A stretch of DNA of 63,373 nt, counting the filler, from Deltaproteobacteria bacterium (GTDB taxonomy: Bacteria > JAEEML01), in the NCBI GenBank assembly GCA_016283195.1. It is 8 parts of 8 records of this genome, joined end to end, with 100 filler letters (N's around TTAATTAATTAA, not from the genome) between each part and the next. Parts side by side here need not be neighbours in the genome. Positions count along the whole stretch, not along the records: positions 1 to 19,715 come from JAEEML010000182.1; 7 more parts are not named here. One strand, given 5' to 3'. Made by a program: the position numbers and the translations under genes. Under the pieces are notes generated by a model. The model saw only the letters and a list, made by a program, of their open reading frames with translations, did not search any database and was not told the origin of the DNA. Below, piece after piece: positions 1-63,373 of the stretch (position 1 is the first letter of the stretch; every line of letters starts with the position of its first letter).

Positions 1-1
1 C

Positions 2-197
2 AGCCGCCAAATAGTAACCCATGAATTTCCGCCATTTTACGACCATGACTCGCGCACTCTCATATTAGGTTCTATTCCTTCACCAAAATCACGCGAGGTG
101 GGCTTTTATTACGGGCACCCGCAAAACCGCTTTTGGAAGGTGCTGCGCGGTTTCTATGGAAAAGTTGGTAGAGGCATATAAAGTGCTGGCTGAATAG
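2..197 (+). pseudogene. DNA-deoxyinosine glycosylase (UDG superfamily), internally deleted remnant, 5' end cut by the window edge
   Basis: Frame 2 reads SRQIVTHEFPPFYDHDSRTLILGSIPSPKSREVGFYYGHPQNRFWKVL (family N-terminal motifs) and stops at 179-181. Another frame from 144 reads CAVSMEKLVEAYKVLAE*, resembling the family C-terminus. The middle of the gene is absent. Confidence 0.8.
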
Positions 198-236
198 CCG
201 GGAGAGAATTTGCTGGGGTTAATTTGAGTAGAAGCC

Positions 237-572
237 TCAGTGGATTATTCTGTTTACATGATCTTTTAATTTATCACTAAATTCATCAAGATCGCTTATA
301 GTTATTGCACCTTCATTTATAAGAGAAACAATATTAAAAATCAGCTCTGAACACTTCATCGTGGCTATAACACCAGTTTTTCGCTTGTCATTTCTAATGC
401 GCTTCTCCAGTTCCCAAAACTTGTTTGAGGCCAACTCATCACTTTGTAATAACTGACAATAACTCTCACAAAGCCGCGCCATATAATTTTCCTGCCAGTT
501 AGGCATTTTTTTTCTAAAAAGCTTCCAATCACTCTCTTCAAATTCAGGATATGTTACTATCATCTTGTACAC
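237..572 (-). CDS. Conserved hypothetical small protein (ESDWKLFRKK...WQE...FWELEKRI type)
   Basis: 111-aa ORF with a GTG start after an AGGTGA-like RBS; downstream of the repeat-borne TGTGCTAAAAT promoter-like motif. Confidence 0.7.
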   Translation of the reverse strand: MYKMIVTYPEFEESDWKLFRKKMPNWQENYMARLCESYCQLLQSDELASNKFWELEKRIRNDKRKTGVIATMKCSELIFNIVSLINEGAITISDLDEFSDKLKDHVNRIIH

Positions 573-629
573 TCACCTACGCGCATAAGAATTATGTGTC
601 TGGTTAAGATGCAAAAAAACACGGGGAGT

Positions 630-1093
630 ATTTTAGCACACCTGGGGCCGGGCGACCAAGAGGCAAGATAGTAGAAATTGGTGAAGCTTAATGGCCTTTT
701 GTGGTACCTGCCTGCCGTGCCTCAACTTATATAGTTCAAATTTCGTTTCTGGCTTTTCTCCTGGGAGGAAAACCTCCGCTCACGGCTTCGCCTGCCGCTC
801 TTGTTTTTCCTCCCAGGCACCTACCTTTCCTCCGGCTCCGACTTAAGGGAATGCTTTCCCTTAAGAATCCTCGCAAGGGGCCCGTTTTCCATGCACTGGG
901 TAAAATACCTGCTTTGCCGTCAGACCGGCAAGTATGGCATGGGGGGGGAGGCGCAATTTGGGGGTCAGAACAATTGGCGCCCGCCGCAGGCGGCTCGCCC
1001 CATTTTTTAATTTCGCTACAGGGTACCCTGTATATTAGGTCCCCCCAAGACCTAACGAATTTTTTCCGTGCCTATTGGCACAAGGAGCGCAGT
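630..1093. repeat. Modular intergenic repeat, family A, copy 1
   Basis: Shares blocks with 2597-2940, 24270-24510 (rc) and 27322-27510 (rc). Contains palindromes CCTGGGAGGAAAA..TTTTCCTCCCAGG, TTAAGGGAATGCTTTCCCTTAA (843-864), the CGCCCGCCGCAGGCGG core and TACAGGGTACCCTGTA (1017-1032). Confidence 0.9.
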
Positions 1094-1640
1094 ATGAAAA
1101 ATGGTTATCTATTAGTCTCAATCTTCTTAACTCTCGCCCTCACGGCCTGCGGCGCCGGTGAGCAAGGTCCACAGGGGCCAGAGGGCAAACAGGGCCCAAA
1201 AGGTTTCAAAGGCGATGCAGGGAGTGACGGCCAGCCAGGTTAACTGTCTCGCCAACACGAGTGAAGATACCAACTTTGTTGATACTTACGGCTGTCTCTA
1301 CACCTTTGCAGATGCGCAAAAAGTTTGCCCAGCCGGTTGGCATTTACCAACTCAGGCGGACTTTAATGCACTTCTCGCTTATGTTGGTTCCAATGATTTA
1401 ATGAAGTCCCAAAACTTACGGGCCACCAGTTGGGGCGGTTTAGATAGTTATGGTTTTGCAGCACTACCGGCTGGCTTCTACTCTGACAGTTACAACAATT
1501 TGGGGACATACACCTTTTTCTGGACAAGCGAAGAAAAGAATAATACCACCTCATTCCGCCTTAATGTAGATAGCAGCAAGGCTATAATGGCCAGCCATAA
1601 CAAGACATACGGTGGTTCCGTCCGCTGTCTAAAGGACTAA
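1094..1640 (+). pseudogene. Collagen-repeat/FISUMP lipoprotein with an internal deletion and frameshift
   Basis: AAGGAG RBS and ATG at 1094, lipobox LTAC, then GXX triplets to a stop at 1241-1243. A partial FISUMP domain (YGCLYTFADAQKVCPAGWHLPT...SVRCLKD) continues in another frame. Intact paralog at 26356-27321. Confidence 0.85.
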
Positions 1641-1646
1641 GCAGCA

Positions 1647-1705
1647 CAAATAAATACACCACACAGCTTTCGCCGTGTGATGCATTACCTCCCAAGCGCT
1701 TATCT
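1647..1705. repeat. Hairpin repeat family B (TACACCACACRGC-TTTC-GCCGTGTG), copy 1
   Basis: Reverse-complement copies at about 26300-26348 and 61958-62007. Confidence 0.8.
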
Positions 1706-1791
1706 ATATCTTATCTTCTGTCCTACCGAATGGCGGAACCTTTAATATGATTTTTAGCTTTTGTGGGGAGTTTTTGGAGAAAATTATAAAC

Positions 1792-1996
1792 TTGAAGTCC
1801 CCGGTCCCAACCCTCGTTTTGCGGCAGTCAATGCATGGTAGATTTCAATTTCAAGTTAAAATCTTTATTTATACGCCTTAATTTATGCATCGCTATAACC
1901 ATAATAAGCGTCGTTATTTATATGAGGGTCAACTCTAACGCGCTCTTTTGTGACTGACGATTTTGTTGCATTCACCCTGCCTTAAAACTACTCCAA
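1792..1996 (-). ncRNA. Candidate structured ncRNA immediately downstream of the DIP1984-family gene
   Basis: Minus-strand pairings found by eye: outer stem 1990-1996 with 1792-1798; long stem 1967-1988 with 1816-1835; pseudoknot 1924-1931 with 1808-1815. No ORF in the region. Confidence 0.55.
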
Positions 1997-2001
1997 CAAG
2001 T

Positions 2002-2463
2002 TTATAAAAGCTCGGTGGCCCAGTTAAGGGCCTGAATAGTATTATCGGTAACTCTAAGTTCCCTGGACAAATTATCCATCCGTTTGCGGGTCTCCGCTAT
2101 GTCGATAACGGTCACTAGTTTAATTTCGCTGCCCCGGCTACGAAAATAATTAAAATTGGGGCTAGCGTTTTCAATAGCCTCTTTGTAAGCCGCTATTTGC
2201 ATATTCAAAACATCTTTTTTGGCAATCAGTTCGGCAATGGTTTTATTACCATCAGCTACTGTTGCATTATTAGTTTTATTGATGCGGCTAATAAGCTCTT
2301 CAAGGTGGCCTATCACCCTATCCAGTTCGCTAAATAATTCTTCCGGCTTCTCCGGCGGATTTTCACCCTCCTGCACCAAAACGCTGCTTTTTAGCCTTTC
2401 TTTCAGCCAGTTGATTTTCTTTTTTAAATCTGCCCTCTCTTGCAAAGCCTCTGCTAATTTCAT
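2002..2463 (-). CDS. DIP1984 family protein (helical, function unknown)
   Basis: MKLAEALQERADL...VQEGENPPEKPEEL...RSRGSEIKL...IQALNWATELL signature; GGAGGAG RBS before the ATG at 2463. Confidence 0.9.
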   Translation of the reverse strand: MKLAEALQERADLKKKINWLKERLKSSVLVQEGENPPEKPEELFSELDRVIGHLEELISRINKTNNATVADGNKTIAELIAKKDVLNMQIAAYKEAIENASPNFNYFRSRGSEIKLVTVIDIAETRKRMDNLSRELRVTDNTIQALNWATELL

Positions 2464-2596
2464 CTTTTCTCCTCCTCCGTACTGCTCACTATGAGCATCA
2501 ACAGTAGCCATTTTAAGTACCCGGACTATCAGAATACGATAGTGCAAATAACTTTTTTCACTTTTTTGCGATTTTTTTTGGGCAACGAGCCCTCGG

Positions 2597-2940
2597 GGCG
2601 ACCAAGCAACAATATATTGGTGAAACTTAATGGACTTTTTGGGTATTTGCCTGCCGTGCCTCACCCCCTAACCTCCTCTCCGTTTTGAACAAACAGAGAG
2701 GAGGAATTTTTGAATATACAAGGCTTTATTCTAAAATATTTTTTCCTCCGGCTCCGACTTAAGGGAATGCGTTTCCTTAAGAATCCTCGCAAGAGGCACG
2801 TTTTCCATGCATTGGGTAAAATTTCTGCTTTGCCGCTAGGCCGGCAAATAAGGCATAGGGGGGAGCGCAACTTGGGGGCTTAGTGGCGCCCGCCGCAGGC
2901 GGGCGATCGCGCTATTTTTGATCCGGGCGCAGCTAGGCAA
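2597..2940. repeat. Modular intergenic repeat, family A, copy 2
   Basis: Aligns with 650-1000; palindromes at 2759-2780 and 2887-2905; carries a different internal hairpin module (2661-2705) from copy 1. Confidence 0.9.
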
Positions 2941-2953
2941 TTATATTAGTATT

Positions 2954-3004
2954 ATTGTGTTAGCAATAATATTGTGTTAGCAATAATATTGTGTTAGCAA
3001 TAAT
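2954..3004. repeat. Tandem repeat, 3 x 17 bp (ATTGTGTTAGCAATAAT)
   Basis: Three exact units at 2954, 2971 and 2988, bracketed by the inverted repeat AGTATTATTG / CAATAATACT. Confidence 0.9.
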
Positions 3005-3063
3005 ACTCCTCTTGCAAGAGGAGCGAAATTTTACTAGCCCATATTTGTCCAAAGAGGTACCTA

Positions 3064-4626
3064 ATGCATATCACATACATCCCGTGGCTAAAGGTAGTCT
3101 TCACTACATTAATACTCTTTTCTACTTTACCGGCAGGGGCACAGGAATACGGCTCATTTACCGATAGCCGCGACGGCACCAGCTATAAAACTGTGCAAAT
3201 CGGCCGCGAAACATGGCTCGCCGAAAACATGAAATATGTGGCCGAAAAACTGAGCTGCAGCGTGGATATCCAGCATGGCGGCTCCATAAAGAACGACGGT
3301 TGCTTATACACTTGGGCCGATGCCCATAAAGTTTGCCCGGCCGGCTGGCATTTGCCCAGCAAAGTGGAATTTACCCGCCTTTTAATCAATGTTGGCCAGG
3401 GCAAAGAGGGCTCGGATAATCTTAGGGATAACAGCTGGGAAAACGGCGCCAACGGTTCCGGCTTTGGGGCCCGGCCGGCCGGATATGCCGAATCCGGCAA
3501 CTATTTTAAATTTGGGGCCGGCGCTTATTTCTGGTCCACCACGGAGTGTGACGGAGCTGATGCGGCCGCCGCTTCTCTTTCGCTCTTTGCCGGCAGTGTC
3601 ACCGCCCAAAAATGCCACAGCCGGGTGACCGAGATGCTTTCTGTCCGCTGTGTTAAAGACAGCGAGGGTAGCGCCCAGGCCACCTTTATTGATAAGCGTG
3701 ACGGCAGCAAATACAAGACGGTGGAAATCGCCGGGCGCACCTGGATGGCCGAAAATATGAAATATATCAGCGCGGCCCTGGATTACAAAATAACCAAGAG
3801 CCCCAAAGAATATGGCTACTTATATAACTTTGAAGATGCCAAAAAAGTTTGCCCGGCCGGCTGGGAACTACCCAGTAAAGTGGATTTTGACAAGCTGCTG
3901 AGCGTTACCGATAGAGGGCAAAAGGGCTCGGATAACCTCAGGGACAAGCTCTGGGAAAATGGCCAGAATGTCTCCGGCTTTGGCGCTCTGCCGGCCGGTT
4001 ACTGCGACAAGAGCGGCTGTGTGCCCTTTGATACGGCGGCCTATTTTTGGTCCAGCACCGAACGTGACAGTGGCCGCGGCTACGGCCTCTATGTGGATGT
4101 GGGCAAAGTCACGGTAAATAACGGCAAAAAGGGCAGCTATCTCTCGGTGCGCTGCGTTAAAAGCCCGGAAGGTGCCGGTGGGGAAGTAGCCGGCACGGAA
4201 GTAGCCGCGGGCCCAGCGGCTCCTGCTCCTGCCGGTACGCCCCCGGTTAAAGATGAGCCGGCCGCTTCCGGAGCGGGCAAGGGGCTACTTGCCGGCTCGC
4301 TCACTTTGGGCGTAGTGGGGGCCGGCGGCATTGGCACCGGCATTGGTTTTATGGTGGTGGCCGGTAAGCAGGAAAAGCGCCGCACTAACCCGGAAGTGCT
4401 CGATAGCATGCTCTATTTGGAAAATCTCGGCTCTAATGCCAAAAAGAACAAAATAGTGGGCGGCGTGGCTCTGGGTGTGGGGGGCGCGGCGCTGGTTACG
4501 GCGGTGGTATTAGGCGTTTGCCATGCCCGGGCCCAAAATGGCGGCAAAGCGGGGAAAAAACAGGTGGCTCTCTGGCCTAGTCTGGGCCAACATGAAAGCT
4601 CTTTGCATCTAGCGCTCAGCTTTTAG
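3064..4626 (+). CDS. Secreted protein with two FISUMP domains and a C-terminal glycine-rich membrane anchor
   Basis: Signal peptide; two copies of FxDxRDG..YKTV.I....W.AENM...CPAGW.LP...SVRCVK; Pro/Ala linker; two Gly-rich hydrophobic segments; ends in F. Confidence 0.9.
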   Translation: MHITYIPWLKVVFTTLILFSTLPAGAQEYGSFTDSRDGTSYKTVQIGRETWLAENMKYVAEKLSCSVDIQHGGSIKNDGCLYTWADAHKVCPAGWHLPSKVEFTRLLINVGQGKEGSDNLRDNSWENGANGSGFGARPAGYAESGNYFKFGAGAYFWSTTECDGADAAAASLSLFAGSVTAQKCHSRVTEMLSVRCVKDSEGSAQATFIDKRDGSKYKTVEIAGRTWMAENMKYISAALDYKITKSPKEYGYLYNFEDAKKVCPAGWELPSKVDFDKLLSVTDRGQKGSDNLRDKLWENGQNVSGFGALPAGYCDKSGCVPFDTAAYFWSSTERDSGRGYGLYVDVGKVTVNNGKKGSYLSVRCVKSPEGAGGEVAGTEVAAGPAAPAPAGTPPVKDEPAASGAGKGLLAGSLTLGVVGAGGIGTGIGFMVVAGKQEKRRTNPEVLDSMLYLENLGSNAKKNKIVGGVALGVGGAALVTAVVLGVCHARAQNGGKAGKKQVALWPSLGQHESSLHLALSF

Positions 4627-4632
4627 GAGATT

Positions 4633-6051
4633 ATGATGAAATACATGAAATTATTGCTTTTGCTCTCATCTTTTAGCCTCCTTTCCTGCGGCTTTGATTT
4701 GCTTAACCAGCACCCGGATGCCAAATATGAAGAGCAAAAAGGCGAAAAGTTGCCCAAAGATTTAAAAGGAGGCCTGGCTTGCAGCGCCGATGGCAAATGC
4801 CCCAGCGGTTATGACTGTGTAAAAGCCGCCTATTACCCCAATGGCAAATGTGTAAAATGCGAAAATGAGCTCATGACCGGCGAAAACTGCGACCAGTGCA
4901 AAAACGGCAAGAACGGCCCCAATTGCGATTCGGAAATAACTACCAAACCCAGCGACAGACCGCAAGTTTGCGATAATCCCCACAAAACCGGCGAAAACTG
5001 CGAGAAGTGTGCAGATGGCTGGATCGGCAAAGATTGCAATATAGAGATCACATGCCTGCATGGCGTTGTAAACTCCACTACCGGCCATTGTGAGGAAGGC
5101 AGTTGTGCAAAAGGCTGGACGGGCGAAGACTGCAACATGTGTGCAGCGGGCTTTACCGGCGAAAACTGCGTATCTGACCAATGCAACAACCATGGTACCT
5201 TTAATACCCAAACCGGCAAATGCGACTGTGACACTAACTGGGACGGCGAAAACTGCAACAAGTGTAAACCAGGCCATGGCGGTACAGAATGCAATACGCA
5301 TTGTGTGAACCCGAGGATGACCGGCGAAAACTGCAATGAATGTCCAGATGCAAACATGACCGGCGACAAGTGCGATCAACCTATCACATGCAATGTTGAC
5401 CACGGTGAGCTGGATACCAGCACCGGCAAGTGCAGCGAGTGTAAAGAAGGCTGGAGCGGTGATGATTGCAAAGAGTGTGATCATTCTTTAGGCTATGGTG
5501 CCGAGTGTAAAGCTTACGGAAGTGTTGCTGATTTGGATGGTAATAAATATAAGACTACCATTATTGGTAAACTGGAATGGATGGCTGAAAATATAGCTGC
5601 TACTACCGGCAACGATGGCAGCTCTCTCACCTGCTATGCCAACAATAATGTTTCTGTCTTTATAACTACTTATGGCTGCCTTTATACTTGGGAAGATGCC
5701 ATGAAAGTGTGTCCAAGTGGTTGGCATTTACCGTTGACAGCAGAGTTTAACGCACTTTTAGATTATGTGCGCCCTGACTCTGACAGTGATTCCACAATGT
5801 CTAGGAACTTACGTGCCAGTAGTTGGGCGAGCGGTGCCGATAAATATGGCTTTGGCGCCCTGCCCGCTGGCCTCTACAACGATGACTACAACGATTTAGG
5901 TCAACAAGCCAACTTCTGGTCGGCCACGGATAACGATGACGATACCTTCGCCGACGGCCTGTACTTGCGTGATGAAAATGTGGCTGGGTTCAACACCAAC
6001 AAGGTTATCGCCTTCTCCGTGCGTTGCGTAAGAGACGCTACTAACCACTAA
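4633..6051 (+). CDS. Lipoprotein with EGF/laminin-like Cys-rich repeats and a C-terminal FISUMP domain
   Basis: Lipobox LLSC; repeated C..GWxGE.C units; FISUMP motifs YKTTIIG..EWMAEN, YGCLYTW, CPSGWHLP, FSVRCVRD. Confidence 0.9.
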   Translation: MMKYMKLLLLLSSFSLLSCGFDLLNQHPDAKYEEQKGEKLPKDLKGGLACSADGKCPSGYDCVKAAYYPNGKCVKCENELMTGENCDQCKNGKNGPNCDSEITTKPSDRPQVCDNPHKTGENCEKCADGWIGKDCNIEITCLHGVVNSTTGHCEEGSCAKGWTGEDCNMCAAGFTGENCVSDQCNNHGTFNTQTGKCDCDTNWDGENCNKCKPGHGGTECNTHCVNPRMTGENCNECPDANMTGDKCDQPITCNVDHGELDTSTGKCSECKEGWSGDDCKECDHSLGYGAECKAYGSVADLDGNKYKTTIIGKLEWMAENIAATTGNDGSSLTCYANNNVSVFITTYGCLYTWEDAMKVCPSGWHLPLTAEFNALLDYVRPDSDSDSTMSRNLRASSWASGADKYGFGALPAGLYNDDYNDLGQQANFWSATDNDDDTFADGLYLRDENVAGFNTNKVIAFSVRCVRDATNH

Positions 6052-6080
6052 AAACCGCCGCCTACCTCACCGCCTGCGGC

Positions 6081-6128
6081 GCCCTCACCCCCTGGCCCCC
6101 TCTCCATTTTCACAAATGGCGAGGGGGA
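6081..6128. repeat. REP-like palindrome family C (CCCTCACCCCC..CCCCCTCTCC..GAGGGGG)
   Basis: Related copies at 2661-2705, 7199-7265 (rc), 23807-23878 and 45463-45543 (rc). Confidence 0.75.
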
Positions 6129-6153
6129 ATATTGTGTAATTTCATATTGTTAT

Positions 6154-6440
6154 GCTACCGAACCCGGGCCGGGCGGCAGCTCCGGCTAAGCCAGAGGCAG
6201 GCTAGCCATATCCGGTCTCAAGTGGGGCCTCTGGCTTTTAAGGCAAATATACAGAGAATGATTTTGTAACATGCCATAAATAAAGCCATTTTTTATTGAA
6301 TGCTCGGGGGTCCGGGGTGTCCCCGGCCGGGCGGAGGAAAGGGGATTGGGGAAAACCTGAGCGCTTCGGAAGTAGCGGAGGTTTTCCCCAAAAAAAGAAA
6401 AGAAGAAGAAAATCAAGAACAAGAATCGGGTAGAAACGGG
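6154..6440. repeat. Left direct-repeat blocks flanking the DUF2442 gene
   Basis: GCTACCGA.CCCGGGCCGGG...CCGGCTAAGCCAGAG (6154-6197) and AAGTAGCGGAGGTTTTCCCCAAAAAAAGAAAA (6370-6401) recur at 6962-7085. Confidence 0.8.
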
Positions 6441-6533
6441 CTGGCGGCAGCCACTCGGACCTCTCCTCCTAAGTTGCTGAATTTTTACGAAAATCGCCCC
6501 TCTGCCTGCGGCTTAGTTCAGGCATTTGTTCAC

Positions 6534-6836
6534 CTAAATATAAAGTTCTTTCGAGTACTTATAGCTCTCTGCATACAGAGTTTCCGGGGCAATATCAATT
6601 GCGCCTTCCATCCAAGAGACAAAACCATACGTTACTTTTGCTGTACGGCGATTTGCTTCCTCAGCCAGCGGCGCAAAGGCACTCCCCTTATCCAGCAATG
6701 TTGTAACATCAAAAAGACGGGTTTCACCTGTTGAGAAGGTGATAAGCATCATACCATCATCGAGTATTTGTATTGCACTAACTTCAATCTGCGGAATAAG
6801 CTCCCCGGCATAGCAGATGCCATCTTTCACATACAT
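6534..6836 (-). CDS. DUF2442 domain protein (putative antitoxin), orphan
   Basis: LITFSTGETRLFDV...W..G.IDIAPETLY motif; GGAGG RBS; homologous to 27924-28172. Confidence 0.85.
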   Translation of the reverse strand: MYVKDGICYAGELIPQIEVSAIQILDDGMMLITFSTGETRLFDVTTLLDKGSAFAPLAEEANRRTAKVTYGFVSWMEGAIDIAPETLYAESYKYSKELYI

Positions 6837-6961
6837 GGCCAACCTCCAACCGCAATATTATACGGTACCTTCTGGCAAAAATCACCTTAAAACAGGCCAC
6901 CATTAAGTAGAGGCATAAGATTTCCCCCCTACTTGTTGAATATATTTGAATTTATTAAATG

Positions 6962-7085
6962 GCTACCGAGCCCGGGCCGGGGCGCGAGCCCCGGCTAAGC
7001 CAGAGCAAACGAAAGTAGCGGAGGTTTTCCCCAAAAAAAGAAAAAAGTAGAATAAAATCAAGTAAAAAAGTCGAACAAAACGGGC
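6962..7085. repeat. Right direct-repeat blocks flanking the DUF2442 gene
   Basis: Fused copy of the 6154-6197 and 6370-6440 blocks. Confidence 0.8.
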
Positions 7086-7198
7086 CTGCAGTTAAGCAAA
7101 AAGAGCCTGGTACCATAAACCAGCCTCTCAACTACCCAGGCTTGCCGCTAAATTAGCCAGTCTGCCCACTTCAAATACACCATGCCACGTTTTGGAAT

Positions 7199-7275
7199 CC
7201 CTCTCTATTTGTAAAAATGGAGAGGGAAATTTCCAATAATTACCACTGATTGAGAGGGTGAGGGCGCCGCAGGCG
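7199..7275. repeat. Family C repeat (rc) at the islet edge before queD
   Basis: Near-identical inverted copy of 23807-23878. Confidence 0.8.
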
Positions 7276-7507
7276 GCGTGACGACATTTTTCAAAAAGGT
7301 ATGAGTAATAATCAGAAAAGATTTTTGCCCATTCCCCTCCCCCAAAATAGGGACTTCCCATTTTAAACACGGTGATTATCTTAAGCCAAGCGATGCTGGA
7401 TAATATGGCCTTAAAAGCGGGCCAGCCAGGCGCTTTATTGGCCTAACAAGCCTAGTGAACCCTTGGTGTAACGTAGGCTCTACCGGCCGCATTTACAGGA
7501 GAAACCG

Positions 7508-7894
7508 GTGTATTTTAAAGATTTTTCTTATTTTGTTACACGTGAAACATCTTTCAGCGCGGCGCACCTTTTGCGCGGCTATAACGGCGAATGTAGCCAT
7601 CTCCATGGCCACAACTGGAAGGTGCAGGTGACAGTAAAAGCCAGTAATCTCGATGAGCTCGGCATGGTGATTGATTTTAAGGTGCTCGATAAAGAGATAA
7701 AAGCGGTGGCCGAAGAGTTAGATCACCACTTTATCAACGAGGTAGCGCCTTTTGACAACATAAATCCCACATCGGAAAACCTGGCCGCTTTTATTTTTAA
7801 AGAACTCTCCGCACGGATTGATAATGAACGCCTGGCGGTTTTTGAAGTAAAAGTGTGGGAGACAGAAAAGTCCTGCGCCACGGTAAGAAGATAA
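7508..7894 (+). CDS. queD: 6-carboxytetrahydropterin synthase
   Basis: FSAAH.L..Y.G.C..LHGHNW, GMVIDF, NPTSEN, VWET motifs. Confidence 0.95.
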   Translation: MYFKDFSYFVTRETSFSAAHLLRGYNGECSHLHGHNWKVQVTVKASNLDELGMVIDFKVLDKEIKAVAEELDHHFINEVAPFDNINPTSENLAAFIFKELSARIDNERLAVFEVKVWETEKSCATVRR

Positions 7895-7906
7895 GACGAG
7901 GTAAAT

Positions 7907-8455
7907 ATGGAACCAATTTACGGAACAACAATTTTAGCAGTGCGCCGCGGCCAAGAGGTCGTGGTCATCGGCGATGGCCAGGTAACTCAGGGTAATACAG
8001 TAATGAAAGGCACAGCCAAAAAGGTGCGCCGCCTCTATCACGACAAAGTGATTACCGGTTTTGCCGGCTCCACCGCCGATGCCTTTACCCTCTTTGAGCG
8101 CTTCGACGCTAAGTTAAAGGATTTTAACGGCAATTTACAAAAAGCTGCCGTGGAACTGGCCAAAGACTGGCGCACCGATAAATCCCTGCGCCAACTGGAA
8201 GCTATGCTTTTGGTGGTGGATAAAGAGCATGGCTATATTATCTCCGGCAACGGCGATGTTATTGAGCCGGAGGGCGGTATTATGGGCATCGGCAGCGGTA
8301 GTCCATTTGCTATCGCCGCTTCGCGGGCGCTCATGGCCAAAACTGAGCTCTCAGCCCGCGAAATAGCGGAAACAGCCATGAATATCGCAGCTGAAATGTG
8401 CATTTATACCAATAAAGAATTTACCATCGAAGAAATAAATGGCGGAGATAACTAA
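7907..8455 (+). CDS. hslV: ATP-dependent protease peptidase subunit
   Basis: [34 protein letters not shown] motifs. Confidence 0.97.
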
Positions 8456-9876
8456 TGGATAATAAAGATATTTATACACCAAAAGAGATTGTGGCCCAGC
8501 TCGATAATTATGTGGTTGGGCAAAAAAACGCCAAACGGGCCGTGGCCATTGCTCTAAGAAATCGCTGGCGGCGGCAAAAGCTGGACGCGGCTATTAGAAA
8601 CGAAGTTTATCCCAAAAATATCATGCTGATAGGCCCCACAGGCGTGGGTAAAACCGAAATTGCCCGCCGCCTCGCTAAACTGGCCAAAGCCCCCTTTTTA
8701 AAAGTGGAGGCTTCTAAATTCACCGAGGTAGGCTATGTGGGGCGCGATGTGGAATCCATCATCCGCGATTTAACAGAAATTGCCGTGCAAATGGTGGAAA
8801 AAGAATTTGAAGCTAATGTACGCGTAAAAGCCGAAAAAAAAGCCAAAGAAAAAATCTTAAATATCCTCTTTCCGCAAAAAGCAGCTGAAGCACCGGCCGA
8901 AACTCCCAAAGAGCGGCCCGCAGTCTTTGTGGTGGACCCTAGCGGCAATGTGGCTAAAGACTTGCCGGTAAGTGCCGAAAGTCACCGTGATGATCTTTTA
9001 GCCCGCCTGGAAAAAGGCGAATTCGACGGGCGCAATATTGAAATTGAGGTGCGCGAAACAAGTAGCCCCATGCTCCAGGTTTTTGCCGGCACCGGGCTTG
9101 AAGAAATGGGCGTAAATTTTCAGGAAATGTTTGCCAACACCCCCTTTGGCGGCGGGAACAAAAAGAGCAAAAAACGCTCGCTTACGGTTAAAGAAGCCAT
9201 TCCGCTCTTAATTGAGCAGGAAGCCTCGCAAATGGTGGATAAAGACGCTGTTACCAAAGAGGCCATAAATAGAGCCGAAAATCACGGCATTGTCTTTATC
9301 GACGAGATAGACAAAATCACCACCAGGTCCGGCGGCGGCAGCGGCCACGGGCCGGAAGTCTCCCGCGAGGGCGTGCAGCGCGATCTCTTGCCCATTGTCG
9401 AAGGCACCACCGTCACTACCAAATATGGACCAGTTAATTCCGAGCATATTCTCTTTATTGCCGCCGGCGCCTTTCATGTGGCAGAAGTATCTGATTTAAT
9501 ACCAGAATTACAGGGGCGCTTTCCCATCCGCGTGGAGCTCGACGCCTTAACTGAAGAAGATTTTCTGCGCATTTTGACCGAGCCTTCCAACTCATTGGTT
9601 AAGCAATATTCTGCCCTTCTCGCTACAGAAGAGGTGACGCTAGATTTCAAAGAAGAGGCCTTAAAAGAGGTGGCCCATTTTGCCTGGGTTGTAAATAACC
9701 GCTCGCAAAATATCGGCGCTCGGCGGCTCCACACCATTATGGAAAAACTGGTGGAGGAAATTTCCTTTAACGCCCCGGAAATGAGCGGGCAGACAGTGAA
9801 TATAGATAGAGCCTTTGTGCTGGATAATTTGCAAAATCTGGTGGAAAACGAAGATCTTAGCCGCTATATTTTGTAA
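8455..9876 (+). CDS. hslU: ATP-dependent protease ATPase subunit
   Basis: GPTGVGKTEIARRLA, EASKFTEVGYVGRDVES, GVQRDLLP, NIGARRL, DLSRYIL. Confidence 0.98.
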   Translation: MDNKDIYTPKEIVAQLDNYVVGQKNAKRAVAIALRNRWRRQKLDAAIRNEVYPKNIMLIGPTGVGKTEIARRLAKLAKAPFLKVEASKFTEVGYVGRDVESIIRDLTEIAVQMVEKEFEANVRVKAEKKAKEKILNILFPQKAAEAPAETPKERPAVFVVDPSGNVAKDLPVSAESHRDDLLARLEKGEFDGRNIEIEVRETSSPMLQVFAGTGLEEMGVNFQEMFANTPFGGGNKKSKKRSLTVKEAIPLLIEQEASQMVDKDAVTKEAINRAENHGIVFIDEIDKITTRSGGGSGHGPEVSREGVQRDLLPIVEGTTVTTKYGPVNSEHILFIAAGAFHVAEVSDLIPELQGRFPIRVELDALTEEDFLRILTEPSNSLVKQYSALLATEEVTLDFKEEALKEVAHFAWVVNNRSQNIGARRLHTIMEKLVEEISFNAPEMSGQTVNIDRAFVLDNLQNLVENEDLSRYIL

Positions 9877-9910
9877 TTTTTTGATAACAAATAAAAAGCG
9901 AATTAAGCAA

Positions 9911-11347
9911 ATGAGCAAGCAACAAGATTTTTGGCAGGAAGAAAAACTTTGGCCGGATGTGCCGCCGGAGCGGCAAATTTTTTGTAACCGCACTATGAAT
10001 ATGCGCCATATCGGGGCTATCGGCTTTGATATGGATTATACTTTAATCCATTATCACGCCAGCGAGTGGGAAAAATGCGCTTTTGCCCATTTGCAAAAAA
10101 GTATTTCAAAAGAAGGCTTTCCGGCTGAAAATCTCACTTTTGACCCTTCTTTTATGCTGCGCGGTTTGGTGGTGGACAAGCAGCTGGGCAATTTAGTAAA
10201 AGCCAACCGCTTCGGTTATGTAAAAAAGGCCTTTCACGGCACAAGGCCGCTCACTTTTGAGGAGCAGCGCGCCGCTTACAGCCGCGTTTTGGTTTCTACC
10301 GATGAGCCGCGTTTTGCCTTTTTGAATACTCTTTTTGCCATTTCCGAAGGCTGTATGTACTCCCAATTGATTGACCGCCTGGAGGAAGGAGCCTTTAGCC
10401 GCCACATCAGTTACGGCGATCTCTATGATTTAGTGCGAAAATCTTTAAATGCTGCCTATATTGAAGGCCATTTACAGCGCGAGATCATGGCCGATCCGGC
10501 CCGCTTTGCCGTGCCTGACGATGAGCTTATTCTCACTTTGCAGGATCTCCGCGAAGCCGGTAAAAAGCTGCTTTTAATCACTAATTCCGACTGGAATTAC
10601 ACTAATTTTATGATGAATTACGTCTTTGGCCCTCATTTGCCGGCCGGTAGCGATTGGCGCTCGCTTTTTGACCTCGTGGTGGTAAGTTCAAGAAAACCGG
10701 AATTTTTCTCCGGTAATAGCCGCTTTTTTGAAGTGGTAAACGAAGAGGGCCTTTTAAAACCAGTAACCAGCGGCCTGGAATTTGGCAAGCAGTATCTTGG
10801 TGGCAACGCTCAAGCTGTGGAAAAATTGCTTGGCCTTTCCGGAGAAGAGATTCTCTATGTGGGCGATCACATTGTCGATGATATTTTAACTTCTAAAAGC
10901 ATGCTGCGCTGGCGCACCTGCCTTATTGTGCGCGAACTGGAAAAAGAGCTTTTGGCCGAGGAGGCTTTTGCCCCCTGCCGCAGCGATTTAAACGAACTCA
11001 TGGCCCGCAAAGAGAAGTTGGAATATATTCAGTGTCAATTAAAAGTACTTTTATTACGCAAGCACAAAAAATATGGCGATCCCAATGTCGGCGGGCGGTT
11101 AGTAACTAATAAACTGGCTGAATTAAAAGAAGATTTAATGAATCTTGATGAAAAACTCTCTCCTCTCGCTATAGCTTCCGGCCAGGTTTACAACGAAAAA
11201 TGGGGGCCGCTCCTGCGCGTTGGCAGTGAAGAAAGCTATTATTATGCTCAGCTTGAAGCCGGCGCCGATATTTATACTTCCAGAGTGAGCAATTTTCTTT
11301 ATGCTACACCTTTTGCCTTTTTCCGCTCGCGGCCAAAACTATATTAA
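9911..11347 (+). CDS. HAD-IG family 5'-nucleotidase (cN-II-like)
   Basis: IFCNRT, GFDMDYTL, LITNS, RKP.FF, LYVGDHI, WRT.LIV.ELE, ADIYTSRVSNF. Confidence 0.92.
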   Translation: MSKQQDFWQEEKLWPDVPPERQIFCNRTMNMRHIGAIGFDMDYTLIHYHASEWEKCAFAHLQKSISKEGFPAENLTFDPSFMLRGLVVDKQLGNLVKANRFGYVKKAFHGTRPLTFEEQRAAYSRVLVSTDEPRFAFLNTLFAISEGCMYSQLIDRLEEGAFSRHISYGDLYDLVRKSLNAAYIEGHLQREIMADPARFAVPDDELILTLQDLREAGKKLLLITNSDWNYTNFMMNYVFGPHLPAGSDWRSLFDLVVVSSRKPEFFSGNSRFFEVVNEEGLLKPVTSGLEFGKQYLGGNAQAVEKLLGLSGEEILYVGDHIVDDILTSKSMLRWRTCLIVRELEKELLAEEAFAPCRSDLNELMARKEKLEYIQCQLKVLLLRKHKKYGDPNVGGRLVTNKLAELKEDLMNLDEKLSPLAIASGQVYNEKWGPLLRVGSEESYYYAQLEAGADIYTSRVSNFLYATPFAFFRSRPKLY

Positions 11348-11358
11348 AAAAAGGTAAT

Positions 11359-11970
11359 CTAATTAAGTGCCACCACTCCGGCACAGCTAAATTCCGGAAT
11401 TAACATATATTCTTCGCTGGTGCTTATGCCATAGCTGCCGCCATCAAGTAGCGAAACCAAAAGCTCATTGCCCTTTAAATCCGGGCAAAAGGGGTAACCA
11501 AAGGAGTAGCGCCTTAGTTTTAAAGCCGGGTACTCTTTTTGCACCATATCCTGCGCCATTTGGGCCAGAGTTTCGGTGGCTTCCGCTCCCAGTCCGTGCA
11601 GATAAAAATAGTCGCTGAGGCGCTCTTTTTCCTCAAGCTCTTGGTAAAAAGAGCTAAATTTTTGGCCGAGACTCACCAAAAAGAGCCAGACTTTACCGCC
11701 GGGAAGTTCATGGCCGATAAAGGGCAAAAGTGGGGGCGGAGCTTCCGGTATTAGTACATATTCTTTAATAATAATAATGCCTTCCGGTATATTATTCTCT
11801 TTTAATTCGCCGGTTAATCTAGTAAAAAGTGGGCGTACTTTCTGCGCTTCATACTGGGCTTTTTCCATGGGGCTCATGGAACTCTGCAAAAGGCGCCAGC
11901 GGGTAGTAAAAAGGCGGCGGGTGTTAAGGTTGGAAAAGAGAACATTAGGTAAAAATTTAATTATTTTCAT
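11359..11970 (-). CDS. B12-dependent methionine synthase reactivation (AdoMet-binding) domain, stand-alone
   Basis: YFYLHGLGAEATE, RYSFGYP.CPDL, LIPEFS motifs; overlaps the metH stop (ATGA). Confidence 0.85.
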   Translation of the reverse strand: MKIIKFLPNVLFSNLNTRRLFTTRWRLLQSSMSPMEKAQYEAQKVRPLFTRLTGELKENNIPEGIIIIKEYVLIPEAPPPLLPFIGHELPGGKVWLFLVSLGQKFSSFYQELEEKERLSDYFYLHGLGAEATETLAQMAQDMVQKEYPALKLRRYSFGYPFCPDLKGNELLVSLLDGGSYGISTSEEYMLIPEFSCAGVVALN

Positions 11971-14471
11971 GACTTTATATAGCGCAAATCATCAAAGGCA
12001 TCCTTACAATAAAAGACTTTGCCGCCCGGATAAGCTGGAGCCAGAGTTTCCTCGGTAAAATCAGGGGTGAGTGCGGCACCGCCCACCAGCACGGGAATGG
12101 TAAGTCCCGCTTCTTTAAAGGCTTTTACATAATCAATCATAGCCATGGCGCTGGAGACCAAAAGACCGGAAAGACCGATAGCTGCCGGCTTTTCCGCTTT
12201 AGCCACTTCCAGTATGCGCTCAATGGGCACTTTTATGCCTAGGTCGATAACTTTTATGCCGTTATTTTGCAAAATCATTTTGACCAGATTTTTGCCGATA
12301 TCATGCACATCGCCGCGCACAGTAGCCAAAATAACTTTGGGCCCGCTAGGCTCTCCGCCGGCAGCGGCAAAGTGCGGCTCCAGCAATTTTGTGGCTTTAC
12401 TCATCACTTCGGCGCTTTTTAAGACAAAGGGCAGCTCTATTTTGCCCTGCCCCATTTTTTCTCCTACTTCAGCCATAGCCGGCAGCAAAATATCGCTTAA
12501 AATTGCTTCGGCCGGCTTTTCGGCCAAAAGGTCCGGCAGGGCTTTTAATAAATCCTCGCGCCCGCGTAAAATGGCCAGTTTTACGCTTTCGGCCGGGCTC
12601 AAAGTAAGCGGCTCATCTTTAGCGGCAAGCTCAATATCTGAAAATAATTTTATAAATAATTCCAATGGATCGCCGTCTTCGGCCCGGTTATAAATAAGAT
12701 TTAAAGCTATTTTTTTAGCTTCTTCGGGCAATTTTTTGAGCGGCAAAATCTGAGCCGGATTGACAATAGCAGCCGCAAGGCCGGCCTTTTTAGCTTCATA
12801 AAGAAATACGGAATTTAAAATGGGGCGGCTTTTGGCACTTAAACCAAAACTGATATTGGAAAGCCCCAAAACCGTATGCGCTTTGGGGCAAATTTCATGG
12901 AGCCCCTTTATGGCCTCCAGCGTCTCCATAGCCGAAGTTTTGAGGCTCTCTTCGCCTGAGGCCAGAGTAAAAGTAAGAAAGTCAATAAATATAGCTTCTT
13001 CCGGCACACCTTCGGCCTTTGCGAGCGTTATAAGCCGGCGGGCAATATCAAGTTTTTCGGCGGCTTTTTTGGCCATGCCCGCTTCATCTATGGTGAGCGC
13101 TATCACCATAGCGCCATATTTTTGGGCCAGTTTTAAAATAGCTTTGGCCTTTTGCCCGCCGTCTTCCAGATTAATGGAATTAATAAGCGCCCGGCCGCTA
13201 TAGAGCATGAGCGCTTCTTCCAGAGCCTTGGGGCTGGTGCTGTCTAAAACCAAGGGGAGGCGCGAAGATTTATTAGCTCTTTGAGTGAGCTCTTTTAAGA
13301 GCGCTTCTTCATCGAGCCCGGCATAAGCTACACTTAAATCTATAGCGTGAGCCCCTTTTTGTTCTTGGTCTAAAAGTATTGCCAGAGAATCATCTAACTT
13401 ACCGGAAAGTAAAGTCTTTCTAAAGGCTTTACTGCCGGTGGCATTGGTGCGCTCGGCAATCATAATGGGCTTTTCGGCCCGCTCTATATCGAGCGCGCCA
13501 TAGAGGCTGGAGAGCATAACCGGCGGCGCCGGCCTGGCAAATTCCGGCCTATTTTGGCCCTTTATGGCCTGATTTATAGCCGCTATATGTTGCGGCGAAG
13601 TGCCGCAACAGCCGCCCACGATGGAGAGCGGTATCTTTTGCATAATTTCCGCTATGTGGGTGCCCATTTCGGCCGGGCTCTCTGGGTATAAAAGGCCGCT
13701 TGGCGTTGTTTGCGGCAAGCCGGCATTGGGGTAAAAACCTATATATCCCGGCCAGATAGCGGCTAGTTCCGCTAAATATGGCGAGAGTGCTTCCGGGCCG
13801 TTTCCGCAATTAAAACCCAAAATATCAATGCCAAGCGGCCAAAGAGCGCTCACTACGGCCGCAATGGGCGACCCGGTGAGGAGAGTGCCGTTTTTTTCCA
13901 AAGTAACAGAGACATATATAGGCACTTCATGGCCCGCTTTTTGCTCGGCGTGAGCGGCGGCTACTGCGGCTTTTATTTGCAAAAGGTCCTGCGCGGTTTC
14001 TATTTGCAGCATATCGGCGCCGCCGGAAATCAGGCCCGCTATTTGGCAGCGATAGCCCTCATAGAGCTCTTTGTAAGATATTTGCCCCAGTGAAGGCAAC
14101 TTGTCGCCCGGGCCGATAGAAGCCGAAACAAAGCGGGGAATGCCTGTTTTTTCTGTATAAAAAGCGGCCGCTTTTTTAGCTAAAAGCACCGCTTCTTCAT
14201 TTAACTTTTCGCACTCTCCAGCAAGGCTGTGCTCAGCCAAAAGGCGCGGCACGGCACTAAAGGAATCCGTCTCGATTATCTCGGCGCCGTTTTCCAAAAA
14301 AGCGCTATGAATTTCACTAATTACTTCCGGTGCCGAGCGCACAAGATAATCAAAACAACCGGGATGAGCGCCAAAAATCTCCGGGCCATAATTTTTAGCC
14401 ATGAGCGTTGTGCCCATAGCGCCATCTAGCATTAGCGGCCGCTTTTTTAAAATATCTAATATTTTAGCCAT
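11967..14471 (-). CDS. metH: B12-dependent methionine synthase (homocysteine-, pterin- and cobalamin-binding domains)
   Basis: LDGAMGT, IETAQDLLQIKAA, GFNC, PNAGLP, GGCCGT, ERTNATGSKAF, ATVRGDVHDIGKNLV, GLSGLL. Confidence 0.95.
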   Translation of the reverse strand: MAKILDILKKRPLMLDGAMGTTLMAKNYGPEIFGAHPGCFDYLVRSAPEVISEIHSAFLENGAEIIETDSFSAVPRLLAEHSLAGECEKLNEEAVLLAKKAAAFYTEKTGIPRFVSASIGPGDKLPSLGQISYKELYEGYRCQIAGLISGGADMLQIETAQDLLQIKAAVAAAHAEQKAGHEVPIYVSVTLEKNGTLLTGSPIAAVVSALWPLGIDILGFNCGNGPEALSPYLAELAAIWPGYIGFYPNAGLPQTTPSGLLYPESPAEMGTHIAEIMQKIPLSIVGGCCGTSPQHIAAINQAIKGQNRPEFARPAPPVMLSSLYGALDIERAEKPIMIAERTNATGSKAFRKTLLSGKLDDSLAILLDQEQKGAHAIDLSVAYAGLDEEALLKELTQRANKSSRLPLVLDSTSPKALEEALMLYSGRALINSINLEDGGQKAKAILKLAQKYGAMVIALTIDEAGMAKKAAEKLDIARRLITLAKAEGVPEEAIFIDFLTFTLASGEESLKTSAMETLEAIKGLHEICPKAHTVLGLSNISFGLSAKSRPILNSVFLYEAKKAGLAAAIVNPAQILPLKKLPEEAKKIALNLIYNRAEDGDPLELFIKLFSDIELAAKDEPLTLSPAESVKLAILRGREDLLKALPDLLAEKPAEAILSDILLPAMAEVGEKMGQGKIELPFVLKSAEVMSKATKLLEPHFAAAGGEPSGPKVILATVRGDVHDIGKNLVKMILQNNGIKVIDLGIKVPIERILEVAKAEKPAAIGLSGLLVSSAMAMIDYVKAFKEAGLTIPVLVGGAALTPDFTEETLAPAYPGGKVFYCKDAFDDLRYIKS

Positions 14472-14472
14472 A

Positions 14473-15669
14473 TTACCAATTATCAAGCAGAGTGTTTATC
14501 TCGTCGGCGCTGTTATAAAAATGGGGTGAAATACGCACTGTTATATCTTTGTCCTTTTTCTCCGGGCTTCTGGCGGCAATGTAAATGCCCTTTTTCTCCA
14601 TTTTCTCTACAAACTCTTCGGCATCGGAGCGCAAAACCGACACAATACCGGCGTGCTTAGCACGCTCTATGGGGGTAATAACCCGGGCATCTTTGGCCAG
14701 AAGCCCGCTAATCAGCTGCTCGCTTAAATCCAGCACTCTGTCGCGCACAATTTGCGCATTAAAGCGGCCTAAAAATTTAATAGCCGCTTCGAGAGCAATA
14801 AGGGGCAAAATTGAGGTTACCCCCAGTTCTACGGCCCGCGCCTCTTTAGCCGGGAAAAAGTGATGATTATTATATTCTTCAGGATTACGGGCAGATAACC
14901 AGCCGGCCAGTGGCGGAAAGCCTTCTCCGCGCATCCCGGGAGCCACATAGAGCACTGTGCCGCCGGGACCGGCCATCAGCCATTTGTGGCTGGCAAAAGT
15001 GAGAGCGCTGGCGCCAATTTTGCTGACATCTATTGGCAAAAGCCCGGCCGCCTGAGTAGCATTGACAAAGAGCGGCACACCTTGCACTTTGAGTTCCTCA
15101 GCCAGAGCCGCCACTTCATCGAGGCGGGCGCCGGTTCTATACTGCACCAGGCTCACCACAACAGCCGCTGTTTTTTCTTTATCCACTTTGCGCAGTATCT
15201 GGGCTATGTCATAGTGATTATCATTTTCCGGGCGCACAAAATTGAGCTTATAACCCAGCCTCTTAAAGGGAATAGTGGAGGAGGGAAACTCATCTTGTAA
15301 AGTCACCACATCATTTCTTGCTTTATCCAGCCTTTTAAGGCGGAGAGCCAGCAAATTCATAGCTGCCGAAGTGGATCCGACAAAAGCTATATTATCGGCT
15401 TCGCTATGAATATATTGCGCTACACATTCCCGCACCCGGGCGATAATAGCCGGCGTTTCTTTTTCTATCCTGGCCACTTCGTTATACATGGCCTCAAGGT
15501 GCTCGCTCATGGCCTTTTTAACGCTCATAGGCAGCGGGGCCAGCGAGGCGTTATTAAGATATATCTCGCCGTTTTTAAAGCAAAATTCGCTTCGTATATC
15601 ATCAAAAGAACTTTGTTTTTTCACAACAACCGGCGCTACTTTTTTTTCACTTACTTTCTTTTCACTCAT
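14473..15669 (-). CDS. Class V PLP-dependent aminotransferase (cysteine desulfurase-like)
   Basis: YLNNAS, ATQAAG, SHKWLMAG, RISPHFYN. Confidence 0.88.
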   Translation of the reverse strand: MSEKKVSEKKVAPVVVKKQSSFDDIRSEFCFKNGEIYLNNASLAPLPMSVKKAMSEHLEAMYNEVARIEKETPAIIARVRECVAQYIHSEADNIAFVGSTSAAMNLLALRLKRLDKARNDVVTLQDEFPSSTIPFKRLGYKLNFVRPENDNHYDIAQILRKVDKEKTAAVVVSLVQYRTGARLDEVAALAEELKVQGVPLFVNATQAAGLLPIDVSKIGASALTFASHKWLMAGPGGTVLYVAPGMRGEGFPPLAGWLSARNPEEYNNHHFFPAKEARAVELGVTSILPLIALEAAIKFLGRFNAQIVRDRVLDLSEQLISGLLAKDARVITPIERAKHAGIVSVLRSDAEEFVEKMEKKGIYIAARSPEKKDKDITVRISPHFYNSADEINTLLDNW

Positions 15670-16634
15670 TTATTTATTTCCTTATCTTTAGCTTCTTTAA
15701 GGTAGCGTATGCCTACCCTTCTGACAGCTATAAATTCCGCATAAAAGTTTTTAGAGGCAAAACCAAAGGTGGATCTTTGGGCATTTTCAATAAGATAATC
15801 CAAATCATCAGATTTATATTCGGTGGTAAGTTTACGCACTCCGGCCGGGCCATGATTATAGCCCGTTAAAATAAGTGGCCATTTTTTCAGCATTTTTTCA
15901 ATGCGCTTAAATAGCTTGGCCGCCGCTCTCGTGGCTTTTATGGGGTTTAGGCGCTCATCTTTTTGCCTAGTGACAGTAAGCCCCATTTCCCGCGCCGTAT
16001 CGGGCATGAGCTGCCAAAGGCCGGCCGCTCCGGCAAAAGAATGGATAGAAGGCGTGCACATCGATTCCACAAAAACCAGCCAGTAAAGATCTTCCGGCAA
16101 TTTGTAACTTTTTAAAGTATTTTCAATCTCTTTTTTGAGCGGAGCGCAGCGCTGCATGGCAATTATAAAAGCATCGGCGGCACCGCGCTGAATATGCACC
16201 CTGGTCCAGGCTTTTTTTATTTTATCAGGGTAGGCTTTTTTTAATTTATTTAGATGCTCTAAAGTTATGCTATCAACATTTTCGTTTAAATATTCACTAT
16301 TTCCATCGCTTAGTGCGTGCAACACTTCTTGCATGTTTTCTTCGGATTCGCGCAAAAAGAGGCGCAGGCGCCGCACCGTTTCACCGGCTTTTTCACCTTC
16401 AATCACTTCAAAAATAACGGTGCTGTAAGTTAGTTCCGGGTATTTTATATCATGCAAAAGATAGTGGTTACTGGGCAAATCGCGAAAGATAAATTCCCAA
16501 AAATTCACTCTTGGTTCAAAAGCCGGGCTCACGGGAAAGGTTAGTTCTGCGGTAGATGTGAGTTCTCCGGACACTGTACCCAAAGTGGCAGGCTCAGAAG
16601 CTGCCAATAGTAATGCCTGAAGGAGTAACCACAT
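15666..16634 (-). CDS. Lytic transglycosylase (SLT/MltD-like)
   Basis: LVFVES, AGAAGLWQLMP.TA, DERL.P, YNHG, FGFASKNFYAEF. Confidence 0.9.
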   Translation of the reverse strand: MWLLLQALLLAASEPATLGTVSGELTSTAELTFPVSPAFEPRVNFWEFIFRDLPSNHYLLHDIKYPELTYSTVIFEVIEGEKAGETVRRLRLFLRESEENMQEVLHALSDGNSEYLNENVDSITLEHLNKLKKAYPDKIKKAWTRVHIQRGAADAFIIAMQRCAPLKKEIENTLKSYKLPEDLYWLVFVESMCTPSIHSFAGAAGLWQLMPDTAREMGLTVTRQKDERLNPIKATRAAAKLFKRIEKMLKKWPLILTGYNHGPAGVRKLTTEYKSDDLDYLIENAQRSTFGFASKNFYAEFIAVRRVGIRYLKEAKDKEINK

Positions 16635-16679
16635 AAAAACCTCTTTAACTAACCGATATTTATTTTTGCTATAGCCGGG

Positions 16680-17465
16680 CTATTTATTATCTGTCCTGGC
16701 TTGCGGCGCGAGTTCGCGCACAAAGCGCTTTTTATCTAAATAATAATGCCCTTGCAAACTGGGGATAAGTTCGTTTTTGCCATTATCCGGCAGCGCCCAC
16801 TCTGCTTTACACAAAAAAGCCGCTACCCGCTGCTGCACCCTGGGGCTAAATTCTTCATCAAGCACTTGCGGCGCCAGTTCTTTAGCTACCAGAGCGGCTG
16901 TTTCCTTATTCACAAAGCCTTTATAGCGCGCTCTATCGAAAATATCGAGCACCGCGAGGCGCACATCGTCATCATGATCTTGCAAATAAGGTGTGAGAGA
17001 GGACAAAAATTTACCATCATCATGCTCTTCAATTTGGTAAATAATTTGGAGTTTTAGCTCCCCACTGCGATGATCTTCCGGGCCATAGCTATTAAGCACA
17101 CCTATTAAAAACGAGAGCACTTCATCTTTAGATTGCAATTCAAAAAGGGCATTTATGGGATAGGTGAGATTTTTCTCACGAGCAATATATTCTCTTATGG
17201 GATTAATCGAAACTTCACCCAAATCAACCAAAGTTTTTTCCAGCCACTTTTTTTCTTCTTCATCGGCTATTTCGCCGGTGGCATTAATGGTAAAGCGCTT
17301 TAAAAGGCCGGCTATAGCGGCCGGGGTGCCGTCTTTTACCAAGCGATCCATGGCCTCGCGGCGCATTTCTGGCTGGGCAAATTGGTTAGTAGCCATTTTT
17401 GTTTGTTTGGCAATAGCCTTCTCACTAAGGCCGCTGCCTCCGGAAAAGAGACCTAAAAAACCCAT
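16680..17465 (-). CDS. HEAT-repeat-like hypothetical protein
   Basis: All-helical ORF with LLKRF and YLQD.DDDVR motifs. Confidence 0.7.
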   Translation of the reverse strand: MGFLGLFSGGSGLSEKAIAKQTKMATNQFAQPEMRREAMDRLVKDGTPAAIAGLLKRFTINATGEIADEEEKKWLEKTLVDLGEVSINPIREYIAREKNLTYPINALFELQSKDEVLSFLIGVLNSYGPEDHRSGELKLQIIYQIEEHDDGKFLSSLTPYLQDHDDDVRLAVLDIFDRARYKGFVNKETAALVAKELAPQVLDEEFSPRVQQRVAAFLCKAEWALPDNGKNELIPSLQGHYYLDKKRFVRELAPQARTDNK

Positions 17466-17606
17466 TTATGATGCTCCAAAGGAGGGAACTTGGCCCTCAA
17501 AAAAAAGACGCCACTTAATTAACATAAAATGATACTTGTTGCTAGCCCCCAACTTAACGCATAATATCAGAGTGTTTTTTGGGGCTTTTGCCGAGGAGAT
17601 ATTGCC

Positions 17607-18179
17607 ATGAAATTACGCCATCTTGTTTTATCATTCTTAATTATGTCGGCTTCTTTGCCTATGGCCAGGGCTTCTACAGTGCTGGTGCCAACGGCCAAGC
17701 GCTTTACGGAAATGGCCAAAACCATAGCGCATATAAAAGTAGAAGAAAAAGAATCCATGTGGGTTGACGGCCGCATAGTTACTAAAATCACCGCGCGGGT
17801 GGTGGAACCTATTAAAGGCAGCAAACAAACCGATGTTATCACTTTTATGATTCCCGGCGGCAGAGTAGGTAATTTGGAAGCCGTCTCCAGCGGCACGCCT
17901 ATATTGGAAAAAGATGAAGAACTGGTAGTCTTTTTGGAAAAAGGCAATCTTGGTCGCCACCATCTTTTAGGACAGTCTCTGGGCCTTTATCGTTTGCGTT
18001 TTGATAAAAAAATCGGCCAATTTATCGCTACGCGCGATATCAGCCAATTAGCTCTTGTTGCCGCTTCCCCTGAAGTTGACATAAGCAAAATGGCTCGCAT
18101 TAGAGAAATTCGCCTGCCGGAACTCATCAGCGAGATTAAAGGCCTGATGGCTATAGAAGAAAACGGAGGTAAAAAATGA
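17607..18179 (+). CDS. Secreted hypothetical protein, co-transcribed with the matrixin gene
   Basis: Signal peptide; PGGRVG...G.P.L..DEE.VVFL motif; overlaps the next start. Confidence 0.75.
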   Translation: MKLRHLVLSFLIMSASLPMARASTVLVPTAKRFTEMAKTIAHIKVEEKESMWVDGRIVTKITARVVEPIKGSKQTDVITFMIPGGRVGNLEAVSSGTPILEKDEELVVFLEKGNLGRHHLLGQSLGLYRLRFDKKIGQFIATRDISQLALVAASPEVDISKMARIREIRLPELISEIKGLMAIEENGGKK

Positions 18180-19715
18180 AGCGTTTTTTCTTTATTTTTT
18201 GCGCTATTTCCTTTTTATCTCTGCCGCTGGCCAAAGCTATCGATCAAGCAGAACCATTAGCCTGTGACAGTAAAAATCCCACTTATTACCCGCGCGGGGA
18301 TCACTGGGCCAAAGATCCTTCGGGAACAGCCAGGGAATACCATATTCAAAAAGACGGTATTTCCAATCTTTCTTTAAATGCCGTTAAAACAGCTATAGAT
18401 TCGGCTTTTAATTACTGGGCAAGTGTGCGCTGCAATAATGACGGCAACAATAATGAGCCTTTAAATATTGCTTGGAAAAGAGGTAGCGATTATTTAACAA
18501 AAGATCGCGGTGATGACACCGAAAAGCTTGATTTTAATCATGTTATTTATTTTATAAACGATGCCAGTACTTGGCAAAAAGCCACCGGTGCCGATAGTCT
18601 CACTATTGCTCTCGCCACCAATTTGCACTTTACAACCACCGGCTATGTGGTGAGCTCCGATATCGAATTTAACGCCGGCAGCTTTGCTTTTAGAGTAAAC
18701 GGCTCAGGTTGCCAGGCCAATCAGTCCAAACCTCTTTGCTATGATTTAACTACCATTGCTACTCATGAAGTCGGTCACTGGCTCGGTTTTAACCATGTAA
18801 ATTGCACCGATGCCGTGATGTACCCCACAGCCACAACCACTAAAACTATGGGCTCGTCGCTGCCGGCTCATGAAGCTCTTGGTGCTTGCAAAGTTTATAA
18901 TGCTCTTCCAAAAGATAATTCTTACAGCGCCCGCTGGGGTGAGGCCTGCAACCAAAACAGTGAATGCCCCGGCGGCCTTTGTATTGCCGAAGAAATCGGC
19001 AGCAATATTTATGGCTATTGCAGTAAATCCTGCACTAAAGATGCCGACTGCCCGGAAGCTTATGTTTGCGCTAATGTGGAAGGTATTAAGTTTTGTAAAC
19101 CCGGCCACCGCTTTGGCGGAGGAAGCAATAGCGGAAATAACGGCAACAGCACTCACGGCGATTCCACCAATTATGCCGATGATCTTTGCAAAAGTTGCAA
19201 TAGCGGCGCCGATTGCGCTTCGGAATTTTGTGTTCTTTCCACCGATGGTGAGCATGCTTATTGTTCAAAAACCTGTAAACCGGGCGACACCACTGGCGCC
19301 TTTGGCTGCCCAAGCGGCTACAACTGTTTAAAACTTGAGGGCTCAAATGATAACGGCGCTTGCTGGCCAGCAGGCGGCAAATGCGCGGAAAATAGTGCGC
19401 CGCCTTCGGTTGATTACTGCGGCATTAATGAAATGTGCCGCAATTATAACGGCACGCCCAATGATTTTTCCGATGACTCTGTTTGCGCCTGTGAGAGCAG
19501 CCTGGTTTGTTTTGGCTTCCGCAATTTCGGCGAATGTGTACCTCTTTGCGGTGATGGTATCTCCTGTCCCGGAGCTAACCACACCTGCTGCTATGCCATT
19601 GATGCTTACGGCAACTGTATAACCAGCGGCAAAGCCGGGGAATATGGCGGCTGCTTTGATTTGCGCGATGAAAACGAAACATGCCTTAGAGGTGATGAAT
19701 CAATTTGCTCTGAGG
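18176..19715 (+). CDS. Matrixin (M10)-like zinc metalloprotease with Cys-rich C-terminal repeats, 3' truncated
   Basis: SDIEFN, ATHEVGHWLGFNH (HExxHxxGxxH), AVMYP Met-turn, C..D.DCP..Y.C repeats; runs into the linker. Confidence 0.9.
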
Positions 19716-19815
19716 NNNNNNNNNNNNNNNNNNNNNNNNNNNNNNNNNNNNNNNNNNNNTTAATTAATTAANNNNNNNNNNNNNNNNNNNNNNNNNNNNN
19801 NNNNNNNNNNNNNNN
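19716..19815. other. Artificial contig linker
   Basis: N44-TTAATTAATTAA-N44, stop codons in all six frames. Confidence 0.99.
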
Positions 19816-20311
19816 TGATTATATTTTGGGCTTTCCCAATAAAGAGGTGCGCATCGGCTTTTTAAAGGGGCTCATGCCTTATTATTCGGCTACCAGCAGA
19901 AACAGTAACGAAGTCTTCTTGCAAAAGCTCACCCGCTTTTTTAAAAAAGGCGAAGTGGATGCGGCAATGGAGCTTTTACGCGCCTTTTTTGCTTCTATCC
20001 CCTACGATGCCGAAAAGCAGGACGAAAACCATTATAAAACCATATTTTACCTTATCTTTCGCCTGGCTGCCGCCTTTAATGTAAGGACAGAAGAGCGCAC
20101 TTCCGCCGGGCGCATAGATGCTCTTATTGAAACTAAGGACACCGTTTATCTCTTTGAATTTAAACTATCTGGCACAGCCGAAGAAGCTTTAAAGCAGATA
20201 GATGACAAAGGCTATGCCATAAAATATGCGGCCGGAGAGAAAAAGGTGGTTAAAATCGGCGTTAATTTTGATAAAGAGAAGCGCACTACCAATCGCTGGG
20301 TAATTGGGTGA
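19816..20311 (+). CDS. AAA-ATPase/PD-(D/E)XK nuclease family protein, C-terminal fragment
   Basis: LGFPNKEV, ENHY, GRIDALIE...YLFEFK, ALKQI..KGYA, KIGVNF. Confidence 0.88.
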
Positions 20312-20620
20312 AATTTTCCTAAAAAACGCTGGCTGGGTGGCAAAAATCTTAGTGGAAGCTCTTAACACTTAGACTTACTTTAAGTGATTAAGATTCGTTC
20401 TGCACTCACAATGGCCGGCAGCTTCTCGCCTGGGAATTTTAGACACAGTTTTTAAAAAAACTTGCCATTTTTATTTTTTTAGAGCGAGCGCCTTTTGGGA
20501 ATGGCAACCTGCATAATAATTTAGAACTCTCTTGTAAATTACTGAAAATAGGGTAATAAGACTTTGCGTATTGCGCCCGGCGGCCTTTTAGAGGCTTTGC
20601 TCACGGGCAAGGAGGAAACA

Positions 20621-21532
20621 GTGGTAAAAGCACTTAAAAATGCTCCGACTTTTCAAGAGGTTATAATGACCTTGCAAAATTATTGGGCCAGTAAAGGTTG
20701 TTTGGTGGTTCAGCCGACCGGCCTCGAAGTTGGTGCCGGAACTTTTAACCCCCATACTTTTTTGCGCGCTTTAGGGCCGGAGCCCTGGGGTGTGGCCTAT
20801 GTGGAGCCTTCCCGCCGCCCAACAGACGGGCGCTACGGTGATAACCCCAACCGCCTGCAACACTATTACCAGTTTCAGGTTGGTATTAAACCGGCGCCGG
20901 AAAATGTGCAGCAATTATATTTAGACAGCCTGGCCGCCATTGGCCTGGATCCTAAAAAGCATGATATCCGCTTTGTGGAAGACGATTGGGAATCGCCTAC
21001 TTTAGGCGCTTGGGGGATTGGCTGGGAAGTTTGGTGCGACGGCATGGAAATATCGCAATTTACCTACTTCCAGCAATGCGGCGGCATTGATTTGGCCCCC
21101 ATTACCTGTGAGATGACCTATGGCCTCGAGCGTATTACCATGTATTTGCAAGAGGTTGATTCGGTCTTTGATATAAAGTGGAACGACAAAGTTACTTACG
21201 GTGATGTGCACCACCGCGGCGAAGTGGAATTTTCCACTTATAATTTTGAAAAGGCCGATGTCGATATGCACCTAAAGCTCTTTGCTATGTATGAAGAAGA
21301 GAGCAAAAAGATGATAGCCGCCGGCTTGCCGCTGCCTGCTTATGACTGCTGCCTGCGCTGTAGCCACACTTTTAATATTTTAGATGCGCGCGGGGCTATT
21401 TCGGTAACCGAGCGTCAGGCCTATATCGGCCGGGTGCGGGCTCTTGCCAAGGGCTGTGCCGAAGCTTATCTCAAAGTGCGCGAAGAACTTGGCTATCCGC
21501 TGCTCAAAAAAGCCGCCGCCAAAGAAGAATAA
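20621..21532 (+). CDS. glyQ: Glycine-tRNA ligase alpha subunit
   Basis: [55 protein letters not shown] before GTG. Confidence 0.98.
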
Positions 21533-21547
21533 TGAAGGAGTAACAAC

Positions 21548-23797
21548 GTGGAAAGCGAACTCTTTTTTGAAATCGGCACCGAAGAATTGCCGCCTAAATT
21601 TATCGCAACAGCTTCCGAATATTTAAAAAATACTTTTTTGGCCAAGATGGCCGAGCGCGGCCTTGATACAACAAAGTGGCAAGCGCTCGCTCTGGGCACT
21701 CCGCGCCGCCTGGCTTTAGTGGTAAAAGGTATGCCGGAAAAGCAGGAAGACGCTATAGAAGAGCTCATTGGCCCGCCGGCCAAAGTGGCTTTTGCCGCCG
21801 ACGGCTCGCTCACCAAAGCGGCGCTTGGTTTTTGCAAGAGCAAAGGAGTTGATCCGGCCGGCGCTTATAAAGCGGTAACTCCCAAAGGTGAGTATTTAGC
21901 TCTAAAAATAGAGCGCAAAGGTGCTTTATTAAAAGACCTTATTGCTCCGGTGCTCCATGAAACCCTGCACACTATGCCAGCGCCCAAGATGATGCGCTGG
22001 GGCGATGGCGTGCATCAATTTGTGCGCCCGGTGCATCGCCTCCTGGCTATCTTTAATGGCTCTGTCATTCCTCTTGAATTTCAAGGTGTTACCTCTGGCA
22101 ATATGAGTGCCGGCCACCGTCTTATGGCGCCGGAGGCCTTTAAAGTGAGCGATTTTAAAGGCTATATTGAGGCGGCTCTTTCTCATAGCGTTATTCCTTA
22201 CCGCGAGCGCGCCGACCTTAACGGCTTTATGGCGGAAAAAGATTTACCAGCCGGACGCCAAGAGGTGATAATAGCCGGGCTCAATAAGCTGGCCGCCGAT
22301 TTAAAAGCCGATGTTTACGGTATGAAGAGCGCCGGGAACGATCCGCTTTTGGTGGAGCACTATTACACCACACTTTTAAATGAAGTGTCGCAAATGACCG
22401 AGTTCCCCAAAGTGGTTTTAGGCAGTTTTAGTGCCGATTTTTTGCGCCTCCCGAAAGAGGTTATTTTGAGCGAGCTCAGAGACAACCAGCGCTGCTTTGC
22501 TTTTGTTGATGCCGAGGGCAAACTTTTGCCCAATTTTGCTGCTGTTGCCGATAACGGCTCGGCCGAAGAAGAGACTATCCGCCGTGGTAATCAAAGAGTT
22601 ATTAGAGCTCGCCTCTCCGATGCCGCTTACTTCTTTGATCTTGATCTCAAAACGCCGCTCAAAGATTTAGTGCCAGCCCTTAAAGGCATTATTTTCCAGC
22701 GCCAACTGGGCACTGTTTATGAGCGCAGCGAGCGGGTGGCGGCTCTGGCTATCGCCATTGGCGCCGATATGGATTTTTGCAACCCCCTGGCCGCCGGCGA
22801 AGATGTTGCTGCCTTTGTGCAAGATGCTAAATTAGAAGGAGCTGATAAAAAGCTCAAACTGAAATACCAAGTGGGGCGGGCCGCTCTTTTGGCTAAAGCC
22901 GACCTGGTCACCAAAATGGTGGGCGAATTCCCCGAATTGCAAGGTATTATGGGGCGCGAATATGCGCAGCACAACGGTGAATCACCAGATGTTTCCCTGG
23001 CCATCGCCGACCACTATCGGCCGCGTTTTGCCGGTGATCCTCTGCCGGCCGGGCGGGTGGGCGATTTAGTGGCTATAGCTGATAAGCTCGATATTATTTG
23101 CGGCATTATCGGCATTGGCAAAAAGCCGAGCGGCAGTGCCGACCCCTTTGCTCTGCGCCGCGCCGCCGGCGGTATTCTGCGTATTTTGGTGGAAAAGGAA
23201 TTGTTCTTAAATATTAATGATTTAATTAAAAAATCTGTGGCTCTTTTAGCCGGCAAAATCACCCGCCCGGCCGCCGAAGTAGAGGCCGATGTGCTCTCCT
23301 TCTTCATCGACCGCTTTAAAAATGCCAAATTTGTGGAAGGCATAGCCGCCGAGGCGGTAAATGCGGTGATTAAGGCTGATTTTTCGGTGCCTTATGATGC
23401 TTATTGCCGCTTAAAAGCCCTAAGCGATGTTTACGGCGAAGAGAGCTTTGCCCCGGTAGTTACCACCTTCCGCCGCGTTTATAATATCATCCAGGACAAT
23501 GTGCCGCAGGGCGAAGTGGATAGCATTCACTTTAAGCATGATTCGGAAAATACTCTCATGCAGGCCACGAGAGCTATGGCCAAACAGGTTGCGGCTCGTT
23601 TAACCACTATCAGTGCGGCAGCTTATAAAGAGGTCTTTGCTGATATGGCCGCCCTCAAAAAAGATGTCGATAACTTCTTTGATAATGTCATGGTCAATGC
23701 CGACGACCCAGCCGTAAAAGATAATCGTCGCCGTCTTTTGCGCGATGTGGCAGCTCTCTTTAATAAAATAGCTGATTTTAGCGAATTGCACGCCTGA
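21548..23797 (+). CDS. glyS: Glycine-tRNA ligase beta subunit
   Basis: EIGTEELP, TPRRLA, MRWG, FVRP, RARLSDA, EFPELQG.MG, GSADPFALRR. Confidence 0.97.
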   Translation: MESELFFEIGTEELPPKFIATASEYLKNTFLAKMAERGLDTTKWQALALGTPRRLALVVKGMPEKQEDAIEELIGPPAKVAFAADGSLTKAALGFCKSKGVDPAGAYKAVTPKGEYLALKIERKGALLKDLIAPVLHETLHTMPAPKMMRWGDGVHQFVRPVHRLLAIFNGSVIPLEFQGVTSGNMSAGHRLMAPEAFKVSDFKGYIEAALSHSVIPYRERADLNGFMAEKDLPAGRQEVIIAGLNKLAADLKADVYGMKSAGNDPLLVEHYYTTLLNEVSQMTEFPKVVLGSFSADFLRLPKEVILSELRDNQRCFAFVDAEGKLLPNFAAVADNGSAEEETIRRGNQRVIRARLSDAAYFFDLDLKTPLKDLVPALKGIIFQRQLGTVYERSERVAALAIAIGADMDFCNPLAAGEDVAAFVQDAKLEGADKKLKLKYQVGRAALLAKADLVTKMVGEFPELQGIMGREYAQHNGESPDVSLAIADHYRPRFAGDPLPAGRVGDLVAIADKLDIICGIIGIGKKPSGSADPFALRRAAGGILRILVEKELFLNINDLIKKSVALLAGKITRPAAEVEADVLSFFIDRFKNAKFVEGIAAEAVNAVIKADFSVPYDAYCRLKALSDVYGEESFAPVVTTFRRVYNIIQDNVPQGEVDSIHFKHDSENTLMQATRAMAKQVAARLTTISAAAYKEVFADMAALKKDVDNFFDNVMVNADDPAVKDNRRRLLRDVAALFNKIADFSELHA

Positions 23798-23806
23798 GCT
23801 GCCATT

Positions 23807-23878
23807 GCCCTCACCCTCTCAATCAGTGGTAATTATTGAAAATTTCCCTCTCCATTCTTTTTACAAATAAGGAGGGAG
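23807..23878. repeat. Family C repeat at the islet edge after glyS
   Basis: Near-identical to rc of 7199-7265. Confidence 0.8.
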
Positions 23879-23991
23879 TCAGCTATTTGGATTTATATGC
23901 TTTTCATAAATGGTAACCAAGCTAGAGTTTGGGAAAAATTTATTTTTTATTAGGTTTTGTGAAGAGAATAGCGAGATTTATTGCCGGAAAA

Positions 23992-24260
23992 TTACTGTAA
24001 TCTTTTCCACAAATGGTTATTACTTTGTGAGCATCCTCTCATAGGGGGCGTTTCCCCATTTGTTACGCGTTGTTGGCCGCAATAGCGACAATACCATTGC
24101 ACGGCACTAACATTATGCTGCTGCCCCTCCTCGGCATTTAGCTCATGCACATGGGTATGATTGTGGTGGGGAGCTACCGGTTCAGCTTGTGGTGCTTCAC
24201 TGGGAGTGAAGGCATAAGCAGCGGAAGCAACACCCAGAACTACTGCCAGAGAGATGATTT
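23992..24260 (-). pseudogene. Small secreted His-rich/CxxC protein apparently lacking its start codon
   Basis: IISLAVVLGVASAAYA signal-like segment, HHNHTHVH, WYCRYCG...GC....H.W. The AAGGAG RBS is followed by CAAAATCATC with no ATG. The longer ORF call runs through repeat A. Confidence 0.55.
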
Positions 24261-24269
24261 TGCTCCTTT

Positions 24270-24510
24270 TGCCCAGTGGTGTCCGGCTCAAAATGGCGCG
24301 ATCCGCCCGCCTGCGGCGGGCGGCAATTTGCCCCCCAAATTGCGCCATCCCCCCAAGCCTTACTTGCCGACCTAGCGGCAAAGCAGCCATTTTACCCAAT
24401 ACGTGGAAAACGTGCCTTTTGCGAGGATTCTTAAGGGAACGCATTCCCTTAATCTTCACCAATTTCTACTATCTTGCTTCTTGGCCAGCTAGGCAGGTTT
24501 GTGCTAGAAT
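24270..24510. repeat. Modular intergenic repeat, family A, copy 3 (inverted)
   Basis: Perfect hairpin CCGCCCGCC-TGC-GGCGGGCGG (24303-24323); palindrome at 24431-24452; ends in TGTGCTAGAAT. Confidence 0.9.
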
Positions 24511-24535
24511 ACAGCTTGGAATTGGAGGTGCTAAA

Positions 24536-24769
24536 ATGCTGGCAACGGCTAAAGGATACTACAATGGTTCCAAAATAGTGCTGAATACGCCTGTTGATTT
24601 TGAGCGTGGGCAGGAAGTCTTGATTACTTACACCATATTGCATTCCACCAACCAAAAAGCATCACCTAGCGACGAAGTTGAGTGCTTAATTGGAGCAATT
24701 CCCGATAGCAGGAAAACTTTGGCCGATTACCGGGCGGAACGGTTGGAAAAATATGCGCATATTGATTGA
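24536..24769 (+). CDS. Putative antitoxin upstream of the PIN toxin
   Basis: 77 aa; GGAGG RBS; KGYYNG..IVL...GQEV.IT N-terminus; overlaps the PIN gene. Confidence 0.8.
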   Translation: MLATAKGYYNGSKIVLNTPVDFERGQEVLITYTILHSTNQKASPSDEVECLIGAIPDSRKTLADYRAERLEKYAHID

Positions 24770-25166
24770 TACTAATGTTTTGCTCGATGTTTTGCTAAAC
24801 AGGGCCGAATTTGTACAGCCGGCAGTAGATGTTTTGAAAATTTCCGAGTTACAGAAATACGTTTCTGCTTCTGCAGTGACAGATATTTATTACATAGCCT
24901 ATCGTGAATTGCGTGATAAAGTAGCTGTGAAAAATCTTATAAAGCGGCTGATTCATGTTGTGAAAGTTGCTGCTGTCTCGGAAGATGAAATTCTTTATGC
25001 CTTGGAGGTCGACTGGAACGATTTTGAAGATTCTGTACAAAACGCAGTAGCAGAATTTAATTCGTTTGATGCAATAATTACGCGGAATAAAAATGATTTT
25101 AAGAAATCTTCTGTTCCGATCTTTTCGCCGCAAGAGTTCTTAGAAACATATACATTTAAAGTATAA
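24753..25166 (+). CDS. PIN-domain (VapC-like) toxin
   Basis: MRILIDTNVLLD, TDIYY, DFEDSVQ, IITRN..DF. Confidence 0.92.
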   Translation: MRILIDTNVLLDVLLNRAEFVQPAVDVLKISELQKYVSASAVTDIYYIAYRELRDKVAVKNLIKRLIHVVKVAAVSEDEILYALEVDWNDFEDSVQNAVAEFNSFDAIITRNKNDFKKSSVPIFSPQEFLETYTFKV

Positions 25167-25167
25167 C

Positions 25168-25262
25168 TGCCAAGCGGCGCCAGGTTCAAAAACTGTGCGA
25201 ATCTCCGCCTGCGGCGGCCCTTACCATCGAGCCCAGGTGAGTGCCGGGGCGAGAGCCCCGTT
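25168..25262. repeat. Short family A core joined to a partial GCCGGGGCG.GAGCCCCGG block
   Basis: Matches 62038-62092, 24270-24323 and 6962-6995. Confidence 0.7.
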
Positions 25263-25357
25263 TTTTATCGCTAAAAATGACCAGCTGTGTTAGATTGGCA
25301 CTTACGGTATAAGACGCACAGGAAACCGTTATAAACGATATCAAGATGGGGAAGATG

Positions 25358-26215
25358 CTGATGAATAAGGTAAAAATTTTTGAAAACAAGAATATCCGCA
25401 CTGCCTGGAACGAAGAAGAAGAGGAATGGTATTTTTCCGTAGTGGATGTGTGTTGGGTGCTTGTTGATAGCCCAGATTATACAACAGCCAGAAAATACTG
25501 GAATAAACTCAAGCAACGTTTAAAAGCTGAGGGTAGTGAGTTGGTGACAAGTTGTCACCAACTGAAACTTCTGGCTTCTGACGGTAAAAACTATTCAACA
25601 GATGTTTTAGATACCAAAGGTATTTTTCGTCTTATCCAGTCCATCCCGTCGCCCAAGGCAGAGCCATTTAAAATATGGCTGGCCCAGGTAGGTGCCGAGC
25701 GCCTTGATGAAATAGCCGACCCGGAAAAGGCCATAAAACGAGCAGCGGATTTTTACCGGGCCAAAGGTTATACCGAGGGCTGGATAAATCAGCGGCTGCA
25801 AACGATTGAAATGCGTAAAGAGCTAACAGATGAATGGAAAGCGCGAGGTATAGACAGCGAAAAGGATTATGCTATTTTAACCAATGAAATGACCAAAGCC
25901 TGGAGTGGCCTTAGTGTAAAAGAATATAAAAATCTAAAGGGCCTAAAAAAAGAGAATTTGCGCGACAATATGACCAACCTGGAGCTGGTTTTGAATATGC
26001 TGGCCGAAGTCAGTACCACAGCCATCTCCAAAAGCCGCGAGCCACAAAGTTTTAAACAAAATGTAGAAGTGGCCAAAGAGGGCGGGGCTGTGGCCAAAAA
26101 TACCCGAAGTGATATTGAAAAACGCATTGGAAAATCAGTTGTTTCACCTTTGAATGCCAAAGATAAACCAGCTCTTGAAGTGCATGACGTAAGGTCTCTT
26201 GAAGAGAAAAAATGA
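25358..26215 (+). CDS. BRO-N domain / phage antirepressor-like protein
   Basis: IRTAW...EEWYFSVVDV, KYWNKLKQRL, RLIQSIPSPKAEPFK.WLA, LRDNMT..EL; exact start uncertain. Confidence 0.9.
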   Translation: MMNKVKIFENKNIRTAWNEEEEEWYFSVVDVCWVLVDSPDYTTARKYWNKLKQRLKAEGSELVTSCHQLKLLASDGKNYSTDVLDTKGIFRLIQSIPSPKAEPFKIWLAQVGAERLDEIADPEKAIKRAADFYRAKGYTEGWINQRLQTIEMRKELTDEWKARGIDSEKDYAILTNEMTKAWSGLSVKEYKNLKGLKKENLRDNMTNLELVLNMLAEVSTTAISKSREPQSFKQNVEVAKEGGAVAKNTRSDIEKRIGKSVVSPLNAKDKPALEVHDVRSLEEKK

Positions 26216-26299
26216 GCTTAAATAGCAGCGTTTGCCATCTCTACATTTTTAAAAATAAAGCAACCTGTTTTGCGGAAATTGATGTGAAATTGCTTGATT

Positions 26300-26348
26300 A
26301 GGAGAAATTGCGCACCATGCGGCGAAAGCCGTGTGGTGTATTTATTTA
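26300..26348. repeat. Hairpin repeat family B, copy 2
   Basis: CACCATGCGGC-GAAA-GCCGTGTGGTG; rc of 1647-1690. Confidence 0.8.
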
Positions 26349-26355
26349 TGAAAGA

Positions 26356-27321
26356 TTAGTCTTTGAGACAACGAACGGAGAAACCGTGAGACGTAGAGTA
26401 GGTGTTCACGCGTGCCTCATTTTTGCTTATGAACAGGTCGTAGGCTTCGTTCGAAGCAACGTCGTCCTTTGGCGTAGAATGCCAGAAGAAGGCGTTGTCC
26501 CCGAAACCATTATAAGCGCCATTTGTGCTGCTACTTAAGAAGCAGCCGGCGGGTAGGGCCCCAAAGGCTAAAATATCAGCGCCGTTACTCCAGCTTGATG
26601 CCCGCAGATTTTGCGAACGTTCCAAATTCGAAGTGCCAACTGCATTTAAGAGACTGTCAAAATCCTCTTTGCTCGGTAAATGCCAGCCATCTGGGCAAAC
26701 TTTCATGGCATCTTCCCAGCTGTAGAGACAGCCGTAATGTTCCACAAAATCCGGATCGGCTTCGGTGTTGGCATAGCAAATGACCGAGTTGCCGTCGGTG
26801 GCTGTGTCGCTGGCCATATTCTCGGCCATCCATTCTTGGCCATTAATTACTGTGGTTTTGTAAGTTTTTCCGTTGGCGTCAGCCATGTAACTAAGCGCAA
26901 GTACAGAACAATCTTGGCCGGTGTAACCTCTGGAACAAGAACATTCACCGTTGCCGTTTAGGCCGTCATTGCAAGTACCATGCTCGCATGAGCAGGCTTC
27001 ACACTCCGCTCCAAAGTAGCCGGCATTGCAAAAGAGATAGCCGCCATTGCCATTGGGTAAGCCATTGGCACCAGGTAGATTTTCCGGGCTATAGATGACA
27101 TAGGATGAGCCATCGGCCGGGCAAATGACAATGCCGTGGTCGGCATCTTTTTTCACTACATAACAGCCTTCACCGTCTCTCCCCGGCTGGCCGTCACTGC
27201 CGGCATCGCCTTTGAGTCCTTGCGGGCCTTGCTTGCCCTCTGGGCCTTGCTCACCGGCGCCGCCGCAGGCAGCTAGGGCTAGAGTTAACACTACTGAGAC
27301 TAAGAGATTACACTTTTTCAT
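26356..27321 (-). CDS. Lipoprotein with collagen-like GXX triplets, EGF-like repeats and a FISUMP domain
   Basis: AAGGAG RBS; lipobox LAAC; GEQGPEGKQGPQGLKGDAG; C.HG.C..G..G.G.C.C..GY.G..C; FISUMP motifs. Confidence 0.92.
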   Translation of the reverse strand: MKKCNLLVSVVLTLALAACGGAGEQGPEGKQGPQGLKGDAGSDGQPGRDGEGCYVVKKDADHGIVICPADGSSYVIYSPENLPGANGLPNGNGGYLFCNAGYFGAECEACSCEHGTCNDGLNGNGECSCSRGYTGQDCSVLALSYMADANGKTYKTTVINGQEWMAENMASDTATDGNSVICYANTEADPDFVEHYGCLYSWEDAMKVCPDGWHLPSKEDFDSLLNAVGTSNLERSQNLRASSWSNGADILAFGALPAGCFLSSSTNGAYNGFGDNAFFWHSTPKDDVASNEAYDLFISKNEARVNTYSTSHGFSVRCLKD

Positions 27322-27510
27322 ACTGCGCTCCTTGTGCCAATGGGCACGGAAAAATGGTTTAGGTATTTTCAATACCTAATATACAGGGTACCCTGTAAAA
27401 TTTTGAAAAATAGGCGCGATCGCCCGCCTGCGGCGGGCGCCACTATGCCCTCAGTTGCGCTGCCTCCAATCTTGCCTCTTGGCCGCTAGGCCCTAAATGT
27501 GCTAAAATAT
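27322..27510. repeat. Modular intergenic repeat, family A, copy 4 (inverted, short form)
   Basis: TACAGGGTACCCTGTA (27382-27397); core hairpin 27421-27439; ends in TGTGCTAAAAT; lacks the central blocks. Confidence 0.88.
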
Positions 27511-27642
27511 TTGCCGTGTTTGGAGGACTCAATGGCTTCACGCAAGAAACTTAGTAATATTAGTAAATTACCGCCGCTTACTCCCTCACCCCGCCGCTAT
27601 GCGGTAACTAACAACATTTTTACAGTTTGAGAGGAGTTAACT

Positions 27643-27909
27643 ATGCCAATTTTAAGCATGTTTTACGGAATAATTGTGAGAATGTATAGAGAAGCAGGCG
27701 GAAAGCATAATGTTCCGCATATACACGCCGAATATTCAGAACAAGAGGTGGTGGTTACATTTGACGGCGAAGTATTGGAAGGTGAAATTCCTAAGAACAA
27801 ATTTAAACTTCTTTTAGCCTGGATAGAAATACATAAAGAAGAATTGGCGGCGAATTGGAAGATTCTTTCGGAGGGAGAGCAATTCTTTAAAATTGAGCCG
27901 CTAAAATAA
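27643..27909 (+). CDS. DUF4160 domain protein (putative TA toxin)
   Basis: MP.LSMFYGIIVRMY...H..PHIHAEY...W...H..EL..NW...IEPL. Confidence 0.92.
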   Translation: MPILSMFYGIIVRMYREAGGKHNVPHIHAEYSEQEVVVTFDGEVLEGEIPKNKFKLLLAWIEIHKEELAANWKILSEGEQFFKIEPLK

Positions 27910-27923
27910 AAAAGGAGCTTACC

Positions 27924-28172
27924 ATGTTACAGCCAAAAATAATAATGCTCCGCGCTGAAGCACCATATAAGCTATATATAGAATACGAAACAGGAGAAAA
28001 GAAGCTCTTTGATGTGGCGCCTTATATTTCCGGCAACTGGTATGGTGAATTAAAAGATGAAGAGTATTTTAGAACAGTTACGGTTTTGCCTGGTGGTAAT
28101 GGCATAGAGTGGAAACACGGGCAGGATATAGCACCGCACGAGCTATATGAAATGAGTAAGCCAATTAGTTGA
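27924..28172 (+). CDS. DUF2442 domain protein (putative TA antitoxin)
   Basis: YKL.IEYETGE.KLFD...IEW..GQDIAP..LYE; paired with DUF4160. Confidence 0.92.
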   Translation: MLQPKIIMLRAEAPYKLYIEYETGEKKLFDVAPYISGNWYGELKDEEYFRTVTVLPGGNGIEWKHGQDIAPHELYEMSKPIS

Positions 28173-28177
28173 GAGTT

Positions 28178-28734
28178 TTAGTCCTTGAGGCAGCGTACGG
28201 AATAGGCGAGCCCTTTGTCGGCTGCGCCTGTACCGGCAGTGCTATTAGCGCTACTGATGCCAAGGGTGTGGGCAGTGTTATTAGGATTATCCGTGGCCGC
28301 CCAGAAGCCGGTGAGTGTGCCCCAAAAGCTGTAATTGCCATCGGCGCCCCTGCGACCGGCTGGTAGCGCAGAAAAAGCAAAGTCATCACCACCTTGATTT
28401 TGGTAGCCAGTCCAAGCAGTGCTTTTAGCTATAAGGGCCAAGAAGTTGCTACTGCTGGTGCGATTATTTTCCACATAGGTTAATAAATCATCAAAATCGC
28501 TTTTTTCCGGTAAACGCCAACCGGTGGGACAAATCTTCATAGCGTCGGCCCAAGTATATAAGCAGCCGTAATGGGCTACAAAGTCTGGATCGGCATTGGT
28601 ATTGGCATAGCAAATGACTGAGCTGCCATCGGTGGCGGAGTCGGTAGCCATATTTTCGGCCATCCAAATTTGCTCACCGATTACCGTTGTTTTATATACC
28701 GTGCCGTTAGTGTCGGCCATGTAACCCAGTGCCA
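28178..28734 (-). CDS. FISUMP domain protein, 5' truncated by the contig end
   Basis: YKTTVIG.QIWMAENM, YGCLYTW, CPTGWRLP, FSALPAG, YSVRCLKD. Confidence 0.9.
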
Positions 28735-28834
28735 NNNNNNNNNNNNNNNNNNNNNNNNNNNNNNNNNNNNNNNNNNNNTTAATTAATTAANNNNNNNNNN
28801 NNNNNNNNNNNNNNNNNNNNNNNNNNNNNNNNNN
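28735..28834. other. Artificial contig linker
   Basis: N44-TTAATTAATTAA-N44. Confidence 0.99.
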
Positions 28835-29512
28835 ATGGATGAGCTAAATGCGGCTAAAGAAGAGGCCGATAGCGCCATAGCCGTGCGCGATGAAGCCATC
28901 GGCAAGCTGAAAGAGGCAATAACTGCGCAGGAAGAGCAGTTTAATGAACTCTCTGCCAGTAAAGAAGAGCTGGAAAGTGCTCTTGAAGTGCGTGATGAAG
29001 CCATCGGCAAGCTGAAAGAGGCTCTAACTTCGCAGCAAGAGCAAATGGATGAGCTAAATGCGGCTAAAGAAGAGGCCGATAGCGCCATAGCCGTGCGCGA
29101 TGAAGCCATTGGCAAGCTGAAAGAGGCTCTAACTTCGCAGCAAGAGCAAATGGATGAGCTAAATGCGGCTAAAGAAGAGAGCACTGCGGCTCATGCGGCC
29201 AATGAGGAATTGATTGATAAACTTAAAGCGGCTCTCCTGGAGCTCAAAAATGAGCTGCAAGCTCGCGATGATGAACTCTTGGCTCGAGAGAGTGAAGTTG
29301 CCGAGTTGCAAGAGAGCATTAAAGAGCGTGATGAGCTTTTGGCCGCTCATGAAGCCAAGCTTGTAGAGGCTAAAGAAGCGCTGGTTAAGCAGCAAAATGA
29401 GCTGGATAAGCACACCTCGGCCGCTGCCGCCAAAAAGGCCAAATCCAGCGATTCTATGAAAGAATTATACCACGCTCTGCAAATGGCCGACCAAATTCTG
29501 GCCAAGAAGTAA
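28835..29512 (+). CDS. Coiled-coil protein with 35-aa tandem repeats, C-terminal fragment
   Basis: MDELNAAKEEADSAIAVRDEAIGKLKEAL... 105-bp units, at least 3 copies; the contig begins inside the repeat. Confidence 0.8.
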   Translation: MDELNAAKEEADSAIAVRDEAIGKLKEAITAQEEQFNELSASKEELESALEVRDEAIGKLKEALTSQQEQMDELNAAKEEADSAIAVRDEAIGKLKEALTSQQEQMDELNAAKEESTAAHAANEELIDKLKAALLELKNELQARDDELLARESEVAELQESIKERDELLAAHEAKLVEAKEALVKQQNELDKHTSAAAAKKAKSSDSMKELYHALQMADQILAKK

Positions 29513-29609
29513 GCACCTTTTTCTGCTCTCTTTGTTTCCCGATATTGCTATTTTTATATTGGAAATTTTCCTTCTGCTCACCATACTTTTGGTGAAAAGT
29601 GCGAGAAAA

Positions 29610-30494
29610 TTAATTATTGCCGGCATTTAAGAGCGACAGATAGTAATTGCGCCACTCAGTAAAAGATTCCACATAGGCAGCAGGAATAGTTTGATAATAA
29701 ATTTCATCATTTAAATAAGGGTCAATTATTTTTTCGTTTTTGTCGTGCAGCTCATAGTGGAGGTGAGCGGCGGTGGAACGGCCGGTATTGCCAACTTCGG
29801 CCACCTTTTGCCCGGCTTTGACTCTCATGCCCACTTTTAGGCCAGGTTCTACTTTACTGAGGTGCAGATAATAGGCCTTCTGATTTTGGTGATCCAGCTT
29901 GATTTTAAGGCTGTTGCCATTGGCCGGAGCTGTCCAAATGCGCTCAACTATGCCGTCATAGGGCGCAAAAAGCGCGGTGCCCTCATCGGCCTTAAAATCC
30001 ACACCATGGTGGTTTCTCCCGGCTATATTCATGCGCTCAGTAACTTGAAAATAGCTTTTTATCGGGGCATGAGTGAGGCGCGGTTCCAGTTCACGGCCAT
30101 TTTCATCATAAAAATGGCCGTTATATAAAAAGGCCGAAAATGTCCGCTCCTTCTTTTGGCTGGTATAACGCAGAGCATGAATTTGATAAATCGCTGGTAA
30201 TTCGGCATTTTTATAGAGTATCTCTAATGTGTCGCCCTTTAAAACATCCTTCTTGAGATCGAGCCACCACATGGTGAGACGGCCGGCATGAGCCGAAAGA
30301 GCATCGCCGTTGCCCTGGCCTAATACTCTGTTTAAAGAGGCGGTTATGGAACCGGCTATAGTAACTTTTACCCGCTTAGGATGAGTGCCGGTATCGTTTC
30401 CGGCGCTATTTTGGGCTAAAAGAGTGGTACTGTAGAGAAAAATGAGGGCAAAAAGGCCATATTTAAGAACTGCTGATTTCATTATTCGCTTCAA
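29610..30494 (-). CDS. M23 family metallopeptidase
   Basis: HHGVDF, YYLHLS, VGNTGRSTAAHLHYE. Confidence 0.9.
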   Translation of the reverse strand: MKRIMKSAVLKYGLFALIFLYSTTLLAQNSAGNDTGTHPKRVKVTIAGSITASLNRVLGQGNGDALSAHAGRLTMWWLDLKKDVLKGDTLEILYKNAELPAIYQIHALRYTSQKKERTFSAFLYNGHFYDENGRELEPRLTHAPIKSYFQVTERMNIAGRNHHGVDFKADEGTALFAPYDGIVERIWTAPANGNSLKIKLDHQNQKAYYLHLSKVEPGLKVGMRVKAGQKVAEVGNTGRSTAAHLHYELHDKNEKIIDPYLNDEIYYQTIPAAYVESFTEWRNYYLSLLNAGNN

Positions 30495-31563
30495 TAGAAG
30501 TTTCCCGCTTTTGTCTTAGAGCGGCTAAATCGATTTGATAATTTTTGCCGATAATAAATTCTTTAAAAGTACTTTGCGGAGCTATTTTGACACCGTCTAA
30601 AATGATTGAATCGCGAATTTTAGAATCTTTGCCGATAGTTACTCCGCGGCCGATAATCACGTTTGGCCCAATGAGACTGCCTTCGCCTATTTTTGAACCA
30701 TCGGCTATGAGCACCGGCTGAGAGAGCAGTGCACCATCTCCTAAAACCACGTTCTCGCCAATACGAATAATGCTATCAACACTCTTTTCCGGAGTGTGAG
30801 CAAAGGAATTTAGCGGATCAAAATGGTCAAAAGAGAGGCGCCTGGATAATATATCCATATTTGTTTGATAATATAAGTCAGGCTGCCCCAAATCGCGCCA
30901 GGGATCACTGCTCACAAAACCGTAAAGCGGTTCGTTATTGCGCAGGGCTTTAGGGTAGGCATAGCGATTTATACAAACAGATATTTCCGGCGGGATATAT
31001 TCCAAAAAACGCGGCTCTAAAATGTGGATGCCGGTAAACATATATTTTTTGAGAGATTCGTTATTTTGAGCACCTGGGGCCGATTCGCCCAAAAAGCGCT
31101 GAATCCGGCTATCGGAATCAATTTCAATTAAGCCATAAGAAGCTTGTTTGGGATCATTACGCAAAACCATGGTGGCAATGCTGTTCTTCTCCTTATGGAA
31201 AGCCAAAGCCTCTTTTAATTGGCAGGAGATGAGTGTGTCGGCATTTACAACCACTAAAGTTTGTCCCTCAAGCTGGGAAAGAACTTTTCTCAGTGCACCG
31301 CCGGTACCGAGTATTACATCTTCATGGCTATAGGTGATATTTACTCCATATTTGCTGCCATCGCCAAGCTCACGTTCAAGGGCCTCGCCAAGATAGTGAG
31401 TGTTGATGAAAATATCGGTAATATCAGCACTTTTCAATAATTCTATAGAAAAGCGGATAGCAGGAACCGTGCATACAGGTACCAGTGCTTTAGGAATTTC
31501 TTCTGTTATCGGCCGCATTCTGGTTCCAAAACCGGCGGCCAAAATAAAGCCTTTTACTGGCAC
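30463..31563 (-). CDS. NDP-sugar synthase (mannose-1-phosphate guanylyltransferase-like)
   Basis: ILAAGFGTRMRP.T...PK, LGTGG, C-terminal hexapeptide repeats. Confidence 0.9.
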   Translation of the reverse strand: MPVKGFILAAGFGTRMRPITEEIPKALVPVCTVPAIRFSIELLKSADITDIFINTHYLGEALERELGDGSKYGVNITYSHEDVILGTGGALRKVLSQLEGQTLVVVNADTLISCQLKEALAFHKEKNSIATMVLRNDPKQASYGLIEIDSDSRIQRFLGESAPGAQNNESLKKYMFTGIHILEPRFLEYIPPEISVCINRYAYPKALRNNEPLYGFVSSDPWRDLGQPDLYYQTNMDILSRRLSFDHFDPLNSFAHTPEKSVDSIIRIGENVVLGDGALLSQPVLIADGSKIGEGSLIGPNVIIGRGVTIGKDSKIRDSIILDGVKIAPQSTFKEFIIGKNYQIDLAALRQKRETSIEANNEISSS

Positions 31564-31596
31564 ATCGTACCTCCACTATTAAACTAATATGTGAGA

Positions 31597-32121
31597 TTAA
31601 ACGATGGGACGCAGACCAGGATGGGTAAATTCATCGTTTGCACTGTTGTTTTCAACCACAGGCTCATTTGAAGTATTTACCGCTTCGCTAACTTCGCTAT
31701 TTCTGCGGATAATTGGCTTTATTTGTTCCAGGCGCTCTTGTTTGCTCTCCGCAGAATCCTGAGCATCTTGTTGGGCAGCGTCCTGGGTGCTTTTAATTTG
31801 GGCTCTCATCTTTTGATAGTGATATAAACAAAGGCCTTTGCATCTTGACGGCTTGTCGCAACCTTCTACAGAGCAGGGCACCGGCTCTTTCCGCCTTCTG
31901 CCGCCTTTGGCTTTGGTAACTTTAACTTTTTTTCCTGATTTTTCATTGTTTTCGCCAGCCGGTTCGTCTTTATGCGCCACCGAGGTGTTACCATTTTCGA
32001 GCTTAGCGATTCTTTCTTCCAATTTCTCTAATTCTTCATGAATGTCGGCAGTTAATTGCCTTCTAACATCATGAAGCAAATCAGCGATAAAACTACCTTC
32101 GACCAAATTCTTTAGATTCAT
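31597..32121 (-). CDS. Myxobacterial vegetative-protein-like small basic/Cys protein
   Basis: Basic linker plus CSVEGCDKPSRCKGLCLYHYQKMR motif. Confidence 0.65.
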   Translation of the reverse strand: MNLKNLVEGSFIADLLHDVRRQLTADIHEELEKLEERIAKLENGNTSVAHKDEPAGENNEKSGKKVKVTKAKGGRRRKEPVPCSVEGCDKPSRCKGLCLYHYQKMRAQIKSTQDAAQQDAQDSAESKQERLEQIKPIIRRNSEVSEAVNTSNEPVVENNSANDEFTHPGLRPIV

Positions 32122-32212
32122 TTAATCACCTCATTAAGATTACATACATTAACGTGTATGCAACAAACCTGTAGCTACTCCTAGCACATTAATTATAAAA
32201 TATCTATAAAAA

Positions 32213-33637
32213 CTATTCGAATAACGTTTTTACAAACGCTTTAGCGTTAAATGGTTGTAAATCAGTTATTTTTTCACCCACGCCTATATAGCGAATTGGG
32301 ATATTTAGCTCAGCATTTATACCAATAATTACGCCGCCCTTTGAAGTCCCGTCCAGCTTGGTTAAAATAATACCGCTGAGTGGGGTAACAGCGCTAAATT
32401 CTTTGGCCTGCAAAATAGCATTTTGGCCGGTGGTGGCATCGACAACCAGGAGTACTTCATCAGGTGCGCCCTCCCGCGCTTTGCCTAATACGCGGTGCAC
32501 TTTTTTAAGCTCCTCCATGAGGTTGGTTTTGGTGTGCAGGCGGCCGGCTGTATCAACCAAAAGATAATCAATATGGTCAGCAGCTGCCTGTTTGGCCGCG
32601 CCAAAAATTACACTGGCCGGGTCTTGGCCTTCTTTGCCTCTAAAAATCGGGCAGTTATTGCGTTCGGCCCAGACTTGCAACTGGTCGGCGGCTGCGGCGC
32701 GGAATGTATCGCCGGCGGCCAGCATAACACTTTTACCCTCATTTATCAGCTGGCTGGCGATTTTGCCGATGGTAGTTGTCTTGCCCACACCGTTTACGCC
32801 CACAAACATATATATAATTGGGGCGGTGTTGGGCCGTGCCAGAGATTTCGGCGCATTTAGAGAAGGTGCCAAAAGGGTAATTATTTCATCTTTTAAGCTC
32901 TCTTTTACCTCTTCGGCATCATTGCCGCTTTGCTTGGCATAGCGCGCCTTTAAGGCCTCCAAAAGATGGTCAACAGTGCGCACACCGATATCAGCGCTAT
33001 AAAGAATGCTTTCGAGCTCTTCTAATAATTCTGCCGAAAGGCCTTTTTTGCCAAATAGTGCGGCATTTAAACGAGCCATAAAGCCGCTTTGGGTCTTGGC
33101 GAGGCCCCGTTTCATGCCGTCGATTTGTTCGGCTGTCGGCTCCTCTGTTTTGGGTTCCTCTGCCTTGGTTTCCTCAGCCTTGGGTTCTTCTGCCTTGGGC
33201 TCCTCTGCCTTGGGCTCCTCTGCCTTGGGCTCCTCTGCCTTGGGCTCCTCAGCTTTGGGCTCCTCTGCCTTGGGCTCCTCTGCTTTGGGCTCCTCTGCTT
33301 TGGGCTCCTCTGCTTTGGGCTCTTCTGCCTTGGGCTCTTCTGCTTTGGGCTCCTCTGCCTTGGGCTCCTCAGCTTTGGGCTCCTCAGCTTTGGGTTCCTC
33401 GGCTTTGGGTTCCTCGGCTTTGGGTTCTTCGGTTTTGGGTTCCTCGGCTTTGGGTTCTTCGGTTTTTGGTCCCTCTAATCCATCTTTGGGCGGAGTTGGT
33501 AAAGCCTCTTTTTTCTTAGTAAATTTTATGGCGATACAGCCACCGATAACGGTAGCAATAATACAAATAGCCAGTGCCAGATTTTCTTTCACAACCGGGG
33601 GCAGGCTATTTAACAGGGCAAGTATTTGTTCTTGCAT
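32213..33637 (-). CDS. ftsY: SRP receptor FtsY with an N-terminal TM helix and EEPKA repeats
   Basis: GVNGVGKTTTIGK, AAGDTFRAAA, DTAGRLH, DATTGQNA, TKLDGTSKGG. Confidence 0.97.
   Translation of the reverse strand: MQEQILALLNSLPPVVKENLALAICIIATVIGGCIAIKFTKKKEALPTPPKDGLEGPKTEEPKAEEPKTEEPKAEEPKAEEPKAEEPKAEEPKAEEPKAEEPKAEEPKAEEPKAEEPKAEEPKAEEPKAEEPKAEEPKAEEPKAEEPKAEEPKAEETKAEEPKTEEPTAEQIDGMKRGLAKTQSGFMARLNAALFGKKGLSAELLEELESILYSADIGVRTVDHLLEALKARYAKQSGNDAEEVKESLKDEIITLLAPSLNAPKSLARPNTAPIIYMFVGVNGVGKTTTIGKIASQLINEGKSVMLAAGDTFRAAAADQLQVWAERNNCPIFRGKEGQDPASVIFGAAKQAAADHIDYLLVDTAGRLHTKTNLMEELKKVHRVLGKAREGAPDEVLLVVDATTGQNAILQAKEFSAVTPLSGIILTKLDGTSKGGVIIGINAELNIPIRYIGVGEKITDLQPFNAKAFVKTLFE
33135..33470 (-). 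repeat. 15-bp coding tandem repeat (EEPKA, about 22 copies)
   Basis: Repeated TTGGGCTCCTCTGCC-type units on the + strand. Confidence 0.95.
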
Positions 33638-33718
33638 AATGGCTCCTTAAAATATCTTATATCGACACAATATAAGACAAGCTGCCTCCTAGCATAATTT
33701 GCCGCATTTTTACAAGCA

Positions 33719-34834
33719 TTATTGCCGCTGTTGTTGATCGATGGTTTTTAGCTGAAAGGTATACCAGGAGTTGATAATTATTACTAAGATATCAGGTTTA
33801 TAATCAATGATTTCCTGTTCCCAACGAGCCAGCTTTAAATTGTCAACACGGGTATTATTGCCTCTGAAAATTCTGGTTTCACTGAAGGTTGGCCCCCAAA
33901 AAGTGCTGAAATTTTCCAAAAATGAGTTACCTATGAGTACCGTTTTTTCCTGATTTAACGGATGCTGCGAAATGAATTTAACAACATCAATTTTTTGCAA
34001 GGAAGCCTCATCTTTTAGTTTGTAATTTTTGTAAGTAACACTTTTGTCAAGACATTTTTTCTCATCTAAATTCAGCAATTTGCAAGTGGAACCTTCACCA
34101 AATGTGCGCCCGGCTCCAGCTCGCACGGTAGAAGTATAAAAAATTTCAAATAAATCTTCAGATACCGGTTTGAGAGTCGGAATATCTTTTTTGATACGAT
34201 CCATTAGGGCTAAATAACCAATATAAGCTCCCCATTCTGTCCAGTGATGGTCGGTTTTAAAATAGACAAAATCTTTTTTATCGGCCTCATGAAGCTCTTT
34301 TTGCGGAAAGATTACCGGGACAATAGGATCAAGCTCTCGTTTTAAGTCTAGGGCTTTATCCGGCCCGGGCATTCTAAAAGATTGGGGACCAGCATAATCC
34401 TCTCTCCTAGGCACAATTTCTATGTAACATTTTATGTTGTTTGTTGCACAAAATTCCTTTAAATATCTGATATTCTTTTTGAAAATTTCAAGCTCGCGTT
34501 CGGTGTAACAGGGAGCATCGTTAATTTCAGCTTTGGAAAAGAGCCAACCGTTAAGGCCGGCGAAAGCCTTTTTGTTGGAAACAAAAGTATTTTGAGCTTT
34601 GAAATTAGCGTGAATTTTGATGAGCTTTTCGCGCAGAAAAAAGCGGTCTGAAAGCCATTTATCAAATTCACTGCCGAATTTTTCATTGAAGTGACCAGCT
34701 ATATATAAGTGCGGTGATTTGGCAAGTGGGCGATTTTCACTTTCCGACTTATCGCCCCGGTCAATTTTTATCATGGGGAAAAGCAGAGTAAAGATGACAA
34801 TTATTATGTAAGTAATAGTGAACCATTTTTTCAT
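33719..34834 (-). CDS. AlgJ/AlgX-like (DHHW) periplasmic O-acetyltransferase
   Basis: ENR.LA, D.F..R, G..GWLF, YFKTDHHWT..GAY, IGNSF. Confidence 0.85.
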   Translation of the reverse strand: MKKWFTITYIIIVIFTLLFPMIKIDRGDKSESENRPLAKSPHLYIAGHFNEKFGSEFDKWLSDRFFLREKLIKIHANFKAQNTFVSNKKAFAGLNGWLFSKAEINDAPCYTERELEIFKKNIRYLKEFCATNNIKCYIEIVPRREDYAGPQSFRMPGPDKALDLKRELDPIVPVIFPQKELHEADKKDFVYFKTDHHWTEWGAYIGYLALMDRIKKDIPTLKPVSEDLFEIFYTSTVRAGAGRTFGEGSTCKLLNLDEKKCLDKSVTYKNYKLKDEASLQKIDVVKFISQHPLNQEKTVLIGNSFLENFSTFWGPTFSETRIFRGNNTRVDNLKLARWEQEIIDYKPDILVIIINSWYTFQLKTIDQQQRQ

Positions 34835-34841
34835 TAAAAAC

Positions 34842-36242
34842 TCAAAATCTAAAATAAATAAATGGGTTATAAGTGGAAGCAGCCACGAAGGAAATAGAAA
34901 CAACCAGTAGGCCCAAAAGCAAGATATCGCAGATTATTTGCGTAGAAACCCGCTTATAAGCATTCAGCAAAAAATTCTTTAAAATGGGGAAGCAAAAGAG
35001 AATTGCCAAAGCAAAAACAGCTATTTCCACCCGATCGATGTAATAAGAAAATTGAAATTTTGGGATGCTCTTTTCATAGAGGCCAAACATTCTGGCAATA
35101 TATTGCAGGCCATAGTAAGAAGTATCGGCGCGGAACATCACCCAGCCGATGACAAAAGCCAAAATAGTATAAAGGTGCTGGAAGATGGTAAAGGGCAGGT
35201 TATGCTCTTTTTTGACTATGCCGGTGAGCTTTTCCATTAAATTAAATATGCCGTGCCAGAGGCCCCAAATGATAAAATTCCAGGCGGCGCCGTGCCACAG
35301 ACCAGTGACAAAGAAAACAATAATAATATTCAAAGCATTGCGCCATTTGCTCACCCGGCTGCCGCCCAGGGGAATATAGAGGTATTCCTTAAACCAGCTG
35401 GAGAGCGAAATATGCCAGCGGCGCCAAAATTCTGTAATTGATTTAGATATATAGGGGTAATTAAAGTTTTCTTTAAAGGTGAAGCCGAAGATGGCTCCCA
35501 GGCCGATGGCCATATCGGAATAGCCGCTGAAATCATAAAATAATTGCAAAGAATAGCAGACGGCGCCCAGCCAGGCCGTTGGGGTATCAAAATTAAGCAC
35601 CGGCTGATTAAATATTTTGTCGGCCACTTCGCCCAAGGTATTGGCCAAAAGCACTTTTTTGGCTAGGCCGATGGTAAAGCGGCGAAAACCGTAAGCAATT
35701 CTTTCAAGGGAGAGCTCGCGCTTTTCCAGTTCGGCGGCAATATCGCGATATTTAACAATCGGCCCGGCCACCAGCTGCGGAAAGAGAGTGACATAAAGTG
35801 CCAGTTTTAATATGTTTTTTTGCACTTTAATATCGCCTCTATATACATCTATCAGGTAAGACATGGCCTGGAAGGTGTAAAAAGATATGCCGATGGGCAT
35901 GACGATGGAGAGCGGGTCGATGTGGCTTTTAAAAAGGAGGTTAATATTCTCGATAAGAAAATTAAAGTATTTGAAATAAAATAGAAAACTAAGATCAAGA
36001 ATAATGGAGAGAACCAGAATCAGCGTTCTTTGGGCGTGCCATTTATTAATAGCCAGGGCGCCAAAGTAATTGATGATGATGGTGGCCAGCATGATAAAAA
36101 CATAGCGCGGCTCACCCCAGGCGTAAAAAAAGATACTGGCTAAAAGCAGCAAAATATTTCGCCCTTTGGCTGGGCACAACAAGTAAAGAATGAATAATAT
36201 TGGCAAAAATGCGAATAAGAAGGTAACTGAGGAGAATAGCAT
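34842..36242 (-). CDS. MBOAT family O-acyltransferase (AlgI/DltB-like)
   Basis: PIGISFYTFQ, FPQLVAGPI, DFSGYSDMAIG, EFWRRWHISLSSWF..YLYIPLGG, GLWHGA, NPFIYFRF. Confidence 0.95.
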   Translation of the reverse strand: MLFSSVTFLFAFLPILFILYLLCPAKGRNILLLLASIFFYAWGEPRYVFIMLATIIINYFGALAINKWHAQRTLILVLSIILDLSFLFYFKYFNFLIENINLLFKSHIDPLSIVMPIGISFYTFQAMSYLIDVYRGDIKVQKNILKLALYVTLFPQLVAGPIVKYRDIAAELEKRELSLERIAYGFRRFTIGLAKKVLLANTLGEVADKIFNQPVLNFDTPTAWLGAVCYSLQLFYDFSGYSDMAIGLGAIFGFTFKENFNYPYISKSITEFWRRWHISLSSWFKEYLYIPLGGSRVSKWRNALNIIIVFFVTGLWHGAAWNFIIWGLWHGIFNLMEKLTGIVKKEHNLPFTIFQHLYTILAFVIGWVMFRADTSYYGLQYIARMFGLYEKSIPKFQFSYYIDRVEIAVFALAILFCFPILKNFLLNAYKRVSTQIICDILLLGLLVVSISFVAASTYNPFIYFRF

Positions 36243-36246
36243 TAGA

Positions 36247-37362
36247 TTACTCCATTATAGTTGCAAGTTCGCTTTTGCGATATGAATGAGTTAGCAGAAT
36301 TAAAATATCCGGTTGGTACTCGCTAAGCTCTTTTTTCCAGCGGGAAATTTTTAAATTCCGCTGTCCATTATCATTGGAGCGGATTTTATGGGTTTCTGCG
36401 AAGGTGCAAGCAAAAAAAGGCGCCAGATTTTCTTCCATGGAATTGCCGATAAGGGCCACTTTTAAATTGTTTTTGGCATAGGGATTAACAATGGCGCGGC
36501 TATTGCCATTATACTTTTTTACTTTTAGATTTTTCTCTCCTTTAAAATTGTAGAACCTATATTTCGTATGACTACCGATACACTGATTTTCCGGTAAATT
36601 CAACGCCTTGCAGGTGTGACCTTTCCAAAAGGCGCGGTTTATTTCACCACGCACTTTCTCTCTGTAAAATATGGAAAAAGCACTTTCATTACATAGTTCA
36701 AGTTCCGGAAAATCCAGCTTAATACGCTTCATAATGGCCTGATAACCAGTGTATGCCCCCCAATCTGTCCAGTGGTGATCAGGTTTAAAATAAACCAAAT
36801 CTTTTTCATTGGCCGCCATCATTTCTGTGTGAGGAAAAATAATGGGCAAAAGGTGGCCGGATTTTTCAATTATCTGATTGGTGCCGTCGCTATCTACGAT
36901 ATTAAAAAACTGGTTTTGGGCAAATTCTATTTTACGAGGCAACACCATGATATAGCACTTGAAACCTTCTTTATCACAATAATCTTTAAACCAGGCTATA
37001 TTATTATCGATTTTTTCCAGAGTCGCGTTGCTTAACTGACTTGGGTCTGGTTCGTTTTTGGCAAACATCCAGCCATCGCGGCCGACAAAGGCTTTGCTGT
37101 TTTGGTAATAAACATTTAATGCTTTGAGACTGTCATGGAGGGCAACAAGCTCTTTGCGCATAAAAAAATGGTCGGAAAGCCAAGCGTCGAACTCTCGGCC
37201 AAAGTTTTCGCTAAACTTTTGCGGCATTTTGGCCAAAGTGCGGTTTTCCTGATGGTCTGCTTCTGCGTCATCAGGATGCAGAAACGGCAGAATCATGATG
37301 GCGAGAGCAAATAGAATATAGGTGATGGCGGCAATTTTGGGCAAGAGGTGGTGGGCACGCAT
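36247..37362 (-). CDS. AlgJ/AlgX-like (DHHW) periplasmic O-acetyltransferase
   Basis: ENRTLA, GRDGWMF, YFKPDHHWTDWGAY; paralog of 33719-34834. Confidence 0.85.
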   Translation of the reverse strand: MRAHHLLPKIAAITYILFALAIMILPFLHPDDAEADHQENRTLAKMPQKFSENFGREFDAWLSDHFFMRKELVALHDSLKALNVYYQNSKAFVGRDGWMFAKNEPDPSQLSNATLEKIDNNIAWFKDYCDKEGFKCYIMVLPRKIEFAQNQFFNIVDSDGTNQIIEKSGHLLPIIFPHTEMMAANEKDLVYFKPDHHWTDWGAYTGYQAIMKRIKLDFPELELCNESAFSIFYREKVRGEINRAFWKGHTCKALNLPENQCIGSHTKYRFYNFKGEKNLKVKKYNGNSRAIVNPYAKNNLKVALIGNSMEENLAPFFACTFAETHKIRSNDNGQRNLKISRWKKELSEYQPDILILLTHSYRKSELATIME

Positions 37363-37364
37363 TA

Positions 37365-37979
37365 TTAAATTCCCCGGAAGGATTTTTCGCGCCCGATGGT
37401 GGTGAGCTCGCCGTGGCCGGTAATGACAGTAAAATCGGCTGGCAGATTGAATAATTTATCCAGTGATTCTCGGAGCATACGCGAATTACCGCCAGGCAGG
37501 TCGGTGCGGCCTACGCCACCGGCAAAAAGGGTATCACCGGCAATAATAAGTTTTTCTTCGCGCAGAATAATAGCAATGCCGCCCATGGTGTGGCCGGGTG
37601 TTGCCATTATTTCCAGCTTTAGGGAGGAAAGCTCATATTTGGCCGGCGGCGGAGTAGGGCGCCAAGCCATATTAATGGGCGGCAGGCCAAATTGGTTGGC
37701 CTGAATATTTATGTTATTAAAAAGCTCGAAATCTTCCTCTCCCAAATAGAGTGGCACATTTTGCGGCGGAAAATCGGCCAGCGCCGAGAGGTGATCATAG
37801 TGGCCGTGCGTGAGCCAAATGCTATCTAAAAGCAGCTTATTTTCAGTAAGATAGCTCAATATTGCCGGAGCATCGCCGCCTGGGTCAACCACTATGGCCC
37901 GCTTGGTCTCAGCATCGTGCAAAATGGTACAATTAGCGCCGAGCGGCCAAACGGGAATAATGTGATAACAGGCCGGCAT
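37365..37979 (-). CDS. MBL-fold metallo-hydrolase (glyoxalase II-like)
   Basis: THGHYDH, TPGHT, GDTLF...GRTDLPGG, GHG. Confidence 0.92.
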   Translation of the reverse strand: MPACYHIIPVWPLGANCTILHDAETKRAIVVDPGGDAPAILSYLTENKLLLDSIWLTHGHYDHLSALADFPPQNVPLYLGEEDFELFNNINIQANQFGLPPINMAWRPTPPPAKYELSSLKLEIMATPGHTMGGIAIILREEKLIIAGDTLFAGGVGRTDLPGGNSRMLRESLDKLFNLPADFTVITGHGELTTIGREKSFRGI

Positions 37980-37988
37980 GTGGCACCC

Positions 37989-39551
37989 TTATTTGGCCAG
38001 TTCCATGGCTCTCGATTCGCGGATAACAGTAATTCTGATTTGCCCGGGATAGGTGAGATCTTCTTCAATCTTTTTGGCTATGTCTTTGCAAATAATAAAC
38101 ATTTTGTCATCGTCGATTTCATTGAAATCAACCATAACCCGCACTTCGCGGCCGGCTTGAATGGCATAGCTCTTGCTAACGCCGGCAAAGCTTGAGGCCA
38201 CTTTTTCCACATCTTCCAAGCGGCGAATATAGGTATCAATAGCTTCTTTTTTGGCTCCCGGGCGATTTTTGCTGAGCTCATCAGCCGCTTGCACAATGAC
38301 ATCGAGCGGTGAGCTGTATTCCAGCGCCTCATGGTGACATCTTACAGCGTGGACAATTTCCGGCCGCTCGCCGTAGCGCTTAAGCAGCTCGGCGCCAACG
38401 GCATAGTGTGGGCCCTCAATTTCCTGATCAACGGCTTTGCCGATATCGTGCAAGAGGCCGGCCCGGCGGGCAAATTTGACTTTAAGGCCGAGTTCTGCTG
38501 CCAGCATACCGGCAATGAAGCCAGTTTCAATAGCGTGTTGCAATTGGTTTTGCCCATCGGTAACGCGATATTTTAACTTGCCGATATGCTTTACAATTTC
38601 CGGATGCAAACCGTGGAGACCCAGCTCAAAAGTGGCCTGCTCGCCGGCTTTTTGGATATTGAGCGCCATCTCAGAGGTAACCTTTTGCACCACCTCTTCA
38701 ATGCGCGCCGGGTGAATACGCCCATCACTGATGAGCCGTTCCAAAGAGAGCTTGCCAATTTCGCGGCGGATAGGGTTAAAGCAGGAAAGAATAACCGCTT
38801 CCGGAGTATCGTCGATGATAATATCCACACCAGTAGCCGCTTCTAAAGCTCTGATATTGCGGCCTTCGCGGCCGATGATGCGCCCCTTCATTTCATCGGA
38901 GGGCAGGTCCACGACACTCACTGTTTTTTCGGCTACATATTCACCGGCGAGACGCTGCATAGCCGAAGCAATAACCATGTGTGCCCGCTGATGAGCTTCT
39001 TCGGCTGCCTCTTTTTCGATGAGGCGGATGGATTTGGCAGCCTCAATACGCGCCGATTCTTCCAAATTGGCCATCAGGCGGCGCCGCGCTTCCTCGCGGG
39101 AAAGACCGGAGACCTCTTCCAGTTTATTTTGCACCTGGTCGGTCATAAAACTGATGGTCTGCTCGTCTTTTTCTATTTTGCTTTCGCGCACATTAAGAGC
39201 TTGCTCTTTTTTCTTGAGCTCTTGCTCACGATGCTCTAATTGCTCGTTTTTCTTATCTATTGTAACTTCTTTTTGCCGAATGCGCTTATCGTTTTTAGTG
39301 TATTCTTCACGGCGCTTTCTGGCCTCGCGCTCAAATTCATTGCGCGCATTTAAAGCCTGTTCTTTAGCTTTGGCTTCGGCCTCTTTTAGAAGATTGTCGC
39401 GTTCAAGTTCAGCTTCGCGGCGCAGTGTCTCTTTACGTTCTTGCAAAGAGCCGTTACGCATGGCGTCCCAGCCTCTAAAGCCAAAAAAACCTCCCAAGGC
39501 TCCCACCACCGCAGCTATGATGGCGATAAGCACAGTCATTCCGATAGTCAC
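37989..39551 (-). CDS. rny: Ribonuclease Y
   Basis: N-terminal TM, coiled coil, KH domain (MKGRIIGREGRNIR), HD domain (LLHDIGK), YAIQAGRE. Confidence 0.97.
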   Translation of the reverse strand: MTIGMTVLIAIIAAVVGALGGFFGFRGWDAMRNGSLQERKETLRREAELERDNLLKEAEAKAKEQALNARNEFEREARKRREEYTKNDKRIRQKEVTIDKKNEQLEHREQELKKKEQALNVRESKIEKDEQTISFMTDQVQNKLEEVSGLSREEARRRLMANLEESARIEAAKSIRLIEKEAAEEAHQRAHMVIASAMQRLAGEYVAEKTVSVVDLPSDEMKGRIIGREGRNIRALEAATGVDIIIDDTPEAVILSCFNPIRREIGKLSLERLISDGRIHPARIEEVVQKVTSEMALNIQKAGEQATFELGLHGLHPEIVKHIGKLKYRVTDGQNQLQHAIETGFIAGMLAAELGLKVKFARRAGLLHDIGKAVDQEIEGPHYAVGAELLKRYGERPEIVHAVRCHHEALEYSSPLDVIVQAADELSKNRPGAKKEAIDTYIRRLEDVEKVASSFAGVSKSYAIQAGREVRVMVDFNEIDDDKMFIICKDIAKKIEEDLTYPGQIRITVIRESRAMELAK

Positions 39552-39579
39552 CTGATACCTCCATAGTGCTTGAAAATAG

Positions 39580-39679
39580 NNNNNNNNNNNNNNNNNNNNN
39601 NNNNNNNNNNNNNNNNNNNNNNNTTAATTAATTAANNNNNNNNNNNNNNNNNNNNNNNNNNNNNNNNNNNNNNNNNNNN
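39580..39679. other. Artificial contig linker
   Basis: N44-TTAATTAATTAA-N44. Confidence 0.99.
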
Positions 39680-39820
39680 CAATTTACCGAAGAAGAAGAC
39701 AAAGCGGCCGAGATAGACCCGGCAAAATTTGAAGAAGAATTTGAAAAGAATGTAAAAACAGCAATTTGTAAAAGCGTGGAAGAGTGCCGGCAATATAAAG
39801 CTGCTGATGGCAGCTATGTG
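39680..39820 (+). repeat. 141-bp exact terminal direct repeat (second copy at 43398-43538)
   Basis: CAATTTACCGAAG...GGCAGCTATGTG at both ends of the contig. Confidence 0.95.
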
Positions 39821-42800
39821 GTCTCTATAGAAGAAGCGGACAAAGAGCGTAGTTATATCCTTTGGCTAAATGCCCTTACCATGGCTAATGGTGGAAAAGA
39901 GGGCGGCGGTCTTTATGCTTTTAGCGCCGAAAGTTCCGAAGATCTTTGCCGCGTTGGTGCCACTTGCGAGCTCACTGCCGGGCGCGCAGAGAGCCTCACG
40001 GTAAATGCCCAATTTGTTTTTTCTGATGCCGCTAGCGAAGAGCCCGCCGCCGCTCCCAGCTCTCTAAAGAGCAAAAAAGCTGGCCGGCCGGGGACAATGC
40101 ACGTTTATATCACTCCCGATGGCCTGCCTGATGATGAATATATTGAATATAAATTTTCTCTTAATGGCAGTAGCAGCTATTCCTGGCAGGGCTCTCTGCC
40201 GAAATATCGCAATATGCGCCTCTCTTTGACCGCCGGCGATAAGCCGCTTCCCATTATGCGCCTTAGCGAAGAAGCCACTTGCTATGATTTACTCATTTAT
40301 CAAGATGGCGCCGAAAGCTGGCTGGATTTTGCGGCCGAAGCTAAGCGCCTCGGGATAACAGATTTTAACCCGGCTTGCAAAGCGAGTGCCAGTGAGCTTG
40401 AGCATTTTACCCGCTGCGGCGATATGGGCTGTGTCATCGAATCTTGCGGTACTGTCAGTCGCTTGTCCAATATAAGCTTGCCCCAGTGGTATTTTATGGA
40501 GCTTCCAAACGCTGAAGAAAATATTTTTACTATTCCGGCTGATAATGGTGATGGCAGTACTGAGATTTTACTCGATCTCTTTAGTGATGATGAAGGCCTA
40601 AAAACTCTTAAAAATTATCGCGGGTTGCCCAAGTGGCAGGTGAGCGGTGTTTTGACCAACAAGACTACCAAAATCGGCTGTCATTATAATATCAGTATTC
40701 TGCCCGAGGGTGATGACTATTCCCTGTTGCCGGCCGAGGAAAATCCGGCCGCAGACGCAATAAAGCCTGGCATCTTTAAACAGCTCATGAACCATCATGG
40801 CACTCTATATGCGCTAAATGAAGTGCCAAGCTACCATGAAGATCCAAGACTTAGCAATTATATGGAAAGAGTTAATTTACAGGTTATAGCCTTTGATAAG
40901 GGGGCAAATGGCTATAATGGGCAAATAATTTTTGATTTGCAGAAATTTATTGCCGATAAAGCAAATAATGCTGAGTATTTAGAAATGCTTCTTTATCAAA
41001 AAGATTTTCCTGCCCTTTCGGTAATTGATGATGAACTGGTTTTGGTTTTTGACAATATAAACGATGGCAATGAGGGGACAGTTTCAGCCGATTATATAAA
41101 AATAAGTGCTACGGGCAGTCAGCTGGTAAATAGTAATAGCACTCTCAATAACATTACTGGCTATTTAGCTAATAATATTGAAAATATCTTAAAAGAACAA
41201 GAACACAACCCTGATTTTATTTCACTGAGTTTAGAAGCTGCTCTGGGGCTTTTTTCCCTAGATGAAGCGAAAAGCATGGCCATATTTAAAGCCTTTACCG
41301 GTCACAGTTGGGATTTAACCGCTTATATTGCTACTACCGGTAATCCTGGTGAAACTTACTATATTAGTCCCAGAGCTGATACTGCCGCCTACAAAGTAGT
41401 GGCTGATAATAACGGCGCCCGCAAGCTGGTTATTTATTATCAGGACTTCGATGATATGTTCACCGATCCGCCTACTTATACCGCCAAAATATCAGTGCTT
41501 GATTTGGGTAACAACATGAGTGAGAAATTTTCTTCCCATACCTTGATATTGAGTGATGATGAAAATGATGATGGAGAATATCTCTACCCCCATGATATTT
41601 ATATCAGTGATGACGGCTATGTATATGCTACTGATTATATTGAACAAACCATCAGGCGCACTCAAAAATCCGTTTTTGAGCTTAATGCTAATGATTATAA
41701 ACTCGCTACCGATGAATTGGCAGTTTTAACGATTGCCCCTTATGCCATGAGCAACCACAATGGTCAGTTACTTGTGAGCGCCGGTTATATGGCGGGCGAT
41801 CTATACGCTGTTGAGTCCTTTGATACCGCCAGTTATATTGATTATACCATAAATGATAAGCCAAGAATGGCAGCAGACGCTATTGTGGAGCCAACGGCTA
41901 TACTTTATTCCAACGAGAATATTTGGGTGGCCGACAGCTCTTTGGGCGTGATTAGAGGTTTTAACCCCAATAACGGTGCCGTGGCCAGGAGTATAGGCGC
42001 TGTTGGCGCTATGCCAAGCGGTGATGATACTGTTTTGGGTAACCACTCATTGGGAACTATTATCGATATGAAACCAGCTGGAGATGCTGGGCTCTTTATC
42101 GCTACCCTTACCAATTATACCTCTTTCGGCGAGGATAATACTTTTTCTGCGCACTCGCTTGTTTACAAATACCTGTTCGACGACACCATCTCTATAGTGG
42201 CACCTTCAGGTCAGGTTGAGGAATTAAGACTAAATCGCCAGCCAGGCAAGAACGTTTTTGCTCCTATGCGTAGTATAGAATGCTTTAAGCGAATAGAGAT
42301 TTGTGAGCAGGCAGGAATAGATGAAGCCAGTTGCCCATTTATGTGTGAATATGCATCCTTGGATCTTACTTTTAATAGCCAGTTTATCACCATAGCCAAT
42401 TTTGGTGATGAGGTTATTTTCAATATGCCTTCCGAGAAGGAAGGCGTTTGGTACGATTACCGCACAACCGGCGGCGCCACCTGGTCAATAAACTCATCTT
42501 CGGCCCCGCTTGGCGCAAATGTGACATTTAGCGATGGCGCTACCGAGACTATTGTGGCCATCTTAGACAATGGTGACACCAAAGATCTGGCTTGCGTTAC
42601 CATTGATACCAGGCAGACTGCGGCCGAGCCGGGAAATACTTCCGGTAATACGTTTATAAGGTGGAATTATTATTCATATGCCGAGGGAGAATTTAGCACA
42701 TCAGAAGATTCCTCGGAATTTGTTAATAGTGATAATGGCTACGATATTAAAGCACTGGCCAAAGCTGATAACGACACCTTCTATGTGCTCTATACAACGA

Positions 42801-43096
42801 GTGAACTGGTATCAATTGATGACGATGAAACCTATGTGGATGACCCGGGACTGCTCAAGATAAGTTACAAAGATGCCGACGGTCAGGCCCGCCCGCGCTG
42901 CGAACCGAGTGCTAATCTGCCGCCGCTGGCGGAGAAGCTGGATTTTACTTTGCCGGCTGGTACCAAGAGCATGACTCATGTCCCTGCCGGTGGTGACCAC
43001 CCGGAGCTCCTTTGTTATACAGTGATAAACGGCAATACTTACGATGTACGCTGTAAGTCTCTGGCTAACTATTCGGCAGCTGAATCCGGCAATTGA
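39680..43096 (+). CDS. Large acidic surface protein, likely beta-propeller-containing; 5' end lies at 43242
   Basis: Open frame from the contig start; NHL-like P.DI.I...G.VYATD and P.AI......IWVADS motifs. Confidence 0.75.
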   Translation, partial: QFTEEEDKAAEIDPAKFEEEFEKNVKTAICKSVEECRQYKAADGSYVVSIEEADKERSYILWLNALTMANGGKEGGGLYAFSAESSEDLCRVGATCELTAGRAESLTVNAQFVFSDAASEEPAAAPSSLKSKKAGRPGTMHVYITPDGLPDDEYIEYKFSLNGSSSYSWQGSLPKYRNMRLSLTAGDKPLPIMRLSEEATCYDLLIYQDGAESWLDFAAEAKRLGITDFNPACKASASELEHFTRCGDMGCVIESCGTVSRLSNISLPQWYFMELPNAEENIFTIPADNGDGSTEILLDLFSDDEGLKTLKNYRGLPKWQVSGVLTNKTTKIGCHYNISILPEGDDYSLLPAEENPAADAIKPGIFKQLMNHHGTLYALNEVPSYHEDPRLSNYMERVNLQVIAFDKGANGYNGQIIFDLQKFIADKANNAEYLEMLLYQKDFPALSVIDDELVLVFDNINDGNEGTVSADYIKISATGSQLVNSNSTLNNITGYLANNIENILKEQEHNPDFISLSLEAALGLFSLDEAKSMAIFKAFTGHSWDLTAYIATTGNPGETYYISPRADTAAYKVVADNNGARKLVIYYQDFDDMFTDPPTYTAKISVLDLGNNMSEKFSSHTLILSDDENDDGEYLYPHDIYISDDGYVYATDYIEQTIRRTQKSVFELNANDYKLATDELAVLTIAPYAMSNHNGQLLVSAGYMAGDLYAVESFDTASYIDYTINDKPRMAADAIVEPTAILYSNENIWVADSSLGVIRGFNPNNGAVARSIGAVGAMPSGDDTVLGNHSLGTIIDMKPAGDAGLFIATLTNYTSFGEDNTFSAHSLVYKYLFDDTISIVAPSGQVEELRLNRQPGKNVFAPMRSIECFKRIEICEQAGIDEASCPFMCEYASLDLTFNSQFITIANFGDEVIFNMPSEKEGVWYDYRTTGGATWSINSSSAPLGANVTFSDGATETIVAILDNGDTKDLACVTIDTRQTAAEPGNTSGNTFIRWNYYSYAEGEFSTSEDSSEFVNSDNGYDIKALAKADNDTFYVLYTTSELVSIDDDETYVDDPGLLKISYKDADGQARPRCEPSANLPPLAEKLDFTLPAGTKSMTHVPAGGDHPELLCYTVINGNTYDVRCKSLANYSAAESGN

Positions 43097-43241
43097 ATAT
43101 TTTCCCTCCCCGGCGCAAAAAATCCCCCACTACCCGCAAAATTTTGCTAAAAAGCTCTTTGTGGTGACGCTAGTCACTGCCAATAAATATGGTTTGATTA
43201 TACTGTTTTAGCCCTTGGTGCGGCGACAAAAGGAGATAAAG

Positions 43242-43538
43242 ATGAAAAAATATAGCCTTTTAGCTCTGGCTTTGGCTCTTACGCTGGTAGCTTGTAACGG
43301 CGGCGGGCATGGCAATGTGGAGGGCAACATAAAGCTGAAATTACCCCAGCTGGCCGAAGGTGAAGAGCTAGCTTATCTCAATATAGAAGCGCGCCCACAA
43401 TTTACCGAAGAAGAAGACAAAGCGGCCGAGATAGACCCGGCAAAATTTGAAGAAGAATTTGAAAAGAATGTAAAAACAGCAATTTGTAAAAGCGTGGAAG
43501 AGTGCCGGCAATATAAAGCTGCTGATGGCAGCTATGTG
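43242..43538 (+). CDS. Lipoprotein N-terminus, continuous in frame with the 39680 ORF through the terminal repeat
   Basis: AAGGAG RBS; MKKYSLLALALALTLVAC lipobox. Confidence 0.85.
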
Positions 43539-43638
43539 NNNNNNNNNNNNNNNNNNNNNNNNNNNNNNNNNNNNNNNNNNNNTTAATTAATTAANNNNNN
43601 NNNNNNNNNNNNNNNNNNNNNNNNNNNNNNNNNNNNNN
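43539..43638. other. Artificial contig linker
   Basis: N44-TTAATTAATTAA-N44. Confidence 0.99.
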
Positions 43639-45372
43639 AAGGAACTTGATGTAAAACTCGATGATAATGTTCAACATTTTTCTTATAAGAATGGCGTTTA
43701 TACTGTAAAAGGCCGCGCTCAGGCCGGGCGCCATGTGCTCTCTATTGCTGCCAAAAATGAGGAAGATAACGAGGCCGAACCGGTGCATGCCGTTTTTTGG
43801 CAGGAAAAAGAGCCTTTTAATTGGAATGACAGCGTTCTTTACCTCCTCTTTATCGACCGTTTTGCCAATGGCGATACCACGAATGATCACTCTCTTGGCA
43901 GCCCGGTTACCTGGGCGGCAGATTGGCACGGCGGCGACCTCGCCGGTGCGCAAAAAGTTTTGGAATCCGGCTATTTTGAAGAGCTCGGCGTTAAAGCTAT
44001 CTGGTTGAGCCCGGTTAATAGGCAGGTGGAAGGCCATTTTATTGAATCCGGCGGTGATCATGAAATAGCGCCTTACCATGGTTATTGGCCGGTAAAAGCC
44101 CGCGAGGTGGAGCCGCGCTACGGTGGCAACGAAGCACTCAAAAAATTTGTCCAAGCCGCTCATAAGCGGGGCATTCGCGTTTTGCTTGATCTAATCAACA
44201 ACCAGGTGCATGAGCAACATGAGTATTATGTGGCTCATCCCGATTGGTTCCGCACCGGTTGTGTTTGCGGTACTGCTGGTTGCGGCTGGAGTGAAAAGCC
44301 GCTGGAGTGTCTCTTCACCACTTACTTGCCCGATATAAATTGGCAAAACGATGAAACAGCCCGCCAGTTTATCAGCGATGCCGTTTTTTGGATTGATGAA
44401 TTCGGGGTTGACGGTTTCCGCGTTGATGCCGTTAAGCACGTAGAAATTAACTCCATTTACAATATGCGTGCCGCTTTAAAACAGCGCTTTGAACAGGGCG
44501 GAACGCGCATGGTGATGATTGGTGAGACGGCCGTTGGCGAGAATGATAATTATCATAGTTATGGTCTTAATTTTAATAATGGTTACGAATGGATAATGGG
44601 CTACACCGGCGAATATGGCCTCGACGGCCAATTTGATTTTCCCACTTATCACAAAGTTAATTATGGCTTACTTACTGGCACTATGTCCTTCCGCGATGTG
44701 GAGGAGGCCATAAAAACTATGGAACAAAATTACCATGTCTTTACCGCCAAACAGCCGCTCCACGTCTCCTATCTTGGCAGCCACGATACCAACCGCATGG
44801 TGACGCGGGCCGAAAATGCTGATAATAAAGATAATAAATGGGACAATCTCCCGCAGCAATCTAATGATCCCATGGTCTATAGCCGCCTGAAAAACAGCTG
44901 GACTTTCCTTATGACTATGCCCTTTATGCCGCTACTCTATAACGGCGATGAAGTGGCTGTGCCCGGTGGTAACGACCCGGATAACCGCCGCGATATGATT
45001 TGGAACGGCGATCTTGATAGCCTCAATAATCCGCAGATTAATGCCAATATGTTAAACGAAAAGCAGCTGGAACTAAGGGAATGGATTAAAAAACTGGCCA
45101 AAGCCCGCAAAGATTATCCGGTAATAACCCGCGGTTTGCGCCAAGAACTCTATCTTGAGCAGAATTACTATGTCTATGCCCGCTATGATGTTAACTCCAC
45201 AGCCATTGTGGCTATTAATAATGGTGAGCAAGTGAGTATTTCGGTGCCGATTAATAACATGAAAGCCTCAGCGCCGGAATTGGTTGTCGGCGATGCCACA
45301 GCCACTTATAGCAATAATGTTATGCAGCTCACTATTCCCGCTAACAGCAGCAGTATCTTTATTATGAAATAA
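43639..45372 (+). CDS. GH13 alpha-amylase family glycoside hydrolase, 5' truncated
   Basis: DRFANGD, GGDL.G, YHGYW, DGFRVDAVKH, GE, SHD, DPDNRR. Confidence 0.92.
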   Translation, partial: KELDVKLDDNVQHFSYKNGVYTVKGRAQAGRHVLSIAAKNEEDNEAEPVHAVFWQEKEPFNWNDSVLYLLFIDRFANGDTTNDHSLGSPVTWAADWHGGDLAGAQKVLESGYFEELGVKAIWLSPVNRQVEGHFIESGGDHEIAPYHGYWPVKAREVEPRYGGNEALKKFVQAAHKRGIRVLLDLINNQVHEQHEYYVAHPDWFRTGCVCGTAGCGWSEKPLECLFTTYLPDINWQNDETARQFISDAVFWIDEFGVDGFRVDAVKHVEINSIYNMRAALKQRFEQGGTRMVMIGETAVGENDNYHSYGLNFNNGYEWIMGYTGEYGLDGQFDFPTYHKVNYGLLTGTMSFRDVEEAIKTMEQNYHVFTAKQPLHVSYLGSHDTNRMVTRAENADNKDNKWDNLPQQSNDPMVYSRLKNSWTFLMTMPFMPLLYNGDEVAVPGGNDPDNRRDMIWNGDLDSLNNPQINANMLNEKQLELREWIKKLAKARKDYPVITRGLRQELYLEQNYYVYARYDVNSTAIVAINNGEQVSISVPINNMKASAPELVVGDATATYSNNVMQLTIPANSSSIFIMK

Positions 45373-45462
45373 ATCCTAAAATCTCACCGGCCGCCGCCTT
45401 TTCTCTATTTGCTAGCTAAATAAAATAATAAGTTTCTCAAATATCCATATATATACAATAAG

Positions 45463-45543
45463 TTCCCCCTCTCCATTTGTCAAAATGGAGAGGGGGCTAG
45501 GGGGTGAGGGATGTTAAAATGGAGAGGGAACTAGGGGGTGAGT
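45463..45543. repeat. Family C repeat (rc) with partial tandem duplication, between convergent genes
   Basis: TTCCCCCTCTCCATT..AATGGAGAGGGGG hairpin; AAAATGGAGAGGG..CTAGGGGGTGAG occurs twice. Confidence 0.8.
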
Positions 45544-45597
45544 GCAAAGAGGCGGATATTGGGCTAGTGGGTGAGGAATGTCAAAATAAATATGGGG

Positions 45598-46791
45598 TTA
45601 GGGATTGAGGTCTTCCAAAAAGCCGCCGTCTCTGATTAATTGCATAGCCAGTTGGACAGCTTTTTGGGCTTTTTCGGCTTTAGCCTGCTCATCGGTAAGG
45701 CGGTCTTCCATGCCGCTCACTTCGCTGTTAAGATCTGCCACTTGTTGCTGAGCGGCGGCCAGTGAGGCCTCCAAATTGGCCATATCACTGCCTGCAGCTT
45801 GATGTTCTTCCAGCGCGGCAGAGAGATTTTGTACTTGCTCGGCCAGGTCATTGCGCTCGGCAATCAGCGCTTTGGTCTTTTCGGCCAGTTGGGTAAGTTT
45901 TTGCATAAGAAGCTCATATTGCTCTTCTTTTTCGGCCAGTTTGCTTTCTAGCGCTTTTTGAGCTTTTTGGGCAGAGGCCAGTTCGCGGCCTTTGCTGTTT
46001 TCGGCTAAAAGGCGATCGCTGAATTCCAGCTCTTTATTTCTTAGCTGATCTTCCAGCTTTTTAACTTTTTGTTTGAGTTCTTGATTCTCTTTGCGCAGAC
46101 GGCTATCACCGGCGCCGGAGGCAACGGAACTTATAGAACTGACGGTGGTTTGCGAATCATGAAGCTTGCTGAGATCCGGAATACTGGCGGTAACAGTGCG
46201 CTCTTCATCTAATAATCTGGCAATATTCGGCCGTTGAGCTAGTTGGGTCTTTTCGGTTCTTTCAGGCCGTTGCACAGTTGTTTTTTCCAGCATAATATCC
46301 GGTATTTTGTGGATGGCTGTTGCTCTGCCCACTAGTTCATCTATATCGGAAAAGGTTGAAGAAACTAAGCGGCGTTGCGGCGGCGAAGCCGGGCGGCTTG
46401 GGGCCGGCGGCTCTTTATTATCGCGAATTAAATCGCGCATTTCGCGGACTAGCACTTCCATATTGAGCGGCTTTTTCATGTACAAATCGGCATGAGTTCT
46501 GAGCTTTTGATGCTGGGCAAAAGTGCTTTCGGCTGCCGGATTGGCCGAGATAATAATGAGCGGCACCACTTGGCCTGTGGCATCTTTACGCAGACGGTTG
46601 CAAATAGAATAGCCGTTGCTGCGCGGCAATTCCGCGGCCATAATAATGATATCAACCGGCGTGTGACTTAAGTGCTGCAAAGCCACGCCACCATCGTCAA
46701 CTGTCGTGACATCATATTTGTGTGCAGAAAGATATTCACTGATGCTGGCCGCATCTTGAGCATTGCTCTCGATAAGTAACACCTTGTTCAT
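45598..46791 (-). CDS. Atypical receiver domain plus coiled-coil protein (AglZ/FrzS-like architecture)
   Basis: KVLLIE...DIIIMAAELP..NGYSICNRLRK...AD.YMKKP receiver lacking the phospho-acceptor Asp; long C-terminal coiled coil. Confidence 0.75.
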   Translation of the reverse strand: MNKVLLIESNAQDAASISEYLSAHKYDVTTVDDGGVALQHLSHTPVDIIIMAAELPRSNGYSICNRLRKDATGQVVPLIIISANPAAESTFAQHQKLRTHADLYMKKPLNMEVLVREMRDLIRDNKEPPAPSRPASPPQRRLVSSTFSDIDELVGRATAIHKIPDIMLEKTTVQRPERTEKTQLAQRPNIARLLDEERTVTASIPDLSKLHDSQTTVSSISSVASGAGDSRLRKENQELKQKVKKLEDQLRNKELEFSDRLLAENSKGRELASAQKAQKALESKLAEKEEQYELLMQKLTQLAEKTKALIAERNDLAEQVQNLSAALEEHQAAGSDMANLEASLAAAQQQVADLNSEVSGMEDRLTDEQAKAEKAQKAVQLAMQLIRDGGFLEDLNP

Positions 46792-46864
46792 AATTGTTCA
46801 CCTCTTTGGTACCTAGGGCGTACACTGCTCCACTCTAGCTTTAGAGAGGCGGCTTGGCAAGTGC

Positions 46865-48007
46865 TTAATTGGGAATAGTTAATACTTCATGCTTTATGGT
46901 TAACTGATTGATGAGATTAATGAGTACATCACTGGCGGCTAAATCCAGGCCGTTTAAAAGCATGGCATCCTGGATAGTATCAATCTGCGGCATATATTTA
47001 TCAACCTGCTCCTTAGCCGCTGCCGGGCCTTTGGCATCCAAAGTGGCGGCGATTAATTCCGGAATCAAAAAAGTGCGCATATCATTGGCCGGATCGCTTG
47101 ACATTTGGTCGCTACCAGCCGCTTCTCTCTCGATTGTTTTGGCAATATGCGCGCTGTATTGCTCCCTTGAAGCGGAAAAACGCTCCAAAGAGAGCAAATG
47201 CAGATCCTTGGTTTCCGCTTTTAAAAGAGTAGCCGGCAGGCGCTTATAAATAGCTGTTTCCTGCTCTTTAGAGAGCTTATTTACCACCTGCCAGGCAATG
47301 TCGATAGGCGGGAGGGGCGCGGCGCTACTCAGCCAGTGCCACATAAGCTGACCGTTTTTAAAAGACCAACCGGCCGGTGAGAGATCGCGAATATTAGCTA
47401 TAATATCAGCACCTGTAAGAGCAATTTGTACTTGGCTGGGCGGCTTGGGCCAGCGTTTTAGCCCTTTTAAAGTGAGGGCATAAGTTTGCATATCGGCCAG
47501 AGCTTCGCGGAGAATTTTTTCATCGTTACTTCGGCCCTCACCGCTAATCGCGCTGTTGCCATAGAGCGAGCTGGCACTGGCGCCGGAGTGAGCTTTTAGT
47601 TCATAGCGGCTTAAAACAGCCACTTTTTGCCCGGCCGGTAAGGCAACATCGACCTGATAATAGCAGGGCCCGTTATTAAGAGGCGCGGTGCTGCAACCGC
47701 TTGGCGTATCTTTTACAGCTACCGGTTTGCCGTTAACGCTCACAACAAAGTTGCGGACATCGCTATGGCTAAAAATCAGGCTGATAGCGGTTTTGATTTT
47801 GGCTAAAAGCTCCAGCTCGGAAACCACCTGTGCTTTGCCATCATTCATGGAAATAGCCAAATTAGCCTTTTCCACGCTGGTTCCTGTTGGGTGCCTGGGC
47901 AGTAAAAAAGCCTGCTGCACCGGAAAAGCCGGGATAACATAAGCCTTGGCTAAAGATGGTAAAGCTAAAAAAATCAGGTAGATAAGAACAAGGCGGCCAA
48001 ATTTCAT
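46865..48007 (-). CDS. Secreted hypothetical protein
   Basis: Signal peptide; 380-aa ORF directly downstream of dnaB. Confidence 0.7.
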   Translation of the reverse strand: MKFGRLVLIYLIFLALPSLAKAYVIPAFPVQQAFLLPRHPTGTSVEKANLAISMNDGKAQVVSELELLAKIKTAISLIFSHSDVRNFVVSVNGKPVAVKDTPSGCSTAPLNNGPCYYQVDVALPAGQKVAVLSRYELKAHSGASASSLYGNSAISGEGRSNDEKILREALADMQTYALTLKGLKRWPKPPSQVQIALTGADIIANIRDLSPAGWSFKNGQLMWHWLSSAAPLPPIDIAWQVVNKLSKEQETAIYKRLPATLLKAETKDLHLLSLERFSASREQYSAHIAKTIEREAAGSDQMSSDPANDMRTFLIPELIAATLDAKGPAAAKEQVDKYMPQIDTIQDAMLLNGLDLAASDVLINLINQLTIKHEVLTIPN

Positions 48008-48015
48008 AGCAGCTC

Positions 48016-49374
48016 CTAGTAATTTTCGGTGTGGTGTTCTTCCAGATTTTCAAAGCGCACACATTCCGGGATAAAGGTCAGCTGAATTTTGTCGGTGGGC
48101 CCGTTTCTGTGTTTGGCAATGATGATATTGGCCAGGCCTTTAATCTTTTCGTCGTCTTTGTCGTAATAATCCGGGCGGTGGATAAAGATAACCATATCGG
48201 CATCCTGCTCAATAGCGCCGGATTCGCGCAAATCGGAGAGCTGCGGTTCTTTGCTGGTGCGTGATTCTACGTTACGGCTGAGCTGGGAAAGGGCGATTAT
48301 CGGCAATTCCAGCTCCTTGGCCATTGATTTGAGGCCACGGGAGATTTCTGCGATTTCCTGCTCTCTGTTACCGTCTTTACGCGTTGTGGCAGACATTAGT
48401 TGCAAATAATCGATTATAATTAGGCGCACATTTTCATGCTCCAGTTTAAGGCGCCGGCACATGGATTTCATTCTGTAGAGATCCATGCCGCCTCTATCGT
48501 TAATATAAATTGGGGCACCGCTGAGCTGTCCGGCCGCTTCCACTAAATCCTGCAAATCCTGCCTATCGATTTTCCCCTCTTTTATTTTTTGCATACCCAG
48601 GTGAGCTTGGGAGCAAATAAGGCGCATACCTAATTCGCTGGTGGACATTTCCATCGAAAACACAGCCACACCGTTGTTGTATTTAAGAGCTGTATTTTGG
48701 GCGATATTTAGAGCAAAAGCCGTTTTTCCCATACCGGGGCGGGCCGCTATAATAATGAGGTTTCCCGGTTGCAAGCCGGTGGTGACTTTATCCAGCTGTT
48801 CATAGCCGGTTTCCACTCCGGAAATAGGCCCTTTGTGATCAACAAGTGCTTGTATTGTTTGAAAATTTTGCTGTACAACTTCTTTCATCGGTTGGAAGCT
48901 GTCGGTTTTTTGTTCTTTGGCGATTTTAAAGATTGATTCTTCGGCCATGCTGAGAAGTGAATCAATCGTTTCATTATCGTCACGCGCTTTGGTGACAATA
49001 TCGCTACCGGCGGTAATTAAGAGGCGGGCAATAGCTTTTTCGTGAATAATATTGGCATAAGATTCGGCATTGGCCGCCGTTGGAACATTATCGGAAAGGG
49101 AAGAAATATAAGCCTGGCCGCCAATATTATCGAGTATGTTGGTGCGGGATAATTCTTCGGCCAGTGTCACCTCATCTATCGGCTTGTTGTTATTGTCGAG
49201 ATTTAACATAGCCTCGAAGATTTTTTTATGCGCCGGTTGATAAAAATCATCAGGAGAGATTATTTGTTCTACGGTGGCAAAGGCCTCTTTATCAAGCAAA
49301 CAGGCACCCAGCACCGAGCGCTCGGCCTCTAAATTATTTGGTGGAACGCGACTAATTTGCGATCTGTCAACCAT
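48016..49374 (-). CDS. dnaB: Replicative DNA helicase
   Basis: PP.N.EAE.SVLG, AARPGMGKT, FSMEM, IDYLQLM, LSQLSR, SDLRESGAIEQDAD, KHRNGP. Confidence 0.98.
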   Translation of the reverse strand: MVDRSQISRVPPNNLEAERSVLGACLLDKEAFATVEQIISPDDFYQPAHKKIFEAMLNLDNNNKPIDEVTLAEELSRTNILDNIGGQAYISSLSDNVPTAANAESYANIIHEKAIARLLITAGSDIVTKARDDNETIDSLLSMAEESIFKIAKEQKTDSFQPMKEVVQQNFQTIQALVDHKGPISGVETGYEQLDKVTTGLQPGNLIIIAARPGMGKTAFALNIAQNTALKYNNGVAVFSMEMSTSELGMRLICSQAHLGMQKIKEGKIDRQDLQDLVEAAGQLSGAPIYINDRGGMDLYRMKSMCRRLKLEHENVRLIIIDYLQLMSATTRKDGNREQEIAEISRGLKSMAKELELPIIALSQLSRNVESRTSKEPQLSDLRESGAIEQDADMVIFIHRPDYYDKDDEKIKGLANIIIAKHRNGPTDKIQLTFIPECVRFENLEEHHTENY

Positions 49375-49457
49375 AAAAACTCCTTGGCTGCCCGTAAAGC
49401 GGCAGTGAATTATAGGGCTCAACATAACAAGTTTATAAAAATATGAAAGGGGAAAAA

Positions 49458-50336
49458 TCAGCAGAGGGCGGCCAGTGCCGGGGCAGCCTCGTTTACTCCC
49501 AAGGCTTTGCGCAGTTTGCCAAGAGCTCTGGCTTCCAGTTGGCGCACCCGTTCACGGCTTATGCCATACGCTTCGCCGAGAGTTTGCAATGCCGGCGGAT
49601 CATCGCTCAAATAACGGGCCTCAATGATGGCTCTCTCACGTTCGGAGAGCGTTTTTAAAGCTTCGGCCAGTGAAGAGCGGCTTTGCTCGGCCAAGTCGTC
49701 TTTTATAACCGCTTCTTCCAGCGATTTGCCATCACCCAGCGTGCTGCCGATGGTGCTATCGTCATCATCGGAGAGCGGGGCATCCAAAAAAAGATCCGGT
49801 GCCAAAAGGCGGTTTTCCAGCTCGGTAACTTCGGCAATATCCACTTTGAGCTTTTTGGCGAGCTCGCTTCTGGCGCTGTCACGCTCCTCGCATTCTTTAT
49901 CCATTAGTGAACGTATCTCACCTAATTTATAGAATAATTTTCGTTGCGCGCGGCCAACTCCCATGCGCACCATAGAGAGCGAGCGCATGATATATTGATG
50001 AATATAAGCGCGGATCCAGTGGACGGCATAGGAGATAAGGCGATAGCCTCTGTCCGGGTCAAAACGCTTTACTGCTTGCATGAGGCCTACATTGCCTTCT
50101 TGTACCAGCTCAATAAGTTTCAAGCCATAACCGCGATATTCCGAAGCAATTTTAACCACAAAACGCAAATTGGCGGTAACCAGCCGGTGGGCGGCCAGAA
50201 CCGAACCGGTGTTTTGCCAGTCTTTGGCCAGATCATATTCTTCTTTGGCAGAAAGCAACGGGAAACGCCTGATTTCAGCCATGTACTCGCTTAAATCATC
50301 GCTTAATACCGGTAAATTGCTATGAGTTGATGCCAT
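49458..50336 (-). CDS. rpoH: RNA polymerase sigma factor, RpoH/sigma-32 family
   Basis: NLRFVVKIA.EY.GYG, QEGNVGLM.AVKRFDP.RG.RL.SYAV.WI, RpoH-box-like QRKLFYKL, ISRERVRQLE. Confidence 0.85.
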   Translation of the reverse strand: MASTHSNLPVLSDDLSEYMAEIRRFPLLSAKEEYDLAKDWQNTGSVLAAHRLVTANLRFVVKIASEYRGYGLKLIELVQEGNVGLMQAVKRFDPDRGYRLISYAVHWIRAYIHQYIMRSLSMVRMGVGRAQRKLFYKLGEIRSLMDKECEERDSARSELAKKLKVDIAEVTELENRLLAPDLFLDAPLSDDDDSTIGSTLGDGKSLEEAVIKDDLAEQSRSSLAEALKTLSERERAIIEARYLSDDPPALQTLGEAYGISRERVRQLEARALGKLRKALGVNEAAPALAALC

Positions 50337-50411
50337 TTTTCACCTCTTGAAAGAGTTCCACAGGATTTACCCTGTGCATATATATTTCATAAGCGCTTAA
50401 TGATTTATTAG

Positions 50412-50720
50412 TCAAGAGTTTTTTTTGCCCTTGGCGGCCGCTTCAATCACATTTTTAAAAATAGCCAGTGTTTTCGGCAAAATATCATTTACTAATTTAT
50501 TTGTTACTACCGGTGGCAATGTCCCTTTAAAAGCCACATTAAGCTTATAAGTGGCTGCCGTGTGGCCATCCGGAGTGTTTTCCAAAAGCCAACCGCCGTC
50601 ATTTTGCGTAAGCACGCTACTATTTTCCAAAGACCAATGGACAGTGCCCACCGGTTCTTCGATGATGCGCAGGGTATAATTTAAGCGAAAAAAGAGGTCA
50701 AGTTCAAAGCGCACCAGAGA
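50412..50720 (-). CDS. SRPBCC/START-fold protein, C-terminal fragment
   Basis: YTL......V.WSL.....L..N.G.W.L......T..TY motif; truncated by the linker. Confidence 0.7.
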   Translation of the reverse strand, partial: SLVRFELDLFFRLNYTLRIIEEPVGTVHWSLENSSVLTQNDGGWLLENTPDGHTAATYKLNVAFKGTLPPVVTNKLVNDILPKTLAIFKNVIEAAAKGKKNS

Positions 50721-50820
50721 NNNNNNNNNNNNNNNNNNNNNNNNNNNNNNNNNNNNNNNNNNNNTTAATTAATTAANNNNNNNNNNNNNNNNNNNNNNNN
50801 NNNNNNNNNNNNNNNNNNNN
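50721..50820. other. Artificial contig linker
   Basis: N44-TTAATTAATTAA-N44. Confidence 0.99.
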
Positions 50821-50894
<74 letters not shown>

Positions 50895-51017
50895 ACCCAG
50901 CGAAAAGGGCTTATAGAGCATGTGTGGGGAGCTTGTCAAGAATTATTTACAAATATTTTTTATCTGCTGGGGGGCTAAACAGAGCAGGTTATTAACCTGG
51001 CCAACTTATGAAAAATC

Positions 51018-52052
51018 CTATTTTTTGGCACACTTGGCGCAGGTGTTTTTGTCGCACCCGGTGCATATTTCGTTGGGAAGTTCATTTTTCTCAAAAAACA
51101 GCCTGATATTTTCCAAAGTAGTTTCGGCAATAGCGGCGATGGCCTCCTTGGTGAAAAAGGCCTGATGCGAGGTCACCAAAACATTGGGGAAGGTTAAAAG
51201 GCGGGAGAGTATATCATCAGCGATGATTTCATCGGAAAAATCCTCAAAAAAGCAGCTGGCTTCTTCTTCGTAAACATCGAGGCCGGCATAGCCGATTTTA
51301 TGACTTTTGAGCCCGTCGATTAAATCTTTGCTGTTTACCAGCTTGCCGCGGCCGGTGTTGATGAGCATCACGCCGTCTTTCATCATGGCGATGGAATCTT
51401 TGTTTATCATGTAAGTGCTTTCGGGAGTCAGCGGGCAGTGGAGGGAGATAATATCAGCCTCGCGGTAGATGGTCGGCAGATCGGTATAAGTATAGCCCAG
51501 TTCGGCGGCGGCTTTGGTGTCGGGGTAGAGGTCCTGGGCCAAAACGCGCATGCCAAAGCCGCGCAAAATGGAGATAAGAGCTTTACCGATGCGTCCGGTG
51601 CCGATGATACCGGCAGTTTTGCCATGCATATCAAAGCCCATCAGGCCGTTTAAAGTAAAATTGGCCTCTTTGGTGCGGGCCGCCGCTTTAGCAGTTTTGC
51701 GATTTAAGGTCATCATCAGGGCCAGAGCATGTTCGGCAACAGCATGCGGCGAGTAGGCCGGTACCCGCACTACCGGGATTTTGCCATAAAGCGCCGGCAA
51801 GTCTACGTTATTATAACCGGCACAGCGCAGAGCCAGGAGTTTAACCCCTTTTTCATAAAGAATACGGCATGTTTCGGCATCGCATTTGTCATTTACAAAA
51901 ATGCACACCGCATCGAAGCCGGCCACCAGTGCTGCTGTCTCCTGCGTCAAATGGGGTGCAAAATAGTGTATATCAAAATGGTAGCGCTCATTGATTTTAT
52001 CAAAAAACTCACGGTCATAGGGTTTGGTATCAAAAAAAGCTATTTTTACCAT
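51018..52052 (-). CDS. ldhA: D-lactate dehydrogenase / D-2-hydroxyacid dehydrogenase
   Basis: LRCAGYNNVD, RVPAYSP.AVAEH, GTGRIG, SLHCPL, INTGRG, LDVYEEE, TSHQAF. Confidence 0.9.
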   Translation of the reverse strand: MVKIAFFDTKPYDREFFDKINERYHFDIHYFAPHLTQETAALVAGFDAVCIFVNDKCDAETCRILYEKGVKLLALRCAGYNNVDLPALYGKIPVVRVPAYSPHAVAEHALALMMTLNRKTAKAAARTKEANFTLNGLMGFDMHGKTAGIIGTGRIGKALISILRGFGMRVLAQDLYPDTKAAAELGYTYTDLPTIYREADIISLHCPLTPESTYMINKDSIAMMKDGVMLINTGRGKLVNSKDLIDGLKSHKIGYAGLDVYEEEASCFFEDFSDEIIADDILSRLLTFPNVLVTSHQAFFTKEAIAAIAETTLENIRLFFEKNELPNEICTGCDKNTCAKCAKK

Positions 52053-52308
52053 GATGTTACTCCTTTTTTTAATATGTACCATTGGGCCGGTGCCGCTATA
52101 GGCGCTGCCGACTTGGGCGCCCTCTTATAGCTTAAAGAGGGAAACAGCGGCAACTAAAATTCTGGCTGCTTGCTCTTTGGTTATAAAGCGCCAGTAGTTG
52201 GCCTGCATTCTAATTTTGCTTAGTTATTATTACTTTGGCAAAATTTCTGGGGTTAGAAAAGAGAGCAGGGAAAGGGAACCGGGTGGTGAAGTTACGATCT
52301 GGGCCGGC

Positions 52309-52595
52309 TCACGGTTGGTCCCTAACGCAACGTACGGAATAGCCGGTATTCATGTCGCCAACATTGCCATTACGTGCATCACCATCGTTACCGCCAAGTA
52401 TTAAAATGTAGGCCATTTTGTCTGGATGAACGTCATACACCGTGCTGCTCCAAAACATGGCCCAAATGCTAAATATTTCGTAAGAGCTGCTTTGGGCATT
52501 GTAGTAACCGGCTGGGAGGGCTCCAAAGGTGGTACTATTAGTAGCCTGATCACTATAAGGGCTTGTCCAAGCTGGGTGTGCCATGCTCACATGAA
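52309..52595 (-). pseudogene. FISUMP domain C-terminal remnant
   Basis: W.....ATNSTTFGALPAGYY...FWSST...GYSVRCVRD present; N-terminal FISUMP motifs absent. Confidence 0.75.
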
Positions 52596-52920
52596 CTGAA
52601 CTGAACATGATGTACATACCCTTAAATGCCCTTAAAAGCCGTGGGCACAAGTAGCACAAGCTGGGAGAACTTAGCAAGAGTGAAAAGCGACATCCGGCCT
52701 TGGTATTATTAGCGCCTTTAATCGCTGATATCCGAATCCTGAGTGATGTTAAAATGATAATCCGGGGATTTTGGCATTAGTTCCGAGCAGATGGTATTAA
52801 GAAGTTCCTGTCGGTTTTGGGCATTAAAGCTGATAATGATGTCCACGGTAATATCATGCGAATTGGGTTTAATATAAAAACCGTGTATTTCAAGAATCCC
52901 TTGTGATAAAAGGTGTCCAC

Positions 52921-52983
52921 GATGTAGATAGCGACGACAAAACTTTTGGCCAGTCGGTTCGTTGCTTTAAAGATGAAGAGTGA
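52921..52983 (+). pseudogene. Degenerate FISUMP C-terminal tip
   Basis: Reads DVDSDDKTFGQSVRCFKDEE*; the upstream frame is closed by stops. Confidence 0.55.
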
Positions 52984-53032
52984 TAAGCCTTAAAAGCTGG
53001 TGGCGTCGTAGCGCGGTGGCCAAATTGCCAGA

Positions 53033-55474
53033 TTAAGGTCGGTGTCCGGCATTTAGCACCTCTCTTTCCCCGCTGCCCGGGGTTATTTTGATAGCTCCAT
53101 TAAGATCGGTGCGGAGTATTTTAATATTTTTCCTGGCGGCATAGTCTAATATTTCTTCATCCGGCAGGCCGAATCTATTCTTATAACCGGCGCTGATAAA
53201 AATGACTTTCGGTGCCACTTTATCTAAAAATTCCGCACTATTAGCAGTTCTACTGCCGTGGTGGCCGGCTTTAAAAAAATCGCTCTTTAAAAATTCCGGC
53301 GGGAGGTTTTCTATGAGAAATTCCTCTTCTTCTCTTTCGGCATCGCCGGTGAGTAAAACGCTCTTGCCCCCGGTGCTGAATTTTACTACCAATGAGCGGT
53401 TATTTTCGCTTAAATCTCCAAAATCTTCGGCCGGCAGGCGATAGAGGATAACCTTTGTCTCTCCTTTTTCATAAAGAGTAGTAAAGCCGGAACCAGGCGT
53501 AATAACAGGGATATTATGCTCTTTAGCTTTGGCGATAAGCTCATTTTGCAAGGGCACATTAGAGCCATTTACTATGAGCTTTTTAATGGGCACTTCGCCG
53601 ATAAGAGCCAGGAGGCCGCCGATATGGTCCGGGTGGCCATGAGTAGCCACGGCGGCCTCTATTTCCTTGATATTAAGGGCTTTTAGTGCCGGAAGCAGGC
53701 GGCGGCGCCCCTCAGCTACCGCTCTATCCGGCCTGGGGGCGCCGCCGCCGTCAATTAGGATATGGCGGCCGGCTATAGGCGTAATTAAAAGGGCATCGCC
53801 CTGATCCACATCGAGCGCAATTAGGCTGGGCGGGGCCAGCTTTTCCTCTATTTGGCCATAGATAATAAGCGCCAAAAGTAGGCTAAAAGCGCCGGCAAAA
53901 AGCCACTTATTGGCTCTACTTGCTTTTATATGCAGCAGAAAAACGGCCGCCAGATAATAGAGTAGTGCGCCCCCAAAAGTAAAATGCGGGTTAGGTAGCG
54001 GCGGCAAATTGAGCGCGCTTACCAATATGGCTATTTGATCAATAAAATAAGCGATATAGCCGGAAATGAGCGCGGCTATATCGGCCGCCCACGGCCAAAA
54101 CGGGCTGATAAAGGCGCCGATAGAGCCCAAGGCTACCAAAAGAGCTGCCGGCGGGATGGTAAAAAGGCTACTAAAGAGGCCGGCCCAGGAGCTTAGGCCA
54201 AAAAAGTAATTGCTTAAGGGCATGGTAGCTAGAGTTGCCACCAAGGAGACACAAAATAGCCCCCAAAAATAGCGAAAAAGCGGCCAAAAGCGCCCCTTTT
54301 TGAGCGGGCACCAGCTTAAAAAGGGGCGGGCCATGATGAGCCCGCCGGCGGCGGCAAAAGAGAGCAAAAAGCCGGGACTAAAGAGCGCTACCGGCTCATA
54401 GAGCAAAATAATGAGGGCGGCTATGGCGAGGTTATTGAGGGCGGCGGCCGAGCGCCCCAGGGCCAGCGCCGAAAAGACCATAGCCGCCATGATGCCGGCG
54501 CGCATAGTGGACCAGGAAGCGCCGGTAAAGAGCACATAAAAGACTAAAAAGAGCAGCGCGCCTATAGCCGCCGCCTTTTGCGCCGGTAAGCCGCGCGGCA
54601 AGCGCCAAAGCGAGAAGAGCATTTTAAAAAGAAAATAAATAAGCCCCAAAGTAAAGCCCACATGCAGGCCGGAAACAGCCAAAAGATGGGAAGTTCCGGC
54701 CCGGGCATGGCGCGCGCCGATAGCGCTATCCCGCTCGTCTTTTAGCCCTAAAATCATGGCTTTACTGATAATGGCACTCGCTTTATCCGGCGCCCCCGCA
54801 CTTAAGCGCGCGCCGTAATTATGGCGAAAATTTTCCAATTTTTGGCGCAAATTAGCCATAATTGAATTTTGGCTATTTATCGGTGCGGCCGTTAAAGCGC
54901 GCAAAGAATAATGAATGCCCTGCATCTTTTCGGTGCGGGAAAAATCATGTTGTCCAAAATTGCGGCTTTGGTGAATTTCCCTTAAAGTGCCCCAAAGTGT
55001 TACCCGGCTATTACTTAGCCAGTTGCCGGGCGGCAAAGAGAGGCGCACTTTAAAAGGCTCTGGCTTTAGATTCATATTTTTGAGGCAGAGTGAATCGGAA
55101 ACTGTGGCTGTAGTTTGGTAATAAATCTCACCAGTTAAGCTTATGCGCTTTTGCGGCACTTCGTTGATGGTAATAAGCCACTCTACCGGCTTTTCCCGGC
55201 ACTCCTTAGGCAGAGTGACTTTGGTTTCTGCTTTTTGGCGCAAAAGCTCACCGCCAAGCAGCCCGAGCGCCCCAAAAGAGAGAGCAACAGTCAGCGGCAA
55301 CAAAATGGCTATCTTGTTATTTTTAGGCCACTTTTCATGGACTAACGAGGTGGCGGCCAGGGCCAGTAAAGGCGGAATAAGAAGCCAATAGAGCGGTATA
55401 GTAAACTCCGCAAGAGAAGCCAGATAAAGACCAAAAGCGAGGGCCAGAGCCGGTATTAAAAAAGGACAAGGCAT
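53033..55474 (-). CDS. comEC: DNA internalization competence protein ComEC/Rec2
   Basis: HLLAVSGLHV, RA.IM, F.LSF.A, LDV.QGDA, TH.H.DH.GG, LLTGDAE, GHHGS, N.FG.P, RTD..GAI. Confidence 0.95.
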   Translation of the reverse strand: MPCPFLIPALALAFGLYLASLAEFTIPLYWLLIPPLLALAATSLVHEKWPKNNKIAILLPLTVALSFGALGLLGGELLRQKAETKVTLPKECREKPVEWLITINEVPQKRISLTGEIYYQTTATVSDSLCLKNMNLKPEPFKVRLSLPPGNWLSNSRVTLWGTLREIHQSRNFGQHDFSRTEKMQGIHYSLRALTAAPINSQNSIMANLRQKLENFRHNYGARLSAGAPDKASAIISKAMILGLKDERDSAIGARHARAGTSHLLAVSGLHVGFTLGLIYFLFKMLFSLWRLPRGLPAQKAAAIGALLFLVFYVLFTGASWSTMRAGIMAAMVFSALALGRSAAALNNLAIAALIILLYEPVALFSPGFLLSFAAAGGLIMARPFLSWCPLKKGRFWPLFRYFWGLFCVSLVATLATMPLSNYFFGLSSWAGLFSSLFTIPPAALLVALGSIGAFISPFWPWAADIAALISGYIAYFIDQIAILVSALNLPPLPNPHFTFGGALLYYLAAVFLLHIKASRANKWLFAGAFSLLLALIIYGQIEEKLAPPSLIALDVDQGDALLITPIAGRHILIDGGGAPRPDRAVAEGRRRLLPALKALNIKEIEAAVATHGHPDHIGGLLALIGEVPIKKLIVNGSNVPLQNELIAKAKEHNIPVITPGSGFTTLYEKGETKVILYRLPAEDFGDLSENNRSLVVKFSTGGKSVLLTGDAEREEEEFLIENLPPEFLKSDFFKAGHHGSRTANSAEFLDKVAPKVIFISAGYKNRFGLPDEEILDYAARKNIKILRTDLNGAIKITPGSGEREVLNAGHRP

Positions 55475-55553
55475 GAGGGCCTTTTAGCCTGTAATAACTC
55501 CGGCTGTCAAGGTGGAAAGAAGATGTGGACTGTTTTTAGTCTGCTATAGTTTA

Positions 55554-55653
55554 NNNNNNNNNNNNNNNNNNNNNNNNNNNNNNNNNNNNNNNNNNNNTTA
55601 ATTAATTAANNNNNNNNNNNNNNNNNNNNNNNNNNNNNNNNNNNNNNNNNNNN
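55554..55653. other. Artificial contig linker
   Basis: N44-TTAATTAATTAA-N44. Confidence 0.99.
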
Positions 55654-56640
55654 CATAGCGCAAACCGCATAAATGGTATCAATATAAGCTAGGCGGGCCG
55701 GGCGCTCCAAAGATTTAAAGGCCGCGTTATTTTGCAAAGCGCAAATGGCATTTTTCACATTGATATCCGAGCGATCCCCGGTTTTCATGGCCCGCAAAAG
55801 ATAACCTGCCTGCCGAGGCAAAATGCCCAGCACCATCGATTCAAAGTAAGTACTGTTATAAGTATCCAATCCGGCCTGGCAAACTTGGCGATTAATAGTC
55901 ACGCCTAGGCCATCGGCATCGCGCTCCACATAGCTGTTAGGATCGGCAAAGTCGCCAAAAGAGAGACGCACACTATCATCCATCAGACGGTTTAGCGCTA
56001 TATGCTGATAAGCAGCATTGGTGGTAACTTCCGCTTTCCAGGCTGTGGCGCTAAGAAGAGCTATAATGTGAAAAGCCGGTTCTCTATCAGCCGCCGGCAA
56101 AGCCTTAAACCAATTTAAATCCGGGAGCTTAGAAAGATTTTCAATAGCTTTTTCGTTGGGATAAAGCTGCGCAAAATAGAAGAAGAGACTTTTTACCACC
56201 GGGGATTCGCCACTAAAGGCGGGCTTTTCGAGAGCGGCAAAAAAAGCTTCTTTGGCGCCGGCATCAGCGCAAACAGCGCTAAAAGCGGCAAAAGCCATAT
56301 CCTTCTGCTCTGCGGAAAGAGAGAAATTTTTAAGATATTCTCCAAATTCTGTGACATTCTGGGGATATGTTTTTGGAGCTTCTTCGGCGGTAGCTATGGC
56401 GACATCATACATGGCCTTCTGCGGCACATTTTTTATACTATTAAGGCCTACTTTAGGCTCAGGTATTACGGCACCTTTAGTGGCGGCGGCTTTAACAGGA
56501 GCGCTTTTTTCCAAAATATCGCTTTCTTTAAAAGAAGCTTTTTTTGCGGTCTTAGGCTGCGGCACATCAAGGGCATTAGTATCAACGGAAAGAGAACCGA
56601 TTGCCTCAAAATTATGCTGCCGAGTAATACTGCCAACCAT
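55654..56640 (-). CDS. Paralog of 56674-59226, 3' truncated
   Basis: Aligns over its length (KA.YDV.IA, TYP, EQK..A.AAF, YPN...I.N...L..L.WF.AL, LER..RLAYID). Confidence 0.8.
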
Positions 56641-56673
56641 TATCAGCCTCCGACATTTTTTTAAATATATGCG

Positions 56674-59226
56674 TCAGTTATCCATATCATGACCTAGAGA
56701 TGGATCGGGCACCGGCGATTCGCTTTTACCGTTTTTCACGTTTTTGCCCAGGAAGGAAAGTATCTCATCTCTGGTCTCCGGATGCGGATCTTTAAGCCCC
56801 AGCATCTGATTCATAAAGGCCACCATTTTCACGCGCTCCTCCGGCTTATCAAAGAGAGCTTCGTGAATATTCGGATAAAGGTTTATAAGATCGACACAGC
56901 GCTCAAAAGCGGCCTGTCTGGTGGGCGGTTTACCATGTTCGGCCACCCAGCCGACATACCACGCGCGGTACTCAGCCTGGAAATAGCGATAATCTGGCAC
57001 ATTGTGATCGTCATTAACTTGGTGGCTCACTTCATGCGGGATGGTATCCAAAGCGGCCCGGCGGGCATAATTATTCTTTTTGGGAAAAACGCCGTTGCCG
57101 GCCGGAATTAGCGCTCTGTTAATAGATATGCCATTTTGGCCCGGCACGGCATAACCGATGGTAATACCGCCAAAATCGTCTTCGATATCGACAAAAGAGA
57201 GCGGGATGCTATCGGAAAGCAAGCGGGCAATAGTGTTATTAATAAGAGTTTCCTGCGCCGAGCCGGGAGCACCACCTCCCACTTCGGCCAAATAAGCTAT
57301 GGATTTTGCTGCCCGCTGTTTATCGGCTAAATCCATATTTCTAAACCAAGTGGCACTGGCAAGTTGGCGCAAACTTTTTACCGAAGCGGCATTGGGAAAG
57401 TTTTTACTCTGCGCAAGCAGCGCTTCACGCACATCGGGAGCAGCTTTGGCAAAAGCCGGCGCAGCAAGCAAATTACGCATTTCAGAAGCCATAGCGCTTT
57501 TATTCTTGCTAGCAGCAGCTGCAGCCAGGAAAAGAGTTGTCTCTTTGGGGGAATATGCGGCTTCGGCGCTAAAAATGGCTATCATATTTTGAATGCCGTT
57601 ACTATCACTGCCGGCACAAACTGCTAATAAATTCTTTTTATCGGCGCCGGCAAGTTTTCCCACCTTTTCGCTAGCCAGGAGATGCAAAACAGCACCGCTT
57701 AACGCCTCAGATTCTTTGCTTTTTTTGATATTTTGCAAGATCTGGTTGCGGTTTACTTTAGGCAAAGATTTAAAAAGCGCATTTTGTTGCAACTCTTCTA
57801 AGGAAGCCGGTTGCGGCGCCGGCAAAACATCCAAAGATAATATCAGTTCCGGCACTTTTTGGAGTATAACGCTCTGCCCGGCAGCGGTAGCGGAAAGATC
57901 TTCATTAACATTTAAGAGCGCACCGGTAAGTTCAATATCTGTGGCAAAGGCGCCAAAATTTAAGGCTAAATCGCCATCAAGCAGGCGGTCCAAAGCGTAT
58001 TGCCGGGAAAGTTGCTCTTCATATTCGGCATTATTAAGAGATATTGCGAGTTGAGAAACCAGCTCCAGAGCTTTATGTTGATACTCGGCATCGGCCGCGC
58101 CAAACCATTCGGCATTAATAAGGCGCCCCATATTATCCAGCATTCTTAGCGACATACCGTCGGCAAAAGAATCCAGTAAAGCTTTTTGCATATCCGCTGA
58201 TAAAGATTTAAAGCTGTCTGTCGCCACCAACTTAGCCAGCTCGTTAATAGCCGGGCCGTCATCGCTGATAGAGATAATAACATCGATATAAGCCAGGCGC
58301 ACTGAACGCTCAAGAGCCGTAAATTCCGGACTGTTTTGTAATGTAGCTATGGCATTAGTGGCCTGTTGGCCGCTCTGCCCGCTTTTAGCCAGCGGAATAA
58401 AAGGCACATTTATAGGCAGAGCTTTTAAAACCAGCGTCTCCAAAAAAGCGTCGTTATCCTCTTGCAAACCGGCGGCAATGCGCGGCCGATTAACGGTAAC
58501 GGTAGCATTATCCTTATCGGTATCCACCAGGGCTGTATTATCACTAAAAGCAAGCTTTATTTCGTCATTCATCAGGCTCTTTAAGGTAACATAAGAATAA
58601 GCGCTGTAATTAGTTACTTCGCCCTTCCAAACTTCGGCGGAAAGCAGGCCAATCATCTTGGTAGCCCGTTCCTGATCGGCGCCGCTAAGAGCAGAAAACC
58701 ATTTTAAATTTCCGAGGTTACCCATATTTTTGATGGATACGTCATTAGGATAAAACTTGCTCATAGCTAAAAAAGCGCTTTGGGCCGCCGGGGAAGCGAC
58801 AGCAAAAGCCGGGCCGTTAAGAGCGGTAAAAAAAGCACCTTTGGCAGCTTCATCACTTGCAAGAGCCATGAAAGCCGCAAGAGCAGCTTCTTTTTGTTCC
58901 TTTGTCAGAGGCAGTTTTTCCACATACTGTTTCATCTCTGAAGCAGAAGTAGGATAGGTACCGGCAACATTAAAAGAAGAAGCAATTTCTACATCATAGC
59001 AGGCTTTAACCATAAGAGATGCGTTTTTAGCTTTAACAGTCGCCGGGCGTAAAGGGTCATTCGCCGGTGCTTGGGCTATAGAAGCGCTCTTTTCAAAGGA
59101 GTCGCTTTGAGTTATGGGCGCAGAACTCTTTTGCTCTATAGTTTTAGGCAAAGCTTTGTCGCTTTCCAAAGCAACAGAATTAACACTATTTAGATAAGCA
59201 TTATTTCTAGAAATACCACTAACCAT
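56674..59226 (-). CDS. Large helical-repeat protein with a C-terminal zincin-like HExxH motif
   Basis: Three internal repeats with an L....WF core; IPHEVSHQVN...FQAEYRAW; no signal peptide. Confidence 0.75.
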   Translation of the reverse strand: MVSGISRNNAYLNSVNSVALESDKALPKTIEQKSSAPITQSDSFEKSASIAQAPANDPLRPATVKAKNASLMVKACYDVEIASSFNVAGTYPTSASEMKQYVEKLPLTKEQKEAALAAFMALASDEAAKGAFFTALNGPAFAVASPAAQSAFLAMSKFYPNDVSIKNMGNLGNLKWFSALSGADQERATKMIGLLSAEVWKGEVTNYSAYSYVTLKSLMNDEIKLAFSDNTALVDTDKDNATVTVNRPRIAAGLQEDNDAFLETLVLKALPINVPFIPLAKSGQSGQQATNAIATLQNSPEFTALERSVRLAYIDVIISISDDGPAINELAKLVATDSFKSLSADMQKALLDSFADGMSLRMLDNMGRLINAEWFGAADAEYQHKALELVSQLAISLNNAEYEEQLSRQYALDRLLDGDLALNFGAFATDIELTGALLNVNEDLSATAAGQSVILQKVPELILSLDVLPAPQPASLEELQQNALFKSLPKVNRNQILQNIKKSKESEALSGAVLHLLASEKVGKLAGADKKNLLAVCAGSDSNGIQNMIAIFSAEAAYSPKETTLFLAAAAASKNKSAMASEMRNLLAAPAFAKAAPDVREALLAQSKNFPNAASVKSLRQLASATWFRNMDLADKQRAAKSIAYLAEVGGGAPGSAQETLINNTIARLLSDSIPLSFVDIEDDFGGITIGYAVPGQNGISINRALIPAGNGVFPKKNNYARRAALDTIPHEVSHQVNDDHNVPDYRYFQAEYRAWYVGWVAEHGKPPTRQAAFERCVDLINLYPNIHEALFDKPEERVKMVAFMNQMLGLKDPHPETRDEILSFLGKNVKNGKSESPVPDPSLGHDMDN

Positions 59227-59338
59227 ATTCTCTCCTAATGGGCCTAGGCCGCAAAACGACCAATAGCATTATCAGCAAAAAAGCTTAACTGTTGCGCCTT
59301 TTAATCAAATAAGTTTATATCTTCTCCCGGAGGAGGCC

Positions 59339-60679
59339 ATGAAAGAAGAAAAAAAGCCGCCTATTACCTGGTTTAGCCGCCGGCCGCAGGAGGGTGCGAT
59401 TGCCCTCCTGGTGCCCGGGGATTTTTCTATTTTTGCCGCTTCTCTCGGGATTCAGCAGGTCTATCGCCTCTTAACTGATGCCGGGCTTAGTGCCGATTTG
59501 GCCTGGTGTGACAAAAGCGGGGCCATCAGCACTTACACAGGGCGCAAAATCAGCTCTTATCAGGTTATCGGCATTGCTCTTTCCTATGAGCTGGAAATAA
59601 TAAACCTCATCTCCTGCCTAAAGAAAGCCGGCATTCCTCTATTTGCCAAAGAGCGCGGCCGCTTTGACCCTATTCTCCTGGCCGGCGGCCCGCTCATCAG
59701 CATCAATAGAAAGCTGCTTATTAATATAGTCGATGCCGCTATGGTCGGCGGCGCCGAAGAAAACGTGGTTGATTTTTTTTGCGCCGCCACCGCCGGGCGG
59801 GCTGAACTTTTAAAATTTGCCCAAAGTGCCGGCAATATAGTTACCGAGAACACCATAGAAAGTGCCGCGCCGCTCATTAAACTCGGGGCCCGCCCGGCGA
59901 GCTCAATACTCACCTCTCCCATGAGCGCCTTTCCCAATATATATATGGTGGAAATTGCCCGCGGCTGCCCCAGCCGCTGCGCTTTTTGCTCTCTTAGCGC
60001 TCTTTCGGAAAAGCTGCGTTTTTTGGCCAAAGAGGCCATCCTGGAGGCGGTGCCGGAAGAAGTGCAAAAAGTGGGTCTAGTCTCGGCAACGCCCACCGAT
60101 CATCCCGATATTATGTGGATTTTGCAAAATCTCGTTAAAAATGGCAAGCGCGTTTCATTAAGCAGCCTGCGCGTGGCCTCGCTCAGCGAAGAAATGATGG
60201 ATATTTTGGTGGCCGGCGGTTTGCGCTCACTCACCATTGCCGCCGACGGCACTTCGGAGCGTCTGCGCCGCGCCGTGCACAAGCCGGTAAATAAAGCCGG
60301 CCTCCTGCGCGGGCTTACTCTGGCCCAAAAATATCAGCTAAAGAGCCTCAAAATTTATTCCATCATCGCTCTCCCCGGAGAGACAAATGAAGATTTGGAT
60401 GAATTTATCACTCTTATCCGTGAGATGCACGACATGGCCCCGCAAATTGCCTTAACATTAAGCCTCTCGCCTTTTGTGCCCAAGCCCCATACAGAACTGG
60501 GCGGGGCCGAAATCGCCCCTATAACCGAAATGCAAAGCAAGCTAAAATACATCAAAAAAGCTTTAAAAACAATATGTTCTATTGTTGGCGACGCCCCGAA
60601 AACGGCACATCTCGAATATAAGATTGCTCACAGCGCGGCTATTAGCGCAGAGAGCGTTTTAGATTTTTTAATTAACTGA
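59339..60679 (+). CDS. Radical SAM protein
   Basis: EIARGCPSRCAFC (CxxxCxxC), SSLR, SERLR, LPGET.ED, FVPKPHT. Confidence 0.9.
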   Translation: MKEEKKPPITWFSRRPQEGAIALLVPGDFSIFAASLGIQQVYRLLTDAGLSADLAWCDKSGAISTYTGRKISSYQVIGIALSYELEIINLISCLKKAGIPLFAKERGRFDPILLAGGPLISINRKLLINIVDAAMVGGAEENVVDFFCAATAGRAELLKFAQSAGNIVTENTIESAAPLIKLGARPASSILTSPMSAFPNIYMVEIARGCPSRCAFCSLSALSEKLRFLAKEAILEAVPEEVQKVGLVSATPTDHPDIMWILQNLVKNGKRVSLSSLRVASLSEEMMDILVAGGLRSLTIAADGTSERLRRAVHKPVNKAGLLRGLTLAQKYQLKSLKIYSIIALPGETNEDLDEFITLIREMHDMAPQIALTLSLSPFVPKPHTELGGAEIAPITEMQSKLKYIKKALKTICSIVGDAPKTAHLEYKIAHSAAISAESVLDFLIN

Positions 60680-60681
60680 AA

Positions 60682-61417
60682 TTATTGATAAATAACAAAT
60701 CTAATGGCGGCAAAAGCAGCAGCACTCTGATAAGCTGAAAGGACACATTCACCAAGGCTGGCTGATGTATTACCGGTTGTAGAGAGAACATATTGCTGCA
60801 ATGTTACTGAAGTTGTTGTTTTATTAGTTGGCACTATGGAACAGCGATCAAAACCGCCGGTCACTTCAGCTTGAGCCATAACTGTATAATTGGCTGAAGG
60901 AAGAGCTTTTTTGAAATTTACTACATAAACGCCGTTATCAGTGTGATTAACACTACTAATACCGATGCCTCGCGATTCTAATATGCTCGGATCACCACCA
61001 TCAGGAGCATTGGCAGGTTTAAAGCGCCCTACTATCCGCGGTAAAACAATATCAGAAGCTAATTTATTAGCAGTAACCGCATAATTGGCTATCTTTTCGG
61101 AATTAACAGCATCTTTTTTAATATCAGCGCTTTCCACACAGCCGCCGCAATCGAGATCCTGGGCTTTATCGGCTACTTCCGCCGTCACTGCCGCATTGGC
61201 ATTAATAGCGCTAGTAGCCGGGCCGCCTTTACTAGCTGAGCCGGCATAATTAAAAGCTATCTCGGTGTCACCGACACTGCCGGGAGCAATTATTAAAGAG
61301 CCGCTGCTATTGCCCACATTTTGCAAAGTGGTTTGGATTTGCGGCGCAAGCTGCGTGAGGCCTACGCAGCCTTCACATTGCAAATCTTCAGCGCTTTCGG
61401 CTTTGGCGGCTAGGATG
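60682..61417 (-). CDS. C-terminal fragment of a fibre-like/adhesin protein
   Basis: L.C.GCV repeats, AV...KIA..AVT..KLA spacer, ISSV.....GVY.VNF...L..ANY.V tip; 5' truncated. Confidence 0.6.
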
Positions 61418-61517
61418 NNNNNNNNNNNNNNNNNNNNNNNNNNNNNNNNNNNNNNNNNNNNTTAATTAATTAANNNNNNNNNNNNNNNNNNNNNNNNNNN
61501 NNNNNNNNNNNNNNNNN
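61418..61517. other. Artificial contig linker
   Basis: N44-TTAATTAATTAA-N44. Confidence 0.99.
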
Positions 61518-61846
61518 AAAAAGAGGAGGGCATTATGGCTGCCGAATTTGTACTTACATATATGAGCGGCGACAGGTTACGCTGGGCCAGGCAATTTCAG
61601 GAAGAAATGGCCGATATAGATAGGCGATCCAGTGTAGCTGCGATATTAGAAAAAGGCATGGAAAAAGGCATGGAAAAAGGCATGGAAAAAGGCATGGAAA
61701 AGGGCATGGAAAAGGGCATGGAAAAGGGCATGGAAAAGGGCATGGAAAAGGGCAAATTGCTTTTGGCCCAAAAATTCATGGCCCTTGGTCACACCAAAGA
61801 AGAAGCAGCCGAGTTTGCGGAAATAGATGTAAAATTGCTTAATTAG
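61518..61846 (+). CDS. Rpn / PD-(D/E)XK putative transposase family, C-terminal fragment
   Basis: EKGM tetrapeptide run followed by a short helical tail, typical of Rpn C-termini. Confidence 0.7.
61649..61753 (+). repeat. 12-bp coding tandem repeat (EKGM, 8 full copies plus a partial)
   Basis: 4 x GAAAAAGGCATG, then 4 x GAAAAGGGCATG, then GAAAAGGGC. Confidence 0.95.
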
Positions 61847-61957
61847 TAAAGCAAAGCCGCTTTTTCACAACTATTCAACCTTTTCTAAAAAACACTTGAC
61901 AAAATAAAATAATATACAATATAGACCTCTCAAACAGGTAGGACAAAGACAAGTTCC

Positions 61958-62007
61958 GATATGCGCTGGGGAGATGATACACCACTCGGCGAAAGCTGTG
62001 CGGTGTA
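61958..62007. repeat. Hairpin repeat family B, copy 3
   Basis: TACACCACTCGGC-GAAA-GCTGTGCGGTGTA, with a flank matching rc of 1681-1705. Confidence 0.75.
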
Positions 62008-62037
62008 TTGTGAATATGTTTATACATATTATGTATA

Positions 62038-62092
62038 ACTGCCCAGCGGCGCCCGGCTCAAAAATGGCGCGATCCGCCCGCCTGCGGCGGCG
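62038..62092. repeat. Short family A core
   Basis: CCGGCTCAAAATGGCGCGATCCGCCCGCCTGCGGCGG identical to 24283-24319. Confidence 0.85.
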
Positions 62093-62317
62093 AGTGGATA
62101 AACAAGCAACTGCCTGCAGGGCCCCAGCGAGGCGCCGGGAAAACTCAATAGACCTTGCGGCTTTGGCCGTGAGGTCTATCGTTTGGCAGGCTGCCAGTAT
62201 TTAATCCTGCTCTCGTGCGTTTTAGCCGTTGGCGAACTGCGGAAGGGGCTTTGGGCCCAAAATATAGCAAATAGACGCTCACAACGATAAGCAGCGGAAA
62301 TTATTACTCAGAAGCTG

Positions 62318-62965
62318 TTAATAATCTTCTTTTATAAAAGTTCTTATTGCCGCATTGCCGACAATATTTGTTGAAACACCGTCAAAAATACCGCCCACAG
62401 CAGCTCCCAAGAAAGGCACGGCTTTGGCCAGATTTATGGCGCCTTTGGACCCGAATTTGGTTACCAGCCGAAAGCCGACAGCCTGGTTTATTTTGGTGAG
62501 CATTTTACCGGATAGCAGGGGCAGCAGTTTTTTTGTGGTCAATTTTTCGACTATTTGTATTCCGGCTTTTTTGGCAATTTGTTCTATGGATTCACCAAGG
62601 AGACAGCATTTGGCTATTACTTTGATTCTGTCATCGTTTAAATCAATATTGGGATTACTGATATAAGCGATGGCGGCAACCATGCGTATTTGCAGGGCTA
62701 ATACACTGGCTACATTGGCCGGAAGAGCAACCGCCATAGTTACAAATCCTCCGAGACTGGTGATGGCACCATCGGCAAAGGCTTTGGTGTTTTGCTATCT
62801 GACCAAAGCTTCGGCAGCTTCCAGCAGCGTTTGGTAATCAGCATCATTTAAATATGATCTTGCGAGTTCGCTCGCAGAATCAAATCAGGGAACTGAACCT
62901 GTTACAACACCGTCATAGATTGAATCAATGGCTTTTAAGACTAAGCTTTGGTCTTCACTCATCAT
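62318..62965 (-). pseudogene. EcsC family protein with two in-frame nonsense codons
   Basis: AAGGAG RBS and ATG at 62965; in-frame TGA (62885-62887) and TAG (62795-62797); downstream LPANV...QIRMVAAIA and KINQAVGFRLVTKFG.KG.INL.K.VP motifs. Confidence 0.85.
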
Positions 62966-63004
62966 ATTCTCCTTTGGCACAGGTAAGCACCCCAAAATTT
63001 TCGC

Positions 63005-63373
63005 TTATTGTTGGAACTCCTGACTGGGGCACTCTTCTGCCAAGGGCAAATCTTCATTATGTTCAAAAACAGCTCCCAAAAGAAGCGGCACCATAAAAAA
63101 TACAGCAGCCAAATAACGAAGTATAATAATTGGTACAAAAGAACAGACAAAGATATAAATTAAGCAGCAAACAGCTGGAGTAATAAAGATATAACGTTTG
63201 CGCCAAAGCAAATAACCCAGGGAGAAAATCGTAAGCCACAAATAGAAAGCTGGTGAAAAAAACAGTGATATAAGCGGTATTTTTTCAAAAGAATAATAGA
63301 GGCCGATTTTTTCATACCAGCCAGCTAAGCCAGGAATAAGTGATTTTATAGTACCTGGTTTGGCCAGGCTCAA
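63005..63373 (-). CDS. Integral membrane protein, C-terminal fragment
   Basis: Several hydrophobic helices; IP.IS.FFSP..Y.W and P...LRY motifs; cut by the window edge. Confidence 0.65.
   Translation of the reverse strand: MSLAKPGTIKSLIPGLAGWYEKIGLYYSFEKIPLISLFFSPAFYLWLTIFSLGYLLWRKRYIFITPAVCCLIYIFVCSFVPIIILRYLAAVFFMVPLLLGAVFEHNEDLPLAEECPSQEFQQ

Follow-up and report, generated by a model that had tools for sequence, protein, structure and literature searches.

Genes of the DIP1984/DUF6847 family are directly followed, on the same strand and in many phyla, by structured RNAs of ~165–247 nt that make up a family not described before. The window—the whole 63,373-nt stretch of DNA analysed here—carries a divergent yet full-length copy of this RNA at 1779–2007 on the minus strand. 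Our best explanation, to which we assign a probability of roughly 0.6, is that the RNA is made together with DIP1984 and works with the protein as a putative ribonucleoprotein.

A structured RNA follows DIP1984/DUF6847 genes in many phyla

The initial annotation had assigned the gene in the window to the DIP1984 family, and rightly so: its open reading frame (2002–2463, minus strand) scores 161.6 bits against PF20935 (cut-off 27) and 170.6 bits against NF038048 (cut-off 70), both above the curated cut-offs. A covariance model built from homologous DIP1984 loci (R1) matched the window at 1779–2002 on the minus strand with 41.6 bits (E 3.7e-13), spanning model positions 1–218 of 218. The 401 nt past the stop codon (window 1601–2001) are 100% identical in loci L081 and L082, which gave the same 41.6-bit match. 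The locus comprises the following features:

2478–2469, ahead of the DIP1984 gene: Shine-Dalgarno-like GGAGGAGGAG
2002–2463, minus strand: DIP1984/DUF6847 gene, 153 aa (ATG 2463–2461, stop codon TAA 2004–2002)
1779–2002, minus strand: DIP1984-associated RNA, divergent member, full-length R1 match
1653–1686, minus strand: terminator-like hairpin of 15 pairs with tail TATTTGTGCT, ~100 nt past the RNA

The comparison proposed in the initial annotation, a covariance model applied downstream of DIP1984 homologues, returned full-length matches after the DIP1984 stop codon and on the gene strand in 97 of 100 sources and in 13 of 17 further ones (110 of 117, window included), strongly supporting its central proposal, a single conserved module made up of the gene and the RNA behind it. 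Sources with the RNA included Bacillota, spirochaetes, Desulfovibrio and Chloroflexi as well as cyanobacterial, Acinetobacter and Enterococcus plasmids. All 113 R1 matches lay on the gene strand, so that the strand originally chosen—the one co-transcribed with the gene—was the right one, and a profile built on sequence alone found 88 matches, spread over 86 of 113 loci, again all on the gene strand and all after the stop codon. Seven sources had no R1 match: five with at most 127 nt past the stop codon, one with a partial gene, and locus L109, in which GUUAG and P2 are recognisable and the G-tail is absent. A presumed 'mini' form of the RNA in one genome was discarded, since R1 had aligned only its ends and the sequence proved to be divergent but full-length, GGUAG lying ~10 nt beyond the stop codon.

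The distance from the stop codon to GUAG was 8–32 nt in 82 of 97 alignment rows (family median 13 nt); in the other 15, insertions displaced the RNA 48–629 nt from the stop codon, yet left it intact. Two loci, L053 and L062, contain a tandem second RNA copy, a hint of dosage. When 4950 locus pairs were compared over 230 nt on either side, the upstream stretch was similar in 64 and the downstream stretch in 672; the downstream conservation is thus not mere synteny. Each of five whole genomes had exactly one R1 match, at the DIP1984 gene, and of 151 genomes of one order, three encoded the protein above the Pfam cut-off, all three with the adjoining RNA. Three incomplete, weak R1 matches (18.5–20.7 bits), which could be relics or chance, came from genomes whose fetched flanks contain no DIP1984 gene.

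The RNA element belongs to no Rfam 15 family, and the novelty supposed at the outset therefore stands: window positions 1–6000 gave no match at E ≤ 1, and none was obtained at the element in eight loci (E ≤ 1) or in 20 loci (gathering threshold). We found no link between the DIP1984 family and an RNA in the literature, and three plasmid records leave the RNA unannotated, as blank gaps of 269–323 nt.

Covariation and architecture of the RNA

Comparison of the family members yielded the following architecture:

P1: closing helix, beginning at or beside the stop codon
GGUAG: conserved junction
P2: long helix with a conserved purine-rich internal loop
P3/PK3: H-type pseudoknot in the core
P4/PK4: P4 hairpin, with a GRGC loop paired to a GCYC further downstream
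T-loop hairpin (optional): tRNA-type T-loop GGUUCGAAUCC
P5 and ACC: small hairpin P5 and an invariant ACC
G-tail: near-invariant, single-stranded GAGGGUGGGNNNGGGGA between P2 and P1

In the model-fitted alignment, 82.4% of cells were paired as compared with 62.0 ± 0.5% after shuffling (0 of 500 shuffles as high), and double-sided changes numbered 1000 versus 356 ± 18 in shuffles. The covariation score of 0.486 stood against 0.191 in shuffles (0 of 500 as high) and 0.07–0.12 with slid partners, both controls being not phylogeny-aware. A structure-blind MAFFT alignment gave 76.6% versus 66.1% paired cells and a covariation of 0.349 versus 0.200 (0 of 500). Moreover, PK3, PK4 and a C–G loop pair covary though they are absent from the model. 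Support for P1 is moderate, with 54% of cells paired and a mean duplex energy of −6.6 kcal/mol versus −4.6 kcal/mol for shuffles. A two-pair GU/GC/UA contact (k14–k152) was also noted in the family and is tentative.

In principle there might be nothing specific to explain: the stems could be due to chance in an AU-rich 3′ UTR, to a terminator or to a small mobile element with inverted repeats, as the window fold is no stabler than shuffles (over 217 nt, z −0.06 with 93 of 200 shuffles as stable; over 231 nt, z −1.36 with 20 of 200). The comparative data refute this reading, to which we leave next to no probability: conservation across phyla, the fixed place and strand, the compensatory changes and a separate terminator-like hairpin at 1686–1653 all speak against it. 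Thermodynamics alone was discarded as proof of the window fold, given that these z-scores do not set it apart from shuffles; we judge the window RNA real because comparison with its relatives shows it, while its fold alone is at chance level. A MITE or mobile inverted repeat is likewise needless given the cross-phylum, gene-linked conservation.

The window copy (all features on the minus strand) consists of these parts:

1997–2007, minus strand: P1 5′ strand UUAUAAACUUG, spanning the stop codon and the sense codon before it
1988–1991, minus strand: GUAG, the junction motif (GGUAG in the family consensus), 11 nt past the stop codon
1967–1988, minus strand: P2 5′ strand (P2a 1988–1984 and 1981–1977; loop GGUG 1976–1973; P2b AAUGCA 1972–1967)
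1836–1966, minus strand: AU-rich core, most of which R1 puts in insertions
1839–1837, minus strand: ACC motif in the core
1816–1835, minus strand: P2 3′ strand (UGCAUU 1835–1830, GA 1829–1828, CUGCC 1827–1823, GC, AAAAC 1820–1816)
1798–1815, minus strand: near-invariant G-rich tail GAGGGUUGGGACCGGGGA (family consensus GAGGGUGGGAAUGGGGA)
1784–1794, minus strand: P1 3′ strand CAAGUUUAUAA, pairing with 2007–1997

With GUAG, P2 and its purine-rich loop, ACC and the G-tail present and core elements missing, the window RNA is a divergent member of the family. On the R1 alignment, P3/PK3, P4, the T-loop hairpin and P5 are not recognisable in the window core (1966–1836); judging by complementarity, CGCU (1910–1907) and AGCG (1894–1891) may be equivalent to the PK4 pairing of loop and downstream strand. 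The G-rich tail has one base more than the family consensus, and its region was matched by the sequence-only profile at E 7.8e-8.

The complementarities drawn in the initial annotation are all present in the window, and they differ in what they mean for the family. Its long stem (1988–1967 with 1835–1816) is P2, which the minimum free energy (MFE) fold reproduces and which shows many compensatory changes elsewhere; it is the best-supported helix of the family. Its outer stem (1996–1990 with 1798–1792) also appears in the MFE fold, but takes up G1991 and U1990 of the conserved GUAG, and an 11-bp helix (2007–1997 with 1794–1784) suits the position of P1 better. This helix has 11 perfect Watson–Crick pairs and a duplex energy of −12.1 kcal/mol versus −2.0 kcal/mol for shuffles; nine of the pairs (2007–1999 with 1792–1784) are kept in the MFE fold, where 1794–1793 go to the outer stem. 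The proposed pseudoknot (1931–1924 with 1815–1808) is complementary in the window but is no feature of the family; R1 places 1931–1924 in a non-homologous insertion, and the GAGGG tail is almost invariant even in members without a CCCUC-type partner. Like this pseudoknot, a pairing of GGUA with UACC was dropped, both being outside the reach of covariation because their partners are invariant.

Coding or readthrough roles were also considered. A small conserved ORF was rejected because the spacing of anchors keeps no frame (anchor-to-anchor distances spread 38/33/25 across the three frames); the longest stop-free run in the RNA region, with a median of 60 codons, is uninformative. GUAG as an in-frame second stop or readthrough signal was rejected as well, the stop distances having no 3-nt periodicity. 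A G-quadruplex in the tail is a lead only, the second G-run being GUGG in several members, and the literature matches listed for the G-rich motif comprised only unrelated eukaryotic G4 work.

The T-loop hairpin is present in 62 of 96 distinct members and absent from 34, window included, and co-occurs with an upstream UGG (48 of 62 versus 5 of 34, uncorrected for relatedness). An Rfam search of the L021 element alone (E ≤ 10) returned only mascRNA, below threshold, the core reaching 27.6 bits (E 8e-4, search space 261 nt) where the gathering score is 42.5. Both observations would suit an independent noncoding RNA, such as a processed tRNA-like RNA, with a function unrelated to the protein and only the promoter in common with it. 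We consider this very improbable, given that no clear stand-alone copy was seen, that the five whole genomes hold the gene-linked copy alone, that about one third of members lack the T-loop hairpin, and that ARAGORN, run on 18 loci, placed neither a tRNA nor a tmRNA at the element. The Rfam tRNA matches in the loci lie elsewhere, off the RNA element.

Transcription unit, gene neighbourhood and protein

The initial annotation had held that the element is no terminator, and a scan of 1784–2007 indeed gives none; the only terminator-like hairpin found, at 1686–1653, is the probable end of the transcription unit. Across the family, 32 of 96 distinct loci have a terminator-like hairpin within 130 nt past the RNA; for the opposite strand the figure is 17 of 96. 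In ruminant-gut metatranscriptomes from two studies, whole short contigs cover 1821–1991, the body of the RNA, and a piece of the coding sequence is also present in only one run. These contigs are a hint of expression; they show no RNA ends, strand or abundance, may reflect DNA carry-over, and their uncovered stretches prove nothing. The contig ends shared by the two studies (1821/1824 and 1988/1991) point to a discrete RNA weakly at best. In a variant-strain contig (1704–1911), the listed differences all fall at 1738–1765, outside the RNA, with none in 1792–1911.

The initial annotation had also placed the locus in an accessory islet with toxin–antitoxin (TA) genes. None were found among the ORFs scanned between 2 and 14486 of the window, which encode UDG, Fib_succ_major paralogs, QueD, HslVU, 5′-nucleotidase and MetH. 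Elsewhere, upstream neighbours (75 ORFs) fall into 78 Pfam families of which any one is shared by at most five, and downstream neighbours (71 ORFs) into 82 families shared by at most three; no other conserved partner gene was found among them. In 32 of 72 loci, the ORF that follows the RNA runs on the opposite strand.

On another view, the RNA is a purely cis-acting 3′-UTR element, which would control how stable the DIP1984 mRNA is, how it is processed or how its translation terminates—perhaps in response to a ligand or cell state—and form no lasting particle. The RNA always belongs to the transcription unit of the gene and begins at the stop codon, which couples translation physically to folding; its complexity (two pseudoknots, T-loop) is within the range of large riboswitches, and the hairpin counts given above point the same way. 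However, known riboswitches sit in 5′ leaders, whereas this RNA follows a stop codon, no expression platform is evident, and the next ORFs belong to 82 different families and often face the other way. An RNA that stays intact when shifted by 48–629 nt or tandemly duplicated is also hard to reconcile with strict position dependence, and we regard a purely cis-acting role as unlikely.

The protein itself is a stand-alone one of typical size, most of the best 150 representatives being listed at ~150 aa. The family counts ~1,800 clusters at 50% identity (E ≤ 1e-10), extends to Deinococcus radiodurans (among the control genomes) and has a near-neutral to acidic median pI of 5.9 (26 members). An AlphaFold model of the window protein (pLDDT 83.7) shows four long helices with short strands. 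Its sole solved relative is 3kdq, matched by the profile at E 1.5e-35 and the only structure returned by Foldseek; no RNA-binding fold was recognised, and a wider structural search yielded generic helical bundles (Z ≤ 9.9). Foldseek, VIA-align, ESM Atlas, PADLOC and PHROGs gave no specific lead to function, with weak coiled-coil matches alone from PADLOC (E 0.0012 or worse) and a best E of 0.014 from PHROGs. No ToxN/AbiQ-type endoribonuclease signature was found in the window protein, for which PF20935 was the only family matched. Its nearest relatives are at most 58% identical, the named ones being from Clostridia and Oscillospiraceae; the genes flanking the window locus look Fibrobacter-like.

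DIP1984 genes were found in 370 of 72,556 plasmid records, 341 of these from Acinetobacter, and in five of 50,697 phage records, with none in IMG/VR; a phage origin of the module was rejected on these counts. In rumen Bacillota, the genes have housekeeping genes next to them and not defence islands. We weighed against this background a new type III-like TA or defence pair, in which a growth-inhibiting DIP1984 would be restrained by the structured RNA. The module is compact, self-sufficient and two-part, patchily distributed (3 of 151 genomes of one order), carried on plasmids and set among varying neighbours, with the RNA duplicated in one lineage and, in the window, a protein whose named nearest relatives are from Clostridia and Oscillospiraceae amid flanks that look Fibrobacter-like. 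In type III TA systems, a short tandem-repeat RNA array lies upstream of the toxin gene with a terminator between them, and the toxin, an endoribonuclease, cuts the repeats. Here, in contrast, no direct-repeat family occurs in 1780–2001, the RNA is downstream in 110 of 110 matched sources, and the protein is helical and without a ToxN/AbiQ-like match. With the poor PADLOC and PHROGs scores, the housekeeping neighbours and the near-absence from phages, such a pair appears distinctly improbable.

A putative ribonucleoprotein and its counterparts

On our reading, the element is a new protein-coupled structured RNA and probably the ribonucleoprotein partner of DIP1984. It would be made as a 3′ extension of the DIP1984 mRNA and would fold after the terminating ribosome departs, since P1 and GUAG lie within the ribosome footprint; RNA and protein from the same transcript would then act as a two-part ribonucleoprotein. 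The likeliest protein-binding site would be the P1/GUAG/P2/G-tail junction, because it is kept in every lineage, window included. So elaborate an RNA goes far beyond the needs of a simple operator and may have a separate function. In its patchy and plasmid-borne distribution and its self-contained make-up, the module resembles an accessory unit of the stress, addiction or defence type more than a housekeeping one. More tentatively, and at somewhat below even odds, the system may be a widespread ribonucleoprotein with the RNA (two pseudoknots, a tRNA-elbow-like module and a G-strand) as its working core and the four-helix protein as a dedicated partner; if so, it would form a class on a par with the Ro/Y-RNA and OLE particles, and might act in stress, addiction or defence as a module under RNA control that assembles in cis at the stop codon, when the ribosome departs.

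DIP1984/DUF6847 was long mislabelled 'septicolysin', has a solved crystal structure and, on Acinetobacter resistance plasmids, is widely annotated as a putative virulence factor. A dedicated folded RNA is the first concrete functional handle on the family, and the pairing of gene and RNA speaks against the cytolysin label. The RNA adds a new complex-folded class to the few large bacterial RNAs of unexplained biochemistry. R1 can be used at once to annotate an element that pipelines leave blank, and the strict gene–RNA pairing makes binding, structure and knockout work straightforward.

Several known systems offer parallels. As in type III TA systems (ToxIN, CptIN, TenpIN), a protein gene and a structured RNA adjoin on one strand in a self-contained, mobile unit, and a pseudoknotted RNA is also part of the ToxIN complex; the DIP1984 RNA differs in being a single ~200-nt downstream fold, paired with a four-helix protein without a nuclease signature. 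Ro60 (Rsr) and YrlA likewise combine a patchily distributed protein with a neighbouring noncoding RNA that has a tRNA-like module and a T-arm, and Deinococcus radiodurans is home to both Ro and DIP1984. However, the element matches no Rfam Y RNA, a 150-aa helical bundle contrasts with the HEAT-repeat ring of Ro60, and the DIP1984 RNA abuts the stop codon with a dispensable T-loop hairpin, whereas Y RNA lies somewhere nearby. The mascRNA of MALAT1 (RF01684), the best, sub-threshold Rfam match, is also a tRNA-like fold with which a longer transcript ends on its 3′ side; unlike the eukaryotic mascRNA, whose model the L021 core matches at 27.6 versus the 42.5 bits needed, the DIP1984 RNA has its tRNA-like part inside P2 and lacks it in one third of members. 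Finally, OLE with OapA, raiA and HEARO/omega RNA are likewise orphan RNAs, large, pseudoknotted and phylogenetically widespread, with a fixed genomic partner, from which the DIP1984-associated RNA is set apart by the lack of an Rfam match, by DUF6847 as its partner and by its position at the stop codon.

A structured RNA tied to DIP1984 genes

Directly downstream of DIP1984 (DUF6847) genes, and in strict association with them, lies a new, widespread structured RNA supported by covariation. The window taken alone would not justify such a claim: all complementarities listed in the initial annotation are present, and the minimum-free-energy fold reproduces its outer and long stems, while folds of 1785–2001 and 1780–2010 gained no stability over dinucleotide shuffles (z −0.06 and −1.36) and Rfam gave no match in window 1–6000 at E ≤ 1.

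Homologous loci were fetched from species-representative genomes (80) and metagenomes (33). By BLASTN, several distant loci matched the window's downstream 401 nt at the equivalent position, and a sequence-only profile of 15 downstream regions matched 86 of the 113 loci (88 matches, all on the gene strand), mostly beginning 0–30 nt past the stop codon. The covariance model R1 (218 positions, 37 pairs) was derived from 54 distinct full-length elements, aligned with MAFFT (alignment A2), together with a nested structure drawn by hand. This model, of the kind suggested in the initial annotation, produced 99 matches in 97 of 100 sources and 14 more in 13 of 17 further ones, without exception on the gene strand, which had been predicted correctly. 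Five of the seven misses have just 0–127 nt past the stop codon (L011, L049, L089, L103 and L110), another has a partial gene only (L112), and the last (L109) shows a recognisable GUUAG and long helix P2 with no G-rich tail.

Among the named carriers are Oscillospiraceae, Ruminococcus, Lachnospiraceae, Erysipelotrichaceae, Veillonella, Selenomonadaceae, Treponema/Spirochaetaceae, Anaerobiospirillum, Desulfovibrio, a Chloroflexi MAG and a Bifidobacteriaceae MAG. The RNA also accompanies homologs from soil and peat metagenomes at just 36–39% protein identity. Plasmid copies follow the gene in Picosynechococcus (41.4 bits), Acinetobacter baumannii (24.6) and Enterococcus faecium (19.6), where they fall in unannotated gaps of 269–323 nt. 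Five of five whole genomes held exactly one R1 match, at the gene. Distribution was patchy, with the protein above the Pfam cut-off in 3 of 151 genomes of one order, and the RNA adjoined it in all three; in G071, a genome of this sample, R1 aligned at its two ends only, and a full-length divergent copy is visible. Three further weak matches, whose fetched flanks of 1.7–4.3 kb contain no DIP1984 gene, may be relics or chance. Two of them, L123 and L124, contain tail-like motifs (CGAGGGUGGGGAA and GCGGGUGGGGAAGGGGA).

Selected loci with R1 matches outside the window
L119 2960–3227: RNA in the unannotated gap after a 'DIP1984 family protein' gene, RefSeq plasmid record, Picosynechococcus
L120 2963–3284: likewise, A. 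baumannii
L121 2951–3267: likewise, E. faecium
L053 / L062 3453–3689 and 3721–3938: tandem copies after one DIP1984 gene, both intact, 121.6 and 136.7 bits
L123 2000–2080; L124 2037–2240; L122 1164–1370: weak partial R1 matches without the gene, 18.5–20.7 bits

Among 4950 pairs of 100 loci, BLASTN similarity joined 64 by the 230 nt upstream versus 672 by the 230 nt downstream, and the downstream element was still common to 612 of the 4886 pairs without upstream similarity. Spacings between conserved anchors were spread over all three frames (38/33/25, 40/33/23 and 37/31/28), and thus no reading frame is kept. Fifteen of 97 rows have insertions that put 48–629 nt between the stop codon and the intact RNA, and the RNA is present as a tandem pair in one Lachnospiraceae lineage (L053 and L062). 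In L041, a MITE-like insertion of ~165 nt, bounded by long terminal inverted repeats (3454–3617), lies between gene and intact RNA.

Fold and covariation

RNAalifold on A2 recovered P2, a T-loop hairpin and the small hairpin P5. Mutual information, run on A2 and on an R1-derived alignment of 98 distinct rows (A3), added helices P3 and P4, a C-G pair within the P2 internal loop, the H-type pseudoknot PK3 (UCUC with GAGA, or ACCC with GGGU) and PK4, in which the P4 loop GRGC pairs with a downstream GCYC; PK3, PK4 and the P2 loop pair are outside R1. The central PK4 pair was GC 61 times, AU 23 times, GU five times and never unpaired, and a non-Watson-Crick covariation was also seen (G:A in 60 rows versus A:G in 17).

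Counting 46 pairs in 11 helices on A3, 82.4% of cells were paired (62.0 ± 0.5 when shuffled) and 1000 had changed on both sides (356 ± 18); the covariation score was 0.486 versus 0.191, with none of 500 shuffles as high under controls that ignore phylogeny, and 0.07–0.12 when partners were slid by 1–3 columns. Because A3 is fitted to R1, the same count was also made on A2, which is blind to structure; it gave 76.6% versus 66.1% paired cells, 365 versus 173 double changes and a score of 0.349 versus 0.200 (0/500 shuffles, phylogeny again ignored; slid partners 0.10–0.16). The closing helix P1 was weakest, pairing in 54% of cells on A3 and 44% on A2, and its register differs between members; its per-sequence duplex energy averaged −6.6 versus −4.6 kcal/mol for shuffles. 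The initial annotation had argued from G-U pairs for the gene strand, and the family's P5 G-U pairs (21, 27 and 31 rows) indeed fit that strand only.

The GUAG junction between P1 and P2 lies a median 13 nt past the stop codon (8–32 nt in 82 of 97 rows), so that a terminating ribosome, given the size of its footprint, would have to unfold P1 and the beginning of P2. A rival reading is that the RNA acts in cis as a regulatory element.

The copy in the window and its transcription

R1 matched the window over the full model at 1779–2002 (minus strand; 41.6 bits, E 3.7e-13), a score within the range of other phylum-level outliers.

Features of the window's module
2002–2463, minus: DIP1984/DUF6847 ORF, 153 aa
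1991–1988, minus: GUAG junction, kept
1988–1967 with 1835–1816, minus: P2a and P2b with internal loop, kept
1839–1837, minus: ACC motif, kept
1815–1798, minus: tail GAGGGUUGGGACCGGGGA, kept
1686–1653, minus: terminator-like hairpin

The closing helix is also kept, while the AU-rich middle (1966–1836) has diverged beyond recognition and this copy has no T-loop hairpin. With the middle diverged and the rest kept, junction, P2 and tail emerge as the parts retained across the divergent members inspected, except for L109, whose tail is missing. The window's copy is not decaying; the 401 nt after the stop codon are identical in two metagenome contigs and the window. The outer stem first proposed stood as a complementarity, yet it overlaps the conserved GUAG; an alternative closing helix, a perfect 11 bp between 2007–1997 and 1794–1784 taking in the final sense codon as well as the stop, fits the position of the family's P1. 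We do not count the originally proposed pseudoknot as a family feature, since its partner at 1931–1924 falls in the core, which is not conserved, and members without such a partner keep the GAGGG tail all the same.

Four studies of bovine or sheep gut contributed six RNA runs that contain part of the stretch. In the four runs examined, whole short contigs from two studies covered 1821–1988, 1821–1991 and 1824–1991, and a coding-sequence piece (2314–2477) appeared in one run only; a third study supplied a contig of a variant strain, covering 1704–1911, whose listed differences all fall at 1738–1765, outside the RNA. Such contigs, which give no RNA ends, strand or level and may reflect DNA carry-over, hint weakly that transcription and conservation extend past the stop codon. 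Within 130 nt past the RNA, 32 of 96 distinct loci have a terminator-like hairpin, compared with 17 of the 96 when the opposite strand is scanned.

The protein, its surroundings and possible roles

The window protein matched PF20935 (DUF6847; Pfam, 161.6 bits, cut-off 27) and NF038048 (DIP1984_fam; NCBIfam, 170.6 bits, cut-off 70) end to end, and keeps all 36 invariant columns of a 26-row protein alignment that includes it. A profile of 26 members found 3kdq, an 'uncharacterized conserved protein', as the sole solved structure of its own kind (E 1.5e-35), and otherwise only the designed coiled coil 9r1o (E 3.8e-06). The AlphaFold model has four long helices (pLDDT 83.7); Foldseek gave no structural match beyond 3kdq, and an all-against-all structural search only generic helical bundles (Z ≤ 9.9). 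PADLOC matches were confined to weak coiled-coil ones (E of 0.0012 at best), no PHROGs match fell below E 0.014, and the ESM Atlas gave no useful result. Among 1.84 billion cluster representatives, 1815 belong to the family at E ≤ 1e-10, most of the best 150 being ~150 aa long. No paper naming 'DUF6847' or 'PF20935' emerged from a literature search; among the papers listed, the family goes only by the legacy name 'septicolysin', for the most part as a gene of presumed virulence carried by Acinetobacter plasmids (PMC5559437, PMC5390826, bioRxiv 10.1101/2023.09.04.556232). A termite-gut symbiont 'septicolysin-like' transcript, reported in PMC5390826 as up-regulated in all eight treatments compared, is a lead toward a stress-responsive DIP1984 module.

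Neighbouring ORFs, crudely called (nearest non-overlapping, at least 100 aa), mostly encode housekeeping enzymes: 75 upstream ORFs hit 78 Pfam families (commonest GNAT, five) and 71 downstream ORFs 82 families (commonest seen in three). Nine tRNAs form an array upstream of a peat-metagenome DIP1984 locus (L094 52–1181), and divergent tRNA pairs lie upstream in L001, L002, L005, L013 and L021. The family occurs in 5 of 50,697 phage records, in no IMG/VR entry and in 370 plasmid records, 341 of them Acinetobacter.

In the window, two tandem Fib_succ_major paralog units flank the module. Patchy direct repeats at 650–993 and 2596–2902 (15–122-nt families, 80–100% identity; the longest, 122 nt, 89%) each precede a Fib_succ_major paralog (1158–1640 and 3064–4626). 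Just upstream of the ORF at 3064, three copies of TAATATTGTGTTAGCAATAATA at 17-nt spacing, themselves also forming inverted repeats (2950–3005), may be an operator-like array. The ORF at 4633–6051 combines laminin/teneurin-type EGF repeats, visible in the DNA at 111–177-nt spacing, with a C-terminal Fib_succ_major domain.

We propose that the RNA would work together with the DIP1984 protein: no other feature around the two is conserved, the RNA has no clear occurrence apart from the gene, and the purine-rich junction, itself conserved, could plausibly bind a protein. This partnership is harder to square with a protein that is not basic (median pI 5.9 in 26 members; nine basic positions conserved) and is without a known RNA-binding fold, and with an RNA more elaborate than an operator requires. 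A type III-like toxin-antitoxin or defence role for gene and RNA is a rival, and gene and RNA show none of the three features that define type III systems. The islet with TA genes once envisaged around the module is not borne out either: ORFs scanned across window 2–14486 include no TA genes and encode UDG, Fib_succ_major paralogs, QueD, HslVU, 5′-nucleotidase and MetH, leaving aside three of 90–144 aa without a Pfam match.

A further rival, an independent tRNA-like RNA, draws on the T-loop hairpin. ARAGORN called nothing at the element in 18 loci, and Rfam found no family there in eight loci at E ≤ 1 or in 20 at the gathering threshold; its best signal for the element alone was the tRNA-like mascRNA, sub-threshold at 27.6 versus 42.5 bits. 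A tRNA-type loop, GGUUCGAAUCC, sits in a hairpin of 62 of 96 distinct members, and an upstream UGG accompanies it in 48 of these 62 versus 5 of the 34 without it (Fisher p ~2e-9, relatedness ignored). Together, hairpin and UGG resemble a tRNA elbow.
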